This document shows, piece after piece, positions 1 through 60,146 of a stretch of DNA of 60,146 nt; within the stretch, counting starts at the first letter, position 1; each line of letters starts with the position of its first letter. The stretch is from an uncultured Bacilli bacterium. Lineage in GTDB: Bacteria > Bacillota_I > Bacilli_A > RF39 > UBA660. A program made the translations under genes and the position numbers. The stretch lies in contig CANRCZ010000004.1 in NCBI GenBank assembly GCA_947629265.1, positions 1 through 60,146 of the forward strand. Direction: 5' to 3'. The notes beneath the pieces were generated by a model. That model made no database searches and had not been told where the DNA came from. It worked only from the letters and a program-made list of their open reading frames with translations.

Positions 1-171
1 AATATTTATTCAAACAAAGTTCACCTTTGTTTGTTATCCATATTATAAATCGGTGACATTTTAACTAATGATTAACATTTTTTATGATGAATTTCTTCTT
101 GTTGTGCAACTTTTTGATAGTAATTAATTAAAAAAGAATATTTTATTTTTTTAAACTATCATGATCTTTAT

Positions 172-249
172 ATGATTTTATGCATAATTAGTAATTGCAC
201 CACATTTATTGTGCTTTGCATTATCATAGTCCTTAAAGATAAGGACTAG
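172..249 (+). CDS. Truncated copy of the small hydrophobic peptide (25 aa, MILCIISNCTTFIVLCIIIVLKDKD); no Shine-Dalgarno, possibly a remnant
   Basis: It shares the ATGATTTTA head and the AATTAGTAATTGC core with the 337 copy. It shares the IVLKDKD-stop tail plus terminator with the 721 copy. The AGAGGTGA ribosome-binding site seen in the other two copies is absent. Confidence 0.25.
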   Translation: MILCIISNCTTFIVLCIIIVLKDKD

Positions 250-259
250 CTTAAACGAG

Positions 260-290
260 AAAACACCGAATCAACTTAAAACGGTGTTTT
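260..290. terminator. Bidirectional rho-independent-type hairpin (AAAACACCG / CGGTGTTTT, 13-nt loop)
   Basis: 9-bp stem flanked by an A-run on the 5' side and a T-run on the 3' side. It lies directly after the stop of the 172-249 ORF, and a second copy is at 832-862. Confidence 0.6.
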
Positions 291-336
291 ACTCTATTCT
301 GTTCATCTTCTGATGATAAAAAAAGAGGTGATTTCT

Positions 337-438
337 ATGATTTTAAAAATTATAGAAATGATAAATTCCATTGGAATTAGTAATTGCTTTGCACTAATCG
401 TCTACGCCTTAACTTTAGTTCTTAAAAACAACACCTAA
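337..438 (+). CDS. 33-aa hydrophobic peptide MILKIIEMINSIGISNCFALIVYALTLVLKNNT (candidate type I toxin-like membrane peptide)
   Basis: Shine-Dalgarno AGAGGTGA ends 6 nt upstream of the ATG. There is a single predicted transmembrane stretch with a polar tail, and a paralogous copy at 721. No plus-strand promoter is visible because the upstream sequence is the 260-290 terminator. Confidence 0.45.
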   Translation: MILKIIEMINSIGISNCFALIVYALTLVLKNNT

Positions 439-494
439 CATGTGAATATCAAGTGTACCTCTTTTCTATCTTATGGAATCTCTTCCATACATAT

Positions 495-523
495 ATAATA
501 CCATAAAAAAGTTGCTTAGTCAA
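495..523 (-). promoter_or_regulatory. Consensus sigma-A-type promoter convergent on the small ORF (candidate antisense RNA promoter)
   Basis: On the minus strand: TTGACT (518-523), a 17-nt spacer, then TATTAT (495-500). The predicted start is near 488, at the hairpin ATGGAAGAGATTCCAT (472-487). Transcription would run antisense through 337-438 toward the 260-290 hairpin. Confidence 0.55.
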
Positions 524-613
524 TTTTCTATGATGAATTTCTTCTTTTTATGCAACTAACTATATATTTTTATATTATATTTAATAAAATATTATTAAAT
601 TTTTTCTTAAGTA

Positions 614-642
614 TTGACTTATCTAACGATATATTGTATATT
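614..642 (+). promoter_or_regulatory. Promoter for the 721 small-ORF cassette
   Basis: TTGACT (614-619), a 17-nt spacer, then TATATT (637-642). This leaves a leader of about 70 nt containing the hairpin TCATCA-TT-TGATGA just before the AGAGGTGA ribosome-binding site. Confidence 0.5.
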
Positions 643-720
643 ACAAGTGAGATACATACGATAGTTAGGTGTTTTACTCTATTCTATTCATCATTTGATG
701 ATAGAAAAGAGGTGATTTCT

Positions 721-823
721 ATGATTTTAAAAATTATAGAAAGGATAAATTCTGATGGAATTAATAATAGCTTTTGCTTTTATTGTGCTATGCACTATCA
801 TAGTTCTTAAAGATAAGGACTAA
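721..823 (+). pseudogene. Frameshifted copy of the 33-aa peptide gene
   Basis: Read from the ATG it gives MILKIIERINSDGINNSFCFYCAMHYHSS, stopping at 808-810. Skipping one A in AATAATAGC restores MILKIIERINSDGINN-AFAFIVLCTIIVLKDKD, stopping at 821-823. The restored peptide is 33 aa and colinear with the 337 copy. Confidence 0.45.
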
Positions 824-831
824 CTTAAACG

Positions 832-862
832 AAAACACCGAATCAACTTGAAACGGTGTTTT
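832..862. terminator. Second copy of the bidirectional hairpin terminator
   Basis: AAAACACCG (832-840) pairs with CGGTGTTTT (854-862). It sits between the 721 ORF and the convergent promoter at 952-980. Confidence 0.6.
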
Positions 863-951
863 CCCGAATTTTTAGATTAGAGAAAACACCTAACATGTGA
901 ATATCAAATGTATCTCTTTTTTATTTTATGGAATTTCTTCCATCTGTATAC

Positions 952-980
952 ATAATACCATAAAAAAGTTGCTTAGTCAA
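952..980 (-). promoter_or_regulatory. Second copy of the convergent consensus promoter (candidate antisense RNA)
   Basis: On the minus strand: TTGACT (975-980), a 17-nt spacer identical to the first copy, then TATTAT (952-957). A transcript from here would end at the 832-862 hairpin, giving roughly 85-110 nt. Confidence 0.55.
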
Positions 981-1124
981 CTTTTTTATAATGCTACTCG
1001 TTATACATTTTCAACCAGGATTATTTATTACTCGCACCACCTGGAAGCGAGAAACATTTTCACACTTTTATATATACAATACAAATATACCATAATTGAT
1101 ATATTAAATCAATACTTTTGATAG

Positions 1125-1943
1125 CTAAAACAGATTATTAAAACTATTTGGCACTTTAGCTTCAAACAACATTTTTTTATGTGTTTTAGGATTGATTATT
1201 TCTAATTTGTTAGCATGTAACCCTAATCTATGAATAGGATTTGAACTAGATAAATACTTTTTATCCCCTATTATTGGATGATTTAAAGCTTTCATATGAA
1301 CTCTAATTTGATTTTTTCTACCAGTTTTTAAGTTTATTTTAAGTAATGAATAATCATTATTTTCTTTAACTACTTGATATTCAGTAATAGCTTCTTTCCC
1401 ATTTTTATCAACGTATACAAAACCATTTTTGTTTTCTTTTAATTTATAATCAATAATTCCTTGCTTATTTTTTAAATGACCACATACAATAGCATAATAT
1501 TCTCTTGTTAAAACTAAATCATTCCAATGTTCTTGATAAAGTTTTTGAATAATAGAATTTTTAGCGAACATTATAACACCTGATGTATCTCTATCTAGTC
1601 TATGAATAATAAAAACCTTATGTTTTTGTTTTTTTAAGTATTCTGACACTTGATAATATAAATTATTAGTAGGATGGTTCTTATCAGCGATAGTACTAAT
1701 CCCCTCTTTTTTATTTATAACGATAATATCTTTATCTTCATAAATTATATCTAAATTGTTAACTTTTTTGATAATTTCTACTGTATCATCAACATTTAAT
1801 TGATAATCAAATGCTGTTACAATATTCCCATTTACTAATACTTGTCCACTTTTTAAAATATTTTTAACTGCATTTTTTGATTTATTAATATTATTATATA
1901 GGAAATTTAATAATTGATTCTTTTCTTCTACTTTATATTTCAC
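1125..1943 (-). CDS. RluA-family pseudouridine synthase with an N-terminal S4-like domain
   Basis: Catalytic motif HRLDRDTSGVIMFAK, plus KNQIRVH and a C-terminal GDKKY..RLGLHA pattern. Confidence 0.85.
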   Translation of the reverse strand: MKYKVEEKNQLLNFLYNNINKSKNAVKNILKSGQVLVNGNIVTAFDYQLNVDDTVEIIKKVNNLDIIYEDKDIIVINKKEGISTIADKNHPTNNLYYQVSEYLKKQKHKVFIIHRLDRDTSGVIMFAKNSIIQKLYQEHWNDLVLTREYYAIVCGHLKNKQGIIDYKLKENKNGFVYVDKNGKEAITEYQVVKENNDYSLLKINLKTGRKNQIRVHMKALNHPIIGDKKYLSSSNPIHRLGLHANKLEIINPKTHKKMLFEAKVPNSFNNLF

Positions 1944-2011
1944 TTTGGATTTATCCCTTTCTTTATCATCATTTTAGCATTTATTAGTTAAAATTTCAAA
2001 TATTTAACAAC

Positions 2012-2034
2012 TAAAAAAGGATCCTAAGATCCTT
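2012..2034 (-). terminator. Rho-independent terminator overlapping the stop codon of the Cys-rich gene
   Basis: The minus strand reads AAAGGATC-TTAG-GATCCTTT followed by further T residues, giving an 8-bp stem. The TAG stop lies in the loop. Confidence 0.7.
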
Positions 2035-5000
2035 TACATGTTGAGAAGCTTCCTGTTGAATAACATTTACTATCACCTTGTAAACCATAGCTTGTATTAT
2101 GTACGAATGAACTTATACAATTTCTACCACCTTTAGCTTTACAAGTTAAGTTAAAGTCTGCATAATCATGTGATTTATTATATTTTCTTATCTCTTTTAT
2201 TGTCTTAGTTGTCAACTTAAAGTGATACATAACGTTATTTTTATTATAAATTTTATTTGTCTCAACACGACGGTTGTTTGTTATATAATTTCTTACAGTT
2301 TCAGCATCATCCCAGTTAAATCCTGGATCTCTACCATCACCTGATTTACCAGGGAATGGATCTTCCAGATCGATTACACGATAAATTATATTATTTCCAC
2401 CGTTTCCATTTCCAGGATCTCCTCCTGTAGTACCCGGACCTGAACCTGGACAATCAGGATCTTTGCTTGGGTCACAATCTGATGTATTACAATATAAATT
2501 TTGGACTTTTTTCAAAACTGTATCGCTAAATGTAACATTGTTTTTAGCTATATAGCTAGCTATCAAAGTATTTATCTTTTGTCCACTATTAGTTGTATTT
2601 TTAGGACATGCATAAACATTACATTTAAGCATCTTACAACTATAGTTACTTTCACATGTTGGTGTCAATAATGCTTGCCCTTGGAAATCAGTTCCTGATG
2701 GACATGCTTTAAGGTCAGTTCCACAATATTGAGCTTGAGCTTGTGAACAAGTTTTTCCTTTTGCCACATAATCTGTTAGATCTTTTCCGCAATATTTTGT
2801 TCCCTCTGGACATTCACAAGGCGCTATATTACAGAATTTCTTTTTAGCTTGTAAACAAGTATACTTTTTATTGTCACATCCACCTGTTAAACAGTCTGTT
2901 AAATCTTTTCCATAATTTGCAGTTGATGGATCATCACAAGAGCAAGTTGGAACTTGAACATTATCTATTTTATATTTACAAGTGTATGATACTAACTTAT
3001 TTTTAGCAAATTGCTTATTTGAGAAACCACCTACATTACTATACTGAATTCCATATGTATACTCACCTTGAGCTGCGTCGTCAGCTATTGGTAAGTTACC
3101 ATATCCAACATCAATATAGTTACTACCAGTTGGCTTATTACTTGTTGATATATTTGTTCCTGTATTATTATCTTTAACTACATATCTATAGAAATTTTGT
3201 GGTATCTTATATTTTACTACTTGTGTTATTTTAAATGAATTAGATGTGAGAGATTGATCATCATCAAATTTAATTTTATCCATTGTATAGTTTTTATTAT
3301 CATATCCGTTATAATAACGGGTAAGTTTTTGCTTAGTACCATATTTTTTATCACTGTAATTTACATAAAAGTCGCCTTTTAAATCATACAACTCTTGTGG
3401 ATGACTGCTATAATACTTAATCTGTGATTGAGTATTTCTTATATCAGAGTGGACGTTATCCCAATAAATTTTCTTGGAACAACAATACGAGCATCCCCAT
3501 CGATCGCAATGACACTTATAAACAGAATAGCAAGGATCCGTATTATCGTCTACTATTTCTGAATAATCGATTGTAGCTACACAAGTAGCACTACCGTTTA
3601 AAGTAAGAGGATATGTGTTTGATCTTTTACTATTTTCAAAAGTAGGCCACTCCAATTTTGAACCACGATAAACATTATTCATATATTTGTTTGGTAACGT
3701 TAATGTTACTTTTTCTGAGCAAGATATTGAACCGTAGCTTCCTACATTCTTACGTAAATATTTACTTGTTGAACCATTAACTGAGGTTGTTCCTCTTTCC
3801 TGAATTGTTGAAGCAATCAATGTACTTGCACCGGCCCCTTGATCATAAATTGTTTCTGAACTAGCATTACAATCTGCAACTTTTTCTACAGGGGCAGGTG
3901 GATCTGGTTTTACACATTCTGGATGGATCTCATTAAAATATTTTTTAAATTTTGATTTCGACATACTTTTTCCTGGATTTAGTTTTTTATATTCTGCAAT
4001 ATAATTTTCTAAATTAGTTTTGCTTTGATTTGGTGCTATATAGTCTAAATCGCAACAATTTTCACCATTTGGTCCACTACCTTTTTTAGAGGTTGGAGTT
4101 GAACTCCCGCTTCTATTTTTTTTAAAATAATCGGTATCGTTGTATTTACATACTTTTGGTGTTGGTATGTCATCATCATCCCAGAATTTGATAATATTAT
4201 ATCCTTGACCATTTTTAAATTTTTTAAGTGCATTTCTTGAACTTTTAGCATTTCCTGTTAGATTATCATGTGTTCCACCTTGGTTACATGTAGTGCTGCT
4301 TCCATAAGATTTTCCTGCTGTAAATCCGCCAAATTTATCATCTTTTTTCTCCAAATATAGAAGGTTAGCAATTTCACACCAACGATCACCATTTGTTAAA
4401 TCTTTACCAGAAGCAGCGATTGCTTTAGCTGTATAATAAACTATTTTATTATCTTTTGGACCAGTCCAGAAAGAATAAACTGGCTCAACAACAATTCTAT
4501 ATCTTCGCTTAATATCTTTACACTTTTCTTCACTACTGCCATCACTACCAAATGATACGCTACACTCTTGACCAGCTACCTCATTAATCAAAAATGCTGA
4601 AAGTTCACTTATTTTATCATCTTTAGGAACAGGGAAATTTTCACTCTTCTTTATTTTCATTCTCTGAAAAAGATCAAGAGAATTTTGAGATAAATGTCCA
4701 TTCTTAGTTACAAAGTGGCTTTGTATACCATCAGGATTTATATTATGACCACTTGCATACCAAATTTTACCACTATCTGGATCTTTTCCATTAATCAGTC
4801 TTTTTTCACTTACTATATTTTTATCAGTTTTTACGTTTCCATTTTTATCTAGGTATTTAACCTCATCTATTGAATACGATGTATTACTCATAAAATATAC
4901 AGACTTTCCTACTTGTGTATACTTATTATTACCAGATTTTGATGGATCATATCTCATTAAAGTAAACCTTACTGAGGCATGATTTTTATTATTATATACA

Positions 5001-5176
5001 CAGAGTGTTGATGTAGTGGTCCAATTAGGACATATACTAGAACTTCCGGGAGCTGACATACCAGTTCCGTTACCACTAGCACCAGGACGACCAGTTGTTG
5101 CCCTTACTCCAGTTACATTAAATAACAATGTTAATAAAATACATATAATTGATATTAATAAACTATTCTTCTTCAT
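2024..5176 (-). CDS. Secreted Cys-rich protein (1050 aa), family unknown
   Basis: N-terminal signal peptide MKKNSLLISIICILLTLLFNVTGVRA. I counted about 44 Cys by hand, with a dense cluster around aa 725-885 containing repeated C..G.KYCGKDLTD..-type motifs. A Gly-rich linker (PGSGPGTTGGDPGNGNGGNN) precedes a C-terminal domain starting IIYRVIDLEDPFPGKSGDGRDPGFNW. There is no LPXTG motif or C-terminal transmembrane segment. Confidence 0.85.
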   Translation of the reverse strand: MKKNSLLISIICILLTLLFNVTGVRATTGRPGASGNGTGMSAPGSSSICPNWTTTSTLCVYNNKNHASVRFTLMRYDPSKSGNNKYTQVGKSVYFMSNTSYSIDEVKYLDKNGNVKTDKNIVSEKRLINGKDPDSGKIWYASGHNINPDGIQSHFVTKNGHLSQNSLDLFQRMKIKKSENFPVPKDDKISELSAFLINEVAGQECSVSFGSDGSSEEKCKDIKRRYRIVVEPVYSFWTGPKDNKIVYYTAKAIAASGKDLTNGDRWCEIANLLYLEKKDDKFGGFTAGKSYGSSTTCNQGGTHDNLTGNAKSSRNALKKFKNGQGYNIIKFWDDDDIPTPKVCKYNDTDYFKKNRSGSSTPTSKKGSGPNGENCCDLDYIAPNQSKTNLENYIAEYKKLNPGKSMSKSKFKKYFNEIHPECVKPDPPAPVEKVADCNASSETIYDQGAGASTLIASTIQERGTTSVNGSTSKYLRKNVGSYGSISCSEKVTLTLPNKYMNNVYRGSKLEWPTFENSKRSNTYPLTLNGSATCVATIDYSEIVDDNTDPCYSVYKCHCDRWGCSYCCSKKIYWDNVHSDIRNTQSQIKYYSSHPQELYDLKGDFYVNYSDKKYGTKQKLTRYYNGYDNKNYTMDKIKFDDDQSLTSNSFKITQVVKYKIPQNFYRYVVKDNNTGTNISTSNKPTGSNYIDVGYGNLPIADDAAQGEYTYGIQYSNVGGFSNKQFAKNKLVSYTCKYKIDNVQVPTCSCDDPSTANYGKDLTDCLTGGCDNKKYTCLQAKKKFCNIAPCECPEGTKYCGKDLTDYVAKGKTCSQAQAQYCGTDLKACPSGTDFQGQALLTPTCESNYSCKMLKCNVYACPKNTTNSGQKINTLIASYIAKNNVTFSDTVLKKVQNLYCNTSDCDPSKDPDCPGSGPGTTGGDPGNGNGGNNIIYRVIDLEDPFPGKSGDGRDPGFNWDDAETVRNYITNNRRVETNKIYNKNNVMYHFKLTTKTIKEIRKYNKSHDYADFNLTCKAKGGRNCISSFVHNTSYGLQGDSKCYSTGSFSTCKGS

Positions 5177-5235
5177 TTATATCACCACTGTATACTTTCT
5201 ATCTATATCTATAAACATTTTACTATATTTTTAAA

Positions 5236-5263
5236 ATAAAAAAAAGATTTTTTTATCTTTTTT
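5236..5263. terminator. Weak AT-rich hairpin between the array and the Cys-rich gene (possible leaky terminator)
   Basis: AAAAGAT-TTTTTT-ATCTTTT flanked by A and T runs, with only one G:C pair in the stem. Confidence 0.3.
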
Positions 5264-5315
5264 CATAATTTTTTTGATTTTATTTTATAATATAACTATT
5301 TTTAAGCTTTTTATA

Positions 5316-6383
5316 CTATAAATATTTTAATAATTTTTTCATTTCTTTTTTCTTATTATTGATTAATGATACCTCTTCTTGAGTAAAATTATTTTGATTT
5401 ACTACCTTTTCTTTTTCCATAAAAGTTAAAGTATCCCAAATAATTACATAGCTACCGATTAACTCTCTTCTTTGATATAATGTAGAATTCAAATCGATTA
5501 ATTTGTTTTGATAAAATTTTAAACTTATTAAAATACAGTCTTTGATATCTTTTTCATTAAATTGGTATTTACTTATTTTTTCAATTCTTTTTAAACTATT
5601 TTTTTCAAATGCAACGTCTAACTTTTGTAATTCTTTAATAGCTTGTAAATATGCTGATATAGCCCTTTTAAACTCTTCTTTTTCTTGTTTTAAATTATTA
5701 TTTATGATAGCTTTTACAATAATATCAACTATCTTATCATTATCTAAGGTATCTAAATCATTTAGTTTTTGTATGGTGTCATTATATATTTTATCTAACC
5801 AGCTATTTCGAGTACTAACATTTTGTTTAAAACATGCAAATTGAACGATCTCTTTTATATCGTCATCAAGGTTTAAATCTTCAAAACCTAAATATTTTAA
5901 AATTTGTTGTTTAGATATATTATTACTTGATAATTTAGATGATACTTTGATATTCTTGATAGTTTCTTTAGCTTTATTATACCCTACTTGGTATTTTGGA
6001 TCATTATTTAAAACATATATTATTTTTTCTTTATTATTGGCCCAAAATTGTTGAATGGTACTACCATTTTTAAATTTATTTTTTAAATCGTTTTTTTGAG
6101 GTAGATAACCACTATTTAATAGATTAATGTATTCATCTATCTTTTCATTATATGAGGTAGTTCTTGATTTTTTATTTCTGATTATCTCTTTAGCAGTTTC
6201 ATATCCTACCTCATATTTGGGGTTATTAAATAATTCATTTATTATTTTATCTTTATTGTTTGACCAAAATTGTTGAATGATATTACCATTTTTAAACTTG
6301 GTTTTTACGTCACAACTTTTGGGTATATAACCAGTATTTAATAGATCGATATATTCTTCTATTTTAGCATCTATATTTTTCAT
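5316..6383 (-). CDS. Array paralog 9 (355 aa): 2 repeats plus the most diverged C-terminal module
   Basis: Repeat cores EEYIDLLNTGYIPKS and DEYINLLNSGYLPQK. Shine-Dalgarno GGAGGT lies 4 nt upstream of the ATG. No signal peptide. Confidence 0.9.
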   Translation of the reverse strand: MKNIDAKIEEYIDLLNTGYIPKSCDVKTKFKNGNIIQQFWSNNKDKIINELFNNPKYEVGYETAKEIIRNKKSRTTSYNEKIDEYINLLNSGYLPQKNDLKNKFKNGSTIQQFWANNKEKIIYVLNNDPKYQVGYNKAKETIKNIKVSSKLSSNNISKQQILKYLGFEDLNLDDDIKEIVQFACFKQNVSTRNSWLDKIYNDTIQKLNDLDTLDNDKIVDIIVKAIINNNLKQEKEEFKRAISAYLQAIKELQKLDVAFEKNSLKRIEKISKYQFNEKDIKDCILISLKFYQNKLIDLNSTLYQRRELIGSYVIIWDTLTFMEKEKVVNQNNFTQEEVSLINNKKKEMKKLLKYL

Positions 6384-6393
6384 GGTTACCTCC

Positions 6394-7479
6394 TTACATC
6401 ATTTTTTTTAATACTTTGATTTCTTCTTGTTTTTCATTAATTAATGATATTTCTTCTATAGTAAAATTATTTTGTTTTATTATATTTTCTTTTTCTAAAT
6501 CAGTTAATTCATCCCAATCGATAATGTAACTACTGATTAATTTTCTTCTTTTATATAGATCAGTTGTTGGTTCGATCAATTTTTCTTGATTAAATTCTAA
6601 GCTTATCAAAACACATTCTTCAATATCAAATTCATCAAAATTATATTTTTTGATTTTTTCAAATTTTTTTTGGTTATCTTCTTCAAAGGCAATATCTAGT
6701 TTTTGTAATTCTTTAACTTTGTTTAAATAAGACAAGATAGCATCTTTAAATTCTTTTCTTTCTTCTTTTTCTAGACAATTAGTGATAATATCATAACTGA
6801 TAATATCGGCAATTTTAGCTTCATCTAAAGTATCTAAGATATCTAATTTTTTTAAGGTATTGATATATGTCTCTTTGATCCACTTATTTTGTTTACTGAC
6901 ATGTTGGTTAAAGCATTCGTTTTTAATAATACTTTTTAAGGAATGATGTGGTCCTTGTTTGATTTCTATACCTAAGTATTTTAAGATTTGATCTTTAGCG
7001 ATTTTAGTATTATTAATAGAGCTGTAGCTTACCTTTATTTTAGCTAAGGTATCTTTAGCGATATCGTAACCTTTTTGATATTTAGGATTATTATATAGTT
7101 CGTAAACTATCTTTTCTTTATTGTTTAACCAAAAATATTTGATTTTATCACCATTAGTGAAATAATTTACTTTATCGATAACTTTTGGTACGTAACCACT
7201 ATTCATTAGTTCAATATATTCATCTACTTTTTTTAAGTATTCGATCTGTCTTCTAGGTTTAATTTTAACAGATTGAACGATTTCTTTAGCGGTGTCATAG
7301 CCTACTTTATATTTTGGATCGTTATTTAATTTATTGATAATTCTTTCTTTATTGTTTGCCCAAAAATGATTAACTGATTCGCCATTTTTAAAGACGATCT
7401 CTCTATCTTTATGTCTTGGAATATAACCACTATTTAATAGTTCGATATATTCGTCTACTTTGATATATTTTTCTTGCAT
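6394..7479 (-). CDS. Array paralog 8 (361 aa): 2 repeats plus C-terminal module
   Basis: Repeat cores DEYIELLNSGYIPRH and DEYIELMNSGYVPKV. The spacer to the upstream gene is 12 nt and contains AGAGGC. Confidence 0.9.
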   Translation of the reverse strand: MQEKYIKVDEYIELLNSGYIPRHKDREIVFKNGESVNHFWANNKERIINKLNNDPKYKVGYDTAKEIVQSVKIKPRRQIEYLKKVDEYIELMNSGYVPKVIDKVNYFTNGDKIKYFWLNNKEKIVYELYNNPKYQKGYDIAKDTLAKIKVSYSSINNTKIAKDQILKYLGIEIKQGPHHSLKSIIKNECFNQHVSKQNKWIKETYINTLKKLDILDTLDEAKIADIISYDIITNCLEKEERKEFKDAILSYLNKVKELQKLDIAFEEDNQKKFEKIKKYNFDEFDIEECVLISLEFNQEKLIEPTTDLYKRRKLISSYIIDWDELTDLEKENIIKQNNFTIEEISLINEKQEEIKVLKKMM

Positions 7480-7491
7480 ACTAACGCCTCT

Positions 7492-9528
7492 TTATATTAG
7501 TTTTTTTAATACTTTGATTTCTTCTTGTTTTTCATTAATTAATGATATTTCGTTTTCTGTAAAATTGTTTTGTTTTATAATACCATCTTTTTCTTCAGTT
7601 GTAAATTCATCCCAGTCGATAATGTAACTACTGATTAGTTTTCTTCTTTTATATAAATCCGTTCTTGGTTCGATAAATTTAGCTTGATCAAATTCTAAGC
7701 TTATCAAAACACATTCTTCGATATCAAATTCATCAAAATTATATCCTTTGATTTTTTCGCTTCTTTTTTCATTATCTTCTTCAAAAGCAACGTCTAGTTT
7801 TTGTAATTCTTTAACTTTTTCTAAGTAGGATAAAATAGCCTTTTTAAATTCTTCGCGTTCTTCTTTTTCTAGGCAGTTTTCGATGATTTCACGGCTGACA
7901 ATATTAGCGATTTTATCCTCATCTAAAGTAATCAATTTATCTAATTTATCTAAAGTATCTTGGTACGCTTCTTTTATCCATGTATTTTGTCTACTTACAT
8001 GTTGGTTAAAGCAGGCACTTTTAATGATATCTTTTATTGGATAGTAAATTTCTTTCTCTAATTCAATACCTAAATAGTTTAGAATTTGTTTTTTAGATAT
8101 TTTTACCTTTTTTGGTTTATTTGATACTTTAGTTTCAACTTGATTTATCATTTTGTTTAATGTCATTTTAGCGGTTTCATAACCTGTATTATAATTTGGA
8201 TCGTTATTTAATTTATAGATGATCTTATTTTTATTGACTGACCAAAAGCGATTGATAGCTTCACCATCTTTAAATTTAGTTTCATAGTCACAATATCTTG
8301 GAATATAACCTTTATTTAATAATTCAATATATTCACTTAATTTTTTTTCAAACAAAATGTTACTGACCTCTTTTGGTTTTAATGGTTCTAATATATCTTG
8401 AGCTGTTTCATACCCTACTTGGTATTTAGGATCGCTAATGAATTTATCGATTATTTTAGCTTTATTATTTGACCAAAAATTATTAATAAAATCACCATTT
8501 TTAAACTTGATATTTTGGTCACAATTTTTTGGAATATAACCATTATTTACTAATTCGATATATTCATCGATTTTTTGTTCAAAGATAATTTCTCTTGCAT
8601 TTTGTAGTGATAGTTGATTAATTATGTTTAAAGCTGTTTCATAACCTACTTGATATTTGGGGTTATTATTAAATTCACTGATGATTTGATATTTATACCT
8701 TGTCCAAAAATGTTTAATTTCACTACCATTTTGAAATTTAGTTACAGTATCATAAGCTTTGGGTAGATAGCCAATATTCATTAGTTCGATATATTCATCT
8801 ATATGCATCTTAATTTCTATTTGTTTTGGTTTTTCATTTAAAAATCTAATGACGGTTTTTTTAGCAGTTTCATAGCCTACTGCATATTTTAGATCATTAT
8901 TTAAAAGATCGATTATCTTATCTTTATTATTTTTCCAAAAACGATTAATAGCTTTGCCATCTTGAAATTTAGTTTCTAGGTCAAGGTATTTAGGTTGATA
9001 ACCTTTATTTAATAGCTCGATATAATAACTTAATTTCATTGCAAAGGTAATGTTATCTTTTTTATTTTTTAATTCTTTTAGTAAGTTTTTAGCGGTATCA
9101 TAGCCTACATCATATTTAGGATTACTGTTTAGTTCTCTAGTGATTTTATCTTTATTGATTGCCCAAAAGTGACTAATGATTTCACCATTTTGAAATTTAG
9201 CTTCAGGATCATTTTTTTTAGGTATATAGCCATGATTTAGTAATTCGATATATTCTTCTATAAGCATCCTCATTTTGATTTGTCTTGGTGTTTCTTTCGC
9301 TAAGTTAATAGCGTTTTTTTTAGCAGTTTCATAACCTACTTGATATTTGGGTTCGCTATTTAGGATATAGATGATCTTATTTTTATTGGTTGGCCAAAAA
9401 TGGTTGATACCATCACCAGTTGTAAAACTAGTTTCATAATCATAATATTTTGGCTTATAACCACTATTTAATAATTCAATATATTCGTCAATTTTTTGGC
9501 GTGTTATAATTCTACTTTGACCTGGCAT
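7492..9528 (-). CDS. Array paralog 7 (678 aa): 6 repeats plus C-terminal module
   Basis: N-terminus MPGQSRIITRQK is shared with paralog 6. There are six xEYIELLNxGYxPK cores, and the spacer carries GAGGTGAT. Confidence 0.9.
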   Translation of the reverse strand: MPGQSRIITRQKIDEYIELLNSGYKPKYYDYETSFTTGDGINHFWPTNKNKIIYILNSEPKYQVGYETAKKNAINLAKETPRQIKMRMLIEEYIELLNHGYIPKKNDPEAKFQNGEIISHFWAINKDKITRELNSNPKYDVGYDTAKNLLKELKNKKDNITFAMKLSYYIELLNKGYQPKYLDLETKFQDGKAINRFWKNNKDKIIDLLNNDLKYAVGYETAKKTVIRFLNEKPKQIEIKMHIDEYIELMNIGYLPKAYDTVTKFQNGSEIKHFWTRYKYQIISEFNNNPKYQVGYETALNIINQLSLQNAREIIFEQKIDEYIELVNNGYIPKNCDQNIKFKNGDFINNFWSNNKAKIIDKFISDPKYQVGYETAQDILEPLKPKEVSNILFEKKLSEYIELLNKGYIPRYCDYETKFKDGEAINRFWSVNKNKIIYKLNNDPNYNTGYETAKMTLNKMINQVETKVSNKPKKVKISKKQILNYLGIELEKEIYYPIKDIIKSACFNQHVSRQNTWIKEAYQDTLDKLDKLITLDEDKIANIVSREIIENCLEKEEREEFKKAILSYLEKVKELQKLDVAFEEDNEKRSEKIKGYNFDEFDIEECVLISLEFDQAKFIEPRTDLYKRRKLISSYIIDWDEFTTEEKDGIIKQNNFTENEISLINEKQEEIKVLKKLI

Positions 9529-9541
9529 AATTAATCACCTC

Positions 9542-11119
9542 TTATCTAAGTTTTTTTAATATTTTTATCTCTTCTTGTTTTTTATCAATTAATGCAATTT
9601 CTTCTATTGTAAAGTTATTTTGTTTGATGATTTCTTCTTTTTCTTCAGTTGTAAATTCATCCCAATCGATAATGTAACTACTGATTAGTTTTCTTCTATT
9701 ATATAAGTCTGTTCTTGGTTCGATCAATTTAGCTTGATTAAATTCTAAGCTTATTAAAACACATTCTTCGATATCGTATTCATCAAAATTATATTCTTTG
9801 ATTTTTTCAATTCTGTTTTCAGTATTCGCTTCAAAGGCAACGTCTAGTTTTTGTAGTTCTTTAACTTTTTCTAGATATAATAAGATAGCTTGTTTAAATT
9901 CTTCGCGTTCTTCTTTTTCTAGACAGTTTTCGATGATTGCATTTGTTATGATATCGATAATCAGATTTTCATCTAAAGTATCTAATTTATCTAGTTTATT
10001 TAAAGTATTATAGTATGCTTCTTTTATCCAGGCATTTTGATTACTGACACATTTGTTAAAGCAGGCAATTTTAATAATATCATTTAATGGATAATAAATT
10101 TCTTTTTCTACTTTAATACCTAAGTAATTTAAAATTTGTATTTTGGATATTTTTAATTTTTTAACTTTTTTTGATTTTTTCTTTTTAGATTTACTTATAG
10201 TCATATTTATCATATCTTTAGCAGTTTCATAACCCATCCCATATTTTGGATTATTATTTAATTCACTGATGATTTCATTTTTATGTTTTATCCAAAATTT
10301 ATTAATTGTATCGCCATTTTTAAACTTGATATTTAGTTCAACTCTCATTGGCACGTAACCATGGTTTAATAACTCGATATATTCGGCTATTCTTCTTGAA
10401 AGTTTAATTTCAATCGATGTTTTAGTTGCAAGTTGATTAATTATGTTTTTAGCTTGTTCATAACCTACCTCATATTTTGGATCGTTATTTAATTTATCGA
10501 TGATTTTAGTTTTATTATTATTCCAAAATTGATTGATTAAATCACCACTTGTAAATTTAGTTTCTAAGTCACAATATTTTGGTATATATCCATTATTTAA
10601 TAATTCAATGTATTCATCTAGGTTTTTTAAAAATTTGTCTTTCCTTAATACTCTTGTTTCAAAGCGTTTAATCATATCTTTAGCGGTTTCATAGCCTACC
10701 TCATACTTTGAATTATTATTTAATTCACTGATAATTTCATTTTTATGATTTGACCAAAATTGGTTAATAAAACCGCCATTTTTAAACTTAACATTGTGTT
10801 CAACGTACTTTGGTTCATAACCATTATTTAGTAGTTCAATATATTCATTTATCTTCATCTTAATTTCTGTCTGTTTTGGTTTTTCACTTAGAAATCTAGT
10901 GATAATTTCTTTAGCGGTGTCATAGCCTATATCATACTTTGAATTATTATTTAATTCACTGATGATTTCATTTTTATGGTTTGACCAAAATTGGTTAATT
11001 AAGTCACCATTTTTAAACTTAATCTTTTGTTCAAAGTAATTTGGTTCATAACCATTATTTAATAATTCAATATATTCTTCCATTTTTTGGCGGGTTATAA
11101 TTCTACTTTGACCTGGCAT
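9542..11119 (-). CDS. Array paralog 6 (525 aa): 4 repeats plus C-terminal module
   Basis: Four repeat cores. A K-rich linker (KSKKKKSKKVKKLK) precedes the C-terminal module, and the spacer carries GAGGTGAT. Confidence 0.9.
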   Translation of the reverse strand: MPGQSRIITRQKMEEYIELLNNGYEPNYFEQKIKFKNGDLINQFWSNHKNEIISELNNNSKYDIGYDTAKEIITRFLSEKPKQTEIKMKINEYIELLNNGYEPKYVEHNVKFKNGGFINQFWSNHKNEIISELNNNSKYEVGYETAKDMIKRFETRVLRKDKFLKNLDEYIELLNNGYIPKYCDLETKFTSGDLINQFWNNNKTKIIDKLNNDPKYEVGYEQAKNIINQLATKTSIEIKLSRRIAEYIELLNHGYVPMRVELNIKFKNGDTINKFWIKHKNEIISELNNNPKYGMGYETAKDMINMTISKSKKKKSKKVKKLKISKIQILNYLGIKVEKEIYYPLNDIIKIACFNKCVSNQNAWIKEAYYNTLNKLDKLDTLDENLIIDIITNAIIENCLEKEEREEFKQAILLYLEKVKELQKLDVAFEANTENRIEKIKEYNFDEYDIEECVLISLEFNQAKLIEPRTDLYNRRKLISSYIIDWDEFTTEEKEEIIKQNNFTIEEIALIDKKQEEIKILKKLR

Positions 11120-11132
11120 AACAAATCACCTC

Positions 11133-12941
11133 TTATCTAAGTTTTTTTAATACTTTTATCTCCTCTTGTTTTTCATTAATTAAGGCAATTTCTTCTATCG
11201 TAAAGTTATTTTGTTTGATGATTTCTTCTTTTTCTTCAAGTGTAAATTCATTCCAATCGATAATGTAACTACTGATTAGTTTTCTTCTATTATATAGATT
11301 GTTTGTTGGTTCGATTATTTTAGCTTGATTAAACTCTAAGCTTATTAAAACGCATTCTTCGATATCAAATTCATCAAAATTATATTTTTTGATTTTTTCG
11401 ATTCTGTTTTGGTTGTCTTCTTCAAAGGCAACGTCTAGTTTTTGTAATTCTTTAACTTTTTCTAGATATAATAAAATAGTTTGTTTAAATTCTTCACGTT
11501 CTTCTTTTTCTAGACAGTTTTCGATGATTTCACGACTGATAATATCAACAATTTTAGCCTCATCTAAAGTATTTAATTTATCTAGTTTATTTAAAGTGCT
11601 TTGATACGCTTCTTTTATCCACCTATTTTGCTTACTGACACATTTGTTAAAGCAGGCAATCTTAATAATATCTTCTACTGAATTATCAGTTTCTTTTTTT
11701 AGTTCGATACCTAAATATTTTAGGATTTGTCTTTTAGATATTTTTAATTTGTTTGGTTCAGATGCTTCTTTCTTTTTAGAATTACTTATAACTTTTTCTA
11801 TCATATCTTTAGCAGTGTCATACCCTACTATATACTTTGGATCGTTATTTAAAAGATCGATAATTTTAGCTTTATTGGTTTGCCAAAAATAATTGATACC
11901 ATCACCATTTTCAAATTTAGTTTCTAAGTCACAATATTTTGGTTCATAGCCAAGATTTAATAACTCAATATATTCAGTGATCTTCTTTAAAAATTTAGCC
12001 TTTCTTAACGTCTCTGTTTCAACTTTTTTAATCATTTCTTTAGCGGTTTCATAGCCTACTTGGTATTTTGGATCATTATTTAAAAGATTGATGATCTTAT
12101 CTTTATTGACTGGCCAAAATTGATTGATTAAATCACCATTTTGAAATGTAGTTTTATGTTCATAATATCTTGGAATATAGCCAGTATTTAATAACTCGAT
12201 ATATTCATATATTTTCTTAAAAAAATTAACTTTTCTTAATGTTTCTATTTCAACTTGTTTTACTATTTCTTTAGCCTTTTCATAACCTACGGCGTATTTT
12301 AAATCGTTATTTAAGGTATCGATGATTTTAGCTTTATTGACTCGCCAAAAATGATTAATAAATTCACCATTCGTAAATTTAGTTTCTAAGTCACAATATT
12401 TTGGTTCATAACCGCTATTTAATAACTCGATATATTCTTTCAATTTTTGTGAAAAAATGTCCTTCTTTGGTATTTTCATTTCAACTTGTTTTATTATTTC
12501 TTTAGCTTGTTCATACCCTATCTCATATTTTTGATTGTTATTTAATTCACTAACGATTTTATCTTTATTATTAATCCAAAATTGATTAATAAATTCACCA
12601 TTTTGAAATGTAGTCTTATAATCACAATGTTTTGGAATATAACCACTGTTTACTAGGTCGATATATTCTTCTATCCGCAACCTAAATTCTTTTTGGGATT
12701 GGGTTTCGTTTTGAAATTTAATAGCGGTCCTTTTAGCAGTTTCATAGCCTTTCTTGTATTTTAAATCATTATTTAAGATATCGATGATTTTGTTTTTATT
12801 GCTTCCCCAAAAACGGTTGATTGTATCCCCATTTGTAAATTTGGTTTTAAAATCACAACTTTTTGGGATATAGCCATTATTTAGTAGGTCGATATATTCA
12901 TCTACTTTTTGAAGATACACAATTCTACTTTGACCTCGCAT
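11133..12941 (-). CDS. Array paralog 5 (602 aa): 5 repeats plus C-terminal module
   Basis: N-terminus MRGQSRIVYLQK, five repeat cores, and a spacer carrying GAGGTGAT. Confidence 0.9.
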   Translation of the reverse strand: MRGQSRIVYLQKVDEYIDLLNNGYIPKSCDFKTKFTNGDTINRFWGSNKNKIIDILNNDLKYKKGYETAKRTAIKFQNETQSQKEFRLRIEEYIDLVNSGYIPKHCDYKTTFQNGEFINQFWINNKDKIVSELNNNQKYEIGYEQAKEIIKQVEMKIPKKDIFSQKLKEYIELLNSGYEPKYCDLETKFTNGEFINHFWRVNKAKIIDTLNNDLKYAVGYEKAKEIVKQVEIETLRKVNFFKKIYEYIELLNTGYIPRYYEHKTTFQNGDLINQFWPVNKDKIINLLNNDPKYQVGYETAKEMIKKVETETLRKAKFLKKITEYIELLNLGYEPKYCDLETKFENGDGINYFWQTNKAKIIDLLNNDPKYIVGYDTAKDMIEKVISNSKKKEASEPNKLKISKRQILKYLGIELKKETDNSVEDIIKIACFNKCVSKQNRWIKEAYQSTLNKLDKLNTLDEAKIVDIISREIIENCLEKEEREEFKQTILLYLEKVKELQKLDVAFEEDNQNRIEKIKKYNFDEFDIEECVLISLEFNQAKIIEPTNNLYNRRKLISSYIIDWNEFTLEEKEEIIKQNNFTIEEIALINEKQEEIKVLKKLR

Positions 12942-12954
12942 AACAAATCACCTC

Positions 12955-14508
12955 TTATCTAAGTTTTTTTAATACTTTTATCTCTTCTTGTTTTTCATTA
13001 ATTAATGATATTTCATCTATCGTAAAGTTATTTTGTTTGATGATTTCTTCTTTTTCTAAATCAGTTAATTCATTCCAATCGATAATGTAACTACTGATTA
13101 GTTTTCTTCTTTTTGATAAGTCAGTTGTTGGTTCAATAAATTTAGCTTGATTAAATTCTAAGCTTATTAAAACACATTCTTCGATATCAAATTCATCAAA
13201 ATTATATTTTTTAATCTTTTCGCTTCTTTTTTGATTATCATCTTCAAAGGCAACGTCTAGTTTTTGTAGTTCTTTAACTTTTTCTAAATAAGATAAAACA
13301 GCCTTTTTAAATTCTTCTCGTTCTTCTTTTTCTAGGCAATTATCGATGATTTCGTGAGTGATAATACTAGATATCTTATCCTCATCTAAGATATCTAGCT
13401 TATCTAATTTATTTAAAGTATCTTGGTACGCTTCTTTTATCCAAGCATTTTGGGCACTGACATTTTGTTTAAAACAGGCAATTTTAATAATATCTTCTAC
13501 TAAATTATCAGTTTCTTTTTTTAATTCAATGCCTAAGTATTTTAAAATTTGTATTTTAGATATTTTTAATTTGTTTGGTTCATTTAATTTTTTCTTTTGA
13601 ACCATCATTTTTGCTGTTTCATAATCCTCTTGATATTTTGGATCGTTATTTAATTTAATAACTATCTCATTTCGATGATTAAACCAGAAATCACCTATTT
13701 TTTTACCATCAGCGAAATGATTTACATTATCTTTGGTTTTAGGTATATAACCTTTATTCATTAGTTCGATATACTCATCCATTTTTTGATTGATAGAAAC
13801 TTTTTGAGGATTTTCATTTCTTAGTTTATCTAAAGTATCTTTAGCTTGTTCATAACCTGTTTGATACTTAACAGCATTATCTAAAGTAGCGATTATTTTA
13901 TCTTTATGACTTTCCCAAAACCTATTTATTTTTTTACCATCAGTGAAACTATTTACATTATCGTTCGTTTTTGGAATGTAACCATTATTTAATAGTTCAA
14001 TATATTCTTTAATCCTCTCAGTTTGTGGTGTTTCTGTTAGTATTTTATCTTCAACTTTTTCTGCAACTATTTGAACGATTTCTTTAGCGGTTTCATAACC
14101 TATTTTGTATTTTGGATCATTATTTAAAATGTCGATGATTTTATCTTTATGATGAGCCCAAAAAGTATTAATCAAATCACCATTTGTAAATTTAGTTTTA
14201 ATGTCTCTACTTTTTGGCATGTAACCACGATTTAATAACTCGATATATTCAGTGATTTTCATCTTAATTTTCATTTGTTTTGGAGTTTCATTTTCTAAGT
14301 TAAAAGCTATCTCTTTAGCCTTATCGTAACCTACCTCATATTTTGAATCGCTATTTAAGATATTAATTATTTGATATTTATGTCTATACCAAAAATAATT
14401 GATAGCTTCACCATCTTTAAATGTTGATAAATTATCATAAGTTTTAGGGATATATCCATTATTTACTAATTCGATATATTCATATATTTTCGTATATTTT
14501 TTCTCCAT
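12955..14508 (-). CDS. Array paralog 4 (517 aa): 4 repeats plus C-terminal module
   Basis: Four repeat cores. The spacer Shine-Dalgarno is GAGATGAT. Confidence 0.9.
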   Translation of the reverse strand: MEKKYTKIYEYIELVNNGYIPKTYDNLSTFKDGEAINYFWYRHKYQIINILNSDSKYEVGYDKAKEIAFNLENETPKQMKIKMKITEYIELLNRGYMPKSRDIKTKFTNGDLINTFWAHHKDKIIDILNNDPKYKIGYETAKEIVQIVAEKVEDKILTETPQTERIKEYIELLNNGYIPKTNDNVNSFTDGKKINRFWESHKDKIIATLDNAVKYQTGYEQAKDTLDKLRNENPQKVSINQKMDEYIELMNKGYIPKTKDNVNHFADGKKIGDFWFNHRNEIVIKLNNDPKYQEDYETAKMMVQKKKLNEPNKLKISKIQILKYLGIELKKETDNLVEDIIKIACFKQNVSAQNAWIKEAYQDTLNKLDKLDILDEDKISSIITHEIIDNCLEKEEREEFKKAVLSYLEKVKELQKLDVAFEDDNQKRSEKIKKYNFDEFDIEECVLISLEFNQAKFIEPTTDLSKRRKLISSYIIDWNELTDLEKEEIIKQNNFTIDEISLINEKQEEIKVLKKLR

Positions 14509-14521
14509 AATTAATCATCTC

Positions 14522-17500
14522 TTATCTCATTTTTTTTAATATCTTTATTTCTTCTTGTTTTTCATTAATTAGTGATATTTCATCTACAGTAAGGTTGTTT
14601 TGGTTGATGATAGTTTGTTTTTCTAAATCAGTTAATTCGTTCCAATCGATGATACAGCTACTGATTAGTTTTCTTCTATTATATAGATCAGTTGCTAGTT
14701 CGATAAATTTAGTTTGATTAAATTCTAAACTTATTAAAACACATTCTTCAATATCGTATTCATCAAACTTATATTTTCTTATTTTAAGTTTTTTTAGTTG
14801 TCCGTTTTCTTCAAAAGCGACGTCTAGCTTTTGTAATTCTTTAACTTTTTCTAAATAGGATAAAACAGCTTTTTTAAATTCTTCACGTTCTTCTTTTTCT
14901 AAGTGGTTTTTGATAATTTCACACGTCATGATATCGACAATAAGATTTTCATCTAAGGTATCTAAGATATCTAGAGCATCTAAGGTATTACAATATGCTT
15001 TTTTTATTTGCTCACTTTGCATACTAACATGTTCGTTAAAGCAAGCATTTTGAATGATACTTTTTATTGAGTCATCATTGGTATCTTCAATTTTTAAGTA
15101 TTTTAAGATTTGATCTTTACTAATAACTTTTGTATAAGTTAGATTTTCTTTTTGTTTATTGATTTCTTTTGTCATTTGTTTATCGATTATAATAGCTTTT
15201 TTAGCGGTTTCATAACCCTCTTGATATTTTAAATTGTTATTTAAGTTATCGATAATTTTAGTTTTATAACTCATCCAAAAGAAATTAATAGCTTCACCGT
15301 TACTAAAGTGATTTATCTCATCTTTATATTTAGGTTGATAACCTGTATTTAATAGATCAATATATTCTTTGATTTTATCTAAAATAGTCAATTTTTCTAA
15401 TTTTTGTTTTTCTATTTTAGTTAAGTTTTCTTTAGCGGTTTCGTAACCTATTTGATATTTTAAATCACTATTTAAAGTAGCGATGATTCTATCTTTATAA
15501 CATGTCCAAAAACTATTAATAGCTTCACCATTACTAAAGTGATTTATTTCATCTTTATATTTAGGTATATAACCATGATTTAATAATTCAATATATTCTT
15601 TAATTTTATCTAAAACAGTCATTTTATGTAATTTTTTATTTTCTAGTTTGGTTATAGTTTTTTTAGCTTTTTCATAACCCACTACATATTTTAAATTATT
15701 ATTTAAAGTAGCGATGATTTTATCTTGATGAATTTTCCAAAATAAGCCAATGGCTTCACCGTTACTAAAACGATTTCTTACATCATTATATCTAGGTATA
15801 TAACCATGATTTAATAAATTGATATACTCATCTACTTTTTCATAAATAATAGTTTCTTTAGGTCTTTGATTTTCTAATTTTGATAGCGTTTCTTTGGCTA
15901 ATTCATAACCTACTTGGTATTTTAAATTACTATTTAAAGTAGATAAAATCTGATCTTTATGATTAAACCAGAATTTATTGATAACCTCACCATTTTTAAA
16001 TTTGGTTGTATTATCATAAATTTTAGGTTCATAGCCAACATTTACTAAATCGATATATTCTTCAATTCTTTCGGTTAATGATATTTCTTTTGGTGTTCTA
16101 TTTTCATATTTTTTAGCGGTTTCTTTTGCTAATTCATAACCTACTTGATATTTTGGATCACTATTTAAAATAGCGATGATCCTTTTTTTATTAGTTGGCC
16201 AAAAGTGATTAATAAAACCACCAACTTTAAATTCATTAATCGTATCATCACATAAGGGTGTATAGCCAGTATTTAATAATTCGATATATTCACTTATTTT
16301 TTGAGTATAGATATCACTATTTGATGGGCTATTTACTAATTTATTAATTATTTTTTTAACCTTATCATAACCCTCTTGATATTTTAAATCGTTATTTAAT
16401 TTATCGATTATTTTGTCTTTATTATTAATCCAAAATTGATTGATAGCGCTACCGTTTTTAAATGTTGTTACGTTATCATAAGTTTTAGGTATGTAGCCAC
16501 TATTTACTAATTCGATATATTCATATATCTTCATCTTAATTTCCAGTTGTTTTGGAGTTTCTTTAGCTAATTTAGTAGTGGTTTCTTTAGCGGTTTCATA
16601 ACCTGTTTGGTATTTTAAATCACTATTTAAGATACTGATTATCAAATCTTTATGGTTAAACCAAAACTGATTGATAGCTTTACCATCTTGAAATTTTGTT
16701 ATAGGATCGCTATGTCTTGGGGTGTAACCAGTATTTAATAGTTCAATATATTCAGCTATTTTGTTTAAAAGTTTAATTTTTCTTGTATTTTCTTTTTTTA
16801 TTTTTTTGGCTGTCATTTTTCTTGGTTTATCTTCAAATTTTTTAATTATCTCTTTAGCTTGTTCATATCCTACTTGGTATTTGGGATCATTATTTAAGGT
16901 AGCGATTACTCTACCTTTATGATTTCGCCAAAAAAAGTTAATTAGTTCACCTGATGAAAAACTTATACTATTATCTTGGGTTTTAGGAATATAACCAGTA
17001 TTTATTAGCTCGATATATTCAGTGATCTGTCTTGAAAGTTTAATTTCTTTTGGTGCTTTAGTTGCAAGCTGGTTAATTATATCTTTAGCGGTTTCATAGC
17101 CTACCTCATATTTTGGATCGTTATTTAAAGTAGTAATTATTCGCTCTTTTTGGTTTTGCCAAAATTGATTAATTAAATCACCATTTTGAAATTTAACTTT
17201 ATTTTCATTGGAATTTGGAATATAACCATGGTTTAATAACTCGATATATTCATTAATTCTTCTTGAAAGTTTAATTTCAATCGATGTTTTAGTTGCAAGT
17301 TGGCTAATTATCTCTTTAGCCTTTTCATATCCTATTTGGTAGTTTGGATCATTATTTAAGGCATTTATTACTTTATCTTTATGATTTGGCCAAAAGAAAT
17401 TGATACTCTCGCCATTTTTAAATTTAGTTTGATAATCTAGTTTGGTTGGTATGTAGCCATTATTTAGTAATTCAATAAATTCTTGTAATTTATGTCTTAC

Positions 17501-17716
17501 GGTATTTTTATTGATTGCTGCTTTAGCTTGTTCATACCCTATTTGATATCTTAAATCATTATTTAAAGTATAAATTATTTTATCTTTATTAGTTGTCCAA
17601 AAACGATTAATTGAACTACCATCACTAAATTTAGTTAAAATATCATTAGATTTTGGGATATAACCATTATTTAATAGTTCGATATATTCAGCGATTCTAA
17701 TATGTATGTTTGACAT
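14522..17716 (-). CDS. Array paralog 3 (1064 aa): 11 repeats plus C-terminal module
   Basis: Eleven repeat cores. Repeats 10 and 11 are near-identical (KYKDEINHFSNGEAIN). The start codon lies inside the 3' end of paralog 2. Confidence 0.9.
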   Translation of the reverse strand: MSNIHIRIAEYIELLNNGYIPKSNDILTKFSDGSSINRFWTTNKDKIIYTLNNDLRYQIGYEQAKAAINKNTVRHKLQEFIELLNNGYIPTKLDYQTKFKNGESINFFWPNHKDKVINALNNDPNYQIGYEKAKEIISQLATKTSIEIKLSRRINEYIELLNHGYIPNSNENKVKFQNGDLINQFWQNQKERIITTLNNDPKYEVGYETAKDIINQLATKAPKEIKLSRQITEYIELINTGYIPKTQDNSISFSSGELINFFWRNHKGRVIATLNNDPKYQVGYEQAKEIIKKFEDKPRKMTAKKIKKENTRKIKLLNKIAEYIELLNTGYTPRHSDPITKFQDGKAINQFWFNHKDLIISILNSDLKYQTGYETAKETTTKLAKETPKQLEIKMKIYEYIELVNSGYIPKTYDNVTTFKNGSAINQFWINNKDKIIDKLNNDLKYQEGYDKVKKIINKLVNSPSNSDIYTQKISEYIELLNTGYTPLCDDTINEFKVGGFINHFWPTNKKRIIAILNSDPKYQVGYELAKETAKKYENRTPKEISLTERIEEYIDLVNVGYEPKIYDNTTKFKNGEVINKFWFNHKDQILSTLNSNLKYQVGYELAKETLSKLENQRPKETIIYEKVDEYINLLNHGYIPRYNDVRNRFSNGEAIGLFWKIHQDKIIATLNNNLKYVVGYEKAKKTITKLENKKLHKMTVLDKIKEYIELLNHGYIPKYKDEINHFSNGEAINSFWTCYKDRIIATLNSDLKYQIGYETAKENLTKIEKQKLEKLTILDKIKEYIDLLNTGYQPKYKDEINHFSNGEAINFFWMSYKTKIIDNLNNNLKYQEGYETAKKAIIIDKQMTKEINKQKENLTYTKVISKDQILKYLKIEDTNDDSIKSIIQNACFNEHVSMQSEQIKKAYCNTLDALDILDTLDENLIVDIMTCEIIKNHLEKEEREEFKKAVLSYLEKVKELQKLDVAFEENGQLKKLKIRKYKFDEYDIEECVLISLEFNQTKFIELATDLYNRRKLISSCIIDWNELTDLEKQTIINQNNLTVDEISLINEKQEEIKILKKMR

Positions 17717-19697
17717 AGTTATCTCCTCTTATTTGTTTTTTTAATGTTTTAATTTCTTCTTGTTTTTCATTAATTAATGATATTTCTTCTAAAGTAAAAT
17801 TGTTTTGTTTGATAATAGCTTCTTTTTCTTCAGTTGTAAATTCGTTCCAATCGATGATATAATTACTGATTAATTTTCTTCTATTATATAGATCGTTTTG
17901 TGGTTCAATTAGTTTAGATTGATTAAATTCTAAGTTTATTAAAACACATTCTTCAATATCAAATTTATTAAATTGATATTTTTTTATTTTGGCTACTCTT
18001 TTTTGATTGTCTTCTTCAAAGGCAATATCTAGTTTTTGTAGTTTTTTAACTTTTTCTAGATAGAATAAAATAGCCTTTTTAAATTCTTCACGTTCTTCTT
18101 TTTCTAAGTGATTTTCGATGATTGCATTTGTTATGATATCGATAATCATATTTTCATCTAAGATATCTAATTTATCTAGTTCGTTTAAAGCCTTATAGTA
18201 AGCTTTTTCTATTTGTTTATTTTGGTTACTAACATGGTTGTTAAAGCAGACACTTTGGATGATACTTTTTATTGAGCTATTATTTTTTTCATCTACTATT
18301 ATTCCTAAGTATTTTAAGATTTGATCTTTAGATATTTTAGGTTCATTAGTAGTATTATTTAAAATAGCTTTTTTAGCAGTTTCATAGCCTACTTGGTATT
18401 TAGGATCGTTATTTAATTTATCGATTACTTTATCTTTATGATTTGACCAAAATCTACTAATAGCCTCACCATTTTGAAACTTTGTCTTATAATCATTGTA
18501 TTTTGGCATATAGCCACAATTTAATAATTCGATATATTCGTCAACTTTTTTTAACGTTTTAATCTCGACTGACGTCTTAGTTGCAAGTTGACAAATAGTA
18601 TTTTTAGCTTTTTCATAACCTATTTGATATTTTGGATCATTATTTAAAGCTGTGATTACTTTATCTTTATGGTTTAACCAGAAAGTACCGATTAAATCAC
18701 CATTTTGAAATTTATTTTGATAATCTAGTTGAACTGGTATATAACCATTATTTAATAATTCGATATATTCTTGTAATTTATAGCTTACTATATTTTGGTT
18801 AATTACCTCTTTAGCGGTTTCATATCCTACTTGGTATTTGGGTTCGCTATTTAATTTACCGATTACTTTATCTTTATGATTAGCCCAGAATTTACCGATA
18901 AGCTCACCATTTTTAAACTTTATCTTATAATCATTATATTTTGGCATATAGCCACAATTTAATAACTCGATATATTCGTCAACTTTGTTTGAAATTTTAA
19001 TCTCGACTGACGTTTTAGTTGAAAGTTGTTTAATAGTATTTTTAGCTCTTTCATAACCTGTTTGATATCTAGGATCATTATTTAAAGTATCGATTATTTT
19101 ATTTTTATGACTATGCCAAAAAAGATTGATAACCTCACCATTTTGAAATTTAATTTGATTTTCATTAACTACTGGTATGTAACCATTATTTAGTAGCTCA
19201 ATGTATTCATCGATTTGCCTTAAAATTTGAATTTCTTTAGGTCGTTTAGTTGTTAATTTATTAATTATCTCTTTAGCTTGTTCATAACCTACTTGGTATT
19301 TAGAATCATTATTTAAGGTATCGATTATTTTATTTTTTTGATTTGACCAAAAATGATTGATATCTTCACCATTTGTAAATTTAGTTTCTGAATCACAAAT
19401 TTTTGGTAGGTAACCATTATTTAATAATTCGATATATTCATCTATCTGTTTTAAAAGTTTAAGATCTTTTGGTTTTTTAGTTTTTAATTTATTGATAGTA
19501 TCTTTAGCCTTTTCATAACCTACTTGGTATTTTGGATCACTATTTAAGGTATCGATTATTCTATTTTTTTGATTTGGCCAAAAATGATTGATACCCTCAC
19601 CAGTTGTAAATTTAATTTGGCTTTCATTAACTACTGGTATGTAACCATTATTTAGTAGTTCGATATATTCATCTATTTTAAGATATATATTTAACAT
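17697..19697 (-). CDS. Array paralog 2 (666 aa): 6 repeats plus C-terminal module with an 11-aa read-through tail
   Basis: Six repeat cores. The usual ..LKK-x-x-stop ending is replaced by LKKQIRGDNYVKHTY, which overlaps the Shine-Dalgarno and start codon of paralog 3. Confidence 0.9.
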   Translation of the reverse strand: MLNIYLKIDEYIELLNNGYIPVVNESQIKFTTGEGINHFWPNQKNRIIDTLNSDPKYQVGYEKAKDTINKLKTKKPKDLKLLKQIDEYIELLNNGYLPKICDSETKFTNGEDINHFWSNQKNKIIDTLNNDSKYQVGYEQAKEIINKLTTKRPKEIQILRQIDEYIELLNNGYIPVVNENQIKFQNGEVINLFWHSHKNKIIDTLNNDPRYQTGYERAKNTIKQLSTKTSVEIKISNKVDEYIELLNCGYMPKYNDYKIKFKNGELIGKFWANHKDKVIGKLNSEPKYQVGYETAKEVINQNIVSYKLQEYIELLNNGYIPVQLDYQNKFQNGDLIGTFWLNHKDKVITALNNDPKYQIGYEKAKNTICQLATKTSVEIKTLKKVDEYIELLNCGYMPKYNDYKTKFQNGEAISRFWSNHKDKVIDKLNNDPKYQVGYETAKKAILNNTTNEPKISKDQILKYLGIIVDEKNNSSIKSIIQSVCFNNHVSNQNKQIEKAYYKALNELDKLDILDENMIIDIITNAIIENHLEKEEREEFKKAILFYLEKVKKLQKLDIAFEEDNQKRVAKIKKYQFNKFDIEECVLINLEFNQSKLIEPQNDLYNRRKLISNYIIDWNEFTTEEKEAIIKQNNFTLEEISLINEKQEEIKTLKKQIRGDNYVKHTY

Positions 19698-19712
19698 AAT
19701 TATTCCCCCTTT

Positions 19713-21509
19713 TTATCTCATTTTTTTTAAGGTTTTAATTTCTTGTTGTTTTTCATTAATTAAGGCAATTTCTTCTAAAGTAAAGTTATTTTGTTTGATG
19801 ATAGCTTCTTTTTCTAAAGTAGTTAATTCGTTCCAATCGATGATACAGCTACTGATTAGTTTTCTTCTATTATATAAGTCAGTTTTTGGTTCGATAAGTT
19901 TAGATTGGTTAAATTCTAAGCTTATCAAAACACATTCTTCAATATCAAATTCATCAAATTGATATTTTCTAATTTTTTGTTTTTTAATATAGTTGTTATT
20001 TTCAAAAGCGATATCTAGTTTTTGTAGTTCTTTAACTTTTTGTAAGTATGCAAAAATAGCTTTTTTAAATTCTTCACGTTCTTCTTTTTCTAGACAGTTT
20101 TCAATAATTTCGTGAGTGATAATATCAGCGATTTTAGCTTCATCTAAAGTATCTAGTTTATCTAATTTTTTTAAGGTCTTACGATATGGTTCGTTCATCC
20201 ATTTATGTTGTTTACTGACATTTTGTTTAAAACATTCACCTTTAATAATACTTTTAATTGAATTATCGGTTTCTTTTTTTAGTTCGATACCTAAGTATTT
20301 TAAGATTTGATCTTTAGCGATCTTTTCTGTTTTATTAGTAGTTTTATATTCACCTTGTCTATTAGGTGAAATAGCCTCTTTAGCAGTTTCATAGCCTACT
20401 TGGTATTTTGGATCGTTATTTAATTTATCGATGATCTTATCTTTATTATTTCTCCAAAAATAATTGATAGCTTTACCATTTATAAGTTCAGTTTTAAAAT
20501 CAATACCTTTTATCATATAGCCATTATTTAATAGTTCGATATATTTTTCGATTTTAGCTTCTAATAAAATAGCATTCGCTTTTCTAGTTTTTAATTCTTC
20601 GATAATAGCTTTAGCTTTCTCATAACCTACTTGGTACTTTGGATCATTATCTAAAGCTATAATTACTCTATCTCTATGCGTTGTCCAAAAATAGCCTATA
20701 AAATCACCATTCGTAAACTTAGTTTCTAAATCACAATATTTTGGGATATAGCCATTATTTAATAGATTAATATAATCGTTTACTTTAGTTTCAAAGAAAA
20801 GGACACTCATATCTTTAGTTTTTAAGGTTTCTAAGGTTTCTTTAGCTTTATCATAACCTATCTTGTATTTAGGATTGCTATTAAATTCAGCGTATATTTT
20901 ATCCCTATTACGTTTTGACCAGAAAGTACTGATTAAATCACCATTTTTAAACTTGATATTTTGTTCTTTATATCTTGGTATATAACCTTGATTTAATAAC
21001 TCGATATATTCATCTACTTTTTGATCGAAGATTATATCTTTTACTTGTTTATCTTCTAATTGATTAATTATTTCTTTAGCGGTTTCATAACCTGTTTGAT
21101 ACTGTGGATCATTATCTAAAGCAGCGATTATCCTATCTTTTTGACTTGTCCAAAAATAATTGATAGTTTCACCAGTTGTAAATTTAGTTTCTAAATCACA
21201 ATGTTTTGGTAAGTAACCATTATTTAACAAATTAATATAATCTCTTACCTTAATTTCAAATAAAAGATTACTAGGTGTTTGTATTTTTAATTTTTCTAAG
21301 GTAGCTTTAGCTTGTTCATATCCTATCTTATATTTAGTATCACTATTAAATTTATCATATATTCTATCCTTATAATATGGCCAAAAGCGATTAATTGTCA
21401 CACCATTTGAAAATTTAGTTTTTGGATCATTTTTTTTAGGTATATAACCATTATTTAATAATTCAATATATTCATCCATTTCAACATCCGTCTTTTTCAT
21501 CTTTTCCAT
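19713..21509 (-). CDS. Array paralog 1 (598 aa): 5 repeats plus C-terminal module; first gene of the array
   Basis: Five repeat cores. AAGGGGG abuts the first ATG at 21509, so the ATG at 21500 (MKKTDVEMDEY...) may be the true start. Confidence 0.88.
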   Translation of the reverse strand: MEKMKKTDVEMDEYIELLNNGYIPKKNDPKTKFSNGVTINRFWPYYKDRIYDKFNSDTKYKIGYEQAKATLEKLKIQTPSNLLFEIKVRDYINLLNNGYLPKHCDLETKFTTGETINYFWTSQKDRIIAALDNDPQYQTGYETAKEIINQLEDKQVKDIIFDQKVDEYIELLNQGYIPRYKEQNIKFKNGDLISTFWSKRNRDKIYAEFNSNPKYKIGYDKAKETLETLKTKDMSVLFFETKVNDYINLLNNGYIPKYCDLETKFTNGDFIGYFWTTHRDRVIIALDNDPKYQVGYEKAKAIIEELKTRKANAILLEAKIEKYIELLNNGYMIKGIDFKTELINGKAINYFWRNNKDKIIDKLNNDPKYQVGYETAKEAISPNRQGEYKTTNKTEKIAKDQILKYLGIELKKETDNSIKSIIKGECFKQNVSKQHKWMNEPYRKTLKKLDKLDTLDEAKIADIITHEIIENCLEKEEREEFKKAIFAYLQKVKELQKLDIAFENNNYIKKQKIRKYQFDEFDIEECVLISLEFNQSKLIEPKTDLYNRRKLISSCIIDWNELTTLEKEAIIKQNNFTLEEIALINEKQQEIKTLKKMR

Positions 21510-21531
21510 CCCCCTTAAACAATTTCTGGTT

Positions 21532-21540
21532 AGTATAGCA
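21532..21540 (-). promoter_or_regulatory. Extended -10 element (TGcTATACT), candidate promoter of the array
   Basis: The minus strand reads ...TTTACAATTTTGTGCTATACTAACC... about 25 nt upstream of the AAGGGGG ribosome-binding site. The -35 element is weak. It lies just downstream of the ftsX terminator. Confidence 0.45.
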
Positions 21541-21590
21541 CAAAATTGTAAATTTTTCTATATAAAATCGTGATTTTTTTAATAAATATC

Positions 21591-21614
21591 AAAAAAAACT
21601 GCACTAAATGCAGT
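21591..21614 (-). terminator. Rho-independent terminator after ftsX
   Basis: The minus strand reads ACTGCA-TTTAG-TGCAGT followed by a run of 7-8 T. Confidence 0.65.
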
Positions 21615-21640
21615 TTAAAATGACAATATTGTCGATATTT

Positions 21641-22540
21641 TTATATTTTTAAGTATTTTTTAACAGCTCGCCATGAACCAAACATACCTACTATCATACC
21701 AATAATGACTAAAAGAATTGATATTTCATAGACAAATGGGGTTGGTTCAACCAATTTAATAACTGATGAGAACACTTGACCATCCATCTTATCATAAATA
21801 GCGACATAGCCATAAGTTGTGATGATTATTGGAATAATAGAACCAAGTAATCCTAAAATCAATCCCTCTAAAACAAATGGTATTTTAATATTGATATTGC
21901 TAGCGCCAACGAGACGCATAATATCGATTTCACGACGTCTTGAGAAGATCGTAATTTTAATCGTATTAGCGATTAAGAATGCTGTTACGATGATAAGGGC
22001 TACAACGGCAACAAGTGAAACTTTTCTTATCATATCAAAGACAGATACTAGCTTGTCGACCATACCCTCACCATATTTTAAAGTACTGACACCCTCGATT
22101 TTAGATATTTGATCAGCGGTTTCAGATATTCTTTCGATATCTTTTACTTTAACTAAATAAGTATCTTGTAAAGGACTAGTTTCTTCGGTCCAACTTGACA
22201 TGATATTTTTATAAACATCGCTTGATTCCATCATTTCATTAGCGATCGTCATCTTCGATTCGTATTCCACTTTAGCGATATTATCCAATTTATTGATCTC
22301 TTTTAAAACGGTCTGTCTACCCTCATCATCGATATCGACATTCAAGAAAGTAACAATGGTTACATCTCTTTCAATTTCGGTAGTAAAATTATTGACATTG
22401 TATGACAAAATAATAGAAAATGCTACAACGACTAAGGTTATGGTAATACAAGTTATTGATGCTAAAGAAAGTGAAAAATTTCTAAATACACTTTTAAATG
22501 AATCTCTTATATTTCTACTTAGTATTCTTACGGCCTTCAT
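21641..22540 (-). CDS. ftsX: Cell-division ABC transporter permease FtsX
   Basis: N-terminus MKAVRILSRNIRDSFKSVFRNFSLSLASI, four transmembrane segments, and position immediately after ftsE. The ATG at 22540 has an AAGGA Shine-Dalgarno, whereas the ORF-track start at 22561 has none. Confidence 0.85.
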   Translation of the reverse strand: MKAVRILSRNIRDSFKSVFRNFSLSLASITCITITLVVVAFSIILSYNVNNFTTEIERDVTIVTFLNVDIDDEGRQTVLKEINKLDNIAKVEYESKMTIANEMMESSDVYKNIMSSWTEETSPLQDTYLVKVKDIERISETADQISKIEGVSTLKYGEGMVDKLVSVFDMIRKVSLVAVVALIIVTAFLIANTIKITIFSRRREIDIMRLVGASNINIKIPFVLEGLILGLLGSIIPIIITTYGYVAIYDKMDGQVFSSVIKLVEPTPFVYEISILLVIIGMIVGMFGSWRAVKKYLKI

Positions 22541-23222
22541 TTTTATATGTTCCTTTCGCATAATCTTTTAAAATTCTACCACTATCTAATAAAATAGTAC
22601 GTTTTTGCATCTTTTCAACTATCTTAGTATCATGTGTAACCATAATAATCGTCGTTCCTAATTTGTTAACTTGATCGATTACTCCCATAATTTCCATACT
22701 TGTCTTTTCATCTAGATTTCCTGTTGGTTCATCACATATCAATAATTTAGGTCCATTGACGATCGCTCTAGCGATAGCGACTCTCTGTTGTTCCCCACCA
22801 GATAATTCATGAGGATAGTTTTTAGCTTTATGTTTTAAACCAACTAATTCTAAGCTTTTTAAAACTTTTCTATGAATTTCATCTTTAGGTAAACCTAAAA
22901 CCTCTAAGGCGAACGCTACATTTTCATAGACTGTTGATTTTTGTAACAATTTAAAATCTTGAAAAACGACACCGATTTTTCTTCTTATTTTATATACTTT
23001 ACTATTTCTTAATTTAGCGACATCGATACCACCAACATTGATTGACCCTTTCGTTGGTTTTACCTCTCTATAAAGCATTTTAATAAGTGTCGATTTACCA
23101 CATCCAGTCGAACCGATAACGAAAACAAAATCGCCTTTTTCGATTGTTAAATTCATATTTTGAATAGCATTAACACCATTGGGATAGCGTTTGCTGACAC
23201 CTTTTATTGCAATTAAATTCAT
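22515..23222 (-). CDS. ftsE: Cell-division ABC transporter ATPase FtsE
   Basis: Walker A GSTGCGKST, signature LSGGEQQRVAIARA, Walker B LLICDEPTGNLD. It overlaps the ftsX start. Confidence 0.9.
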   Translation of the reverse strand: MNLIAIKGVSKRYPNGVNAIQNMNLTIEKGDFVFVIGSTGCGKSTLIKMLYREVKPTKGSINVGGIDVAKLRNSKVYKIRRKIGVVFQDFKLLQKSTVYENVAFALEVLGLPKDEIHRKVLKSLELVGLKHKAKNYPHELSGGEQQRVAIARAIVNGPKLLICDEPTGNLDEKTSMEIMGVIDQVNKLGTTIIMVTHDTKIVEKMQKRTILLDSGRILKDYAKGTYKNEGRKNTK

Positions 23223-23273
23223 TTTTGATCACCCTACTTTATCCATTATATCATTAATATGTTAAATAGTAAA

Positions 23274-24167
23274 TTATTTTCCACCAGATATTTCATAAGC
23301 ATCTGTTACTAAGAAGAACGCATTTGGATCGATCTCTAAGATACCCTCTTTAGCGATAAAGTACTCCTTAGTAGGAATTATACACATGATAACTTTTTGA
23401 TGATTACCGGTATATCCACCTTTACCATCTAAAACGGTAACACCATGAGATAGATGCCTTAAAATAAACTTTTTAACGTCAGTTTCATGATCAGTTATTA
23501 TATAAAAGGCTTTTGAACCACTTATTCCAAGGACAACTTTATCAGTTATCAAACTTATTATGTAGATAACGACGACACCGATCATAACATTTTCCCAAGC
23601 ATAAACTGAATCTGTTAAAAAGAAACCAGATAATAAGATAATAATACCATCGGTCAAAATTAAAGCTTTACCAAGGGAAATTTTGGTATATTTTGATACG
23701 ATTTGATTGATAATATCAGTTCCACCAGTAGTAAAACCGGTTTTAAAGTTAGTACCAGCTCCTACACCATATACAACAGCACCAAAGATCGCTACTAAAA
23801 GAATATTGTCGGTTTCTAGGACTATATAGTTCGCTAAAGGACTAGTAAGTTTTATAAAAATTGGGAAAATAATAGATCCAGCTACTGATCCTTTAGTTTC
23901 TTCAAAACCTAAAACAAGGAAACTTATAACTAACAGTATCAAGGAAACGACTAATACAAATAGTGAGGTATCGATACCAAACAACTTATTAACGATGATC
24001 GATACACCAGTAACGCCTCCATAAACAATATTTCTAGGTAAAAAGAATATATTAAAAGCTAAAGCTAGTAAAAGACAACCACAAATTAAAGTGAAATATC
24101 TTTTAATTAAATTTTTACTTTGAATTTTTTCCATTATTTTATCAATTGAATTTCTTTTTTTAAACAT
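23274..24167 (-). CDS. YitT-family membrane protein with a C-terminal DUF2179-like domain
   Basis: Polytopic N-terminal region with GGVTGVS and GGTD motifs, plus a soluble C-terminal domain (VTVLDGKGGYTG). It overlaps the prfB stop by 8 nt. Confidence 0.75.
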   Translation of the reverse strand: MFKKRNSIDKIMEKIQSKNLIKRYFTLICGCLLLALAFNIFFLPRNIVYGGVTGVSIIVNKLFGIDTSLFVLVVSLILLVISFLVLGFEETKGSVAGSIIFPIFIKLTSPLANYIVLETDNILLVAIFGAVVYGVGAGTNFKTGFTTGGTDIINQIVSKYTKISLGKALILTDGIIILLSGFFLTDSVYAWENVMIGVVVIYIISLITDKVVLGISGSKAFYIITDHETDVKKFILRHLSHGVTVLDGKGGYTGNHQKVIMCIIPTKEYFIAKEGILEIDPNAFFLVTDAYEISGGK

Positions 24168-25267
24168 GTTTAACTCCTTTCAAATTATCTAAAATAAATA
24201 TATCTATATCACCATCTAAAACCTTTAAAACATCGCTTGTTTCGGTATTAGTTCTCGTATCTTTAACTAATGAATAAGGATGCATAACGTAGTTTCTAAT
24301 TTGAGAACCAAAATTAATATCACTATTTTGACCTTTTATTTTGTTTAGTTCTTCTTCTTTTTTTTGCATTTCTAAATTATATAATTTATTTTTTAGAACA
24401 CTTAATGCTATTTCCTTATTACGTATTTGGCTACGTTCATTTTGACAAGTTACGACGATATTAGTCGGTAGATGGGTAATTCTAACTGCTGAGTCGGTTG
24501 TATTAACACCTTGCCCACCACAACCACTACTACGGTATATATCAATTCGGATATCTGCATCTTTAATATCGATCGATATATCGTTATCTTTAAAATACGG
24601 TGTCGTATTAATAGAAGCGAATGAGGTATGTCTTCTGTTGTTACTATCAAATGGCGATAACCTAACTAGTCTATGAACGCCCTTTTCACATTTTAAATAA
24701 CCATAGGCGTTTTCGCCTTTAACGATCATCGTCTTGCTTTTTATACCGGCTTCTTCACCATATTGAACATCGATAATTTCTACTTTGTAATTATGTTTTT
24801 CACACCATCGATTATACATTCTATCAAGCATACTAGCCCAATCACAAGCTTCTGTTCCACCAGCTCCCGAATGAACCTCTAGGATACAATCTAGTTTATC
24901 GTATTTATCACTAAGCAAAAGCTCAACCTCTAATTTATCTAGTTTGTCTTTTATTTCTTTTTCGTCACTAGTTATTAAATTAAAAAGTTCATTATCGTTT
25001 TCTTTTTTTAATAGTTTTAATATTTCGATATTACCCTCGATTTTATTTTTTAAGCTTGTAATATTTTCTAATGATTGTTTTAGTTTATTATGTTCATTAA
25101 TGATATCTTCACTTTTCTTTTTATCTGACCAAAAATCGGGTTCGTTCATTATTTTTTCTAGTTGTTCGATTTTTTGTTTTTTCGTATCAAATTCAAAGTG
25201 ACCTCCATAGTTCATCGATACGGAATTGATAATCTTTATAAATATTTAATAGCTCGTTTGTCTCCAA
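24160..25267 (-). CDS. prfB: Peptide chain release factor 2, expressed through a programmed +1 frameshift
   Basis: Frame 0 runs from TTG at 25267: METNELLNIYKDYQFRIDELWRSL, ending CTT TGA (25198-25193) and preceded by a GGAGG Shine-Dalgarno-like element. The +1 frame continues EFDTKKQKIEQLEKIMNEPDFW. SPF and GGQ motifs are present. Confidence 0.9.
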
Positions 25268-25354
25268 GTTATCACTACCTTTACTGTTACAATTATATCA
25301 TACGATAAATATCGTCGCAACCTTAAATTTAGTTGTTAGGTAAGGTTTAATAAG

Positions 25355-25376
25355 AAAAAACTCCATTTTTATGGAG
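25355..25376 (-). terminator. Rho-independent terminator after the HD-GYP-like gene
   Basis: The minus strand reads CTCCAT-AAAA-ATGGAG followed by TTTTTT. Confidence 0.6.
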
Positions 25377-26429
25377 CTATCTATGTAGATTATTTTGTTT
25401 GCTATCCGCTACAATAGTTATGTCGTTGTGATTTAATAAGTTAAGTATTTTATTGTTTTCGATCATAACAACTGGTCTATCAGGACAGCCGATATTGTTT
25501 TTATAGACAATACCTATACAACCGTTTGACAAAGTGACCTCTTCACCTAGTTTATAGAACGCTACTGTTCTAATTAAGGTATTAAGTATTTTATGGGAAT
25601 AGAACGTATCACTATGGCTTTGCATCTCGCCTAAGGCTTCGATTGGGGTTTTGTCGTTATCGTTAACTAAAGTATCGTAATCGGTACAAACTCTTAATAT
25701 TTTTGATTCGATCGATATATGTTCGTCATCATGATGCAATAAACCACTACCATCGACGTTTTCCTTATAGAATGCTATAGAGCTTAGGGTTTTAAGATTT
25801 ATATTAGTGTTATCGCTTAAGTAGCCAGCCATAAATAAGTTATTAGCTTCATTTATATATTTATAAGCGATCGATTCTTCACCGAAATATTTTTTTACAG
25901 CTTCGTTATTTGATAAGAAACATTCACCTAAGTTATGTAGTAAGCCAGCGATAGCGATATTATTTAGCATCGATATATCTTTAATACCTATATGTTTAGC
26001 GACTGCTAATGATGTTAGACAGACATTTAAACTTTTTTCGTAGATTTGATTATGTTTATTTCTTAAGTTTTGCATACTGTCTAAAAATATTTCTTCTTTG
26101 TTCACTACTTGCAAGACAATATCTTTAGCGTATTTAATAATATCATCGATATTTTTATGTTCTAAGGCCATCGTTAATTTTTTTCTAGTATCTAATTCGA
26201 TGATATCATCTAGCTGGATATTTGGGTGTTCATCCATTACATATAGATCTTTAACTCCCGTTTTCATTAAGAAATTTTTTCTTCGTTCGTTTATTTTATT
26301 ACCTTTTCTAATTACAAAGTAAATACTTAAGTTGACGTTATCTTCAGTTATTTTTTGGTTGTAGAAATTATAAATATCTGTTGCTACTACGTCGCCATCT
26401 TGTAATTCTTCTGCTTTTATTCTTTTCAT
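25377..26429 (-). CDS. HD-GYP-like domain protein with degenerate catalytic motifs
   Basis: LLHNLGE stands where LLHDIGK is expected. YKENVDGSGLL stands where HHErwDGsGYP is expected. ILRVCTDYDTL matches the C-terminal helix. The start is taken at the ATG after the AGAGGTG Shine-Dalgarno. Confidence 0.7.
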   Translation of the reverse strand: MKRIKAEELQDGDVVATDIYNFYNQKITEDNVNLSIYFVIRKGNKINERRKNFLMKTGVKDLYVMDEHPNIQLDDIIELDTRKKLTMALEHKNIDDIIKYAKDIVLQVVNKEEIFLDSMQNLRNKHNQIYEKSLNVCLTSLAVAKHIGIKDISMLNNIAIAGLLHNLGECFLSNNEAVKKYFGEESIAYKYINEANNLFMAGYLSDNTNINLKTLSSIAFYKENVDGSGLLHHDDEHISIESKILRVCTDYDTLVNDNDKTPIEALGEMQSHSDTFYSHKILNTLIRTVAFYKLGEEVTLSNGCIGIVYKNNIGCPDRPVVMIENNKILNLLNHNDITIVADSKQNNLHR

Positions 26430-26488
26430 ATGCACCTCTATTTTAATAATAAATCATCAATATAATTATGTCAATAAATTTACGTCAT

Positions 26489-27127
26489 TTATTTGAATTC
26501 GACGTAAGGTATTCCTATTTTGGTATAGATATCTCTAGCTCTTGGTAAGGAAAATATTCTAGCTATTAAAAGATTATAAAATTCATCGATTAGAATAATT
26601 GTACATAATGTTATACTGATCGTTAGAAATAATTTTTTGTTCATTTTTTTAGCTAGTAAGAAACATAAGGGAATGATTATGTAGATAAGTAATAAACTCG
26701 ATAGTCCAAAAAAGAGAACGCTTCTTAGACATACGAAACCGTTTATGTTTCCAAAGTTTAGTATTTCTTTGTTGTAGTCCCAACATCTTAATCCATCGCC
26801 TATTATGTACATTCCAAGGCCAGAAAAGTATTCTAAGATACCGGTTGATATAAAGCTTATAAGAAAGACTTTTAAAGGTTTTTTTCTATGTTTATAGGTT
26901 AGGAAATATATCATCAAGGAACCGGTTGCATAGATATTTATCCATGGTAAGAAATTACCACCTCGCCAGTAGAAGCTGACTCTACCACCGTTAAAGTAAT
27001 AGAAGATAAATTCGTATAGGAAGCCAAACATTCCTGTGATTACGATTAGTAAACAAAAAATACCTAACATGGTTGTTTTATCAAAATCATGATCTTTTTC
27101 TAAGTAATCTTTATATTTTGTTTTCAA
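26489..27127 (-). CDS. Polytopic membrane protein, family uncertain
   Basis: About six hydrophobic segments. No motif that I can name with confidence. Confidence 0.6.
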   Translation of the reverse strand: MKTKYKDYLEKDHDFDKTTMLGIFCLLIVITGMFGFLYEFIFYYFNGGRVSFYWRGGNFLPWINIYATGSLMIYFLTYKHRKKPLKVFLISFISTGILEYFSGLGMYIIGDGLRCWDYNKEILNFGNINGFVCLRSVLFFGLSSLLLIYIIIPLCFLLAKKMNKKLFLTISITLCTIILIDEFYNLLIARIFSLPRARDIYTKIGIPYVEFK

Positions 27128-27151
27128 GATAAAACCTACTTTCTTTTTATT

Positions 27152-28249
27152 TTAATATGCACTTGTTATTCCAAAATAGGTTTCTAAGGTTATCCAGTCA
27201 CCATTGTTATAAAGTTTGGTCGCTAAATCTTCACCTACGTAACGAAAGTGCCATGATTCATACATATAACCTGTTTCGTTATCTTTACCTTTAGGATATC
27301 TTAAGATGAAACCATATTTGTAACAATTATTAGCTAGCCATTTAGCTTCTTTGGTATTATCGAAAGCTGGGCTTATGGTATTGACGTCATAGGCTAAGCC
27401 GGTTTGATGCTCAGAATGTCCAGGACGGGCTGAGTATGTATCGGCTTTAGCTTTTCCATCTTGTTTTACGTAATTATTGTAGATACTATTTTGTCTAGTA
27501 TATGAACGAAAGCCACTTGAAATATATATATTTAATCCCTCTTTACTGGCTGCTGTTTTCATTTTGTTAAAGGCATTTAGGGTCGTACTTGTTAAGCCAT
27601 TACCATAGTTAGATGGTAGTGAGTATGTTTTATTGACAACTAGAATGCCGTCTATATATGTTACTCCTCCTTTGGTTACACCTTTAAAACCTTTTGAGGT
27701 TGTAAAGTTTTTCGTTACTATGTTAGCTGAGTTTGATTTAGCGGTTACGGTTAATTTTGCTTCTTCTTTAGCTTCGTTACCGCTTGCATCTTTAGCGATA
27801 TAATATATTTTATATTCGCCAGCTTTGTTTAAGTCGTATTTTCCATCGACTGTTACTTTGATTTCTTCTTTTGAGTTATCACTAGCGGTTACATTTTTTA
27901 ATAAATCGGTTTTGGTACCAGCTTCTATTTTTATTTCTTTTTGATAGTTGATAATTGGTTTTTCGGTATCGATGATATCGATTTTGAATTCGTATGTATG
28001 TTTTCTTTTGATAAAATCTAACACTTGAACGGTAATTTTAGTTTGACCTAATTTTTTTGTGTTTATTTTTTTATTGTCTACTAGTTCACCCTTTTTAACG
28101 AGGATTATTTCGTCTAATCTTGTTTCTTGGTTTAAAGGGATAGTCTTTTTATTTAATGTGACACTTGGTTGGTTTAAGTAATAAAATATTAAACATCCTG
28201 AAATCAATACTATTATAAGTAATATGATGATTATTATCTTCTTTTTCAT
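27152..28249 (-). CDS. VanY / peptidase M15B-type D-alanyl-D-alanine carboxypeptidase with N-terminal anchor and Ig-like domain
   Basis: SGFRSYTRQ, ARPGHSEHQTGLAYDV and ESWHFRYVG (a zinc-ligand pattern). The start is taken at MKKKIII after the GAGGAG Shine-Dalgarno. Confidence 0.85.
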   Translation of the reverse strand: MKKKIIIIILLIIVLISGCLIFYYLNQPSVTLNKKTIPLNQETRLDEIILVKKGELVDNKKINTKKLGQTKITVQVLDFIKRKHTYEFKIDIIDTEKPIINYQKEIKIEAGTKTDLLKNVTASDNSKEEIKVTVDGKYDLNKAGEYKIYYIAKDASGNEAKEEAKLTVTAKSNSANIVTKNFTTSKGFKGVTKGGVTYIDGILVVNKTYSLPSNYGNGLTSTTLNAFNKMKTAASKEGLNIYISSGFRSYTRQNSIYNNYVKQDGKAKADTYSARPGHSEHQTGLAYDVNTISPAFDNTKEAKWLANNCYKYGFILRYPKGKDNETGYMYESWHFRYVGEDLATKLYNNGDWITLETYFGITSAY

Positions 28250-28333
28250 GGTACTGCTCCTCACTACTATTATTAATTTAATTATACAATATTTTTGGTT
28301 AGGTGTCGACTTAATTTGCCATAATTTTCGGAT

Positions 28334-28362
28334 TTTACAATTTTATAAAATTATTGTATAAT
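28334..28362 (+). promoter_or_regulatory. Near-consensus promoter positioned for a leaderless transcript
   Basis: TTTACA (28334-28339), a 17-nt spacer ending in TG, then TATAAT (28357-28362). The ATG at 28369 begins 7 nt after the -10 element, with no Shine-Dalgarno in between. Confidence 0.55.
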
Positions 28363-28368
28363 TTAGTT

Positions 28369-29061
28369 ATGAGCAGATTAGAAGATTTAGAAATTGGCAA
28401 GAGAACGCTATATTCTTCGGGATATTTTTCTGGTGATTATAATCAAGATTTATATTTGAAAAGATCGGTCGATGATGGTTCTAATAAGCCAAAGTTTTAC
28501 ATTAGTGTTTTTTCGATGATAGATGGTCGTTTATCGCAACAAGGTTATTTGTATTTTTATTTGGATTTTGAGAAAAAAACGAGTGATTTTATTGGGATTA
28601 TGGTTGAAGAAAATTATCGTAACTTAAATATCAGTTCTTTTTTAGTAGCTAATTGGATTGATCTATGTTTGAATAATGGTTTTGATTTTTTAGGTACTAA
28701 TGAAAATCAACGGAAACCATTTTTGTTATATTTATTAAAAACGTATGGTTTTGAAATACTTGATAAGTCACTATATGTTGATCGACCTGATGTGATTTCT
28801 ATATGTAAAAGTCGTGATAAGAATGATAAGCGAAAGTTCTTACTATTTAGGGATGCTAAGCATGAGAACACTTTTGTCAATATGAATGTCTATAAGAACG
28901 ATAATTATGAAATTGTTCATGATCGTAATGATTTAATACATTTAGATGATGTTATCATACCGCTTCAGGGACGCAAAAGGAATGAGGTTAAGTACGAGTT
29001 ACTAGATTATGCACAAGCTATTAACAAGGCTGATACGGTTATTGCAAGGCATAGAAGATAA
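28369..29061 (+). CDS. Hypothetical protein with a GNAT-like central region
   Basis: IGIMVEENYRNLNISSFLVANWIDLCLNNGFDFLG...LLKTYGFE resembles an acetyltransferase core with a degenerate motif A. The ORF-track start at 28354 lies inside the -10 element. Confidence 0.6.
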   Translation: MSRLEDLEIGKRTLYSSGYFSGDYNQDLYLKRSVDDGSNKPKFYISVFSMIDGRLSQQGYLYFYLDFEKKTSDFIGIMVEENYRNLNISSFLVANWIDLCLNNGFDFLGTNENQRKPFLLYLLKTYGFEILDKSLYVDRPDVISICKSRDKNDKRKFLLFRDAKHENTFVNMNVYKNDNYEIVHDRNDLIHLDDVIIPLQGRKRNEVKYELLDYAQAINKADTVIARHRR

Positions 29062-29090
29062 AAAATACATTCGTTGTTGAATGTATTTTT
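29061..29090. terminator. Bidirectional terminator between convergent genes
   Basis: AAAAATACATTC-GTTGTT-GAATGTATTTTT, a 12-bp stem flanked by A and T runs. Confidence 0.7.
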
Positions 29091-29622
29091 ATTTGCTAAT
29101 TGGCTTCTTTTTTTTGATTATAATTAAAACTATAATAGCTGATAATGCACATATCATCGTTACAATTTTTATAGGCATTGATTGATTATAAATGTTTTTA
29201 TTTTGGTTTAAACATTTTTTTATATCTTCGTTATTTCTTATTTTTGATATTATATCACAGTAATCATCTTTATCTTCGTATGATTTTATTGCTTTTGTTA
29301 AATTATTTTTTATCTTGTTAAATCCTACAAAGTAATTTGTTCCGATAACGACAAGTGGTTCATTATCTTTTTTTAGTTTTAATGTGTTTTTAACTTTTTT
29401 ATTTAATTCTTTATTTTCTTCTATTTTAATGTATTCTATTCTAATGTTATTTTTACCTTTTAATTCTTCTTCTACCCATTTTTTAGTTTTGTCACAGTCT
29501 TTACATTCTTCTTGGTAGAAAAAGTATAATTGGGTACTATCGTATGAAGAGTTTGTTGCTAATGCTTTAGCGGTAAATGGTATTAACATTGTAATTATCA
29601 ACAAATATATTATTTTTTTCAA
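29089..29622 (-). CDS. Membrane-anchored thioredoxin/glutaredoxin-like CxxC protein
   Basis: Signal-like N-terminus (M)KKIIYLLIITMLIPFTAKA, starting at a TTG after the AGAGGTGA Shine-Dalgarno. A CKDC motif sits in a thioredoxin-fold-like context. The C-terminal transmembrane segment is IVTMICALSAIIVLIII followed by KKKK. Confidence 0.65.
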   Translation of the reverse strand: MKKIIYLLIITMLIPFTAKALATNSSYDSTQLYFFYQEECKDCDKTKKWVEEELKGKNNIRIEYIKIEENKELNKKVKNTLKLKKDNEPLVVIGTNYFVGFNKIKNNLTKAIKSYEDKDDYCDIISKIRNNEDIKKCLNQNKNIYNQSMPIKIVTMICALSAIIVLIIIKKKKPISK

Positions 29623-29642
29623 ATTATCACCTCTAATATATA

Positions 29643-29666
29643 AAGGTGTGAGTTTTATCACACCTT
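29643..29666 (-). terminator. Intercistronic hairpin (possible attenuator or processing site) between the giant gene and the CxxC gene
   Basis: AAGGTGTGA-N6-TCACACCTT, a 9-bp stem followed on the minus strand by TATATATT. Confidence 0.45.
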
Positions 29667-29674
29667 ATTATTTT

Positions 29675-32600
29675 TTAACCCTCGTATATTTCAGCACCTG
29701 TAGTAGCTTTATGCCATTTTTTACAATCTTCATAGAATTTTTTAAAATCATCAACTGTTAATTGCTTATCACTTTTTGATAAAAATTCAATTGGAGACTT
29801 AATTTCTGTTTTATTAACATTGTCAAACTTAACATTTATTTTGTTATCATTATATTGTGTTCCACTTGTTGCTGTAACGCTGAAATTTTGTGTTGTTTCC
29901 ATACTTACTAAGTATTTTTCTTCAGCATCTAATACTACTTTTAAAACGACGTTATTATTTTCAGTTGTTCCATCTTCTTGTTTTTCTTGAGTTTGGTCTT
30001 CTTTACCATAAACAGTTTCACTCATATAGGCATTATTTAACCAATTATTCAATTTATCTTTATTTAATGTTACGTTATATGTATGTTCTTCACCATCTAC
30101 TGGTTGAACTTTTTTAATAGCATTGATATCATCAGCGGTTGTTTGTTTCATAACATCTTGTAATAAAGATATTTCATGGTATCCTTTACTTACTTTTGTA
30201 AAGAAATTACCAAATTCCCAATCATTTATTTTAGCTCTACATACACCATTTTTACATTCTGATTGTTCTTTCGCTTTTCTTACTTGAATTATAATAGGAC
30301 CTTTATGTGATGTATCTACTGTATTATATTTGAATGTGTATTCAACGTCATCTTTACCATCGTTATAAAGGGTTAAGTCTTTTGCTTTATCGTATTTAAA
30401 AGTAAAATTTTCTACTCCACCTTTAATTTTATTATCCTTAGTAATAGTAAGACTATTAGCATCCTGTGTATTTTTAGATGCAGTATTTATTTTTTCTTCC
30501 AAAGTTGTAACGTCACTATAATCAATTTCATAAGTTTCTGGTTCGTAAGTTTCTTCTTCACCATCAACATCTAAATTAATAGTATATAATTTACCACGCT
30601 CACCAGTAATTTTACTTGATTTGATTGCTTCTAATGGTAAACTAATTGTTTGTGAACCATTAAAGCTATAACTAGTTGAATTATTATTTGGATCTATAAC
30701 ATTTACTGTTGTGTTGTTGTTAAATTTATTATCTGCAAAAGTTAATGTTACTGGTATTATGTACTTACCATCACCATTTTGTTCAGTTAAGGTACCTGAA
30801 ATTTCACCATTTTGTTCAGTTAAACCATTAGCACTTTGATAACTAATAGCTGCTGATGGTTTCTTTTTATAAGCTGCATAATATTTAGCATCTCCAGTTA
30901 GTGTTTCATTATCAAAATTTTCTACTTTTCTTTTAGTTGGAATAGTTCCTAATTTTTCATCTCCATTTGTTTCGGTTATATGCCATCCTTCAAATTCATA
31001 TTGATCCATTTCCTCTTTATGTTTTTCTTCTAAAGAGGTTCTGAATTCTTGAATTTCAGAGTTTGAGATTTTATCACCATGATGATAAAACTTAACTAAA
31101 GAAATAGCAGCTCCAGACTTGTCTCTATCAATTGGATCATGGAATGTTATCGTATAGAATTTTGCATGATGACCATCTTTATAATAACATTTGTCATATA
31201 ATACACCATGTTCATCATTTGTTGCATGCTTTCTAGCGATTGGATAATAGCGATCATTTGATGACATATTTTTAGATGTTACAATATTTTTAATTTCTTC
31301 TTTTGAATCTCTTAGAACTCTTATTGTAGGTACATCATAGTTTTCACTATCATTTTTTACATTAGATGCATTCAATGTTCCACCTGATATAATAATTCCT
31401 GCATTATATTCTTTCTCATCAGTTGTAAATTCTTCTGTTTCAATACCTGATACATCTATGTTATCAACAGTAACAGTTCCACTTTCAACCTTTAATTGAG
31501 ATTTAGTACCACCTGTTAATTTTAGGTTTTTGATAGTTACTGTTCCTGATTTAACATCAACAACATATTTCTTGTTCTCAGCTGTTAATTTTACTAAACT
31601 TTCACTATCACCGATAGAATTAATAGTTACATCCTTTTCGATACTTAAAGTATCACTTAAATTATAATCTCCATCTATATAGATAGTATTATAATCACTA
31701 GATAAAGCTGTATTAATATCTTTAACACCTAAGTCATCATCTTGGTCTACAACAACAAAATCAGAATTAAATGTAAAGTTATAAGTTTTATCTTCATCAC
31801 TACTAATTTCAGTTTCATCTGAATTAACTAATTTAATTGAATCGATTTTATTACCAATTTTTATTGAAAATGATTTCTTAGCATACGCTAATTGATCTAA
31901 AGTAGTGTTTTCTTCTTGATTTTCTAATTCGGCATCAAATGCATCCTTAGCACTTTTAACTATTTCTGCCTTTAAAGTTTTACCAGTGGCATCTAATAAA
32001 TCTCTATTGGAGCTATCAGTAAATTGTTTATCGCTATCATCTGTATATCCAATTGTATATTGTTTACTATGAGCACCAACTGTCAAAGTAATATCTTCTA
32101 TTTCATCTTTTTGTAAAACATATGCTATTGCACCTGGAATACTTGTATTTGCAAGTTCAGTTAAATTTATATTTGGAGCATCAGCATTGATTTTAATATT
32201 ATTATTGTTATCAGTATCTTGAGTTAGATGAAATTTATTATTAAAATTATTTGAATAAGTTGTATTATCACTATTTAAATCACTAATAACGTCTTCTACA
32301 AATTTATCTACGTTTAATGTATAATGAGCAATTAATTTTTTATCAGTATGAATATCAGTCAAACTTTCAACTTTATTAGATTCATCATACCAACCATCAA
32401 AAGTACGATATGCTTTTTCTTTTTCAGGGATTTCTATTGTTGGCAAGCTAGCAATATCATCACCTGTTCTAACATATTGTGTTTCTGGATTAGTTAGAGA
32501 ACCAGCATCAAATTCAATTGCCAAATCTTCTGTAATACCAACGTTATAAGTTACTGATTCTGCATCACTACCTAATAATTTAGCAACATCCTTTTTAGGA

Positions 32601-35600
32601 GTAATTGTTATAGCTAAACCATTATCAACGGCATGCCATTTTTGATATAAATCATCTAAAGTTTTATCTCCATTGTTTCCAGTTGTTACAGTATCAAGGA
32701 AATTCTTTAGTTCACTTTCAACTTGTGTTTTTATTTCACTTTCTGATTTATTAGAACTATTAGTAAATTCTTGTTCATTACTATCTAAACTTACTTTAAT
32801 ATTATCAATTTCACCAGAAGCTAGAGCATGAGCAATTGTTGATGCAATAGCTGTATCTGTTATTTCACTAATTTTTTTAGTTTTATTTAATATATCAAGT
32901 ACTAATTTGTTTTCACTTTCAGATACGAATTTAAATGTATCTTTTGCACTTTCTTTACCATTAATATGTGAAATAGCATCAGTAATATATTGATTTACAT
33001 CAATTTCCCAAATTGGATATAAAGTTATATCTTTAGTAATTTGTGTTTCACTTTTATTTTGTTCATCAAATTTAAATTCACTATCAGCTGTTTCGTCATC
33101 TATATTCCAATGACCAAATGTATTATATTGATGATCATCTTTGTCATCTTTTGCTTTAGTTGGATTTGCTGGTTTTACTAATTTTTCACCATCGTAGACA
33201 TAACTTTTAGTCTCTTTATCAGTTTTATAAGTTACAGTGTGTAAATCAACTAAATCAATATTATCATCATCATATTTTATATTATATTCTTTACTTTCAA
33301 GATAATTTTTCTTATCATCACCATCACTATCGATTTTAATTTTTAAATCTTTTGGCGATGATTTATCTTCTTTTGAAATGTGTTGTAAAATAGTTAAGAC
33401 TTTTTTATCTTCATCAAAATCATCATAATCAAATGTTTTTGTTATGCTATCACCAGTTGTTATTACGACTTTAACATCTTCTGTTACAACCTCTGGTTTA
33501 ATTGTAAAAGTATAGAAATATGAATCTAAATCTTTTGTTTCAAAACCGTCAGTTAATATTTGTTCTTTAATTGTTCCACTTAAGGTTTCAGTTTCAGCAT
33601 TATACACTAAATTTCCTTTGTTGTGTTCAGTATTATCTGAACTTAGTGTAATATCATCTGGAAATTTATATCCCCAGCTAATTATTTTATCCTTATCTGA
33701 TTTAGGAATATCACAAGTTGAACTACTAACAACGTTAATTGAAGCTGTTGTTTTTTCTTGTAATGTTAATTCACTCCAATCTACTGTTAATGTGTATGGA
33801 GCATATTCATCACCAGCTTCACCATCCATATCGACAACGACTGTAAATTTTTTATCGCTATCGTTATTATGTAAATGTTTTAACATGTATAATTTTTTAT
33901 TTTCATCAAAATTAGTAGCTGTTAAAGTTTTAGTTTCTTCACCATCAATTATTTGAACAGTTGTATCATTTGTTTTATCTGTTTCAGTAGTAATCGTAAA
34001 TGGTAAATAATAACCTGTTTTTCCTTCCTCGTCGAATGGAGCTTTTTCACTAGTCAATTCTACTATTGGAAGGAATTTTGATACTTTTACAGTTGTACCT
34101 TCTGTATTAAATTCAGCATTTAAATCACTTGGTTTAGTCCATCCATATGACTCATTTAAAGCTTTTGTAGCAGACTCATCAGCAGCTATAATATTTGATT
34201 TAGAACTTTTAACGAATTTTAACCCTGAATAATTGATTGTAATTTTTTCTGAAGGTAAATATTCTTTACCACTATCGCCATCCCAGTCGACAGTAATTTC
34301 TATTTTGCAAGTTTCATCTTTACATTGATTATCCAATTTGAATAAATTTGAATATACTCCATTAGCATCAAAATACTCTTTACCAAATGTTTTAGTTTCT
34401 TTTCCGGTTACTGTTACTTTAACACTATCTGGAACACTTTTTAATTCGGTTGGTTTCTTAAGATTGAATAAGAAATAATATCCATCTTCACCATTTTCAG
34501 CGAATACTTTAGCATTGGTATGTTGTAATTCAATTTTACCAGTTAAAGAATATGTACCATCTTCTTGTTTTTCTAGTTTATAATGTTTATTTTCTCCAGT
34601 TGGAATAGTATATCCCCAACTAGTTAATGTTGCTTTATTTTCACTAGAAACATCAGTATCAGCATCGGTTAATTCACCTTTAGAAGCAGTTTGAAATCTT
34701 AATCCACTTAAATCTAAAGTATAAGAGGTTGCTTCATATTCATCTAAACTACCATCTAAATCGACTGTTATAGTTATACGTGAATTAGCTTTCCAATCAT
34801 CGATATCTACTGGTACTAATACTACCTTACTAAAATCGCTAGTAGCTTTAGTAGCAATTAAATTAGTTCTATAATTAGCTATTTTAGCTGTAGCAGAATC
34901 AACTTTTATTCCAAAATCTTCCCAGTCAATAGTTCCATCAATTCCCATGCCAGAAACTTTAACTGTAGTTTTATCAGTTGCATTTGGAATATCTAAAGCA
35001 TATGCAAAGAAATATGGTGTATCATATTTAGCTTTATCTTCTGCGCTAAGTTTTAATTCTTCATTTTTTAATAGTAATCCACTTACTTTACCATCTGAAG
35101 AAATAGTTAATCCTTCTTCACCATATGCTTCTTCTGGAGTAAATCCTAAGTTATTACTATTTAATAATTGTTGATATGCCTCATTTTCTGCTAAATTTTG
35201 TTGTAATTTCAAATTTGATTTTTCAGCATAATGTGTATAATCGATATATCTAATATCAAATTTTTCACCTAATTGAACACTACCTACAGCATTTTTACCA
35301 TTTTTCCAACCTGTCACGTTAAATTTAGAATCATAAGTTGGTTCAACTAGTTGAATATTCATTTTTTTATAAAGTTCCTCTCGACTAATATCTTCATTAG
35401 CTTCAATACTACGAGAGGCAAACATTATATCTTCTTGTTTTAATTTATAAGTTGATGTAAAAGCATAATGCCCTATTACATAAATATAGTTTGTATCTGG
35501 TTTTAATTTTAAAGCTTCTTTTCCTAATTCATTTCTATCCATTTCTCTTGCGAAAACACCAGTTGTTGATAAAAAGAATGATAATAATGTAATCGCTATT

Positions 35601-35617
35601 AATTTATGTTTATTCAT
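29675..35617 (-). CDS. Giant secreted/surface repeat protein (1980 aa)
   Basis: Signal peptide MNKHKLIAITLLSFFLSTTGVFA. Five divergent modules of roughly 130 aa each end in (V/I)DxDG..(D/E)EY...Y.(I/L)(D/N)(Y/W)S. Three Listeria-Bacteroides-type repeats are present (TFGHWNIDD, RTFDGWYDE, YEFEGWHIT). Two helical modules are present. One segment looks like a beta-helix (VTIKNLKLTGG..VTVDNIDVSG). No LPXTG motif. Confidence 0.85.
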   Translation of the reverse strand: MNKHKLIAITLLSFFLSTTGVFAREMDRNELGKEALKLKPDTNYIYVIGHYAFTSTYKLKQEDIMFASRSIEANEDISREELYKKMNIQLVEPTYDSKFNVTGWKNGKNAVGSVQLGEKFDIRYIDYTHYAEKSNLKLQQNLAENEAYQQLLNSNNLGFTPEEAYGEEGLTISSDGKVSGLLLKNEELKLSAEDKAKYDTPYFFAYALDIPNATDKTTVKVSGMGIDGTIDWEDFGIKVDSATAKIANYRTNLIATKATSDFSKVVLVPVDIDDWKANSRITITVDLDGSLDEYEATSYTLDLSGLRFQTASKGELTDADTDVSSENKATLTSWGYTIPTGENKHYKLEKQEDGTYSLTGKIELQHTNAKVFAENGEDGYYFLFNLKKPTELKSVPDSVKVTVTGKETKTFGKEYFDANGVYSNLFKLDNQCKDETCKIEITVDWDGDSGKEYLPSEKITINYSGLKFVKSSKSNIIAADESATKALNESYGWTKPSDLNAEFNTEGTTVKVSKFLPIVELTSEKAPFDEEGKTGYYLPFTITTETDKTNDTTVQIIDGEETKTLTATNFDENKKLYMLKHLHNNDSDKKFTVVVDMDGEAGDEYAPYTLTVDWSELTLQEKTTASINVVSSSTCDIPKSDKDKIISWGYKFPDDITLSSDNTEHNKGNLVYNAETETLSGTIKEQILTDGFETKDLDSYFYTFTIKPEVVTEDVKVVITTGDSITKTFDYDDFDEDKKVLTILQHISKEDKSSPKDLKIKIDSDGDDKKNYLESKEYNIKYDDDNIDLVDLHTVTYKTDKETKSYVYDGEKLVKPANPTKAKDDKDDHQYNTFGHWNIDDETADSEFKFDEQNKSETQITKDITLYPIWEIDVNQYITDAISHINGKESAKDTFKFVSESENKLVLDILNKTKKISEITDTAIASTIAHALASGEIDNIKVSLDSNEQEFTNSSNKSESEIKTQVESELKNFLDTVTTGNNGDKTLDDLYQKWHAVDNGLAITITPKKDVAKLLGSDAESVTYNVGITEDLAIEFDAGSLTNPETQYVRTGDDIASLPTIEIPEKEKAYRTFDGWYDESNKVESLTDIHTDKKLIAHYTLNVDKFVEDVISDLNSDNTTYSNNFNNKFHLTQDTDNNNNIKINADAPNINLTELANTSIPGAIAYVLQKDEIEDITLTVGAHSKQYTIGYTDDSDKQFTDSSNRDLLDATGKTLKAEIVKSAKDAFDAELENQEENTTLDQLAYAKKSFSIKIGNKIDSIKLVNSDETEISSDEDKTYNFTFNSDFVVVDQDDDLGVKDINTALSSDYNTIYIDGDYNLSDTLSIEKDVTINSIGDSESLVKLTAENKKYVVDVKSGTVTIKNLKLTGGTKSQLKVESGTVTVDNIDVSGIETEEFTTDEKEYNAGIIISGGTLNASNVKNDSENYDVPTIRVLRDSKEEIKNIVTSKNMSSNDRYYPIARKHATNDEHGVLYDKCYYKDGHHAKFYTITFHDPIDRDKSGAAISLVKFYHHGDKISNSEIQEFRTSLEEKHKEEMDQYEFEGWHITETNGDEKLGTIPTKRKVENFDNETLTGDAKYYAAYKKKPSAAISYQSANGLTEQNGEISGTLTEQNGDGKYIIPVTLTFADNKFNNNTTVNVIDPNNNSTSYSFNGSQTISLPLEAIKSSKITGERGKLYTINLDVDGEEETYEPETYEIDYSDVTTLEEKINTASKNTQDANSLTITKDNKIKGGVENFTFKYDKAKDLTLYNDGKDDVEYTFKYNTVDTSHKGPIIIQVRKAKEQSECKNGVCRAKINDWEFGNFFTKVSKGYHEISLLQDVMKQTTADDINAIKKVQPVDGEEHTYNVTLNKDKLNNWLNNAYMSETVYGKEDQTQEKQEDGTTENNNVVLKVVLDAEEKYLVSMETTQNFSVTATSGTQYNDNKINVKFDNVNKTEIKSPIEFLSKSDKQLTVDDFKKFYEDCKKWHKATTGAEIYEG

Positions 35618-35633
35618 ATTTGTTACTCCTTTC

Positions 35634-36992
35634 CTAATTTATTTTTACAATAAGATTTTTCTTTTCACCATTTGATAATGTAATGGTTGCTGAATTTTGA
35701 CCTTTACTAACATGGCCAGCAGCTACAGTTGGGTTAGATGTAACTTTTCTATAACCATGACCATTTATTTCAAATCCTGCATAATCAGTAAATGCATTTC
35801 CGTTTTTAGTTACAGTAAACGTATACTGATATACTGTTCCTTCTACACCTTCAACTGGTATAGCTTTTAAAGTTAATTGATATCTTGATTTTACAGTAAC
35901 TTTGTAAGTTGCTGTTTTTCCGTTTGATGTCATTGCTGTTATAGTAATTTCACCATCTTTAACACCTGTTACTTTACCATTTTTATCAACAGTTGCAATA
36001 CTTGTATTACTACTTTTCCAAGTAACCGTTTTATTAGTTGTATTGCTTGGTGATACAGTTGCTGATAATTTAATACTTTCCTTTACATAAACCTCTTGTG
36101 GACCAGTTATTTTAACGCTTGTTGCCTCTACTACTTTCTTACTACTTGATGGTTTAGTATTTTTACTTGTACTGCTTTTCTTTGCTGTTGTAGATTTAGC
36201 TTTTACGGTAATTTTCTTTGTTGCTGTTTTTCCATTTGCTGTTTTAGCTGTTATAGTTACTGTTCCTTCTTTTTTACCAGTTACTGAACCATTATTTACA
36301 GTAGCAATTTTTTCATTACTACTAGACCAAGTTATTTCACTTATAGTAGCATTTTTAGGATTAAATGTTACTCCTAATTTTATACTGCTTCCTACGCTTA
36401 CTGAGCTAGATCCCGTAATTTTAATGCTTTCAATATCAACTTGTTCTGTTGTTACAGTTATATTACAAGTTGCACTGTGTTTTTCATCCTTTGATTTTAC
36501 AGTTACTGTTGCAGTACCCTCTTTTATAGCTTTCAAATTACCTTTATCTCCAACGGTAACAACGCTCTCATCACTTGATGAATACACTAAATCTTCTTCG
36601 GTTAATCCATCTGGTAATGAAATAATTTCAAGTTTCTTTTCATTACCTACTAACATGTTTAGCTCTGTATCAGCTAATTGTATACCAACGTCATTCCAAT
36701 GAGCCTTTAAGGTAATATCTTTTTTAATTTTAGTAGCAAAATCAAATTCTTCATTTTCATAATACCATCCATCAAAGATATACCCATCTTTAGTTGGATC
36801 AGTTGGTTTTTTTACTGTTTGATTAGCTTTAACTTTTACATCTTCTACTTTTGTACCACCATCTGAATTAAATTTAACAGTATAAGTTTTGTTTTTACAT
36901 CCTGTTAATGGCACAAGCATTATAGTCATAACTGCTAAAGCTATCAAAGTAGATAATTTCATCTTGTTTGTTTTTAATGTCATTCCTTTCAT
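35634..36992 (-). CDS. Lipoprotein with a Listeria-Bacteroides repeat and three Big_2-like Ig domains
   Basis: Lipobox LTGC. Motif DGYIFDGWYYENEEFDF. Three repeats of the S(S)S(N/D)..(I/V)ATV...G.VT..K.G..T(I/V)T pattern. The GAGGAG Shine-Dalgarno lies 7 nt upstream. Confidence 0.85.
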   Translation of the reverse strand: MKGMTLKTNKMKLSTLIALAVMTIMLVPLTGCKNKTYTVKFNSDGGTKVEDVKVKANQTVKKPTDPTKDGYIFDGWYYENEEFDFATKIKKDITLKAHWNDVGIQLADTELNMLVGNEKKLEIISLPDGLTEEDLVYSSSDESVVTVGDKGNLKAIKEGTATVTVKSKDEKHSATCNITVTTEQVDIESIKITGSSSVSVGSSIKLGVTFNPKNATISEITWSSSNEKIATVNNGSVTGKKEGTVTITAKTANGKTATKKITVKAKSTTAKKSSTSKNTKPSSSKKVVEATSVKITGPQEVYVKESIKLSATVSPSNTTNKTVTWKSSNTSIATVDKNGKVTGVKDGEITITAMTSNGKTATYKVTVKSRYQLTLKAIPVEGVEGTVYQYTFTVTKNGNAFTDYAGFEINGHGYRKVTSNPTVAAGHVSKGQNSATITLSNGEKKNLIVKIN

Positions 36993-37078
36993 AATTTTAC
37001 TCCTCTCTTACTTCCTTTATTTTAATTAATATGCATTTACATAATATTTTAAGCAATATTTTTACAACTGACATAAAA

Positions 37079-37098
37079 ATTGCTTATCATTAAGCAAT
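37079..37098. promoter_or_regulatory. Perfect palindrome ATTGCTTA-TCAT-TAAGCAAT (operator-like) with extra half-sites nearby
   Basis: 8-bp arms with a 4-bp spacer. Additional TTAAGCAAT at 37049-37057 and TGCTTAA at 37126-37132. It lies in the 410-bp region between the surface operon and the divergent XRE gene. Confidence 0.5.
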
Positions 37099-37404
37099 TT
37101 TAGGTACTATCTTTTATAGTAATACTGCTTAACGACAACTAATTACTATGCAAAGATATCTTGTTATTTTTTCAATGTAGGCATAGTAATTATTGATTAA
37201 ATTTTTTTAATTTCAAATTACCAATCCTCCTACATTCTAAAACTTGATAAGTACTCCCTATCTATTTGTATTCTATCATGTAACACTTGATAAGTCAATA
37301 AAATGTAAACAATTATACGAACAATATTTTTTATAACTATTGTTATAAAGAAATTACTTTTTTATATTTCTATAATTATGGTGATTACAACTATGTTTTT
37401 ATGA

Positions 37405-37707
37405 TTGGAGGCAGTTAATATTAATTTAGAAAGTAAAGATATTTTAGCTATCAATCTCAAATATTATCGATATTTAACCAAATTATCTCAGGAAAAGTTT
37501 GCTGAGGAGATGGATACTAGTTTAATATACATAAATCAACTTGAAAAAGGTAAAAGAAATCCCTCTTTAGAAATGTTAGATAGAATATCGGTGAGTATTT
37601 CTAATCTATTAGGTACTAACGTTCCTAGTGCTGATTTAATCACTTTTGATCAAAAGAAAATCATTAGCGCTAAAAGGGTTGATGAAAATCATAAATTATA
37701 TAATTAA
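37405..37707 (+). CDS. XRE-family helix-turn-helix transcriptional regulator
   Basis: HTH_3 pattern LTKLSQEKFAEEMDTSLIYINQLEKGKRNPSLEMLDRI. The start is uncertain: GGAGG at 37407-37411 suggests initiation a few codons downstream of the listed TTG. Confidence 0.75.
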   Translation: MEAVNINLESKDILAINLKYYRYLTKLSQEKFAEEMDTSLIYINQLEKGKRNPSLEMLDRISVSISNLLGTNVPSADLITFDQKKIISAKRVDENHKLYN

Positions 37708-37762
37708 GGAAAAAGTTTTTTGGTTGAACTAGAAAAACTTTTTTCAAACAAAAAAAGCTAAA

Positions 37763-39052
37763 TCAATTTAACTTTTTTTCTATTTTTTCCATTCCACCCA
37801 TATAAGGTTGTAAAACCTTTGGTATATTGATAGAACCATCACTTTGATAGTGTTGTTCGATAATTGCGATAATGGCTCTAGGTGAAGCGATTACTGTATT
37901 GTTTAAAGTTGCGACGAACATATTTCCATTTTCAGTTTTCATTCTGATACCTAATCTTCTAGCTTGGGCATCACCTAAAGTAGAACAAGAACCCACCTCA
38001 AAATATTTTTGTTGTCTTGGACTCCATGCTTCAACGTCACAAGACTTAACTTTAAGATCTGCTAAATCACCACTACAACACTCCAAAGTTCTAACAGCAA
38101 TATCCATGCTTCTAAAAAACTCTACTGTATAACTCCACATTTTGTTATACCATTCCATAGCCTCTTCTGGTTTACAAAGAACAACCATTTCTTGTTTTTC
38201 AAATTGATGAACACGGTATAGTCCTCTTTCCTCTAAACCATGAGCTCCAACCTCTTTTCTAAAACAAGGTGAATAAGAGGTCATCGCTATTGGTAGTTCT
38301 TTTTCATCGATAAGTTGTCCTTTAAATTTACCGATCATAGAGTGTTCTGATGTACCGATTAAATATAGATCTTCGTTTTCTATTTTATACATCATATTTT
38401 CCATTTCAGCGAAAGACATAACGCCAGTAACGACGTCGCTTCTAATCATAAATGGTGGAATACAATAAGTAAAACCTTTACTTATCATAAAGTCACGAGC
38501 ATAGGCAATAACAGCTTCATGTAATCTAGCGATATCACCTATTAAATAGTAAAAACCATTACCACTAGTTCTACCAGAACTTTCTTTATCTAAACCACCT
38601 AAATCTTCACATATATCAGCATGATATGGTATTTCATAATCAGGTACAAATGGTTCACCAAATTTTTCAATTTCGACATTTTCACTATCATCTTTACCAA
38701 TAGGTACTGAGTCATCGATCATTTGAGGAATGACCATCATTTTTTCTTGTAATTTTTCTTTTAACTTTGCTTCTTCTTTTTCGATATCAGTAAGCTTATT
38801 ATTAATATCTACAACTTGTTGTTTTTTAGTATTCGCTTCTTCAACTTGTTTATTTTTAAACAAAACACCAATCTCATCACTGATATTGTTTCTTTCTTTT
38901 CTTAGATTGTCACCATCAACTTTTAATTTTCTAATTTTTTCATCTAATTCAACTACCTCATCGACAAGTGGTAACTTTTCATCTTGAAATTTCTTTTTAA
39001 TATTTTCTTTAACTTTTTCTTTGTTTTCTCTAACAAATTTAATATCTAACAT
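37763..39052 (-). CDS. serS: Seryl-tRNA synthetase
   Basis: MLDIKFVRENKE N-terminal coiled coil. Class II motifs are present (FRKEVGAHG, YRVHQFEKQE, GSCSTLGDAQARR). The AAGAGGGA Shine-Dalgarno precedes the ATG at 39052. Confidence 0.92.
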   Translation of the reverse strand: MLDIKFVRENKEKVKENIKKKFQDEKLPLVDEVVELDEKIRKLKVDGDNLRKERNNISDEIGVLFKNKQVEEANTKKQQVVDINNKLTDIEKEEAKLKEKLQEKMMVIPQMIDDSVPIGKDDSENVEIEKFGEPFVPDYEIPYHADICEDLGGLDKESSGRTSGNGFYYLIGDIARLHEAVIAYARDFMISKGFTYCIPPFMIRSDVVTGVMSFAEMENMMYKIENEDLYLIGTSEHSMIGKFKGQLIDEKELPIAMTSYSPCFRKEVGAHGLEERGLYRVHQFEKQEMVVLCKPEEAMEWYNKMWSYTVEFFRSMDIAVRTLECCSGDLADLKVKSCDVEAWSPRQQKYFEVGSCSTLGDAQARRLGIRMKTENGNMFVATLNNTVIASPRAIIAIIEQHYQSDGSINIPKVLQPYMGGMEKIEKKLN

Positions 39053-39099
39053 TTTATCCCTCTTTCTTATTGTTTTAATACCCATTAATAACAAAAAAA

Positions 39100-39286
39100 G
39101 ACCACATATAGGAGTGTATATGACACGGTACCATCCTATTTTGTGTCTTAATTTTGATAACGGTATTACCGGAAATGTTTACATTTCACTTAGAAGTAGA
39201 TTCATAAAAGTTTATGATTAGTTTACACCAGCCACTAACTCTCTATACATAAGGTCTTTTATTACTATTCTTCGTCACAGTTTTAT
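39100..39286 (-). promoter_or_regulatory. T-box leader (Ser specifier UCU) upstream of serS
   Basis: On the minus strand: GA motif GTGACGAAGAATAGTA, then ATAGAGAG, then TGGTGTAAA. The specifier context UAUGAA-UCU-A places TCT at 39198-39200. The T-box sequence AATAGGATGGTACCGTG is at 39124-39140. A terminator hairpin and T-run end near 39100. Confidence 0.85.
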
Positions 39287-39292
39287 AAGTTA

Positions 39293-39321
39293 ATTTTACT
39301 ATGATTGAACGTCATTGTCAA
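39293..39321 (-). promoter_or_regulatory. Consensus promoter for the serS T-box leader, embedded in the last codons of the CDF gene
   Basis: On the minus strand: TTGACA (39316-39321), a 17-nt spacer, then TAAAAT (39293-39298). Confidence 0.65.
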
Positions 39322-40183
39322 CTAGCATATAAGGATTTACATGGGTTGTTATATATTCTACCTTGGGTATACTATGTTTTATTTTACCTTCGATACTATC
39401 GATGATATCATGACATTTTAATAAGGTTAAATCTTTATTCATACTAACCTCTAATGATACTTTATAACAGTATCCAAATTTTAAAACGATCAATTTATCG
39501 ATTGTTTTAATTTCTTTATTTTGTTTGATTATGTTTCTAATTTTATCTAATTCAATTTCATCTATTTCTTGTTCACCAATAACGATACTGATATTTTCTT
39601 TTAATATTTGAAAACCGGTTTTAATAATCAAGATACCAACGATTATACCAGCGATTTTATCGGTATATTTTAGTATGCCTATATAATCTTTAAACATACC
39701 TAAAATACCTGATATTAAAACAACTAAGGAACTTATAACATCGGCTTTGCTTTCGTTTCCACTTGCTATTAAGATATTATTATCGTATAATTTACCTTTT
39801 TTAATAACGTATTTTGATAGGATATATTTAGAAAGTATGGTAATCATACTTATGATAATGACGATTAATGATGAGATGGAAACACTACTTTTGGATATAT
39901 TATAGATCATGGAAAAACCTAGCATTAAGATGATGATACTAATACCGATACTGGTTAGATATTCGATTTTACCATGACCGTATGGATGTTTTGTATCAGC
40001 TGGTTTTTTAGCCATTATATTACCAAAAATAGCGAAGAAATCGGTTAATAGATCACTTAGTGAATGAACACCATCCGCTAATAAAGCACTTGATTTACTT
40101 ATAAAACCAAATAATATTTTTAAAATGGTTAAGCTTATGTTAGTAATAATACTAACGCTCATAACCTTGGTTACGTGGTTCAT
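39299..40183 (-). CDS. Cation diffusion facilitator (CDF) family metal efflux transporter
   Basis: HSLSDLLTDF, KHPYGHGKIEYL, six transmembrane segments and a C-terminal cytoplasmic domain. Confidence 0.85.
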   Translation of the reverse strand: MNHVTKVMSVSIITNISLTILKILFGFISKSSALLADGVHSLSDLLTDFFAIFGNIMAKKPADTKHPYGHGKIEYLTSIGISIIILMLGFSMIYNISKSSVSISSLIVIIISMITILSKYILSKYVIKKGKLYDNNILIASGNESKADVISSLVVLISGILGMFKDYIGILKYTDKIAGIIVGILIIKTGFQILKENISIVIGEQEIDEIELDKIRNIIKQNKEIKTIDKLIVLKFGYCYKVSLEVSMNKDLTLLKCHDIIDSIEGKIKHSIPKVEYITTHVNPYMLVDNDVQS

Positions 40184-40191
40184 CTTACCTC

Positions 40192-42798
40192 CTATTTAGC
40201 TTGATACCAATTATCACCATATTCGATATCAACTTTTAAAGGAACGGATATTTTTAATACACCCTCCATTTCTTCTTTTATGATGTTTATAACTTTTTCT
40301 TTTTCTTCGTTTAATGTATCAAAAACTAATTCATCGTGGACTTGTAAAATCATTCTACTTTTAATGTTTTCTTTTTCAAAGCGGTTATGAATGTTGATCA
40401 TAGCTTTTTTGATGATATCAGCACTTGTACCTTGGATCGGTGTATTTAATGCTATTCTTTCAGCGCTTTGTCTAATCATGTAATTTTTATTGTTTAATTC
40501 AGGGATAAAACGTTTACGATTAAACAAGGTCGTAACGTATCCTAATTCGTGAGCTTTTTCGATGGTACTATCCATATATTCTTTGATACCTGGATAAGTA
40601 CTTAGATAGTTATCGATAAATTTTTTAGCTTCTGATACGCTCGTATGAATATTACTTGATAAACCATAGCTGCTGATACCATAGACGATACCGAAATTGA
40701 CAGCTTTAGCAATTCTTCGCATGTTATTATTGACCTCTACCTCACTTACTTTAAATAGATCACTAGCGGTTTTAGTATGGATATCGATATCGTTTTTAAA
40801 GGCTTCAATCAAGGATGGGACATTCGCCATATGGGCTAAAATACGTAGTTCGATTTGGGAATAGTCACCACTTATAATAATGCTATCATCACTTGGTATA
40901 AAGGCTTTTCTAATCAATCTTCCATATTCGGTTCTAATTGGAATATTTTGTAAGTTAGGTTCGATACTTGATAATCTTCCTGTTCTAGTTAAGGTATTAG
41001 TAAATATTGTATGGATTTTATTATCGGGCATCATACTATTTTTAAGGCCCTCGATATAGGTTGCATATAGTTTAGTTAACATTCTATAATCTAAGATTTT
41101 ATTGATAATCGGATGGACGTCTTTAATCTGTTCTAAGACCTCAGCACTAGTTGAATAACCTCTTTTACTTTTTTTACCGTGTGGTAAGTTTAAGGTTTCA
41201 AACAATATATCTCCTAGTTGTTTAGGACTAGCGATATTAAAGGTCGTACCGGCCATATTATAGATATCTTTTTCTAGTAATTCTACTTTAATAGATATTT
41301 CTTCTTTCATTTTATCTAGTTCGCTGATATCGAGATTGACACCATCATATTCCATTTTACCTAGTACTCTAGATAATGGTAATTCGATATCGTAATATAG
41401 TTCTTGGATATTTTCTTTTTCTAAGCGATCGTTTAGGCTATCTTTAGTTTCATATATGAATTTAGCTTTTTTAATACATGTTATAGCACTTTCTTCTAAG
41501 GTTGGTGTTATCCATTTTTCCTTTCTTCTATAATATTCATTATCGTAAAAAGGGATACTATAATCCAAGTTATTAGCGAAATATGATATATCATCTTTGA
41601 TATTATAATCGAGTAAGTAAGCTGCTATCATGGTATCGAATTTAACTAGTGGTAAATCAAAATCTAACCATTTGAAAGCTACGTACATTTTTTTATAGTC
41701 GTATGTAAAGTCGATATTTTTTAGTTTTTTTAAACTTTCTTTTAATATTTCACTTGGTATAAATATTTGCATATTAGGGTTATATACGGCTAGACCGATG
41801 ATTGGTGATGTATGATAGTTAGTTCCAAGGATTTCTAGGTAAGCACTTGATGGTTCAGTAATGTTTATTTGGTCGATATTTTCGATTATTGTTACGTCGA
41901 TTTTATCATCTACTGGATTGGTTGTATTTTCGGATTTAATCTGTTCTTTTTTTAGTAATGAATAAAATTCTAGGTCTTCGTATATTGCGACTAATTGTTT
42001 TTCATCTTTTTCTTTCATTTTGATATCTTTTAAGGATATTTGAACGGGTGCTTCTTTATTTATGGTTGCTAAATCATAACTCATGTAAGCATTATCTTTA
42101 TCGTTAATCAGTTTATCGTGTAGTTTACCTTTTACTTTATCGATATTTTGATAGATATTATCTAAGGTTTTATATTCTTCTAACAGTTTCATAGCGGTTT
42201 TTTCACCGATACCTGCTACTCCTGGTATGTTATCGCTACTATCGCCCATTAATGCTTTTAAATCGATGATATTTTCGGGTTGGATATGCCAATCATCTTG
42301 GAAATTATCTAGGTTATATCTGATATATCCTTTTGGTTTTAAAAGTTTCATGTCGACGTCTTTACTTATAAGTTGTAATAAATCTTTATCGCTACTTATA
42401 ATGGTTCCGACAAAGTTTTCTTCTTCATCACAGTATTTAGCGAAAGTTCCGATGATATCATCGGCTTCGTAGTTATCTAATTCGTAATATTTTATACCTA
42501 AAGCTTCTAACAATTGTTTACATAATGGTATTTGTTGTAGTAGTTCGCTTGGAGTTTCGCTTCTTCCGGCTTTATAATCTTTATATTTTTCATGTCTAAA
42601 AGTTTTACCTTTATCGAAAGCGACGATCATATATGTTGGTTTTTCATCAGCGATAATTTTATTTATCATATTAGCGAAGCCAAAGACAGCATTGGTTGGC
42701 ACGTCTTTGCTATTTTTCATTAAATTACCGGTATATGCTGTTGCATAGTAGCTTCTAAAAACTAAGTTTGTTCCATCTACGAGAATTATTTTTTCCAT
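40192..42798 (-). CDS. polA: DNA polymerase I
   Basis: 5' nuclease N-terminus (ILVDGTNLVFRSYYA, GDSSDNIPGVAGIGEKTA). Pol A motifs DYSQIELRILAH, RRIAKAVNFGIVYG and QVHDELVF. Confidence 0.95.
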   Translation of the reverse strand: MEKIILVDGTNLVFRSYYATAYTGNLMKNSKDVPTNAVFGFANMINKIIADEKPTYMIVAFDKGKTFRHEKYKDYKAGRSETPSELLQQIPLCKQLLEALGIKYYELDNYEADDIIGTFAKYCDEEENFVGTIISSDKDLLQLISKDVDMKLLKPKGYIRYNLDNFQDDWHIQPENIIDLKALMGDSSDNIPGVAGIGEKTAMKLLEEYKTLDNIYQNIDKVKGKLHDKLINDKDNAYMSYDLATINKEAPVQISLKDIKMKEKDEKQLVAIYEDLEFYSLLKKEQIKSENTTNPVDDKIDVTIIENIDQINITEPSSAYLEILGTNYHTSPIIGLAVYNPNMQIFIPSEILKESLKKLKNIDFTYDYKKMYVAFKWLDFDLPLVKFDTMIAAYLLDYNIKDDISYFANNLDYSIPFYDNEYYRRKEKWITPTLEESAITCIKKAKFIYETKDSLNDRLEKENIQELYYDIELPLSRVLGKMEYDGVNLDISELDKMKEEISIKVELLEKDIYNMAGTTFNIASPKQLGDILFETLNLPHGKKSKRGYSTSAEVLEQIKDVHPIINKILDYRMLTKLYATYIEGLKNSMMPDNKIHTIFTNTLTRTGRLSSIEPNLQNIPIRTEYGRLIRKAFIPSDDSIIISGDYSQIELRILAHMANVPSLIEAFKNDIDIHTKTASDLFKVSEVEVNNNMRRIAKAVNFGIVYGISSYGLSSNIHTSVSEAKKFIDNYLSTYPGIKEYMDSTIEKAHELGYVTTLFNRKRFIPELNNKNYMIRQSAERIALNTPIQGTSADIIKKAMINIHNRFEKENIKSRMILQVHDELVFDTLNEEKEKVINIIKEEMEGVLKISVPLKVDIEYGDNWYQAK

Positions 42799-42890
42799 TT
42801 TTTACCTCACTATCTCAATTATATCATTTAAGGTTTTAATTGTAAAACCTGTTAAATTGTAATATAAAATAATATGATTGTTTAACCATA

Positions 42891-43238
42891 TTATTCGGTT
42901 GTAAATAATTTACCTAATATCCAATACATAACCAGTTGAAAAGGTATTATCACTATAATTGCTAGTACCAACATGATTATTAAGTTGGAGCTAGCGCTTA
43001 TAATGAACAGTGTACCCGATATTATGAAAGAATTGGTTAATGCGATGGCGTGGGCTAAAGTTTTTATGTTTGTTTTTTCTAAATTCACGCCATATCTTGT
43101 TACTAAGTATGATACATAGGCATTATTTTTAAATTTTGCTAATTTTTTCTTTCTTGATATTATAAATATAACGTATAAAAGGTATATAACCACAAAGGAT
43201 ATTGCGCTAAATATAAAATCATTCATATGTATTTCCAT
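42891..43238 (-). CDS. Small membrane protein, unknown function
   Basis: Three hydrophobic segments, with a GGTGAT Shine-Dalgarno upstream of the ATG. Confidence 0.55.
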   Translation of the reverse strand: MEIHMNDFIFSAISFVVIYLLYVIFIISRKKKLAKFKNNAYVSYLVTRYGVNLEKTNIKTLAHAIALTNSFIISGTLFIISASSNLIIMLVLAIIVIIPFQLVMYWILGKLFTTE

Positions 43239-43301
43239 TTTTTATCACCAATTATATTATATAATAATATCCAAAATATGACAAGTTAATATTTTATTAT
43301 T

Positions 43302-44558
43302 TTAATTTAGTCCAACCAAAGTCCAAGCATTTTTGTTTCCTACTGTATCTGGTTCTTGTCCTGTAGTTATAATGTTAGCTTTTAATTCAACTACTGGACG
43401 GAAACCCATCGAACTAGAGAATGACCCTGTACTATAACTGCCACTTGAAATAATACGATATAAATCACCGCTTGTTGGTCCTTCAGTAGCTAGCCAATAA
43501 ACTCCACCGGTTGCTCTTAATGTATTGTTTTCGGGAGTAATAGCATCTGTATCTTCCTTTTTCATTGATCGAGCTGATTGAGCGTATTTATTTACGTACG
43601 TACTTTGAGCTCTTTCATCTAGTGCTTTTAAACTTTCACTGCTATTTCCAAATGCATGATAGTAACATTCTGGTTCACCGGCATGCACAATGGTTACGGT
43701 TTTAGCTTTCTCGTCTTTAGATAACACTCGCCAACCTTGTAAGCTTGGAACCATATGTTCATTATAAGTATAACATCCAACACTTGCATTCTTATTTTTG
43801 CTAGTACCATTCTCATATCCACCAAAGTCGCCTTGTTGTGTTGGTCTTCCCTTTGTTTCTGCCCAAGCCCCTGCGTCATACGCTACGTAGTCTCCCTCTT
43901 TTACTACACTAGCTAAATAATCATTTACTTTTATTTCAACACTTGCACTCTTTCCATTTACAGTTTTGGCTGTTATTTTAGCAGTTCCTAAACCTTGACC
44001 TGTAACTTTACCTGTTCCATCAACTGTAGCAATCTTTTCATCACTACTCTTCCAAGTTATTGTTTTATTTGTTACACTATTAGGTGTTATATTAGCTGTT
44101 AATTGTAGTGTTTCACCCTTCATTACTGTATCATCTGTTTTAGTTATTTCGATGCTTTCAGCATATACGTCATTGCTTCTGCCAGCTACTGTATAATCAT
44201 TTCCATCATATTCTATTAAATATCCGCTTATTGCTAAAGAAGCACTTGTCACATTTCTTTTATCATCTATTTCGATACTACCACTATCTGGTTTTGTTCC
44301 TTTTAATTCTACTAAATCATTTAATTCAGATACAGAGTAAGTCTCACCTGACTCTAAATTTCCTGAACCACCATCTAATTCACTAGTTATCATATAAGTT
44401 TCTACAGCTTTTATATAACTTGTAGCACTAGCTTTCGCTGCTCCCTCTCTAGCTTTATTTATTAAGTTTAAAACAATTGGTGTTGCAATCAAGGCTATGA
44501 TTGCTAGTATAACAATTACTGCCAACAATTCAATTAATGTAAAACCTTTTTTCTTCAT
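43302..44558 (-). CDS. Prepilin-type N-terminal methylation-motif protein with a Big_2 domain and an uncharacterised C-terminal domain
   Basis: MKKKGFTLIELLAVIVILAIIALIA (class III signal, G/FTLIE). Big_2-like segment TWKSSDEKIATVDGTGKVTGQGLGTAKITAKT. The C-terminal roughly 205 aa are paralogous to the ORF at 59323-60146. Confidence 0.85.
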   Translation of the reverse strand: MKKKGFTLIELLAVIVILAIIALIATPIVLNLINKAREGAAKASATSYIKAVETYMITSELDGGSGNLESGETYSVSELNDLVELKGTKPDSGSIEIDDKRNVTSASLAISGYLIEYDGNDYTVAGRSNDVYAESIEITKTDDTVMKGETLQLTANITPNSVTNKTITWKSSDEKIATVDGTGKVTGQGLGTAKITAKTVNGKSASVEIKVNDYLASVVKEGDYVAYDAGAWAETKGRPTQQGDFGGYENGTSKNKNASVGCYTYNEHMVPSLQGWRVLSKDEKAKTVTIVHAGEPECYYHAFGNSSESLKALDERAQSTYVNKYAQSARSMKKEDTDAITPENNTLRATGGVYWLATEGPTSGDLYRIISSGSYSTGSFSSSMGFRPVVELKANIITTGQEPDTVGNKNAWTLVGLN

Positions 44559-44751
44559 ATAATTCTCCTTTACTTCCTATTATTCACATAATAAAATATA
44601 ATATACTTATGTTTTCATTATGTGGCTTATTATATGAATAGTATACCACTTAAAATTTATAAAATCAACTTAAAATGCGATATTTAGCCACGCAATGAAA
44701 AATTTACCATTTTTTACCATCTTCTATTATAAAATTAAATCGGTGACAAAT

Positions 44752-45219
44752 ATGATTGAATTATACGAAAGAATTAAAAATACCAGAGAAGATTTAGATA
44801 TTAAACAGTATGAGTTCGCCAAAAGATTAAACATACTACCTACAACATACGCCCTATATGAGAATGGTTTTAGAGGTATACCTGTTGAAATATTTGATAA
44901 TATAGCTAGAGAATTAAATGTTAGTGTTGATTACCTATTTAAAAAAACTAAAGTTAAAAATTATCAAAACTCTAAAAAAATGAACTATGATACTCTATTA
45001 AGTAATATCAAAAAGTATCGATTACTTAATAACTATACTCAACAAGATATCGCCGATTACTTAAATATTTATAGACAATGTGTAAGCAATTACGAACTAG
45101 GTGTAAGACGGGTTCCAGTATATGTAATTCACGAACTATCCAATCTTTTTAATATGTCAGCTGATGTGTTACTAGGTAAAATTGAAGATAATGATATAAA
45201 AGAAAAGATAACTGATTGA
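44752..45219 (+). CDS. Tandem double-HTH XRE-family regulator
   Basis: Two HTH_3-like units (LDIKQYEFAKRLNILPTTYALYENG and NNYTQQDIADYLNIYRQCVSNYELG). The start is taken at MIELYERI after the GGTGA Shine-Dalgarno. Confidence 0.75.
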   Translation: MIELYERIKNTREDLDIKQYEFAKRLNILPTTYALYENGFRGIPVEIFDNIARELNVSVDYLFKKTKVKNYQNSKKMNYDTLLSNIKKYRLLNNYTQQDIADYLNIYRQCVSNYELGVRRVPVYVIHELSNLFNMSADVLLGKIEDNDIKEKITD

Positions 45220-45248
45220 TTAATCTTTTTTAATTTCTATTATTTATT

Positions 45249-45277
45249 TTGACAAACATATATATTTATGTTACTAT
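45249..45277 (+). promoter_or_regulatory. Orphan near-consensus extended -10 promoter with no downstream ORF (candidate small RNA)
   Basis: TTGACA (45249-45254), a 17-nt spacer ending TGt, then TACTAT (45272-45277). A weak hairpin with a T-run follows at about 45386-45410. Confidence 0.35.
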
Positions 45278-45428
45278 TTATTTAGCAAGGGAACTTGCAT
45301 ATAAAAAAGAACATTAAATCTGGTAATATTTTATAGCTAACACCAATAAGGTAGAAAATAATAAAATTATAGAGATATATTTTAAAACTTTTATTATAAA
45401 GTTCTTTTTTATTTATAACCCAAAACAA

Positions 45429-45454
45429 AAACTCCATTTATTAAAGTGGAGTTT
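45429..45454 (-). terminator. Terminator after the AAA ATPase gene
   Basis: The minus strand reads AAACTCCA-N10-TGGAGTTT followed by TTGTTTT. Confidence 0.55.
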
Positions 45455-46650
45455 TATTCAGCTAACCAATTCGCTATATCGACAATTTTAATTCCCTCAT
45501 ATTGATAACTATCATGCTTAGTTCTTGCAATTACCATTTTAGGATAAGCATCCTTAATCTGTAATAAAGGAGTTACCTCCCTTTCAAAAGTAGCATCATT
45601 ACTTATATCATCAGAAACTTGAATATATATTTTTTCATCTTTCTTAATAGCTACAAAGTCAATTTCTTTATTATAGAGCATACCAACATATAACTCATAA
45701 CCTCTTCTTAATAACTCAATAGCTACAATATTTTCATATATTCTACCATAATTCATATTCTTAGTACCGATCCTAGCATACTTAAAAGATGGATCGACCA
45801 AGTAATATTTATCCTGTGACGTTAGATATTTCTTACCCTGAATATCATATCTTCTAACCTTATAAAAAGCGAAAGAACTACATAAATACTTAAGATAATT
45901 ACTTATCGTTTTATCACTGATAGCTTTTTCACTATGAAACTTTGATAACTCTTTCGCTATATTTCTTGAAGAAACTAAATTAGATATATTGTCCATAAGA
46001 AAATCATTTAATTCATCTAATATACTATTATTACGAATTTTATACTTATCCGTAATATCTCTTACAATTAAAGTATTATAAACGTCCTTTAAATACTCAT
46101 ACTTTTCCTCATTTGTTTTATATAGATAAGAACCAGCCATTCCACCCTCAAGAACATACTTATTAAAAGCATCATCTATATCAGTATAATTATAATATTT
46201 AACAAATTCCTTAAAAGAAAATGGATACATTTCAATTTTAAAAGTTCTACCAGTAAATAATGTCGCTAGATCACTACTTAATAGAAAAGCATTAGAACCT
46301 GTAATATAAATATCGTATTTTTCTTCAGCATGAATCCAATTGATAGCTTTTTCAAAGTTATTACACATTTGAACCTCATCAATCAATACAAAATTAGTTT
46401 TATTACTTTTATAATGTTCATTAATATAATCATATAAAGCATCACAATTTTTTAAACTATCATACTCTTTAATATTGAAATTAATATGTATAATATTATA
46501 ATCATCTATATTAGATATTATATAATCTTTAAATAAATCGAGTAATTTAGACTTACCACTACGTCTTACACCAGTTATTATCTTTATATCAGGGGTTCCA
46601 ATCACATTAATCATCTTTGATAGATAATGCTCTCTTTCGATTATTTTCAT
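45454..46650 (-). CDS. AAA-type ATPase of the AAA_14/DUF4143 architecture
   Basis: Walker A GVRRSGKS and Walker B FVLIDEVQ, with a C-terminal DUF4143-like region. Confidence 0.75.
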   Translation of the reverse strand: MKIIEREHYLSKMINVIGTPDIKIITGVRRSGKSKLLDLFKDYIISNIDDYNIIHINFNIKEYDSLKNCDALYDYINEHYKSNKTNFVLIDEVQMCNNFEKAINWIHAEEKYDIYITGSNAFLLSSDLATLFTGRTFKIEMYPFSFKEFVKYYNYTDIDDAFNKYVLEGGMAGSYLYKTNEEKYEYLKDVYNTLIVRDITDKYKIRNNSILDELNDFLMDNISNLVSSRNIAKELSKFHSEKAISDKTISNYLKYLCSSFAFYKVRRYDIQGKKYLTSQDKYYLVDPSFKYARIGTKNMNYGRIYENIVAIELLRRGYELYVGMLYNKEIDFVAIKKDEKIYIQVSDDISNDATFEREVTPLLQIKDAYPKMVIARTKHDSYQYEGIKIVDIANWLAE

Positions 46651-46719
46651 ATTTCATCTCCTAAAGATATTATATCATACTATTACGCATTTTTAAAAAA
46701 TTTTTGATTTTGCGTAATA

Positions 46720-46744
46720 GAAAAAGTAGATAAATTTATCTACT
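46720..46744 (-). terminator. leuS terminator (perfect 20-nt palindrome AGTAGATAAATTTATCTACT) overlapping the stop codon
   Basis: The minus-strand hairpin is followed by TTTTT. Confidence 0.7.
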
Positions 46745-49523
46745 TTACAACAATATTAACTAATTTATTAGGTACGACTATCTCTTTTACAATATCTTTA
46801 CCATCAATATACGCTTTAACATTATCCAACGTTTTAGATATTGCTAACATATCCTCTTTAGTCGTATCACTTGATACCTCTATCTTACCTCTTACCTTAC
46901 CATTAACTTGAACGACCATTTCAAAGACCTCTTCACTTATTTTGCTATCATCATAAGTTGGCCAAGGTTCATTAGCGATCGTCTTATCGTGACCTAGTAT
47001 ACTCCATAACTCTTCAGTTATAAAAGGAGCGACAGGATTTAATAATTTAATAAAGTTAGTTGCATAAACAGTTGGTACAAATTCTTCCTTATAACAAGCA
47101 TTGATAAATATCATCATCTGACTAATAGCGGTATTAAAGTTCAATGTTTCATAATCTTCCGTTACCTTTTTAACTGTTTGATTGTAAACTTTATCTAAGT
47201 TCTTATTTTCTTTATCTAAAAGATTACCTTCTGTAAATAGACGATATACTCTATCTAAGAATCTTCTAGCTCCCTCGACACCACTATCACTCCATGCTTT
47301 ATCAGCTGCTAATGGCCCCATAAACATTTCATAAAGTCTTAATGTATCAGCGCCATACTTTTTAACAATATCGTTAGGGTTAACGGCATATTCAGGATAT
47401 CTTTTACCCATTTTAATACCATTAGAACCTAGTATCATACCCTGATGAACTAGTTTTTTAAATGGTTCTTTATAAGGAACGATACCTTTATCATAAAGAT
47501 AATTATTCCACATTCTAGAATATAATAAATGTCCAACAGCATGTTCTGGCCCACCAACATATAAATCCACTGGCATCCAATGCTCTAACAATTTTTTATC
47601 TGCTAATTCTTTATCGTTATCTGGATCGATATATCTTAAGAAATACCAAGATGATCCAGCACTACCAGGCATCGTTGAGGTTTCTCTTTTACCCTTTTGA
47701 CCATCGATTTCAACATTTAACCAATCGACAGCTTTTTCTAGTGGTGATGCTCCAGTTTTAGATGGACTATAATCTTCTAGTTCTGGTAAAACAAGTGGTA
47801 GTTCACTATCTTTTAAAGTTACTTTGCTACCATCTTCTAAATGAACAATTGGAATTGGTTCACCCCAATATCTTTGACGAGCGAATATCCAATCTCTAAT
47901 ACGGTAGTTAATTTGTTTTTTACCGATATTATTTTCTTCTAACCAACTAATCATTTTATTGATAGCATCTTCTTTATTTAACCCATCTAAATATTCAGAG
48001 TTGATATGAATACCATCATTTTCCATAGCACCTCTATTTAAAACGTAGTCAAAAGATTTTAAATGTAGTTCATCCACTATTTCTGATAAGATAGTATCTT
48101 TACTAACCCATTCACATGGTAATGAACCATTTTCTTTTTTATCACTTTTTAATTTGAATAATAATGGAGTACTATCGGTAACATAGTTTTGATTATCACA
48201 AGTATAATGATGATGAATTTTAAATCCCTCGTATACTGGTTCGATATCAGTATATCCAGTTTTTTCTTTAATTTCACGAATAGCACAGTTGATAGCACTT
48301 TCATCATCATTTCTAGTACCACCGATAAATAATCTACCATCACAATTGATAGTTAAGTATTTGTCATTTGCTTCATCATAGACAACTGCTACAATGCTAT
48401 CTTTATGAATTTCATTTTCATGTTCATTTCCTGTAACCTCTTCTAATACTTGAATGATTGGAAGATCGAACTTTTTCGCGAATTCATAATCTCTTTCATC
48501 GTGAGCTGGTACAGCCATAATAGCTCCTGTTCCATATGATACTAATACGTAATCGGATATCCAAATTGGTATTTTAGTTTGATTGACAGGATTTATAGCA
48601 TAAGCTCCAGTAAAGACACCTGTTTTTTCTTTATTTAATTCGGTTCTTTCAATATCTGATTTAGTTGCACATAGATTGATATAATCTTCAACCTCTTGTT
48701 TCTTATCTTCGGTTGTTATCTTTTTAACTAGTTCATGTTCAGGAGCTAAAACACAGTAAGTAGCGCCAAATAAGGTATCACATCTTGTTGTAAAGACAGT
48801 AAATGATTCATCCATACCATCGATTTTAAATTCAACTTGAGCTCCAATACTTTTACCGATCCAGTTTCTTTGAATTTCTTTAGTTGATTCTGGCCAATCG
48901 ATATCGTTTAAACCATCAAGTAACCTTTCAGCATAAGCTGGTATATCGATAACCCATTGTTTCATATTTTTTCTAATAACAGGATAGCCACCACGTTCAC
49001 TTTTACCATCGATTATTTCATCGTTTGATAAAACGGTTCCTAATTCTTCACACCAATTAACTGGCATATCGACATATTTGGCTAAACCATCTTCATATAG
49101 TCTTTTAAAAATCCACTGTGTCCATTTATAGTATTTAGGATCACAAGTTGATACCTCTCTATTCCAATCATATGTTAAACCTAATGATTTTAATTGTTCT
49201 CTAAAGGTTTTAATATTATTTTCTGTAAAACCGGCTGGATGGTTACCTGTTTTAATAGCATATTGTTCAGCTGGTAGACCAAATGAGTCAAAACCCATTG
49301 GATGTAAAACATTATAACCTTGCATTCTTTTCATTCTAGATACGATATCTGTAGCGGTATAACCCTCAGGATGACCAGCATGTAATCCGACACCTGATGG
49401 ATATGGAAACATATCTAAGGCATAAAATTTTGGTTTAGAAAAATCCCAAATGTCAGTTTTGAACGTTTCATTTTCTTCCCAGTACTTTCTCCATTTTTTT
49501 TCAATTTCTTCATGATTATACAT
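46740..49523 (-). CDS. leuS: Leucyl-tRNA synthetase carrying a roughly 135-aa Nudix-box insertion
   Basis: HIGH-type motif [10 protein letters not shown]1 editing-domain motifs ([25 protein letters not shown]) and KMSKS-type KMGKR. At 927 aa it is clearly longer than Bacillus LeuRS as I recall it (roughly 800 aa, from memory, not checked). The extra segment is aa 361-498. Confidence 0.93.
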
Positions 49524-49545
49524 GATTATTCCTCCTTAATTTATA

Positions 49546-49735
49546 AATAAAAAAGTCCCTATGGTGTAGGAGCGTCATAACGCGGTACCATCCTACTTTA
49601 ATAGAAACTATCCTCTTTTTCTTAACGCGAATAAACGAATAAACTCCAAAGCAAGTTCATAATCGCTGACTAAAATGTTTGCACCATCCACATCTTCTCT
49701 ATATAGTCATAAATTATTACTACTCTTTTTCAACG
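49546..49735 (-). promoter_or_regulatory. T-box leader (Leu specifier CUU) upstream of leuS
   Basis: On the minus strand: GTTGAAAAAGAGTAGTA, then ATAGAGAAG, then TGGTGCAAA. The specifier context UAUGAA-CUU-G places CTT at 49653-49655. The T-box sequence AGTAGGATGGTACCGCG is followed by a T-run near 49549. Confidence 0.85.
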
Positions 49736-49738
49736 TTT

Positions 49739-50788
49739 TTAAAATACTCTTTTTCTTAAGAATGGTGGTAAGTCATCATCGCTATCATCATCGATTGATG
49801 ACATACTACTACCAACCTCTACTTTTTCTTTTTTATCATCATCGAAACCAGTTGCGATTACAGTTACGATAATAGCATCATCTAAGTTTTCGTTGATTAC
49901 AGCTCCAAAGATAGTGTTGATATCTGTGTTAGCTGATGAACGAATGATTTCAGCGGCTTCTTCAACCTCAAATAATGTTAAATTAGCGCCACCAGTTACG
50001 TTTATAATAGCATCGGTTGCTCCACTTATACTAGCTTCTAGCAATGGACTAGTTACTGCTTCTCTAGCTGCTTCTTTAGCGCGATCAGCTCCTGTTCCCA
50101 TACCAATACCTATTAAAGCGCTTCCTCTATTTTTCATAACGGTTTTTACATCAGCGAAATCCAAGTTGATTAATCCTGCTACCGCTATCAAATCGGATAT
50201 AGATTGAACACCTCTTCTTAAGACGTTATCAACCTCTTTAAATGAATCGATAAGTGATGTTGATTTATCGATAATCTCTCTTAATCTATCGTTTGGTATA
50301 ACGATTAGAGTATCAACATGTTTTTTTAACTCTTGTAATCCCTCTAGGGCTTGACTCATACGTCTACTACCCTCAAATGAGAAAGGTTTTGTAACGATAC
50401 CTACGGTTAAGGCTCCAAGTTCTTGAGCGATATCGGCAACGACTGGTGCTGCTCCGGTTCCAGTTCCACCACCCATACCACAAGTGATGAAGATCATGTC
50501 GGCACCCTCTAGGGCTGATTTTAATTCTTCTTTACTTTCAAGGGCTGCTTCTCTACCAATTTTTGGATCAGCTCCTGCCCCAAGGCCATTTGTCAAATCC
50601 ATACCTATTTGAATTTTCACATCGGCTTTTGATTTATCCAATACTTGATAATCTGTATTAGCTGCTATAAATTCAACGCCTTTAATACCTGCTTCAACCA
50701 TACGATTTACAGCATTGTTACCAGCGCCTCCAACCCCAATTACCTTTATTTTTGCTAATTGATCCATTTCTAAACCAAACATATTCAT
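49739..50788 (-). CDS. ftsZ: Cell division protein FtsZ
   Basis: [13 protein letters not shown], the tubulin signature [10 protein letters not shown], and the C-terminal peptide [10 protein letters not shown]. Confidence 0.97.
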
Positions 50789-50799
50789 ATTTTTCCTCC

Positions 50800-52041
50800 T
50801 TAATCATTGAAGAAGTAACCAAACACCTTCCCCAGCATCGACTCATTTCCGATATTTAAAATACCTTTATGATTAGGTGATAGATCGATATTATCATCTT
50901 CACTAATCATTGTATAGTCTTGTCCTTTTAGTTTCAATTTATTTATAAAATAAACAATATTTCCTACTGCTGATGAATACTTATTATGTCTAACGCCTAG
51001 TATTTTAATGTTACCTACTGATGCAACATTTCCTAGTATTTCATTCAAGGTTAGATTAAAATTGCTGACGCTACTTGTACCACCAGTTATTATTATATAA
51101 TTAACTTCACTTTTTGTCAAAGCATTTATCTCTTTTCTGATTAAAACTAGCATTTGTTCTATTCTTGAAGCTACGACCTCGGTAACCTCTAGGTTATTAA
51201 TTCTAATGCTTTTGCCCATTTGATTAGTTGTTTCAAAGTAATCATTGCTATTAGCGTGTTTTTTGTTTGCTAAAGCAAATTTTTCTTTAATTTTAACGGC
51301 TTCTTTGTTATCAACTTTGTATATGTAGGCGATATCGTTATCGATATTCTTACCACCGATACCTAAAACGGAACTTTTATAGATTATTCCTTTATTGTAA
51401 AGTGATATACTAGTTGTCTCATAACCGATATTAACAACCGCTCCTACTTTAGAAGAGTTATCTTTATTTTTAAAGGCGTAATAGTCACCTAAGCTATTAA
51501 GTGATATATCGACGACCTCTAAACCTAGGCTATCTAGCAAATTGATAACGGAATAGACACTTTTTTTCAAGGTTGAAACGATGACAGTTCTAATTTTTAA
51601 GTCTTTTCCTTCTAACATTTTAGGATCTCTTATACCTTTATTACCATCAAGTTCAAAATCGATTGGTACGATGGTTACGATTTCGTTATCTTTTTGAATG
51701 TTATTTTCAGCACTAAGTCTAAGTAATCTAGCGACATCTTCATCGGTTACGACACCATCGACCTCGATTTGGGCTGTACCTATTTTAAAATCGACATAGT
51801 AACTTGGCACTGATGCTATAACTTTGGTTATTTTAATACCTAGCATCTGTTCTATTTCGGTCAGTCCTTGTTTTATTGATTTACCAGCTAGTTCGATATC
51901 AGTTATCAATCCCTTTTTTATTCCTTTTGATTTGACTGATGAAGCTGCAAGTAGATTAAGTTTATTATGAAATAATTCACATACAACTATTTTAATGGTA
52001 TCTGAACCAATATCTATGCTTGTATATACATGTTTCACCAA
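50800..52041 (-). CDS. ftsA: Cell division protein FtsA
   Basis: Actin-like fold motifs ([33 protein letters not shown]). It lies immediately upstream of ftsZ. Confidence 0.92.
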
Positions 52042-52194
52042 ATCATCTCCTATGTTCTAAAACAATTATACTATATATTGTTTAAAAATGAAAGATATTT
52101 TTTGGTTATAGGTTATTTTTGTTTGATAAAATTTTTGGTTTTTTTAAAACTTTTTTGGTTATTATCATATAATATTCTAGAGAGGAGCTAAGCT

Positions 52195-52554
52195 ATGAAT
52201 TACTATAATCCTTATTTTAATGTTTATCCTTATTATGGAATGGGTGCTGCTAATATTGCTAATACAGCTAATACGGGATTATTTGGTCGACTTTTTGGTG
52301 GTTTAAATTTATCAAGTATTCTTTCGGGAGCTCAAAAAACTTTAAATATCGCTAATCAAACGATACCGTTAATTAAGCAAGTGCAACCGATGATGCATAA
52401 TGCTAAGACGATGTTTAAAGTAATGAATGAGTTTAAGAAATTCGACAGTGGTAATACTCCTGATAATAGTACTGTTAATAGAAGCGAAGAAAAAGCTCCA
52501 TCTATTGATGAAGCTGTTAAACCAGAAACTAACGGTCCAACTTTTTTTCAATAA
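52195..52554 (+). CDS. Small YqfQ/VrrA-like protein
   Basis: N-terminal Y/N-rich region, then GLFGRLFGGLNLSSILSGAQKTLNIANQTIPLIKQVQPMM. The family call rests on remembered resemblance only. Confidence 0.5.
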   Translation: MNYYNPYFNVYPYYGMGAANIANTANTGLFGRLFGGLNLSSILSGAQKTLNIANQTIPLIKQVQPMMHNAKTMFKVMNEFKKFDSGNTPDNSTVNRSEEKAPSIDEAVKPETNGPTFFQ

Positions 52555-52578
52555 CCATGTTAATACGTGGTTTTTTTA

Positions 52579-54087
52579 TTAAAATCTCGTTAGTGTTCCT
52601 GGAACTTTATTGATCGTAATTGTATAATCATCGATGCCATATTCGATAATTATTTGAATGACGTATCCTTGTGTTTTAGAGTCATTTCCTAATTCAACAG
52701 TACCTGTTTCTTCGTTTAAATCATAAGCTTTATTGTTGATATAGTTTAATGATTGAATTAATGTTTGAATATATTTTGCTAAATCGTTGGTTACGTTTTT
52801 AACACCGACATATTTATATACGTAGGTAGATGATTGATCGTCTTCTTTTTTGCTACTACTAGCAAGTTTTCGATTACCAACGATAGATGTTATTGATGGT
52901 ATTTGATCACCAGAAAGTACATAATTTTTTGGTGATTTAACAGAAGAAAAGTAATATACACCTAAAGCGGCTATTAAAGCTATTATAACGACTACTAAAA
53001 ATGCTACTAAACCACCTTTTTTACGTTTTTTAGGTTTTGCTTTAGGGGTTTGAACATTGTTTTCAACTCTTATATTTGGTTCAGTTGGAACAACGGATGG
53101 TATCATATTTTCGTCGTTTGGAATAGGTCCACCCATTATATTCACACTATTATTACTAACTGGATTATTATTTAAGTTACTATTAACATTAGGTGTACTA
53201 CTAGTACCTGTATTAAGAATATTAGATGATGCATATCCACTATTTACTGGTTGTGTGTTATTAACTGGATTATTTATATTTGAGGCAGCTACTCCTACAT
53301 TTTGATTAGGATAGTTTGTATTTATAGTTTGATTATTTGGTGTTTGATTTGTTATATTGTTATAATTTTGATTAAATGTATTTTGATTAGCATAATTTGT
53401 ATTTAATGGTTGGCTACTTACTGAATTTTGATTTGTTACACTGTTATAATCTTGAGTAAATATATTTGCACTTTGATTAGCATAATTTGTGTTTACTGGT
53501 TGACTACTTACTGGATTTTGATTAGTCACACTATTATAATCTTGAGTAGACGTATTTATATTTTGATTAGTATAATTTGTATTTACCGGTTGACTATTTA
53601 CTGGATTTTGATTTGTTACATTATTATAATTTTGATTAACATTATCATTTGTATTTATATTCTGATTACTTGGTGTTTGATTCATTATGCTATTATAATC
53701 CAAGGTAAACATACTAGCATCTGGGTTCACATCATCGATACTGATAGTTTGATCATCTACTGGTGCTTGATTTGTCATACTGTTATAATCTTGGGTAAAA
53801 ATATTAGCATTTTGATTAGCGTAATCTGTATTTATCGGTTGATTATTTGATACTTGATCTGTTATATTGTTATAATTTTGATTAAATGTATTTTGATTAG
53901 CATCATCGATATTGATAATTTGATCATCTACTGGTACTTGATTAGCTGCATTAGGTACTTGCGTGGATGCCCCTCCACTTTGATTATCAGTAGTCATAGG
54001 CCTATATGTACTAGTTAATAAAGTCCCACAATTTAAACATATAACATCATCTTGATTTATTTCTTTACCACACTTTGGGCATAACAT
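52579..54087 (-). CDS. Zinc-ribbon membrane protein with a long N/Q/T-rich tandem-repeat region
   Basis: CPKCG...CLNCG at the N-terminus. About 300 aa of low-complexity sequence follows, with units of roughly 30 aa (NQNPV.SQPVNTNY.NQ..N..TQDYNSVT). Then KPKKRKKGG, the transmembrane segment LVAFLVVVIIALIAALGVYYF, and a C-terminal domain of about 125 aa. Confidence 0.8.
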   Translation of the reverse strand: MLCPKCGKEINQDDVICLNCGTLLTSTYRPMTTDNQSGGASTQVPNAANQVPVDDQIINIDDANQNTFNQNYNNITDQVSNNQPINTDYANQNANIFTQDYNSMTNQAPVDDQTISIDDVNPDASMFTLDYNSIMNQTPSNQNINTNDNVNQNYNNVTNQNPVNSQPVNTNYTNQNINTSTQDYNSVTNQNPVSSQPVNTNYANQSANIFTQDYNSVTNQNSVSSQPLNTNYANQNTFNQNYNNITNQTPNNQTINTNYPNQNVGVAASNINNPVNNTQPVNSGYASSNILNTGTSSTPNVNSNLNNNPVSNNSVNIMGGPIPNDENMIPSVVPTEPNIRVENNVQTPKAKPKKRKKGGLVAFLVVVIIALIAALGVYYFSSVKSPKNYVLSGDQIPSITSIVGNRKLASSSKKEDDQSSTYVYKYVGVKNVTNDLAKYIQTLIQSLNYINNKAYDLNEETGTVELGNDSKTQGYVIQIIIEYGIDDYTITINKVPGTLTRF

Positions 54088-54165
54088 ATTAAATTCCTCC
54101 TCTATGTGCCACCCCTCGACACCCTCTATTATAATAATATCATAATTTTTTAAAAAGATAAAGAA

Positions 54166-54795
54166 TTATTTCATACTTACGATTTCTAATTTATCATTAC
54201 TATGTGCTAAAACCAAAGTGGCTACTGTTTGATAATCCAAATCAGTTTCATATTCGATCTTTAAACTTACATAATAAGCATTATCATCAGTTAGTTTTTT
54301 GCTACTATAACTTTCCTTTTTAATATCGGTTACCTCGACATTAGTAACAACTGGTAACTCCTGTTTTCTTTTATTATAAATATCGTTTTCAATATATTTA
54401 TAAACAGTATCTTTAGCATACTTTATAAAATCATCTTGATAATCCTTATATATAAATTGTACGCCACCAACGTCATTTTTATTAATAGTATTATTTAAAG
54501 TAAAGAAATCGATTAAAAATAATTTAGAAATATCTTTAGCGTATTCTTCTTCATCAAAATCTTCTTTAGATAAAAGATTTTTTAATTTTTTAAATTCATC
54601 CTTAAAATACTTAGAATCATTCTCATTAAGGCTATAACCATATTTAGAAATTTCTTCTAACACCTCAATTTTTTTAACCCCTTTACTACCTAAACTATTC
54701 TTCATATCGATAATACAGTATATCAATATACCAAAAATTATAATTAAGAATAGTGTGACCATCGGCCACATTTTTAGTCTTCTTTTATGTTTCAT
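54166..54795 (-). CDS. Single-pass membrane protein, unknown function, translationally coupled to ltaS
   Basis: N-terminal transmembrane segment WPMVTLFLIIIFGILIYCII. There is a 4-nt ATGA overlap with the ltaS stop. Confidence 0.65.
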   Translation of the reverse strand: MKHKRRLKMWPMVTLFLIIIFGILIYCIIDMKNSLGSKGVKKIEVLEEISKYGYSLNENDSKYFKDEFKKLKNLLSKEDFDEEEYAKDISKLFLIDFFTLNNTINKNDVGGVQFIYKDYQDDFIKYAKDTVYKYIENDIYNKRKQELPVVTNVEVTDIKKESYSSKKLTDDNAYYVSLKIEYETDLDYQTVATLVLAHSNDKLEIVSMK

Positions 54796-56852
54796 TGATC
54801 ATTCTCCTTGATTATAGAATCTTGTTCTTTTGTTTTTTCAATTAAATTATAGACAATAATCGAATTAGATATCGAAATAAGTTTTTCAGAATATTGATTA
54901 TACTTTTCAATATAATCGACACTAACTGTCTCATTTTCATTCAACAATTTAAATTCATCCTTACTGCGGTTGTAATATATCTTATCAGTTATCCAGTTAC
55001 CATCTGGTAAGACAACAACATTTTCATCAATACTGAATATATCATGTCCTAAAGCGTATTCGTTTTTATAACCGAACATATTACCTAAAGTTGGTGATAT
55101 ATCGTACATTCCCATTACTTTGGTATATTCACCTTGGATTTTTTTCCTTAATTTAGTATCTTTAGTCCATATAATAAATGGTACTTTACGATTTAATTCA
55201 TACTCATAATAATCTACATCTTGATAATTTTCATCATCCTTAGATAAGAAAGTATCAGTTAAATAATCATAATTTTTTAACTTGCGGTATTCACTTTTCT
55301 TAATTTTAGCATCATGATCACCATAGATAACGACAACCGTATTATCAAGTAATCCCTCTTTATCTAAGCCATCGATTAGTTCTCCTATAGCTTCATCAGC
55401 ATAATGAGCGGATTTAAAATAGTATCCTAATTTAGTTCCCTCCATATAAGGGGCTACTTTTTCTTCATGCGTAACAGGATCGGTATATTTGTATGTAACC
55501 TCATAATCGCTGATAGGATTACCTTTATCAGTAAATGGTGTATGATTAGTTAACATGATAAGATTACCAAAGAATTTATCGTGTTCTTCACTTATACCTT
55601 TAATGATAGATATTGATTGTCTAAAGAATGATTTATCGGTTAAACCAAGTCCTAATGTTTCATCAATATCGTAATCTTTAGTATAACAATAGAAATTATC
55701 GTATCCTAAACTTTTATGGAAACTATTTCTATTCCAGTAGCTACAATTGTTACCATGCATACTAAAGACATAATAACCTTTTTCTTTTAATAACTTTTGA
55801 TTAGTTACATAATTTCTATCAAAATAACTTACGGAAACAGTACCACTACTAGCTGGTAATAAACCAGATGAATTAGTAAATTCACTATCACTAGATGTAC
55901 CTACACTTTCTTGGGCATAAAAGTTAGAAAAATACATACCCTCACTAGCGAGTTTTCTTAAATTAGGTGTTACGTATTCACCATTGAAACTTGTATCTAA
56001 TAAAAATTTTTGAATACTTTCAGCATGGATCATAATGATATTTTTACCCTCAAAAATACCAGTATATTTATTTTTAGGTGATTCTTCTTTTTCTTGATAA
56101 AATATTCTAAAATTACGAGCTGCTTCATCATAACCGAATAATGGGTTTAGTTTAGCTTGAATCGTCGCTAATAAGTCATTAGCTTGATAAACGTAGATAC
56201 CATATTTCATAACGACGTATTCCCTATTCCATTGTTTGCTAAGACGACTTATATCCGTACTTGATAAAGTCGATATAAAAGCTCCTAAGGTAATTAGACC
56301 AACAACCATAGTATTTAAAGCTCTAATTTTACCTTTTTCAATTTTGGATACTTTATTATAGTAATCTTTTTTCTTTAAGTATTTATTTACAAAGACCATC
56401 GCTAAAATCTGATATAAATATGAAAAATCTTTTAATTCCATAACATTATCGATAACAGCATCAGATACATCACCTAATTGTAATGATGTTTTTAAAAGGG
56501 AAAATGATACGAATGATAAAAAGTTAGTATAGTATACAGTGTTTATTATACATAATAACGTGATAATAATAGACCATGTGAAAAAGTACTTAAATTGGTT
56601 TTTAGGTTTTAAAAAGTAACCTATGGAACCAATAATTAAAATAAAGGCTAAATCGGCTAAAAAAGGACTTAGGCTAAAAAATGTTTTAAATGTAAAGTAT
56701 CTAAGTAATGATGCACTAAATAATGATGTTATGACAAACGTAAAAAACAATATGTTAGTCTTACAGTACATTATAACATTTTTACTTGTTTTCTTTAGCA
56801 TTTTATTCATTTTATTTTTAACTTTTTCTACTTGTTTTTTGTTAATCTTCAT
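54792..56852 (-). CDS. ltaS: Lipoteichoic acid synthase family protein (LtaS-type sulfatase-fold enzyme)
   Basis: Five N-terminal transmembrane segments and an extracellular domain containing MIHAESIQ, QESVGTSSDSEFT, NHTPF and VIYGDHD. Confidence 0.85.
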   Translation of the reverse strand: MKINKKQVEKVKNKMNKMLKKTSKNVIMYCKTNILFFTFVITSLFSASLLRYFTFKTFFSLSPFLADLAFILIIGSIGYFLKPKNQFKYFFTWSIIITLLCIINTVYYTNFLSFVSFSLLKTSLQLGDVSDAVIDNVMELKDFSYLYQILAMVFVNKYLKKKDYYNKVSKIEKGKIRALNTMVVGLITLGAFISTLSSTDISRLSKQWNREYVVMKYGIYVYQANDLLATIQAKLNPLFGYDEAARNFRIFYQEKEESPKNKYTGIFEGKNIIMIHAESIQKFLLDTSFNGEYVTPNLRKLASEGMYFSNFYAQESVGTSSDSEFTNSSGLLPASSGTVSVSYFDRNYVTNQKLLKEKGYYVFSMHGNNCSYWNRNSFHKSLGYDNFYCYTKDYDIDETLGLGLTDKSFFRQSISIIKGISEEHDKFFGNLIMLTNHTPFTDKGNPISDYEVTYKYTDPVTHEEKVAPYMEGTKLGYYFKSAHYADEAIGELIDGLDKEGLLDNTVVVIYGDHDAKIKKSEYRKLKNYDYLTDTFLSKDDENYQDVDYYEYELNRKVPFIIWTKDTKLRKKIQGEYTKVMGMYDISPTLGNMFGYKNEYALGHDIFSIDENVVVLPDGNWITDKIYYNRSKDEFKLLNENETVSVDYIEKYNQYSEKLISISNSIIVYNLIEKTKEQDSIIKENDQ

Positions 56853-56945
56853 CGATTATTTTCACCTCTTAATCTCTATAAGTATAACACCATTAAGATT
56901 ATTTTTCAATTATATTTATCAAATTAAAAGTACCTTTTACAGGTA

Positions 56946-58268
56946 CTAATTTTTTAAAGCTTTAAGCATCTTTTTCCATAAACCAGTTGATGAATAGTTT
57001 AAAATGCCTACTTTATATATTTTTAAACCATATTTAGTTAATAGGTATATCGTTAAAATCATCAAGATAATTGATATGCCAACGTCCATTAAACCGATTT
57101 CACCTAATACTAGTAGTGATGGTGATACGATCGCGGATATAAATGGAATATATGACATGACTCTAATGAAAATGGAACCCTCAAAATTAGAGGCCATAAC
57201 GGCGAAATAATAACCGATTAATAAGACGATCATGATTGGTGTTTGTAGCTGTTGAAAATCTTCGGTATTGGTTGTTACACTAGCTAGAATACCAGCTACT
57301 AGAGAATAAGCTACAAAGGTTAGTAACATTAAAACAAGAACGATAGGAATGGTATATAGTAATTTATTGATAATATCGTTACCCATGACGTCTTTCGCTA
57401 TCGATGTTACTTGTAATACAACGCCACTATTTAATGATCCACCAAAAATTTTTCTAGATAGTATAGCGATTGCGGAATAGATTAGTAATAATAATCCTTG
57501 CATGATAACAAAGGTGTTACCAGCTATAACTTTAGAATAAAAGTGAGTTTTAGCAGATACGTTTGATATGATTATTTCCATTCCTCTTGTCGTTTTTTCA
57601 TCGTTTACCTCAGCACCAATCATCTGAATTAGAATGGTTGTCAACATGAAAAATGGTAATATGATAAATGGGAAAACGGTCGTCATAATCATACTTTGAC
57701 TCTCTTCTTCGGATTTTTTATTTTCATCAATATATTCTCTTTTTATATCGATAGCGCTATAGATTTTATTGATCTCTTCTTTATCGATATTGGATAGTGA
57801 TAAAGCGATATTTATTTTAGTGTTATTTATGGATGTATTTAGTATTTGATAATCGATATTATCGATATATTCTTTACTTATTAAGGTTACGTCTAGGTAA
57901 TTATTTTCATCTTTATCGACGATTAAACCGATTATTTTATCATCTTTTTCGATTTCTTTTTTTAGTTCTTCTTTAGTTTTGGAATATTTTTTTATTTCAA
58001 AATTGCTTTCACCATCGTTATAAGTTTCACTGGTAGTAGTTACTAAATTAGCTAAGGTATCATAGGTATAACTAGTATTATCGACGATATATAGTTTATT
58101 TTTTTCATCGAAATCACCACCGAAAAAATTAATTATGTTATCGATATTAACGATACCGATAATCGCTATTAAAAGTAATATGTTAGCGATAGCGAACCAT
58201 TTGGTTTTAATTTTTCTTTTAAGACTGACACCTGTTAGATACCATAGTTTACTTTTCATAATTTTCAC
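56946..58268 (-). CDS. ABC-2 type transporter permease (NatB-like architecture)
   Basis: One N-terminal transmembrane segment, a large extracytoplasmic loop and about five C-terminal transmembrane segments. It overlaps the upstream ATPase gene. Confidence 0.75.
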   Translation of the reverse strand: MKIMKSKLWYLTGVSLKRKIKTKWFAIANILLLIAIIGIVNIDNIINFFGGDFDEKNKLYIVDNTSYTYDTLANLVTTTSETYNDGESNFEIKKYSKTKEELKKEIEKDDKIIGLIVDKDENNYLDVTLISKEYIDNIDYQILNTSINNTKINIALSLSNIDKEEINKIYSAIDIKREYIDENKKSEEESQSMIMTTVFPFIILPFFMLTTILIQMIGAEVNDEKTTRGMEIIISNVSAKTHFYSKVIAGNTFVIMQGLLLLIYSAIAILSRKIFGGSLNSGVVLQVTSIAKDVMGNDIINKLLYTIPIVLVLMLLTFVAYSLVAGILASVTTNTEDFQQLQTPIMIVLLIGYYFAVMASNFEGSIFIRVMSYIPFISAIVSPSLLVLGEIGLMDVGISIILMILTIYLLTKYGLKIYKVGILNYSSTGLWKKMLKALKN

Positions 58269-59145
58269 CTACTTTTGATACAAATATTTCATTTAATGAT
58301 GGTTCTTCGACTAAGAATTTGGTTATTTTGTTGTTTTTTACAGCTTTAAATACGTCATCGACAACGGTTTTATCGTTTATTTTTATTTCGTATTCGTTAG
58401 CGAGTTCGGTTACTTTTATAACACCCTCGATTTTTTCGATTTTTTTAGTATCGATATCCCCTTTAATTAGGATATTTTTCTTACCATACTTTTCTTTTAT
58501 TTTATCTAGTTCACCTTGTAAAACGGTTTTACCGTTTTGTAATATCAACAGTTTTTTACAGAATAATTCGACATGTTCCATTCGATGGGATGAGAAGATA
58601 ATCATACTACCACTATTTGATAGTTCGGTTATTTTGTTTTTAAATAGTTCGATATTGAATGGATCTAAGCCAGAAAATGGTTCATCTAGTATAAGTAATG
58701 ATGGATCATTTATAATCGCCATGATAAATTGAACTTTTTGTTGATTACCTTTGGATAGTTCTTTTATTTTTTTATTTTTGTATTGTGATATTCCAAATTC
58801 TTCTAAAAGGTCATCTAGTTTTTGTAAAATTTTATTTTTATTCATACCTTTTAATGTTCCATAAAATAGGGCTTGTTCTTTTACTGATAGTTTGGTTAAT
58901 AAACTCCTCTCTTCGGTTAAAAAGCCTATTTTATCGGTTACGTCGTAATCAATTTTTTTACCATCTAGGGTAATATTACCGTCGGTTACGTCTAGTAAGC
59001 CCATAATCATTCTAAAGGTGGTTGTTTTACCAGCTCCGTTTACACCTAGCAAGCCAAATATTTCACCTTTGTTTACGGTAAATGATAAGTTATCTACGGC
59101 TTTAAAGTCACCATAGTATTTTGTTACATTTTCTACTTTTAACAT
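58249..59145 (-). CDS. ABC transporter ATP-binding protein (NatA-like)
   Basis: Walker A GVNGAGKTT, signature LSKGNQQKVQF, Walker B LLILDEPFSGLD. Confidence 0.9.
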   Translation of the reverse strand: MLKVENVTKYYGDFKAVDNLSFTVNKGEIFGLLGVNGAGKTTTFRMIMGLLDVTDGNITLDGKKIDYDVTDKIGFLTEERSLLTKLSVKEQALFYGTLKGMNKNKILQKLDDLLEEFGISQYKNKKIKELSKGNQQKVQFIMAIINDPSLLILDEPFSGLDPFNIELFKNKITELSNSGSMIIFSSHRMEHVELFCKKLLILQNGKTVLQGELDKIKEKYGKKNILIKGDIDTKKIEKIEGVIKVTELANEYEIKINDKTVVDDVFKAVKNNKITKFLVEEPSLNEIFVSKVGENYEK

Positions 59146-59281
59146 AATTCCTCCTAATTTTAATTATAACATATTTTTAATTCAATTATTAATTTTATGA
59201 TAAATTTTAACATTGAATAGATTTTATTATAGTATATACAGTTTAAATTTTTTATCGAATTTTAGAAAATAGTTACAAATT

Positions 59282-59311
59282 AAAAAATCTAACATTGTTT
59301 TTATGTTAGAT
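59282..59311 (-). terminator. Rho-independent terminator after the 59323 gene
   Basis: The minus strand reads ATCTAACAT-AAAAACA-ATGTTAGAT followed by TTTTT. Confidence 0.65.
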
Positions 59312-59322
59312 TGTATATTTTT

Positions 59323-60146
59323 TTATGGTTGTACTAGTGTCCATGCTTCTTGTTTAAATTCATCTTGTCCTTTGCCTGTTGTTAGGATTTTTGATTTTAA
59401 AACTACAACGGGGCGAATGCCAAGTGCCTTACCATAGAATGGACCATTACAATAGATACAACCTGCAGTATTTGCATACCACAAACTATTGTTATCGTAA
59501 ACAGTAGCTAGAAAATAATATGTTCTTGTTGCTCGTAAATCTTTATCAGTAGAACTTGTATTACCAGTGATTTTTTCGGCTTCTTCTTTAGTCATTATGT
59601 GGTCAGATTGAGCAAATGTTTCGTTCACGTACACATTTGTATGCTCTTGCAATAATTTTACACTATCGACACTAGATCCTGATGCATGATAGTAACATTC
59701 GGGTTGGCCGGCATGCACGATGGTTACATCATGAGTATCTTTATTTACGGTAAGTACTCTCCATCCTTTTAATGTTGTTGTACCATAACCACTACTACAC
59801 TCTGATGTACTGGTATTTTTACTCTGTCCATTTGCATATCCGCCAAAGTTACCTTGTGTTGTTGGCATTCCAGCACTAACTTTCCATATACCAGCATCAT
59901 ACGCTACGTAATCTCCAATTTGTGCTACATCTGCTAAATAAACATTTGATTTCTGCTTTTCTAATTCTTCAATTTTAACCAACGACGTATTGATTAACTC
60001 ATCTAATGCTTTCTTTAATGTTGTTAAATTTCCATCTTTTTTCTGGTAGCTCACACCATCACTAGTCAATTGACTAGCTCCATATGTTATACCATTAGTT
60101 ACCACTAATAGTACTAATATTATTAGTAGATAACCCCCCCCCAAGC
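59323..60146 (-). CDS. Partial (5' end beyond the window) membrane-anchored protein sharing the C-terminal domain of the 43302 pilin-like protein
   Basis: Hydrophobic N-terminal helix LLIILVLLVVTNG. The C-terminal domain contains GDYVAYDAGIW...PTTQGNFGGYANGQSKN...LKGWRVL...VTIVHAGQPECYYHA...GIRPVVVLK, colinear with 43302-43925. Confidence 0.8.
   Translation of the reverse strand, partial: LGGGYLLIILVLLVVTNGITYGASQLTSDGVSYQKKDGNLTTLKKALDELINTSLVKIEELEKQKSNVYLADVAQIGDYVAYDAGIWKVSAGMPTTQGNFGGYANGQSKNTSTSECSSGYGTTTLKGWRVLTVNKDTHDVTIVHAGQPECYYHASGSSVDSVKLLQEHTNVYVNETFAQSDHIMTKEEAEKITGNTSSTDKDLRATRTYYFLATVYDNNSLWYANTAGCIYCNGPFYGKALGIRPVVVLKSKILTTGKGQDEFKQEAWTLVQP

Follow-up and report, generated by a model that had tools for sequence, protein, structure and literature searches.

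What kind of protein does an uncultured Bacilli bacterium encode nine times over in a single tandem array? The array lies at 5316-21509 of the window (the whole 60,146-nucleotide stretch analysed here) and comprises nine intact, consecutive minus-strand ORFs in the ORF listing; anchoring on the EYIELLN motif divides them into a total of 45 repeats, and each ORF ends in a C-terminal module (Table 1). Listing and anchoring agree with the nine-gene, 45-repeat array given in a preliminary description of this DNA, which saw no recognisable function in it and knew of no characterised system of this kind. That verdict holds for the tail module; it was too strong for the repeats, which are probably divergent helicase-associated (HA) type domains, and for the architecture, which recurs in a wider family.

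Table 1. Features of the array and its borders (positions in the window)
Feature	Position	Strand	Description
Terminator-like hairpin and T-run after ftsX	21596..21616	-	9-pair stem, T tail
Promoter-like site TAGAAA-17 nt-TGcTATACT (extended -10)	21532..21560	-	Putative; consensus match only
Paralog 1	19713..21509	-	598 aa; 5 HA-type repeats and C-terminal module (module 19716-20321)
Paralog 2	17697..19697	-	666 aa; 6 repeats and module; frameshifted 10-aa tail
Example 77-aa repeat unit (paralog 2, repeat 2)	19221..19451	-	AlphaFold model, pLDDT 89.3
Paralog 3	14522..17716	-	1064 aa; 11 repeats and module
Paralog 4	12955..14508	-	517 aa; 4 repeats and module
Paralog 5	11133..12941	-	602 aa; 5 repeats and module
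Paralog 6	9542..11119	-	525 aa; 4 repeats and module
Paralog 7	7492..9528	-	678 aa; 6 repeats and module
Paralog 8	6394..7479	-	361 aa; 2 repeats (7003-7464) and module (6397-7002)
Paralog 9	5316..6383	-	355 aa; 2 repeats and module; most diverged copy
Weak A/U-only hairpin, then U-run	5236..5264	-	Downstream of paralog 9; z-score -1.98

Layout of the array and its operon signals

The spacers between paralogs measure 15, 13, 13, 13, 13, 12 and 10 nt and carry Shine-Dalgarno motifs of the GAGGTGAT, GGAGG or GGGGG types. The sole overlapping junction, that of paralogs 2 and 3, spans 20 nt because the tail of paralog 2 is frameshifted; the short spacers and the one overlapping pair noted earlier are confirmed by these measurements. 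The putative promoter is followed by a AAGGGGGA Shine-Dalgarno sequence and the paralog 1 start codon, ATG, and a terminator-like site sits between ftsEX and the array. No minus-strand terminator-like site was found within the array, and the weak hairpin beyond paralog 9 may be the operon end. Judged by these sequence signals, with one promoter-like site upstream and no internal terminator, the array looks like the single operon that had been proposed.

Of the flanks originally named, ftsEX stands, but on the other side a 1050-aa ORF for a secreted Cys-rich protein (2024-5176) separates the array from the pseudouridine synthase. Mobility genes are absent nearby, as stated, and phage or plasmid matches are likewise absent. 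The array genes appear native to the genome; their codon usage correlates with that of the rest of the contig (r = 0.96).

Neither a signal peptide nor a transmembrane segment was found in the nine proteins (Kyte-Doolittle maximum over 19 residues ≤1.06), upholding the earlier claim that these features and a lipobox are missing, and the proteins are predicted to be cytoplasmic. This bears on the idea that the array encodes variable surface or secreted antigens, exported by a non-classical route and subject to phase or size variation like the Vsp/Vlp arrays of Mollicutes. Such antigens would be compatible with tandem paralogs that differ in repeat number and with a low-GC organism that has relatives with reduced genomes, but the idea is very improbable: neither a signal peptide, a lipobox nor a hydrophobic stretch occurs in the proteins; the locus has no switches of the homopolymer or invertible-promoter kind, and one putative promoter serves translationally coupled genes; cytoplasmic helicases carry homologous repeats as fusions; and slippage is an unlikely route because the repeats, only 60-80% identical to each other at the DNA level, are too diverged.

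Age and selection

Divergence among the paralog copies is old (dS 0.36-1.3), and purifying selection acts on them: dN/dS is about 0.25 in the tail modules and 0.43 in the repeats. These ratios bear out the argument for selection first drawn from the intact ORFs. At the local base composition, stop codons should turn up about once in 10 codons; chance therefore falls far short of explaining ORFs of 355-1064 codons. Similarity among the nine is highest for the central copies, but the suggestion of an array homogenised in its centre fails as recent concerted evolution: the closest pair has a dS of 0.36, and no long near-identical DNA tracts exist between copies.

That the array was created in assembly, or is a set of decaying, non-functional repeat ORFs, is scarcely credible. 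The region is repetitive and comes from a metagenome contig, and the first 127 nt of L002, a contig from an independent metagenome, do not match the window; however, 2026 bp across the junction of paralogs 5 and 6 (9781-11806) are 99.9% identical in that contig. Copies that differ by 10-40% in DNA make collapse or chimerism in assembly unlikely, and decay is opposed by nine intact ORFs of nine despite the expected stop frequency, and by the dN/dS values.

The repeat unit and the HA domain

The repeat period is mostly 77 aa (range 69-89), and the alignment of the 45 repeats has a mean column identity of 51% with 10 invariant columns. AlphaFold models (pLDDT 84-89; 84.4 for paralog 8, the copy used for structure prediction) predict three helices per repeat, and the repeat model adds a short beta bridge in the long loop between helices 1 and 2; the repeats are helical as first described, but not purely so. 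Lysines are conserved at repeat positions 17, 24, 40, 42, 52 and 61. Positions 18, 19, 21, 30, 33, 36 and 46, in the loop and at the start of helix 2, are hypervariable; variability is concentrated at a few repeat positions, and a few show pN above the global pS. The repeat cores are approximately neutral (mean pI 7.1), with basic charge in the linkers only.

Assignment of the repeats to the HA type passes through their relatives. Array proteins have no Pfam HA match even at E ≤ 1, and Foldseek, queried with the repeat and with the whole protein, retrieved neither an HA structure nor any other fold. Helicase domains recur among 56 repeat-class relatives (ResIII in 10, DEAD and Helicase_C in 9 each). 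In L022, an SF2 helicase precedes six repeats 63% identical to those of the array; the helicase matches PADLOC mREase_IV at 5e-21 and the phrog_16 DNA helicase at 1e-46, and helicases of this type with array-like repeats also match PADLOC PbeA at 1.4e-21. The helicase relative P0057 is matched by the array repeat profile at E 5e-21 (exhaustive search), and in hhalign its repeats match that profile with a probability of 96.3% (E 2e-9) and a 191-repeat profile with 95.8%. P0057 scores 72.4 bits on Pfam HA (PF03457; cut-off 28.4, E 3.7e-20), as a sum of weak repeat matches with no single significant stretch; when isolated, only one of nine repeats matches HA at E < 0.01. The array-type profile aligns in register with the canonical HA-like repeats of proteins that share the C-terminal module, in a match that is not significant (hhalign E 0.041, probability 1.3%). 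Profile searches reach HA domains through relatives for the repeat; for the tail module, profile and structure searches yield no match in sequence or fold.

The HA domain (PF03457), with its structural prototype BVU_0683(627-691) of Bacteroides vulgatus, resembles the array repeat in size (about 60-70 aa), in its three helices, in its tandem copies and in its position C-terminal to SF2 helicases, where array-homologous repeats stand in L022, P0017, P0030, P0034, P0037, P0024 and P0057; the last exceeds the whole-protein cut-off. Array repeats differ in not matching the model and in adding a conserved NNDPKYxxGYExAK helix-3 motif, the 77-aa period and basic linkers, and no helicase is present in the array proteins or the operon. 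DNA binding has been reported for HA domains, with an NMR structure of BVU_0683 (Mills et al., 2013, as cited in PMC12191111), as have fusions to PLD nucleases in which they take the place of domains that sense DNA modification (PMC12191111). Tandem HA domains also occur in Streptomyces TtrA and the clade-2 telomeric Tn7-like TniQ proteins (bioRxiv 10.1101/2024.11.13.623437), where they presumably serve a DNA-transaction protein as an appendage for DNA recognition. TtrA and these TniQ proteins come from high-GC actinobacteria and have a catalytic or targeting core (helicase or TniQ), whereas the HA-type units of the array are joined only to a novel helical tail, ninefold in one operon, in a member of the Bacillota with 25% GC.

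Solely by analogy, the array proteins recall TALE/BurrH, PPR and mTERF proteins, which likewise consist of helical units in series, each with a conserved core and a few variable positions, and whose paralogs differ in unit number. The likeness is one of repeat design; the array shares no sequence or fold similarity with these proteins, and its unit is 77 aa long against 33-35 aa. It is unlikely that the array proteins bind RNA, as post-transcriptional regulators like PPR, mTERF or Pumilio proteins with different transcripts for each paralog. Modular helical repeats with conserved cores and a few variable positions would fit, one repeat-class relative matches Pfam mTERF (E 1.4e-22), and RNA could be the substrate of the associated SF2 helicases; but these helicases resemble restriction-type DNA helicases, the available experimental statement on HA domains concerns DNA only, and the array proteins have no PPR, PUF or mTERF similarity in sequence or fold.

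The tail module, its family and a proposed role

The nine C-terminal modules are helical, 200-212 aa long and 54-77% identical to that of paralog 8, with paralog 9 the outlier at 54%. First described as conserved and acidic, the module is conserved throughout and acidic in seven of nine copies; its pI is above 8 in paralogs 1 and 9. The module terminates roughly 100 proteins of uncultured gut Bacilli, and about 100-150 proteins there make up the family with the repeats-and-tail architecture. By sequence, the module marks out this small family, which is restricted to uncultured gut Bacilli of low GC content. Canonical Pfam HA repeats lie on its N-terminal side in 10 of 48 such proteins scanned (best E 5.8e-42).

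Among the closest relatives are unnamed proteins with HA repeats and a conserved C-terminal region (for example P0042, P0054, P0084 and P0013), encoded at loci L003-L021 in Ca. Onthousia, Ca. Scybalousia, Ca. Faecimonas and UBA7057. Their last ~200 aa are homologous to the array module (E 1e-20 to 1e-27 with the array profile), and they share the order of repeats then tail, chromosomal housekeeping neighbours and, in L012, L016, L018 and L019, tandem duplication. Most have canonical HA repeats of about 90 aa and, preceding the tail, an additional conserved stretch of about 130 aa (NGYNY...LINR...WIYEKYG) that is absent from the array copies, and they number one to three copies against nine.

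Copy number across genomes, which the preliminary description had singled out for comparison, proves variable on a smaller scale: several other genome bins hold tandem sets of 2-3 genes, and one independent genome holds a second array (L029; GCA_964438315.1, contig CAYTKH010000052.1). There, at least 4-5 head-to-tail genes with spacers of 1-13 nt encode array-type repeats (2, 2, 4 and 8 units) and the tail module, in a very AT-rich genome (22% GC) with housekeeping flanks (engB, der). The L029 tails are 25-34% identical to those of the nine-gene array and 30-51% to each other, and include a WIY..YG-type extension; this second array is shorter and is truncated by the contig end. The nine-gene array is the largest known expansion of this small, unnamed protein family.

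We put at roughly one in two the probability that the products of the nine genes are cytoplasmic paralogs that bind nucleic acid, most likely DNA, in multivalent fashion. Each protein would be a string of 2-11 divergent HA-type three-helix domains with short basic linkers between them and the helical module at the end. The HA units would contact nucleic acid, their number would set footprint length or avidity, and the hypervariable positions would tune binding preference. The C-terminal module may make protein contacts, either with itself or with a partner to which it docks the array; a helicase or other DNA-transaction enzyme acting in trans is a candidate for this role, because relatives fuse the same repeats to SF2 helicases. 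No neighbour gene was found that is conserved across genomes and points to a pathway.

Neutral repeat cores and acidic tails are atypical of DNA binders, DNA-binding folds give no significant direct match, and the HA link is only transitive. These observations would suit pure protein-protein scaffolds or structural proteins, in which HA-type units would act only in spacing or interaction and the tail in assembly; such a role is nonetheless quite improbable given the recurrence of the same repeats C-terminal to helicases, the basic linkers, the conserved lysines and the reported DNA binding of HA domains.

HA arrays that recognise foreign or modified DNA could also make up an anti-phage or anti-mobile-element sensor or counter-defence repertoire, its paralogs diversified by an arms race and acting with a nuclease or helicase encoded elsewhere. 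This, too, is unlikely. It is consistent with the likeness of helicases bearing the same repeats to the Type IV methyl-directed restriction enzyme helicase and PbeA (PADLOC), with the fusion of HA domains to PLD nucleases in place of modification-sensing domains (PMC12191111), and with paralog expansion, variable repeat number and the few repeat positions with pN above global pS. However, PADLOC models match neither the array proteins nor their closest relatives; no nuclease, ATPase or other effector was found within or beside the array; the neighbours are housekeeping genes in all genomes rather than defence islands; the copies diverged long ago and evolve mostly under purifying selection; and no phage, plasmid or viral-contig relatives of the array proteins were found.

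With repeats that are probably divergent HA-type domains and an uncharacterised tail, the array is therefore a family expansion and not a wholly new kind of system. From the sequence signals, its nine copies would be co-transcribed from one promoter and translationally coupled, and would form a repertoire made in fixed ratio.

Gene organization and predicted expression of the array

The array consists of exactly nine consecutive minus-strand ORFs (paralogs 1 to 9, of 598, 666, 1064, 517, 602, 525, 678, 361, and 355 aa), each of which combines a series of repeats with a C-terminal module (tail). With the EYIELLN motif as anchor, the repeat counts in paralogs 1 to 9 are 5, 6, 11, 4, 5, 4, 6, 2, and 2, which sum to 45; the repeat period is mostly 77 aa (range 69-89). 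ORF listing and EYIELLN anchoring thus confirm the nine intact tandem paralogs with 45 repeats and a C-terminal module of the preliminary description. The 45 aligned repeats have a mean identity of 51% and share invariant residues I7, L9, N11, G13, Y14, G28, F34, W35, Y52, and Y56.

At the base composition of the window (apparently a complete metagenomic contig of 60,146 bp, 25-30% GC) a stop codon is expected about every 10 codons, so chance cannot account for nine ORFs of 355-1064 codons. Codon usage in the array correlates with that in the rest of the contig (r = 0.96), and an alternative genetic code is ruled out because TGA serves as a stop codon. A stretch of 2,026 bp across the paralog 5/paralog 6 junction recurs at 99.9% identity in another sample; that the array is an artefact is hardly credible.

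The intergenic spacers within the array are 10-15 nt long and carry Shine-Dalgarno-like sequences. The sole junction without a spacer is that between paralogs 2 and 3, where the tail of paralog 2 is frameshifted and its usual stop and Shine-Dalgarno sequence are read through (…KKQIRGDNYVKHTY), giving a 20-nt overlap with the start of paralog 3. Minus-strand terminator-like sites were not found within the array; the candidate signals that flank it are listed in the table. Spacers, Shine-Dalgarno sequences, overlap, and promoter-like site together uphold the prediction of a single, translationally coupled operon. The array proteins have no signal peptide, lipobox, or hydrophobic N-terminus or segment, as had been claimed, and this argues against variable surface antigens of the Mollicutes type; switchable expression, as of surface antigens, is likewise opposed by the single promoter predicted for the coupled genes, which leaves a surface-antigen role very improbable.

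The independent contig that spans the paralog 5/paralog 6 junction (L002; ENA ERZ27249360, NODE_20410) mismatches the window at the corresponding place over its positions 1-127, the rest of the contig being 99.9% identical. The N-terminus of the protein P0006 differs owing to this segment, which could have arisen by rearrangement of the array in a strain or by chimeric assembly.

Features of the window
Position (nt)	Strand	Feature	Remarks
2024-5176	-	1050-aa ORF	Directly downstream of array; signal peptide, many Cys-rich motifs, no Pfam match
5316-21509	-	Array, paralogs 1-9	
		Weak A/U hairpin and U-run	Downstream of paralog 9
6397-7002		NDUFV2-like match	Module residues 5-63, E 0.013; judged chance
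9781-11806		Segment matched by L002	
17697-17716		Frameshifted paralog 2 tail	Overlap with paralog 3 start
21560-21532		Promoter-like site	TAGAAA-17-TGcTATACT; upstream of paralog 1
21616-21596		Hairpin terminator	After ftsX, upstream of array
29675-35617	-	1980-aa ORF	Signal peptide, no Pfam match; adjoins 35634-36992
35634-36992	-	Big_2/Listeria-Bacteroides-repeat protein	
39107-39287, 49565-49742	-	T-box leaders	Upstream of seryl-tRNA synthetase gene and of 927-aa ORF (46740-49523)
45454-46650	-	AAA_14/DUF4143 ATPase gene	Not near array

The ORF directly downstream of the array probably encodes a secreted or surface protein unrelated to it, and the 1980-aa ORF with the adjoining Big_2 gene looks like a large surface-protein locus. 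An Rfam search over the window returns the two T-box leaders only, both outside the array, and no element-like genes other than the AAA_14/DUF4143 ATPase gene were seen. The T-box leaders, together with gene content as a whole, assign the organism to Bacillota.

Affinities of the repeat and the tail

Direct searches retrieve little. Pfam and NCBIfam matches of the window proteins are summed-repeat artefacts only (YozD, CxC1, and FtsK_gamma), paralogs 3, 4, 8, and 9 have no match to the helicase-associated (HA) domain PF03457 (hmmscan, E <= 1), a PDB sequence search with the repeat profile gives no significant match, and a word-indexed protein search returns essentially the window itself plus one 588-aa relative that consists of repeats only. 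An exhaustive profile search of 1.84 billion representatives, in which the query comprised the last two repeats and the tail of all nine copies, retrieves 157 proteins at E <= 1e-3. These fall into two classes, one matching the repeats (class R) and one matching only the tail (class C).

Class R includes large proteins in which an SF2 helicase precedes the repeats (P0017, P0030, P0034, P0037, P0024, and P0057); among 56 class-R proteins, ResIII is found in 10, DEAD in 9, and Helicase_C in 9. A JGI metagenome contig (L022) likewise encodes a helicase with six repeats directly behind it that are 63% identical to those of the window; this helicase resembles Type IV restriction-type and phage DNA helicases. 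Tandem copies behind SF2 helicases are a property of these homologous repeats and not of the window genes. The link to a described domain comes through P0057, which the window profile retrieves at E 5e-21: this helicase relative scores 72.4 bits on PF03457, above the cut-off of 28.4, as the sum of weak hits, and its repeats align with the window repeat profile at an hhalign probability of 96.3% (E 2e-9; 95.8% with 191 repeats). The helicase fusions of class R, the PF03457 score of P0057, and its match to the window profile point to a divergent HA-type domain. Comparison of window-type repeats with the canonical HA-like repeats of class C is in the expected register and not significant (hhalign E 0.041, probability 1.3%), and hhalign of alignments A1 and A7 gives E 0.4.

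In the AlphaFold model of the single repeat (pLDDT 89) there are three helices, and the long loop that connects helices 1 and 2 contains a beta bridge. Foldseek gives nothing at E < 0.1 for the whole-protein model (PDB and BFVD) or for the single-repeat model (PDB), so structure comparison supplies no neighbour for the repeat or the whole model; against PDB it returns no HA entry and no match at E < 1, the domain being small and the set searched one that may not include the NMR entry. The solved HA domain is also not retrieved from PDB by sequence with P0057-type or P0084-type repeat profiles. Taken together, the sequence comparisons indicate that the window repeat probably belongs to the HA superfamily and likely represents a divergent subtype outside the reach of Pfam, within a superfamily that is known but poorly understood. 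The absence of a recognisable function, as first claimed, therefore holds for the tail, which has no sequence or fold match, but not for the repeat, which can be linked to the HA superfamily through P0057.

One repeat-class relative (alignment A8) carries window-type repeats and has, in addition, a Pfam match (E 1.4e-22) to mTERF, a nucleic-acid-binding helical repeat.

The tail modules are 200-212 aa long and 54-77% identical to that of paralog 8; the outlier is the tail of paralog 9 (54%), which agrees with the earlier view of this paralog as the most diverged. The module is acidic in seven of the nine copies, so its description as acidic does not extend to the remaining two. AlphaFold predicts an all-helical domain (pLDDT ~90), and Pfam, NCBIfam, PDB sequence, PDB fold, and BFVD searches give no match. 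Matches to COMMD1 (E 0.02) and to NDUFV2, a mitochondrial complex I subunit (E 0.013), from PDB searches with repeat and module profiles were dismissed as short or compositional.

Class C comprises ~70 proteins of 500-1200 aa that match profile positions 158-355 only, always at the extreme C-terminus, and share the tail motifs DIEE[SC], Y.RR.L...YIIDW, and EEK (alignment A4). Their N-terminal parts are canonical HA repeat arrays (Pfam HA passed by 10 of 48, best E 5.8e-42), and window-type repeats precede the tail in P0013, P0019, P0023, and P0025. Since class-C tails end HA arrays and P0013-type proteins pair both elements, the tail is a family-specific partner of HA arrays. In contrast to the window copies, relatives have an extra conserved pre-tail segment of ~130 aa (NGYNY..., LINR, WIYEKYG); in the window copies the last repeat is followed by a K-rich linker and ISKxQILKYLGIE, and the WIYEKYG columns are gaps in all window rows.

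Distribution, age, and selection

Scanning and tblastn of GTDB representative genomes identify 19 related loci, all in genome bins of uncultured gut Bacilli or 'Tenericutes' (27-34% GC), including Ca. Onthousia, Ca. Scybalousia, Ca. Faecimonas, and UBA7057. At four of them (L012, L016, L018, and L019) the genes stand in tandem pairs or triplets. A second array, L029 (GCA_964438315.1, 22% GC), consists of an edge tail fragment and genes of 417, 437, 589, and 805 aa with 2, 2, 4, and 8 window-type repeats and spacers of 1-13 nt, followed by engB and der. The nine-gene, co-oriented expansion of the window is the largest found here, and the notion of an isolated locus without known organization proved overrated: the architecture is shared across a gut-Bacilli family, with smaller arrays elsewhere. 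Tails are 30-51% identical in L029, 52-84% in the window, and 25-34% when the two arrays are compared; because tails cluster by genome, the expansions are either lineage-specific or long maintained. Over 54 aa the edge fragment of L029 (2-166) does not differ from the tail of the gene that follows (173-1426), and it has the same 6-nt spacer, which may represent a very recent duplication or an assembly repeat.

Neighbours of the loci are housekeeping genes that differ by clade (dnaE and polC; P-type ATPase and PFL; PBP; rpsU and yqeY; ftsEX in the window). Across the 19 loci only clade-specific synteny, and no conserved neighbour gene, was found. In one gut-Bacilli clade (L014, L016, L017, and L019), one to three HA-array plus tail genes are flanked by the two genes for replicative polymerases, dnaE and polC. 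Neither tblastn against phages and plasmids nor an IMG/VR scan for viral contigs yielded a relative, and PHROGs gave no match for the window proteins; a JGI metagenome scan returned nothing with the module patterns and one locus, L022, with the repeat pattern. A repertoire of defence sensors or of counter-defence proteins seems unlikely, as neither the window proteins nor P0013, P0042, and P0084 match PADLOC-DB, and the housekeeping neighbours provide no defence-island context.

Tail modules differ from one another at dS 0.36-1.3 (median 0.71) with dN/dS ~0.25, and repeats at a median dS of 0.93 with dN/dS 0.43, which bears out the argument for selection drawn from the intact long ORFs. At the DNA level the 3' ends of copies 1-8 are 79-90% identical and the repeats 60-80%, with no long identical tracts between copies. 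The copies are thus of old origin, each under constraint, and without recent homogenisation; the minimum dS of 0.36 and the lack of such tracts rule out recent gene conversion. Of the proposed homogenisation of the array centre there remains that paralogs 4-7 are closest to one another. For some repeats the nearest relative is an intragenic neighbour and for others a repeat in another paralog. Within the folded unit, pN exceeds the global pS only at positions 18, 19, 21, 30, 33, 36, and 46; the rest is strongly conserved.

Proposed function and significance

The best reading, at a probability of roughly one in two, is that the locus encodes nine multivalent nucleic-acid binders with tail-mediated contacts in one operon; everything in it past architecture, homology, and selection is inference. 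All nine paralogs would be expressed together and would bind nucleic acid multivalently, probably DNA, while unit number and the handful of variable positions may diversify footprint and preference, and the shared tail may drive oligomerisation or recruit a partner, possibly a helicase-type enzyme in trans. The literature states that HA domains bind DNA, with a canonical HA domain as the case (NMR structure of Mills et al. 2013, cited in PMC12191111), and tandem HA domains are also found on Streptomyces TtrA and telomeric TniQ proteins (bioRxiv 10.1101/2024.11.13.623437). Two alternatives concern the ligand: binding of RNA by the array proteins is doubtful, and a role as pure protein scaffold, in which the units would contact proteins only, is improbable. 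A bolder version is a long shot: the 77-aa unit would be a modular reading unit with TALE- or PPR-like logic, the seven variable positions would specify bases, and the nine co-expressed paralogs (45 units) would serve as a programmable set of proteins that bind DNA or RNA sequence-specifically, with the tail responsible for their assembly or recruitment. If true, this would be a prokaryotic repeat-code system not recognised before.

The repeat superfamily is known, the architecture is that of an unnamed gut-Bacilli family, and there are smaller arrays elsewhere. Three things are new: an HA-type array that lacks a helicase and carries a novel tail, a divergent repeat subtype outside the reach of Pfam, and the nine-gene, co-oriented expansion. 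HA domains are widespread (helicases, Streptomyces TtrA, telomeric TniQ, and nuclease fusions) yet poorly understood. To our knowledge, their binding to DNA is hinted at by one NMR study only. The locus offers a clean test case, an enzyme-free HA-type array and a family-specific tail in nine selected, putatively co-expressed copies, and its two-repeat plus tail proteins (355-361 aa) are small enough to probe HA-unit binding and tail recruitment directly. Should specificity lie in the variable positions, a new modular binder scaffold could be derived from the family. With this locus, an unannotated protein family is defined that is specific to a poorly known lineage, the uncultured gut Bacilli with reduced genomes.

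Follow-up and report, generated by a model that had tools for sequence, protein, structure and literature searches.

Tandem HA-like repeat units with a shared C-terminal domain in nine neighboring bacterial paralogs: a probable divergent branch of the HA domain superfamily with a probable role in multivalent DNA binding

The repeat proteins of this low-GC Firmicute combine two parts: a repeat unit that is supported, by way of intermediate sequences, as a divergent and previously unrecognized branch of the superfamily of helicase-associated (HA, PF03457) domains, and a C-terminal domain (CTD) that follows the repeats. As judged by sequence, standalone HA-like arrays joined to such a CTD are a new architecture, and the nine proteins that feature it are probably a set of multivalent DNA binders. 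The overall reading—a divergent HA branch, freed from enzymes and arranged in standalone arrays with a CTD, likely for multivalent DNA binding—is held here with moderate confidence.

The window, that is, the whole stretch of 60,146 nucleotides that was analyzed, contains nine neighboring paralog genes on the minus strand, which together span positions 5316–21509. Paralog 1 (19713–21509; 598 aa, five units and CTD) is the first gene of the array and is followed by paralog 2 (17697–19697; 666 aa, six units and CTD) and paralog 3 (14522–17716; 1064 aa, 11 units and CTD). Further downstream lie paralog 4 (12955–14508; 517 aa, four units and CTD), paralog 5 (11133–12941; 602 aa, five units and CTD), paralog 6 (9542–11119; 525 aa, four units and CTD), paralog 7 (7492–9528; 678 aa, six units and CTD), paralog 8 (6394–7479; 361 aa, two units and CTD), and paralog 9 (5316–6383; 355 aa, two units and CTD). 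The open reading frame of paralog 3 is real, and the 45 units that the sequence-only reading had counted, in proteins of 2 to 11 units with paralog 3 at the upper end, were recovered both by a motif scan and by an HMM of the unit. The HMM, run against the six-frame translation, returned the identical nine frames and counts and no further unit outside them in the window.

The genes are separated by spacers of 10–15 nt, with one exception: paralog 2 has lost its usual stop codon and runs on for a further 12 aa, so that its end and the start of paralog 3 overlap by 20 nt. A Shine-Dalgarno sequence precedes each of the nine paralogs and follows closely on the preceding stop codon. A promoter-like site (21532–21560, minus strand; TAGAAA, 17 nt, TGnTATACT) lies upstream of paralog 1, behind a terminator-like hairpin 3′ of ftsX (21596–21616, minus strand), and no terminator-like site was found on the same strand within the array. 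The promoter-like site, the spacing, and the Shine-Dalgarno sequences suggest that the nine paralogs form a single operon. No nucleic-acid enzyme adjoins the array, and the flanking genes vary between genomes. None of the nine proteins carries a signal peptide or a transmembrane segment, with a Kyte–Doolittle maximum over 19 residues of ≤1.06, which rules out secretion or membrane localization; the proteins are, by sequence prediction, soluble and cytoplasmic.

The unit has a period of mostly 77 aa (range, 69–89) in the motif scan, and Tandem Repeats Finder independently reports a period of 231 nt. In paralog 3, the repeat region with this period occupies 15185–17692, and its 62-aa cores lie, from the N terminus, at 17507–17692, 17300–17485, 17069–17254, and 16838–17023 (cores 1–4); 16571–16756, 16340–16525, 16109–16294, and 15878–16063 (cores 5–8); and 15647–15832, 15416–15601, and 15185–15370 (cores 9–11), all on the minus strand. 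Per-column counts reproduce the consensus that had been drawn up by eye, column for column: I4, L6, N8, G10, Y11, G25, F31, W32, Y49, and Y53 are invariant, and Y3, P13, F22, I28, G52, A56, and K57 are conserved in at least 96% of the units. The 11 columns of highest entropy (>2.7 bits) are 1, 9, 15, 16, 18, 19, 27, 30, 33, 41, and 61, which places the variable patches where they had been proposed, between GYxP and F.NG and beside FW. The linker had been described as ranging from absent to about 28 aa; it is never absent and adds 7–27 aa to the 62-aa core, with 30 of the 36 linkers measuring 15 aa. The linkers carry a semiconserved hydrophobic pattern of their own and also the positive charge, about +2 each, with the cores being close to neutral (mean net charge, −0.36). 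The mean identity between units is 56%. At the DNA level, units are 57–87% identical (mean, 69%), with synonymous differences near saturation (mean pS, 0.53) and pN = 0 at the invariant residues; recent duplication as the cause of the conservation of the unit is therefore rejected.

The CTD is all-helical, comprises about 215 aa, and is common to all nine paralogs; in paralog 3, it is encoded at 14522–15184 on the minus strand. It is acidic in seven of the nine paralogs and most divergent in paralog 9 (52–56% identity to the other CTDs). The domain has no match in Pfam, NCBIfam, PADLOC, PHROG, or PDB, and a CTD profile likewise retrieved nothing from the PDB sequences. With a pN/pS of about 0.37 in the CTD and all nine genes intact, all nine genes are under purifying selection; the CTD pS of 0.29–0.62 gives no sign of recent homogenization of this domain. 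In other genomes, the CTD stands behind other HA-like units, which match classical HA at 85% and 68%; three distinct subtypes of HA-like unit are combined with it. Neighboring paralogs that each join units to a CTD recur as tandem sets in L004 (at least five genes) and in L005–L007 (three genes).

The resemblance of the unit to HA had been proposed from the consensus, and its support comes through intermediates and not through direct comparison. PF03457 finds no match at E ≤1 on three full-length paralogs and none at E ≤10 on 52 single units, and its gathering threshold of 28.4 bits is not reached. Aligned by hhalign with a classical HA profile of 34 units from six PF03457-annotated proteins, the profile of the window unit (A1) gives only 0.3%; an iterated profile of 311 domains reaches 8.6% (P 0.004), with the register correct. 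An exhaustive search with the unit alignment profile among 1.84 billion proteins yielded 96 representatives at E ≤1e-3, and these include P0054, P0082, and P0077, all with ResIII and Helicase_C and with PF03457 scores of 72, 167, and 36 bits, respectively, against the gathering score of 28.4. The window unit aligns with the units of P0054 and P0077 at 96.8% (P 3e-10) and with those of P0082 at 93.5%, over about 32–43 columns. The chain continues from the P0082 units to the 34 classical HA units at 99.1% (P 5e-19) and from the P0054 and P0077 units at 85%. The matched regions overlap. P0054 and P0077 exceed the Pfam HA threshold in just the parts to which the window profile aligns. In addition, P0057 was found with the unit profile (7e-12) and also with the HA array of P0082 (3.5e-14). 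The register proposed for the comparison holds for GYxP with hG..vP, for NG..I..FW with dG..LG.W, and for NK with QR; no alignment backs the pairing of the GY(E/D) cap with lGf.W. The homology alignments span only columns 4–46, and classical HA has nothing that corresponds to helix 3 of the window unit (PKY.VGYE.AK).

In related Bacillota, the unit type occurs on nucleic-acid enzymes, and its closest relatives sit on superfamily-2 helicases reminiscent of restriction enzymes. ResIII/DEAD helicases with C-terminal arrays of window-type units are P0014, P0015, P0019, P0024, P0028, P0035, P0041, and L008:845-6311 (also delimited as L008:845-4864), with 2–10 tandem copies and E values of 1e-22 to 1e-114 in the comparison with the unit profile. 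ResIII/DEAD is carried by 7 of 40 strong and 10 of 51 weak matches to the unit profile, L008 being a further example, and the unit is also fused to HNH proteins and Mrr-type nucleases. No helicase domain was detected in the window proteins by Pfam and NCBIfam scans. P0015 partially matches the PADLOC models mREase_IV and PbeA, and P0014 shows a weak match to a Cas3 model; for the window proteins, PADLOC gave no match and PHROGs nothing meaningful. A word-indexed homolog search returned eight proteins only, and the GTDB representative genomes returned one weak locus. No relatives were found in two scans of JGI metagenome contigs or in IMG/VR, GenBank phages, and PLSDB plasmids, and the result for the latter three means that an origin from a phage or mobile element is not supported. 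Pfam and NCBIfam hits to YozD, FtsK_gamma, Toprim, and CxC1 are summed low-complexity noise with no single significant stretch, and a PDB sequence hit of the unit profile to COMMD1 (E 0.003; 27 residues) was judged to be due to chance.

The AlphaFold2 model of a single unit (pLDDT, 96.8; pTM, 0.81) features a helix, a β-hairpin, and two further helices. Three helices had been anticipated from the sequence; the hairpin is an addition. In the whole-protein model, for which paralog 8 with its two units and CTD was used, linker residues 70–74 have a pLDDT <50, and the linker overall stays below 50–60. In these models, the units are self-contained domains arranged like beads on a string and not a solenoid of the TALE, PPR, or PUF type. 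Foldseek searches with the single-unit model against PDB gave four insignificant matches, among which 2KTA, the only HA domain with a solved structure, is not present; against PDB and BFVD, there was no match at E ≤0.001 and no DNA-binding fold, and the whole-protein model had no match at E ≤0.001 in PDB.

We infer DNA binding by the arrays, together with a surface and a role for the CTD. DNA would be contacted by the hairpin of each unit together with the beginning of its helix 2 in the predicted fold, where the conserved N35, K36, and K38 may be the equivalent of the Q-R of classical HA. The basic and flexible linkers would join tandem units into a multivalent binder, and the CTD may serve self-association or the recruitment of a partner. 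The paralogs would then differ in valency and in the exposed residues of the hairpin and helix 2, and with these in their DNA preferences. Against the favored reading count the failed direct comparisons with HA, the empty fold searches, the restriction of the alignments to columns 4–46, the near-neutral cores and mostly acidic CTD, the lack of a nucleic-acid enzyme beside the array with its varying neighbors, and the absence of PADLOC matches.

Alternatively, the arrays could be protein-binding scaffolds or adaptors that dock, for instance, onto helicases, with the variability reflecting drift or partner diversity. The cores are not basic, the CTD is acidic, and Foldseek recovered no DNA-binding fold; to our knowledge, no study has dissected what HA domains do in helicases. 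The variable columns of the window have a pN/pS of 0.9–1.3 (about 1 or lower overall, at saturated synonymous sites), which fits relaxed exposed residues, and the young L008 array has a pN/pS of 0.74 for the set of columns designated as variable a priori; positive selection is therefore not demonstrated. Such a scaffold is nevertheless unlikely, as fusions of the unit type to helicases and to nucleases of the HNH and Mrr types recur, and the conserved K/R at columns 14, 21, 36, 38, 48, and 57 fit, along with the basic linkers, contacts to a nucleic-acid backbone. In addition, DNA binding has been reported for classical HA (Mills et al. 2013, cited in PMC12191111); the domain occurs as an alternative C-terminal domain on PLD nucleases (PMC12191111) and is also present on TniQ target selectors (10.1101/2025.07.27.667033).

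A second alternative denies the homology itself: the resemblance to HA would be convergent, the unit an unrelated helical domain, and the bridging proteins would share with it only a short segment of similar composition, G..P....F.DG..IG.W. The failed direct comparisons with PF03457 and the classical profile, the limited length of the alignments to the intermediates, and the absence of 2KTA from the fold search all agree with this. It is improbable, given that the P0082 units align full-length to classical HA and by the same residues to the window unit, and that P0054 and P0077 exceed the Pfam threshold exactly at the window-profile match. Moreover, window-type and classical HA proteins share the same helicase family and the same C-terminal placement of the array, and three subtypes of HA-like unit occur in combination with the CTD.

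The variable positions of the unit show a pattern of their own. Column variability in the window tracks that of the independent, recently duplicated helicase array of L008 (Spearman 0.49, P 6e-5); in this near-identical array, changes are scattered over 18 of 62 columns, and column 15 holds five different residues among eight units. The identity of the hairpin is uncoupled from that of the remaining unit (r = 0.09). The hairpin KYCDLETKF is unchanged in four units from three paralogs that are otherwise 53–71% identical, with 0–2 synonymous differences per 10 codons compared with 7–13 per 28–35 codons elsewhere in the unit; given the small numbers and the strong codon bias, this recurrence is indistinguishable from micro-conversion or codon bias. 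A recognition code, in which a few residues of the hairpin and helix 2 would let every unit read a single base or a short stretch of DNA or RNA and the target length would scale with the 2–11 units, would draw on the shared variable columns, the uncoupled and recurring hairpins, and the varying unit number, but it is very improbable in view of the autonomous 77-aa domains on flexible, low-confidence linkers without a continuous solenoid, of about 11 highly variable columns instead of one to three, of a pN/pS that stays within about 1.3 in the window and amounts to 0.74 for the a priori variable set in L008, and of the ambiguous origin of the KYCDLETKF recurrence.

A broader version, to which we give only slim chances, regards the HA-like unit as a reusable module for reading DNA or RNA, in which residues of the hairpin and helix 2 would set a preference for sequence or modification and strings of 2–11 units, whether on helicases, on nucleases, or in the standalone paralogs, would specify composite targets. 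If true, the module would define a previously unrecognized family of bacterial arrays for the combinatorial recognition of nucleic acids, and sequence-selective units would provide a new modular DNA-binding scaffold. The favored reading of divergent, standalone HA arrays has its own implications. HA domains have barely been studied, although their distribution is wide and takes in helicases, restriction-like nucleases, and transposon target selectors; with the locus, the superfamily gains a subfamily that escapes the Pfam and NCBIfam models now in use. As enzyme-free natural variants with 2–11 units, the nine paralogs are convenient for asking what HA binds and which residues decide. Sets of tandem paralogs with HA-like units and a CTD in at least three distant Bacillota genomes point to a conserved, undescribed cellular role.

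Classical HA, with 2KTA (Bacteroides vulgatus BVU_0683, residues 627–691) as the solved example, is the closest known system. Like HA, the unit is a short domain of roughly 65–77 aa that occurs in tandem, and its subfamily sits at the C terminus of ResIII/DEAD superfamily-2 helicases. The shared register runs from a helix over G..P, a loop with (D/N)G, and (L/I)(G/N).(F)W to a basic residue (QR or NK). The window unit differs from HA in a hairpin that is longer by three to five residues; in a helix 3, PKY.VGYE.AK, that replaces G.LS.ER...L..LGF.W; and in the detachment from the helicase, with standalone arrays and a novel CTD in nine tandem paralogs. The helicases with window-type arrays share the unit subfamily and consist of ResIII/DEAD and Helicase_C, in some cases with an unannotated N-terminal domain of ~550 aa; unlike the window proteins, they lack the CTD.

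TALE, PPR, and Pumilio repeats comprise 33–36 aa, form one continuous superhelix, and use one to three specificity residues per repeat. The sequence-only reading had assigned their logic to the unit, and the likeness extends to the tandem arrangement, the conserved scaffold, the position-specific variability, and the variable repeat number. As a structure, the comparison is not supported, since the window units are predicted as autonomous 77-aa domains on flexible linkers of low confidence, with about 11 variable columns, and not as a continuous solenoid; the analysis found no evidence for a code of this kind. Arrays of the zinc-finger or Myb type, in which small DNA-binding domains are strung together as independent modules, are a nearer analogy.

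The ORF under study, paralog 3, is encoded on the minus strand at 14522-17716 and comprises 1064 aa. Each of the nine paralogs features a short polar N-terminus, followed by 2-11 repeat units and a conserved C-terminal domain (CTD) of approximately 215 aa; no signal peptide or transmembrane segment was found in any of the nine. A motif scan counts 5, 6, 11, 4, 5, 4, 6, 2, and 2 units in paralogs 1-9, 45 in total, and the unit HMM run against the six-frame translation confirms these nine ORFs and unit numbers, with no further unit match elsewhere in the 60 kb. The counts of the sequence-only reading are thereby reproduced, as is its unit consensus by column statistics. The repeat period is mostly 77 aa (231 nt by Tandem Repeats Finder). 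Ten residues of the unit are invariant—I4, L6, N8, G10, Y11, G25, F31, W32, Y49, and Y53—and seven further ones are at least 96% conserved. The top-entropy columns (1, 9, 15, 16, 18, 19, 27, 30, 33, 41, and 61) include the stretch from GYxP to F.NG and the positions flanking FW, in agreement with the variable patches proposed earlier. The linker past the 62-aa core, earlier described as absent in some cases, is always present: it measures 15 aa in 30 of 36 cases, ranges from 7 to 27 aa, and carries its own hydrophobic pattern. DNA identity between units is 57-87%, and their synonymous differences approach saturation (mean pS 0.53) with pN = 0 at the scaffold residues; hence, the pattern does not stem from recent duplication.

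Paralog 3 is the third gene of a co-oriented array occupying 5316-21509. The intergenic spacing is 10-15 nt for eight of the nine genes, and a Shine-Dalgarno sequence precedes all nine, directly behind the preceding stop codon. Upstream of the array, a terminator-like hairpin follows ftsX (21616-21596), succeeded by an extended -10 promoter-like site (21560-21532), and no terminator-like site was found within the array on the paralogs' strand. Judged by these features, the nine paralogs are likely a single operon. In paralog 2, the usual stop codon behind ...LKKxR is lost: the reading frame continues for 12 residues and shares 20 nt (17697-17716) with the start of paralog 3. The same extension is found in P0005 from another assembly and is hence no sequencing error. 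The array is flanked by ordinary chromosomal genes (release factor, ftsE, ftsX, YitT-family protein, VanY, and pseudouridine synthase), and the GC content of the window of approximately 27%, together with two full-length T-box leaders (49565-49742 and 39107-39287, both on the minus strand; 111 and 103 bits), indicates a low-GC Bacillota genome. The intergenic region downstream of paralog 9 (5247-5338) carries short AT-rich tandem repeats with periods of 22 and 26. Directly downstream of the array, the minus strand at 2024-5176 encodes a cysteine-rich protein of 1050 aa that has a signal peptide, recurring C..C..G.KYCGKDLTD-like motifs, and no Pfam match at 1e-5; a 1980-aa ORF (29675-35617, minus strand) likewise matches no Pfam family at E <= 1e-5.

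The repeat unit very probably represents a divergent subfamily of HA, one that escapes current models. PF03457 matches neither the paralog proteins nor any single unit, and the unit profile does not match a profile of 34 classical HA units out of six PF03457-annotated proteins (0.3% in hhalign). An iterated profile of 311 domains reaches only 8.6% against classical HA, with the register as expected, and 2KTA, the one HA domain with a solved structure, is missing from the Foldseek hits of the unit model. Indirectly, the relationship is strongly supported by intermediates and by a shared architecture. An exhaustive HMM search with the unit profile yields only 96 representatives in 1.84 billion proteins. 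Among the strong matches are ResIII/DEAD/Helicase_C helicases whose C-terminal arrays consist of exactly the window unit (P0014, P0015, P0019, P0024, P0028, P0035, P0041, and the locus L008); the weaker ones include P0054, P0082, and P0077, which have the same helicase architecture and repeats above the PF03457 gathering score, and in which the segments found with the unit profile overlap those hit by PF03457. In hhalign, the window unit aligns to the units of P0054/P0077 with 96.8% (P 3e-10) and to those of P0082 with 93.5% (P 2e-7), and these align to classical HA with 85% (P 6e-6) and, over the full length, with 99.1% (P 5e-19), respectively. Searches with the unit profile (7e-12) and with the P0082 array (3.5e-14) each retrieve P0057. 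The common register consists of helix 1, G..P, (D/N)G..(L/I)(G/N).(F)W, and then (Q/N)(R/K), as proposed in the sequence-only reading; the pairing of the GYE cap with lGf.W suggested there is backed by no alignment, since the homology alignments end at column 46 and helix 3 is different. The HA relationship is supported by the register, the intermediates, and the shared architecture, but not by a direct match to PF03457 or the classical HA profile, and the unit is not a formal Pfam member.

The CTD is rare—only 13 proteins in 5.8 billion—and has no match in Pfam, PDB, PADLOC, or PHROG; no catalytic-looking residues are kept across lineages. A locus in another genome (GCA_964438315.1, 22% GC; L004:173-6948) contains at least five tandem paralogs with this CTD, with 2, 2, 4, and 8 window-type units ahead of it, and the loci L005-L007 of a spore-former (32% GC; L005:6528-11539) contain three tandem paralogs with 3, 3, and 2 units and the CTD. 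The latter units are a different HA-like subtype, reaching 85% against classical HA; P0113/P0118-type units reach 68%. What is conserved is the architecture, with HA-like units and CTD in tandem paralogs, and not the unit subtype; this lends independent support to the HA assignment. The window CTDs share 52-84% identity (pS 0.29-0.62; pN/pS approximately 0.37): they belong to old paralogs that are still intact and evolve under purifying selection. Searches of phage, plasmid, IMG/VR, and JGI metagenome collections returned no relatives. The genes adjoining the tandem paralog sets differ from genome to genome. A second recurrent C-terminal tail of approximately 70 aa, lacking annotation, with the motif ..P(I/L)(V/I)D..G....IF(F/Y)MS...M...Y.(I/L)(S/T)L(D/E)(E/T)LI..Y, is found behind the arrays of proteins that lack the window's CTD (P0008, P0012, P0018, P0019, P0024, P0040, and P0041). 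What is new is a probable HA subfamily not recognised before, which occurs here in a standalone architecture together with a C-terminal domain that is itself novel; in a few Bacillota it has expanded into sets of tandem paralogs.

Multivalent DNA binding by the unit arrays is favoured as their putative function, based on the HA literature and on fusions of the unit. PMC12191111 cites the HA domain as DNA-binding and finds it among the alternative C-terminal domains of PLD nucleases; HA also occurs on TniQ target selectors (10.1101/2025.07.27.667033). Fusion partners of the HA-like unit are helicases with partial PADLOC matches (mREase_IV, PbeA, and REase_MTase_IIG) and the domains Mrr_cat_2 and HNH_4. 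The region ahead of the HA array in P0082 matches the N-terminal positions 5-666 of a Type IIG restriction enzyme-methyltransferase model with 1646 positions; the array may replace the remaining part of that model. Against DNA binding count the approximately neutral unit cores—positive charge residing in the linkers and the CTD being acidic—as well as the lack of a DNA-binding fold recovered by structure search and of a gene neighbourhood conserved between genomes. Under multivalent DNA binding, the contact surface would comprise the hairpin together with the first residues of helix 2, where the conserved N35, K36, and K38 would be used; the CTD would serve as an oligomerisation or recruitment module.

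Further arrangements were observed among the retrieved proteins. The repeat array is located behind HNH_4 in P0050 and behind Mrr_cat_2 and a helicase in P0082; P0039 has no Pfam-detected HNH, its HNH-like N-terminus being a reading of the sequence only. One protein, probably P0029, combines a repeat array with a C-terminal end resembling an ABC-transporter membrane domain and may be an assembly chimera. P0014, P0024, P0035, P0041, and L008:845-4864 have in common an N-terminal domain of approximately 550 aa, lacking annotation (FDI..FNII.D..YYFFRAL ... RTDRER ... CISL(S/T)SN), which precedes ResIII/Helicase_C and then a window-type repeat array; the sole PADLOC match of these helicases is weak, Cas3-like, and over the helicase core.

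The AlphaFold2 model of a single unit, built with a 52-sequence unit alignment (mean pLDDT 96.8, pTM 0.81), features helix 1 (2-8), a beta-hairpin (17-21 and 27-29), helix 2 (31-45), and helix 3 (54-61). For paralog 8 (two units and CTD), the model has a pLDDT of 82; in it, helix 1 reaches further back, into the linker, pLDDT drops under 50 at the inter-unit residues 70-74, and a ten-helix bundle is predicted for the CTD (pLDDT about 85-93). Because of the confident single-unit fold and the low-confidence residues in between, each unit resembles a small, self-contained domain, joined to the next by a flexible connector, rather than part of a stacked solenoid. As deduced from the predicted secondary structure, the variable columns would sit on hairpin strand 1 and on an i, i+4, i+8 stripe of helix 2 (30, 33, 34, 37, and 41) opposite the core stripe W32/I39/L43. 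This fits a contiguous exposed patch, but the same behaviour is expected of surface residues in any small domain.

The sequence-only reading had likened the units to modular recognition repeats such as TALE, PPR, and Pumilio; a code-like reading of this kind is improbable. In its favour, the amino-acid changes in the young array of L008, with eight near-identical units (pS 0.22), affect the same columns as in the window (9, 12, 15, 18, 30, 33-35, 55, and 58 onwards; Spearman 0.49, P 6e-5 for column variability). Against it, pN/pS of the a-priori variable set is 0.74 in L008, and the 0.9-1.3 obtained for the window's variable columns comes from saturated synonymous data; positive selection is not shown. 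Also in its favour, hairpin identity is uncoupled from rest-of-unit identity over all unit pairs of the window (r = 0.09), and four units from three paralogs (par1_u4, par5_u3, par5_u5, and par6_u3) have the identical hairpin KYCDLETKF, although this recurrence is inseparable from micro-conversion or codon bias. The remaining residues of these four units are only 53-71% identical. The structural part of the proposal fails: TALE, PPR, and PUF are solenoid repeats, whereas the window units are independent domains that form no solenoid and vary at approximately 11 columns instead of two or three. A string of independent small DNA-binding domains is a better comparison for the window arrays than TALE, PPR, or PUF.

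Follow-up and report, generated by a model that had tools for sequence, protein, structure and literature searches.

The leucyl-tRNA synthetase (LeuRS) of an uncultured Bacilli bacterium contains a complete Nudix-fold domain, which the alignments place in I4b, a variable surface loop of the CP1 editing domain, spliced in-frame at the rim of the editing pocket. The gene is located on a stretch of 60,146 nucleotides (contig CANRCZ010000004.1, positions 1 to 60,146), which is referred to as the window below. The same architecture is inherited, and more than 130 uncultured species of gut Bacilli conserve it. Taking all data together, we consider it probable that the window encodes a housekeeping LeuRS with an inherited I4b Nudix domain, that this domain is an active hydrolase in the family and that the copy in the window is a dead remnant.

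The gene is the housekeeping LeuRS of the organism and is controlled by a T-box leader. The host enzyme and its leader comprise the following features:

46740..49523, minus strand: leuS coding sequence, 927 aa plus stop, from the ORF list; identified by TIGR00396, best PDB matches are LeuRS (E=4e-222)
49565..49742, minus strand: T-box leader preceding leuS, matched by Rfam RF00230 with 110.9 bits (gathering score 93)
49371..49382, minus strand: HIGH-type motif HAGH, aa 48-51
48444..48869, minus strand: portion of the CP1 editing domain preceding the insert, aa 219-360, Pfam PF13603, aligns with 4k47 and 1h3n
48774..48791, minus strand: T-rich editing motif TTRCDT, aa 245-250, with Cys where most LeuRS have Pro
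48489..48503, minus strand: HDERD, aa 341-345, from the alignment to 4k47; D345, which corresponds to D347 of S. pneumoniae LeuRS (SpLeuRS), is the editing Asp found universally
47913..48029, minus strand: portion of the CP1 editing domain following the insert, about aa 499-537, from the alignment to 4k47
47400..47414, minus strand: KMSKS-loop variant KMGKR, aa 704-708
46854..47201, minus strand: anticodon-binding domain, aa 775-890, Pfam PF08264, E=3.5e-24

The whole protein scored 1047.1 bits with TIGR00396 (leuS_bact), well above the cut-off of 548.4. T-box regulation is typical of Firmicutes, and the probable specifier, taken from the alignment as GAA-CUU-G, is the Leu codon CUU. Pfam PF13603 covered aa 219-370 (profile positions 1-150 of 185, E=2.5e-66). 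Domain set and motifs are those of Bacillus/Streptococcus-type LeuRS (TIGR00396; 1H3N of T. thermophilus and 4K47, the S. pneumoniae CP1), namely a Rossmann core with the HIGH motif, a CP1 domain that has both the T-rich region and the conserved Asp, a loop of KMSKS type (here a variant) and the anticodon-binding domain. The roles of the editing residues were taken from SpLeuRS (D347, Thr373; PMC3747510). All relatives carry HAGH or HVGH as HIGH-type motif. Besides the insert, the window protein differs from the references in having KMGKR for KMSKS and TTRCDT for TTRPDT. The KMGKR variant keeps the first two residues and the second Lys of KMSKS and is common to a subclade of the Nudix-bearing LeuRSs, the rest of which have KMSKS. 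Aminoacylation and editing by the LeuRS itself appear intact; for leucylation of tRNALeu, the T-box leader with its probable CUU specifier gives indirect support. HAGH, the CP1 editing motifs and KMGKR are all present as a previous sequence-only reading of this DNA had described them.

Two features define the insert itself:

48030..48443, minus strand: Nudix-fold domain, aa 361-498 (about 136-138 aa), in the I4b loop of CP1; from Pfam NUDIX, AlphaFold, Foldseek and the alignment of 80 relatives
48252..48320, minus strand: Nudix box, 23 residues, aa 402-424

Alignment to T. thermophilus LeuRS (1h3n) matched window aa 2-362 with residues 4-364 and aa 499-699 with residues 376-579. About 136 residues in the window thus stand against 11 in Thermus and 5 in the S. 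pneumoniae CP1 (4k47). The sequence-only reading had proposed an insertion of about 135 residues at aa 361-498, where a Bacillus-type LeuRS has about 10; the figure of about 10 proved right, 48030..48443 is precisely aa 361-498, and the I4b loop of the window is longer by about 136 residues, which form the Nudix domain, than the 5-11 residues of the references. Among the 120 closest LeuRS fragments that lack the insert, 110 have a spacing of 30-33 residues between PAHDxRD and xNSxxLxG and, like the references, 5-11 residues at the site of the insert, and relatives without insert exist that are 70-76% identical over the region. Thr373 of SpLeuRS corresponds to E501 of the window in the alignment to 4k47, which puts the end of the insert three residues before this position. 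The I4b loop, which differs in length from one bacterium to another and lacks conservation among them, lies at the edge of the editing pocket, as does Thr373 (PMC3747510). The equivalent insertion of eukaryal and archaeal LeuRS, I4ae, covers the pocket opening (PMC3747510); it is likewise a lineage-specific addition to CP1, but a helix and not an enzyme domain. Another parallel is the GNAT-domain IleRS (NCBIfam NF040702), in which a class Ia synthetase also carries an extra enzyme domain. That combination is a curated family, whereas we found no curated model or paper covering LeuRS plus Nudix. The family alignment shows no variation at the insert's linker residues E1, T4 and G5. A search for flanking repeats around the insert, as a signature of a mobile element, revealed none, the base composition is continuous across the insert, and no second copy of the Nudix subfamily was found elsewhere in the window.

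Profile and structure comparisons confirmed that the insert is a true Nudix-fold domain, complete and of alpha/beta/alpha architecture. Pfam NUDIX (PF00293) matched the insert alone with 25.1 bits (E=1.9e-5) and the whole protein with 21.6 bits, the gathering score being 21.1. The Nudix assignment of the sequence-only reading passes the Pfam cut-off, with a match far better than chance would give, and the alternative of an insertion with another fold was not borne out. The Pfam model was matched by all 81 members of the family, with a best E-value of 8e-17. When the family profile was compared with the PDB, it retrieved Nudix chains, with yeast Dcp2 at the top (2e-8, positions 19-137 of 149). 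AlphaFold reached a pLDDT of only 38 on the insert as a single sequence, and a model based on the alignment of relatives was used instead. This model had the Nudix fold, with a pLDDT of 91.5, a value that is owed to the alignment of relatives and is no proof that the shortened window version folds equally well. Foldseek matched the model to 532 PDB Nudix chains at E<=1e-3; the best 50 of these 532 were all Nudix, with TM values of up to 0.75-0.80 among these best 50. No single Nudix subfamily stood out, and the Ap4A hydrolase of Aquifex and the Ap6A hydrolase of Thermus were among the better matches. The box noticed from sequence is present and fits GX5EX7REUXEEXGU with one exception: G402, E408, R416, E417 and E420 are retained, and K421 (REIKEKTGY) deviates.

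In the family as a whole, the catalytic signature is nearly invariant. Of the 81 sequences, 79-81 share each of the box residues G, E, R, E, E, E, G and Y, and the complete GX5EX7REUXEEXGU is found in 79 of 80 relatives. An acidic loop, L-D-[DE]-D-E, occurs in 79-80 of the 80 relatives and aligns with the loop that carries E198 of Dcp2. Outside the lineage of the window, mean identity is higher in the insert (68%) than in the LeuRS core (62%), and dN/dS is 0.03-0.3 in unsaturated pairs of relatives; by these measures the insert is under purifying selection in the relatives. Since box and acidic loop are nearly invariant and the domain is under purifying selection, the embedded domain of the family is probably an active Mg-dependent Nudix pyrophosphohydrolase.

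Sequence comparison gave the family weak affinities only, and it most resembles the group of RppH, YtkD, Dcp2 and the ApnA hydrolases. The insert shares its fold with Dcp2 (2JVB/4K6E), E. coli RppH (4S2X), B. subtilis YtkD/BsRppH and the Aquifex Ap4A hydrolase (3I7U). The relatives resemble these RNA-end and ApnA enzymes in the canonical box, the acidic loop aligned with Dcp2 E198 and a Tyr about 16 residues after the box. All family members share this Tyr, the window included (Y440), although a single residue is weak evidence for a subgroup. An X-loop Tyr that follows the box at a distance of about 16-18 residues has been described as a mark of the ApnA hydrolase/RppH subgroup (Dunn 1999, as cited in PMC5389931). 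The best NCBIfam E-values among the 81 members were 1.2e-8 for YtkD and 3.3e-8 for RppH, and the scores for RppH, YtkD and NudB were far under the family cut-offs. The window sequence reached 17.3 bits with the RppH/YtkD equivalogs, below their cut-off of 154.4, and it scores far below the cut-offs of all curated Nudix families. In difference to the RNA-end and ApnA enzymes, the domain stands neither alone nor as a terminal fusion but is nested within a domain of another enzyme, and in contrast to Dcp2 neither Box A/B nor a regulatory domain is evident in the insert.

Protein databases yielded only fragments of at most 515 aa, often from frameshifted long-read contigs, and the distribution was therefore determined by a genome scan. 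The taxonomic survey recovered the LeuRS-embedded Nudix domain in 133 species genomes, all from uncultured gut Bacilli, and related versions in bacteria of the candidate phyla radiation (CPR). At 80 of 80 loci examined the LeuRS reading frame was unbroken and contained the insert; 76 of these genes were full length (about 936-943 aa) and four were cut by a contig end. In CPR bacteria, a LeuRS carries between one and three related Nudix domains, distributed over two or three sites, often the same I4b site and otherwise before CP1 and near aa 610 (examples are HSX17785.1 from Saccharimonadales and MCK5490653.1 from Paceibacterota, all automatic annotation). These domains belong to the same subfamily as the window insert (profile E<1e-30), but the host LeuRS is of a different lineage, about 48% identical to that of the window in one direct comparison with a noisy locus (L083). 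In second tandem copies the first Glu and the Arg of the box are often replaced by Q and A. CPR LeuRSs also carry other passengers, for example Ham1/ITPase (P0207/P0220) and a serine hydrolase (P0140). Among the 146 best representatives of the subfamily that were newly listed (best 150 in all), 42 were embedded in LeuRS; other hosts were absent among the best 150, barring tandem-Nudix proteins and the LeuRS-CP1 fragment P0143. Stand-alone homologues showed no conserved gene neighborhood with leuS in a 'Rosetta-stone' check, and a neighbor-joining tree of 96 Nudix domains did not resolve whether insertions at different LeuRS sites were independent. One candidate, P0041 on L084, looked like a LeuRS with CP1 replaced by Nudix and was set aside: it lies on a 1-kb contig with the CP1 segment on the opposite strand and is probably a chimera. 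A LeuRS, or another synthetase, with a Nudix domain was not described in the literature that we searched, and the words 'tRNA' and 'synthetase' are absent from a 2017 survey of the Nudix clan. The nested design, of which the sequence-only reading had known no described case either, is apparently undescribed.

Within this conserved family, the window copy is an exception. Two changes affect the presumed catalytic residues:

48261..48263, minus strand: codon AAA, K421, replacing the second Glu of REUXEE
48120..48125, minus strand: junction S467/L468, site of a deletion unique to the window, which removes the conserved acidic loop L-D-[DE]-D-E-x

At position 421, 79 of 80 relatives have E and the remaining one has A; K is found in the window only. 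By alignment it corresponds to E153 of yeast Dcp2, and the sequence-only reading, which had treated the exchange as a minor deviation, underestimated it. In Dcp2, E153 is the general base and E198 a Mg ligand, and both E153Q and E198Q abolish activity (PMC6300357). The window copy is thus without equivalents of E153 and E198. Two smaller deletions (aa 394/395 and aa 446/447) bring the total to three, and the Tyr residues at +17 and +19 after the box are lost, whereas the window keeps H438, H439 and Y440. Some Nudix proteins tolerate non-canonical boxes, and K421 is thus no proof of inactivity. Together, K421 and the missing acidic loop suggest that the window copy is probably no active hydrolase and most likely catalytically dead. 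It also evolves faster. Identity to the nearest relative (L012) is 87% in the core and 64.5% in the insert. The outgroup distances of the two cores are 0.471 each, while those of the inserts are 0.403 in the window and 0.331 in L012. In this pair the insert-to-core dN ratio is 3.3, the insert diverging at about three times the rate of the remaining enzyme. Insert dN/dS against L012 is about 0.18, with dS saturated, and this value below 1 suggests that some constraint on the window insert remains.

The chance that the insertion itself is an assembly chimera or sequencing artefact is negligible. Nothing was found in its favor except that E421K is a one-base change (GAA to AAA in an A-run), which might conceivably be an error. 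Conversely, the same in-frame architecture recurs at 80 of 80 independent genome loci from many studies, which effectively rules out the chimera considered at the outset; the base composition is continuous, flanking repeats are absent, and all three window deletions are in frame and in predicted loops.

How would such a domain serve a synthetase? In the reading that we favor, the embedded domain of the family would probably cleave a pyrophosphate linkage beside the entry of the tRNA acceptor end to CP1. Candidate substrates are a dinucleoside polyphosphate, another NDP-X compound or a phosphorylated or capped RNA end. The remnant in the window would then be kept, probably because an essential protein contains it and it continues to fold there, and possibly also for residual binding. 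A more specific proposal, which we regard as doubtful, is that the Nudix domain of canonical members forms a third catalytic center of LeuRS, acting in cis with the CP1 pocket. It might trim an abnormal tRNALeu end (5'-triphosphate, NAD or Np4A cap, 3'-pyrophosphate adduct), or it might destroy adenylate-derived dinucleoside polyphosphates at the source; the domain would have been acquired repeatedly, in gut Bacilli and CPR bacteria, and lost secondarily in the lineage of the window. Pre-transfer editing of the aminoacyl-adenylate by the Nudix domain was rejected on chemical grounds. An acyl-AMP is an acyl-phosphate anhydride of a nucleoside monophosphate and has no pyrophosphate bond, and the sequence-only reading, which counted aminoacyl-adenylates among the nucleoside-diphosphate-X substrates, had placed them in the wrong class.

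It is possible, though we lean against it, that the domain rides along as a passenger: a common house-cleaning Nudix enzyme would have settled in a loop that tolerates insertions, in a protein both abundant and essential, and would function or decay regardless of what LeuRS does, so that the link is historical and not mechanistic. The variable length of I4b (PMC3747510), the several Nudix sites and the Ham1/ITPase and serine hydrolase domains of CPR LeuRSs, the close relatives that manage without insert, the stand-alone homologues unconnected to leuS and the apparent decay in the window lineage all agree with this idea. It accounts poorly for a subfamily that is embedded in LeuRS only, 42 times among the best 150 representatives and at recurring sites flanking CP1, for an insert that outside the window's lineage is more conserved in gut Bacilli than the LeuRS core, and for the invariant linker residues. 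That the window copy is itself still active, clearing Ap4A-type dinucleotides or NDP-X by-products of the synthetase with K421 tolerated or compensated, seems unlikely to us; the Ap4A-clearing and nucleotide-sensor roles that the sequence-only reading had put forward are speculative. Fold and most of the box are kept, H438, H439 and Y440 are present, with Tyr at the X-loop position linked to ApnA hydrolases (PMC5389931), Ap4A and Ap6A hydrolases are among the better structural matches, and insert dN/dS is below 1. Nevertheless, the Glu that is substituted is the one whose mutation abolishes Dcp2 activity, the acidic loop is deleted, and the faster evolution of the insert is specific to this lineage. 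To our knowledge there is no evidence for LeuRS as a major Ap4A producer, which counts against Ap4A clearing in the window. Still less probable is a family-wide non-catalytic module that binds nucleotide or tRNA and tunes CP1 editing or domain movements. The location at the pocket rim, the covering of the pocket opening by I4ae (PMC3747510), the Q/A exchanges in second tandem CPR copies and the persistence of the window copy without catalytic residues would fit such a role, yet the conservation of catalytic box residues and acidic loop over about 80 species would be difficult to account for if the domain had no catalytic role.

Few enzymes have been studied as thoroughly as the aminoacyl-tRNA synthetases, and domains accreted to them have repeatedly revealed new biology. 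Here, a hydrolase domain sits at the mouth of the LeuRS proofreading pocket and is kept in more than 130 gut species, with up to three such domains per LeuRS in CPR bacteria. Should its substrate be the tRNA acceptor end or a nucleotide derived from the adenylate, aminoacylation would gain a new quality-control step, and a third catalytic center would, if real, represent a novel type of RNA or nucleotide repair embedded in a synthetase. Even a mere passenger would be a clear natural case of nested domain insertion in an essential enzyme. The window copy offers a natural 'catalytic-dead' comparison. The I4b loop also influences how benzoxaborole inhibitors bind to LeuRS, and the insert may therefore change how sensitive these gut bacteria are to such drugs.

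The 927-aa protein encoded by the ORF at 46740..49523 on the minus strand of the window was unambiguously recognized by profile as a bacterial leucyl-tRNA synthetase (LeuRS). It scored 1047 bits against TIGR00396 leuS_bact (cut-off 548), and Pfam recovered the class I core, the LeuRS editing domain and the anticodon-binding domain. A T-box leader (110.9 bits) with CUU as its probable specifier lies upstream, and the gene is, as read from its sequence, the housekeeping, tRNALeu-sensing leuS. The sequence-only reading had placed a Nudix-like domain at 48030..48443, which corresponds exactly to aa 361-498, and its Nudix-like string was found at aa 402-424. Alignment to reference bacterial LeuRSs delimits the insert: window residues 2-362 and 499-699 align to T. 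thermophilus LeuRS 4-364 and 376-579, therefore about 136 window residues stand against 11 in Thermus, while the CP1 editing domain of S. pneumoniae has only 5 at this site. In the closest LeuRS fragments that lack an insert, PAHDxRD and xNSxxLxG lie 30-33 residues apart in 110 cases out of 120. Base composition shows no break across the window insert, and a search for flanking repeats around it found none. The editing motifs, which had looked intact to the sequence-only reading, are so: TTRCDT, GTG and HDERD are all present.

48774..48791, minus strand, T-rich editing motif TTRCDT, with Cys at the usual Pro position
48261..48263, minus strand, codon AAA for K421, within the Nudix-like string
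47400..47414, minus strand, KMSKS-loop variant KMGKR at the class I KMSKS position, followed by YPEY

Most of the Nudix-bearing clade has replaced the usual Pro of the T-rich motif by Cys, or by Ala in some relatives. The KMGKR plus YPEY loop is one residue longer than usual and occurs in the window and in one entire subclade of Nudix-bearing LeuRSs (e.g. loci L012, L014 and L016); KMSKS is kept in Nudix-bearing LeuRSs outside this subclade.

Pfam NUDIX matched the insert above its gathering score (E=1.9e-5; 25.1 against 21.1 bits). Structure prediction gave a pLDDT of 38 from the single sequence, and of 91.5 (pTM 0.85) once 51 database relatives were aligned to it. The predicted strand-helix order is typical of Nudix proteins, with a long helix covering a 13-residue stretch. 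A Foldseek search of the PDB with this model returned 532 chains at E<=1e-3, and the best 50 matches listed were all Nudix enzymes (TM up to 0.75-0.80), including Aquifex Ap4A hydrolase, mycobacterial MutT1, E. coli RppH and an E. faecalis MutT/Nudix protein. When a profile built from the 81 family members was run against PDB sequences, the yeast Dcp2 catalytic domain came out as the top match (E=2e-8, positions 19-137 of 149). Among NCBIfam models, NudB and YtkD (BsRppH) were weakly matched by all 81 members and RppH by 59, all far below curated cut-offs. Together, these profile and model matches bear out the proposed Nudix domain and identify the insert as a Nudix-fold domain in a subfamily of its own, leaning mildly to the RNA-end/ApnA group.

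The S. pneumoniae CP1 domain contains an "I4b insertion", a long alpha2-alpha3 loop that is not conserved among bacteria, and its Thr373 adjoins the ligand in the editing pocket (Hu et al., PMC3747510). With numbering fixed on the conserved Asp344 and Asp347, the Nudix domain breaks exactly this loop, and Thr373 aligns with window E501, three residues past the insert end. This placement indicates that the domain is attached to the rim of the pocket into which the tRNA 3' end is received.

When each GTDB species was scanned through a single genome, the insert was encoded in 133 species, all uncultured gut Bacilli, under the record labels "uncultured Bacilli", "Tenericutes", Clostridium sp. CAG:433, CAG:451 and CAG:417, or Candidatus Faecimonas. 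In each of the 80 retained loci it forms part of a LeuRS reading frame without interruption; 76 of these frames are complete (about 936-943 aa), and a contig end truncates the other four. Insert length is 148-151 aa in every relative, and 138 aa in the window alone. The insert is clade-specific, since LeuRS fragments 70-76% identical across the junction, some labelled Acholeplasmatales or Erysipelotrichaceae, are without it. The Nudix-in-LeuRS arrangement is a lineage-wide architecture and not an artefact. LeuRS queries to the protein database gave no match above 515 aa, though full-length genes exist in the genome collection; protein match lists therefore under-represent the family. Bacilli-type LeuRS contigs also occur in MAGs labelled "uncultured Muribaculaceae" (L012, CAYTKH010000003.1; L053, L062 and L073), probably mis-binned or mislabelled records.

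At the Nudix-box positions G, E, R, E, E, E, G and Y, 79-81 of the 81 sequences keep the residue. Excluding the window's own lineage, mean pairwise identity is 68% for the insert versus 62% for the LeuRS core, and insert dN/dS is 0.03-0.3 in unsaturated pairs of relatives. This conservation suggests that the family's domain is an active enzyme.

The window copy has decayed. The second Glu of REUXEE is Lys in the window alone (Ala in one other relative), and the loop L-D-[DE]-D-E, kept in 79-80 of 80 relatives, is missing only here. Two further loops carry deletions, and the near-invariant Trp of INW is Cys. Compared with its nearest relative L012, the window is 87% identical in the core and 64.5% in the insert. 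Distances to 42 outgroups are 0.471 for both cores, and 0.403 (window) versus 0.331 (L012) for the inserts; the insert/core dN ratio is 3.3. In the profile alignment the EE pair corresponds to Dcp2 E152-E153, and the loop deleted in the window to the region around E198. In Dcp2, E153 acts as general base and E198 binds Mg, and E153Q and E198Q essentially eliminate decapping (PMC6300357). We conclude by homology that the window copy is very probably catalytically dead, though still under enough constraint to fold. The interest lies in the family, for which this degenerate member could serve as a natural inactive control.

Full-text literature searches turned up no publication on a Nudix domain in LeuRS or in any other synthetase, in line with the earlier impression that none had been described; the words "tRNA" and "synthetase" are absent from a large survey of this clan published in 2017. 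NCBIfam provides a curated exception model that covers GNAT-bearing IleRS and none comparable for LeuRS, and public records name the Nudix-bearing proteins simply leucine-tRNA ligase.

An exhaustive profile search with the insert family returned 125 cluster representatives at E<1e-30. LeuRS proteins or fragments made up 42 of the best 146 newly listed representatives (150 listed in all), and the best 150 included no other host proteins except tandem-Nudix proteins and the LeuRS-CP1 fragment P0143. The matches include LeuRSs of candidate-phyla-radiation (CPR) bacteria (Saccharimonadales HSX17785.1, Paceibacterota MCK5490653.1) with one to three Nudix domains each, at the window's I4b site, before CP1 (in tandem) or near aa 610. 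Two or three domains occur among representatives P0072, P0073, P0075, P0079, P0082, P0087, P0207/P0220 and P0140, the last with a serine-hydrolase fused N-terminally; in second tandem copies the first box Glu and Arg are often Q and A. One CPR LeuRS family co-carries a Ham1/ITPase domain, which in MCK5490653.1 (1330 aa) is inserted after the KMSKS region and occupies residues 984-1167.

What the insert is, where it sits, how it is conserved and how it has decayed in the window are documented; for its function, we propose that canonical members may cleave a pyrophosphate bond next to the CP1 pocket. Aminoacyl-adenylate, put forward in mis-activated form by the sequence-only reading, contains no such bond and, given what is generally known of the superfamily, is an unlikely substrate. 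One set of candidates comprises dinucleoside polyphosphates or other NDP-X compounds: a Tyr 16 residues past the box agrees with an X-loop signature linked to ApnA hydrolases (PMC5389931), and the Ham1 co-insertion suggests free nucleotides. The other comprises tRNA ends that are phosphorylated or capped, as suggested by the Dcp2, RppH and YtkD affinities and the site at the acceptor-end entrance. A serious rival is the passenger model, under which the permissive loop simply carries a house-cleaning enzyme.

Stand-alone homologues (160-217 aa) share 30-35% identity with the insert along its full length, the N-terminal PHENE/PYFEDE strand included. They carry generic annotation only, and no conserved neighbourhood with leuS was found among them. 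At L090:5001-8153 one of them, P0023 (30% identity), lies directly downstream of ftsA-ftsZ, the place held in the window by leuS (ftsA-ftsZ at 49739..52041), possibly a coincidence. In L084, a 1064-bp metagenome contig (22.6% GC), a Nudix ORF comes immediately after LeuRS residues 161-206 and shares their strand, whereas the CP1 segment (aa 208-354) is encoded on the other one; the contig is either an assembly chimera or an unusual rearrangement.

Elsewhere the window contains:

39107..39287, minus strand, second T-box leader (103 bits), upstream of the seryl-tRNA synthetase gene
37763..39094, minus strand, seryl-tRNA synthetase gene, downstream of this leader
35634..36992, Big_2/Listeria-Bacteroides-repeat protein, following the 1980-aa ORF
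29675..35617, minus strand, 1980-aa ORF, no Pfam match, N-terminus resembling a signal peptide
5316..21509, minus strand, nine tandem co-directional paralogous ORFs (355-1064 aa; 50-65% mutual identity)

The nine ORFs are an expanded gene family; a Pfam scan of six of them gave no convincing family in any. In each, a ~77-aa N-terminal module is present in one to about nine copies, with the approximate sequence KIDEYIELLNNGYIPK..TKF.NG..IN.FW..NK..II..LN.D.KY.VGYE.AK, and is joined to a common C-terminal part of about 350 aa.
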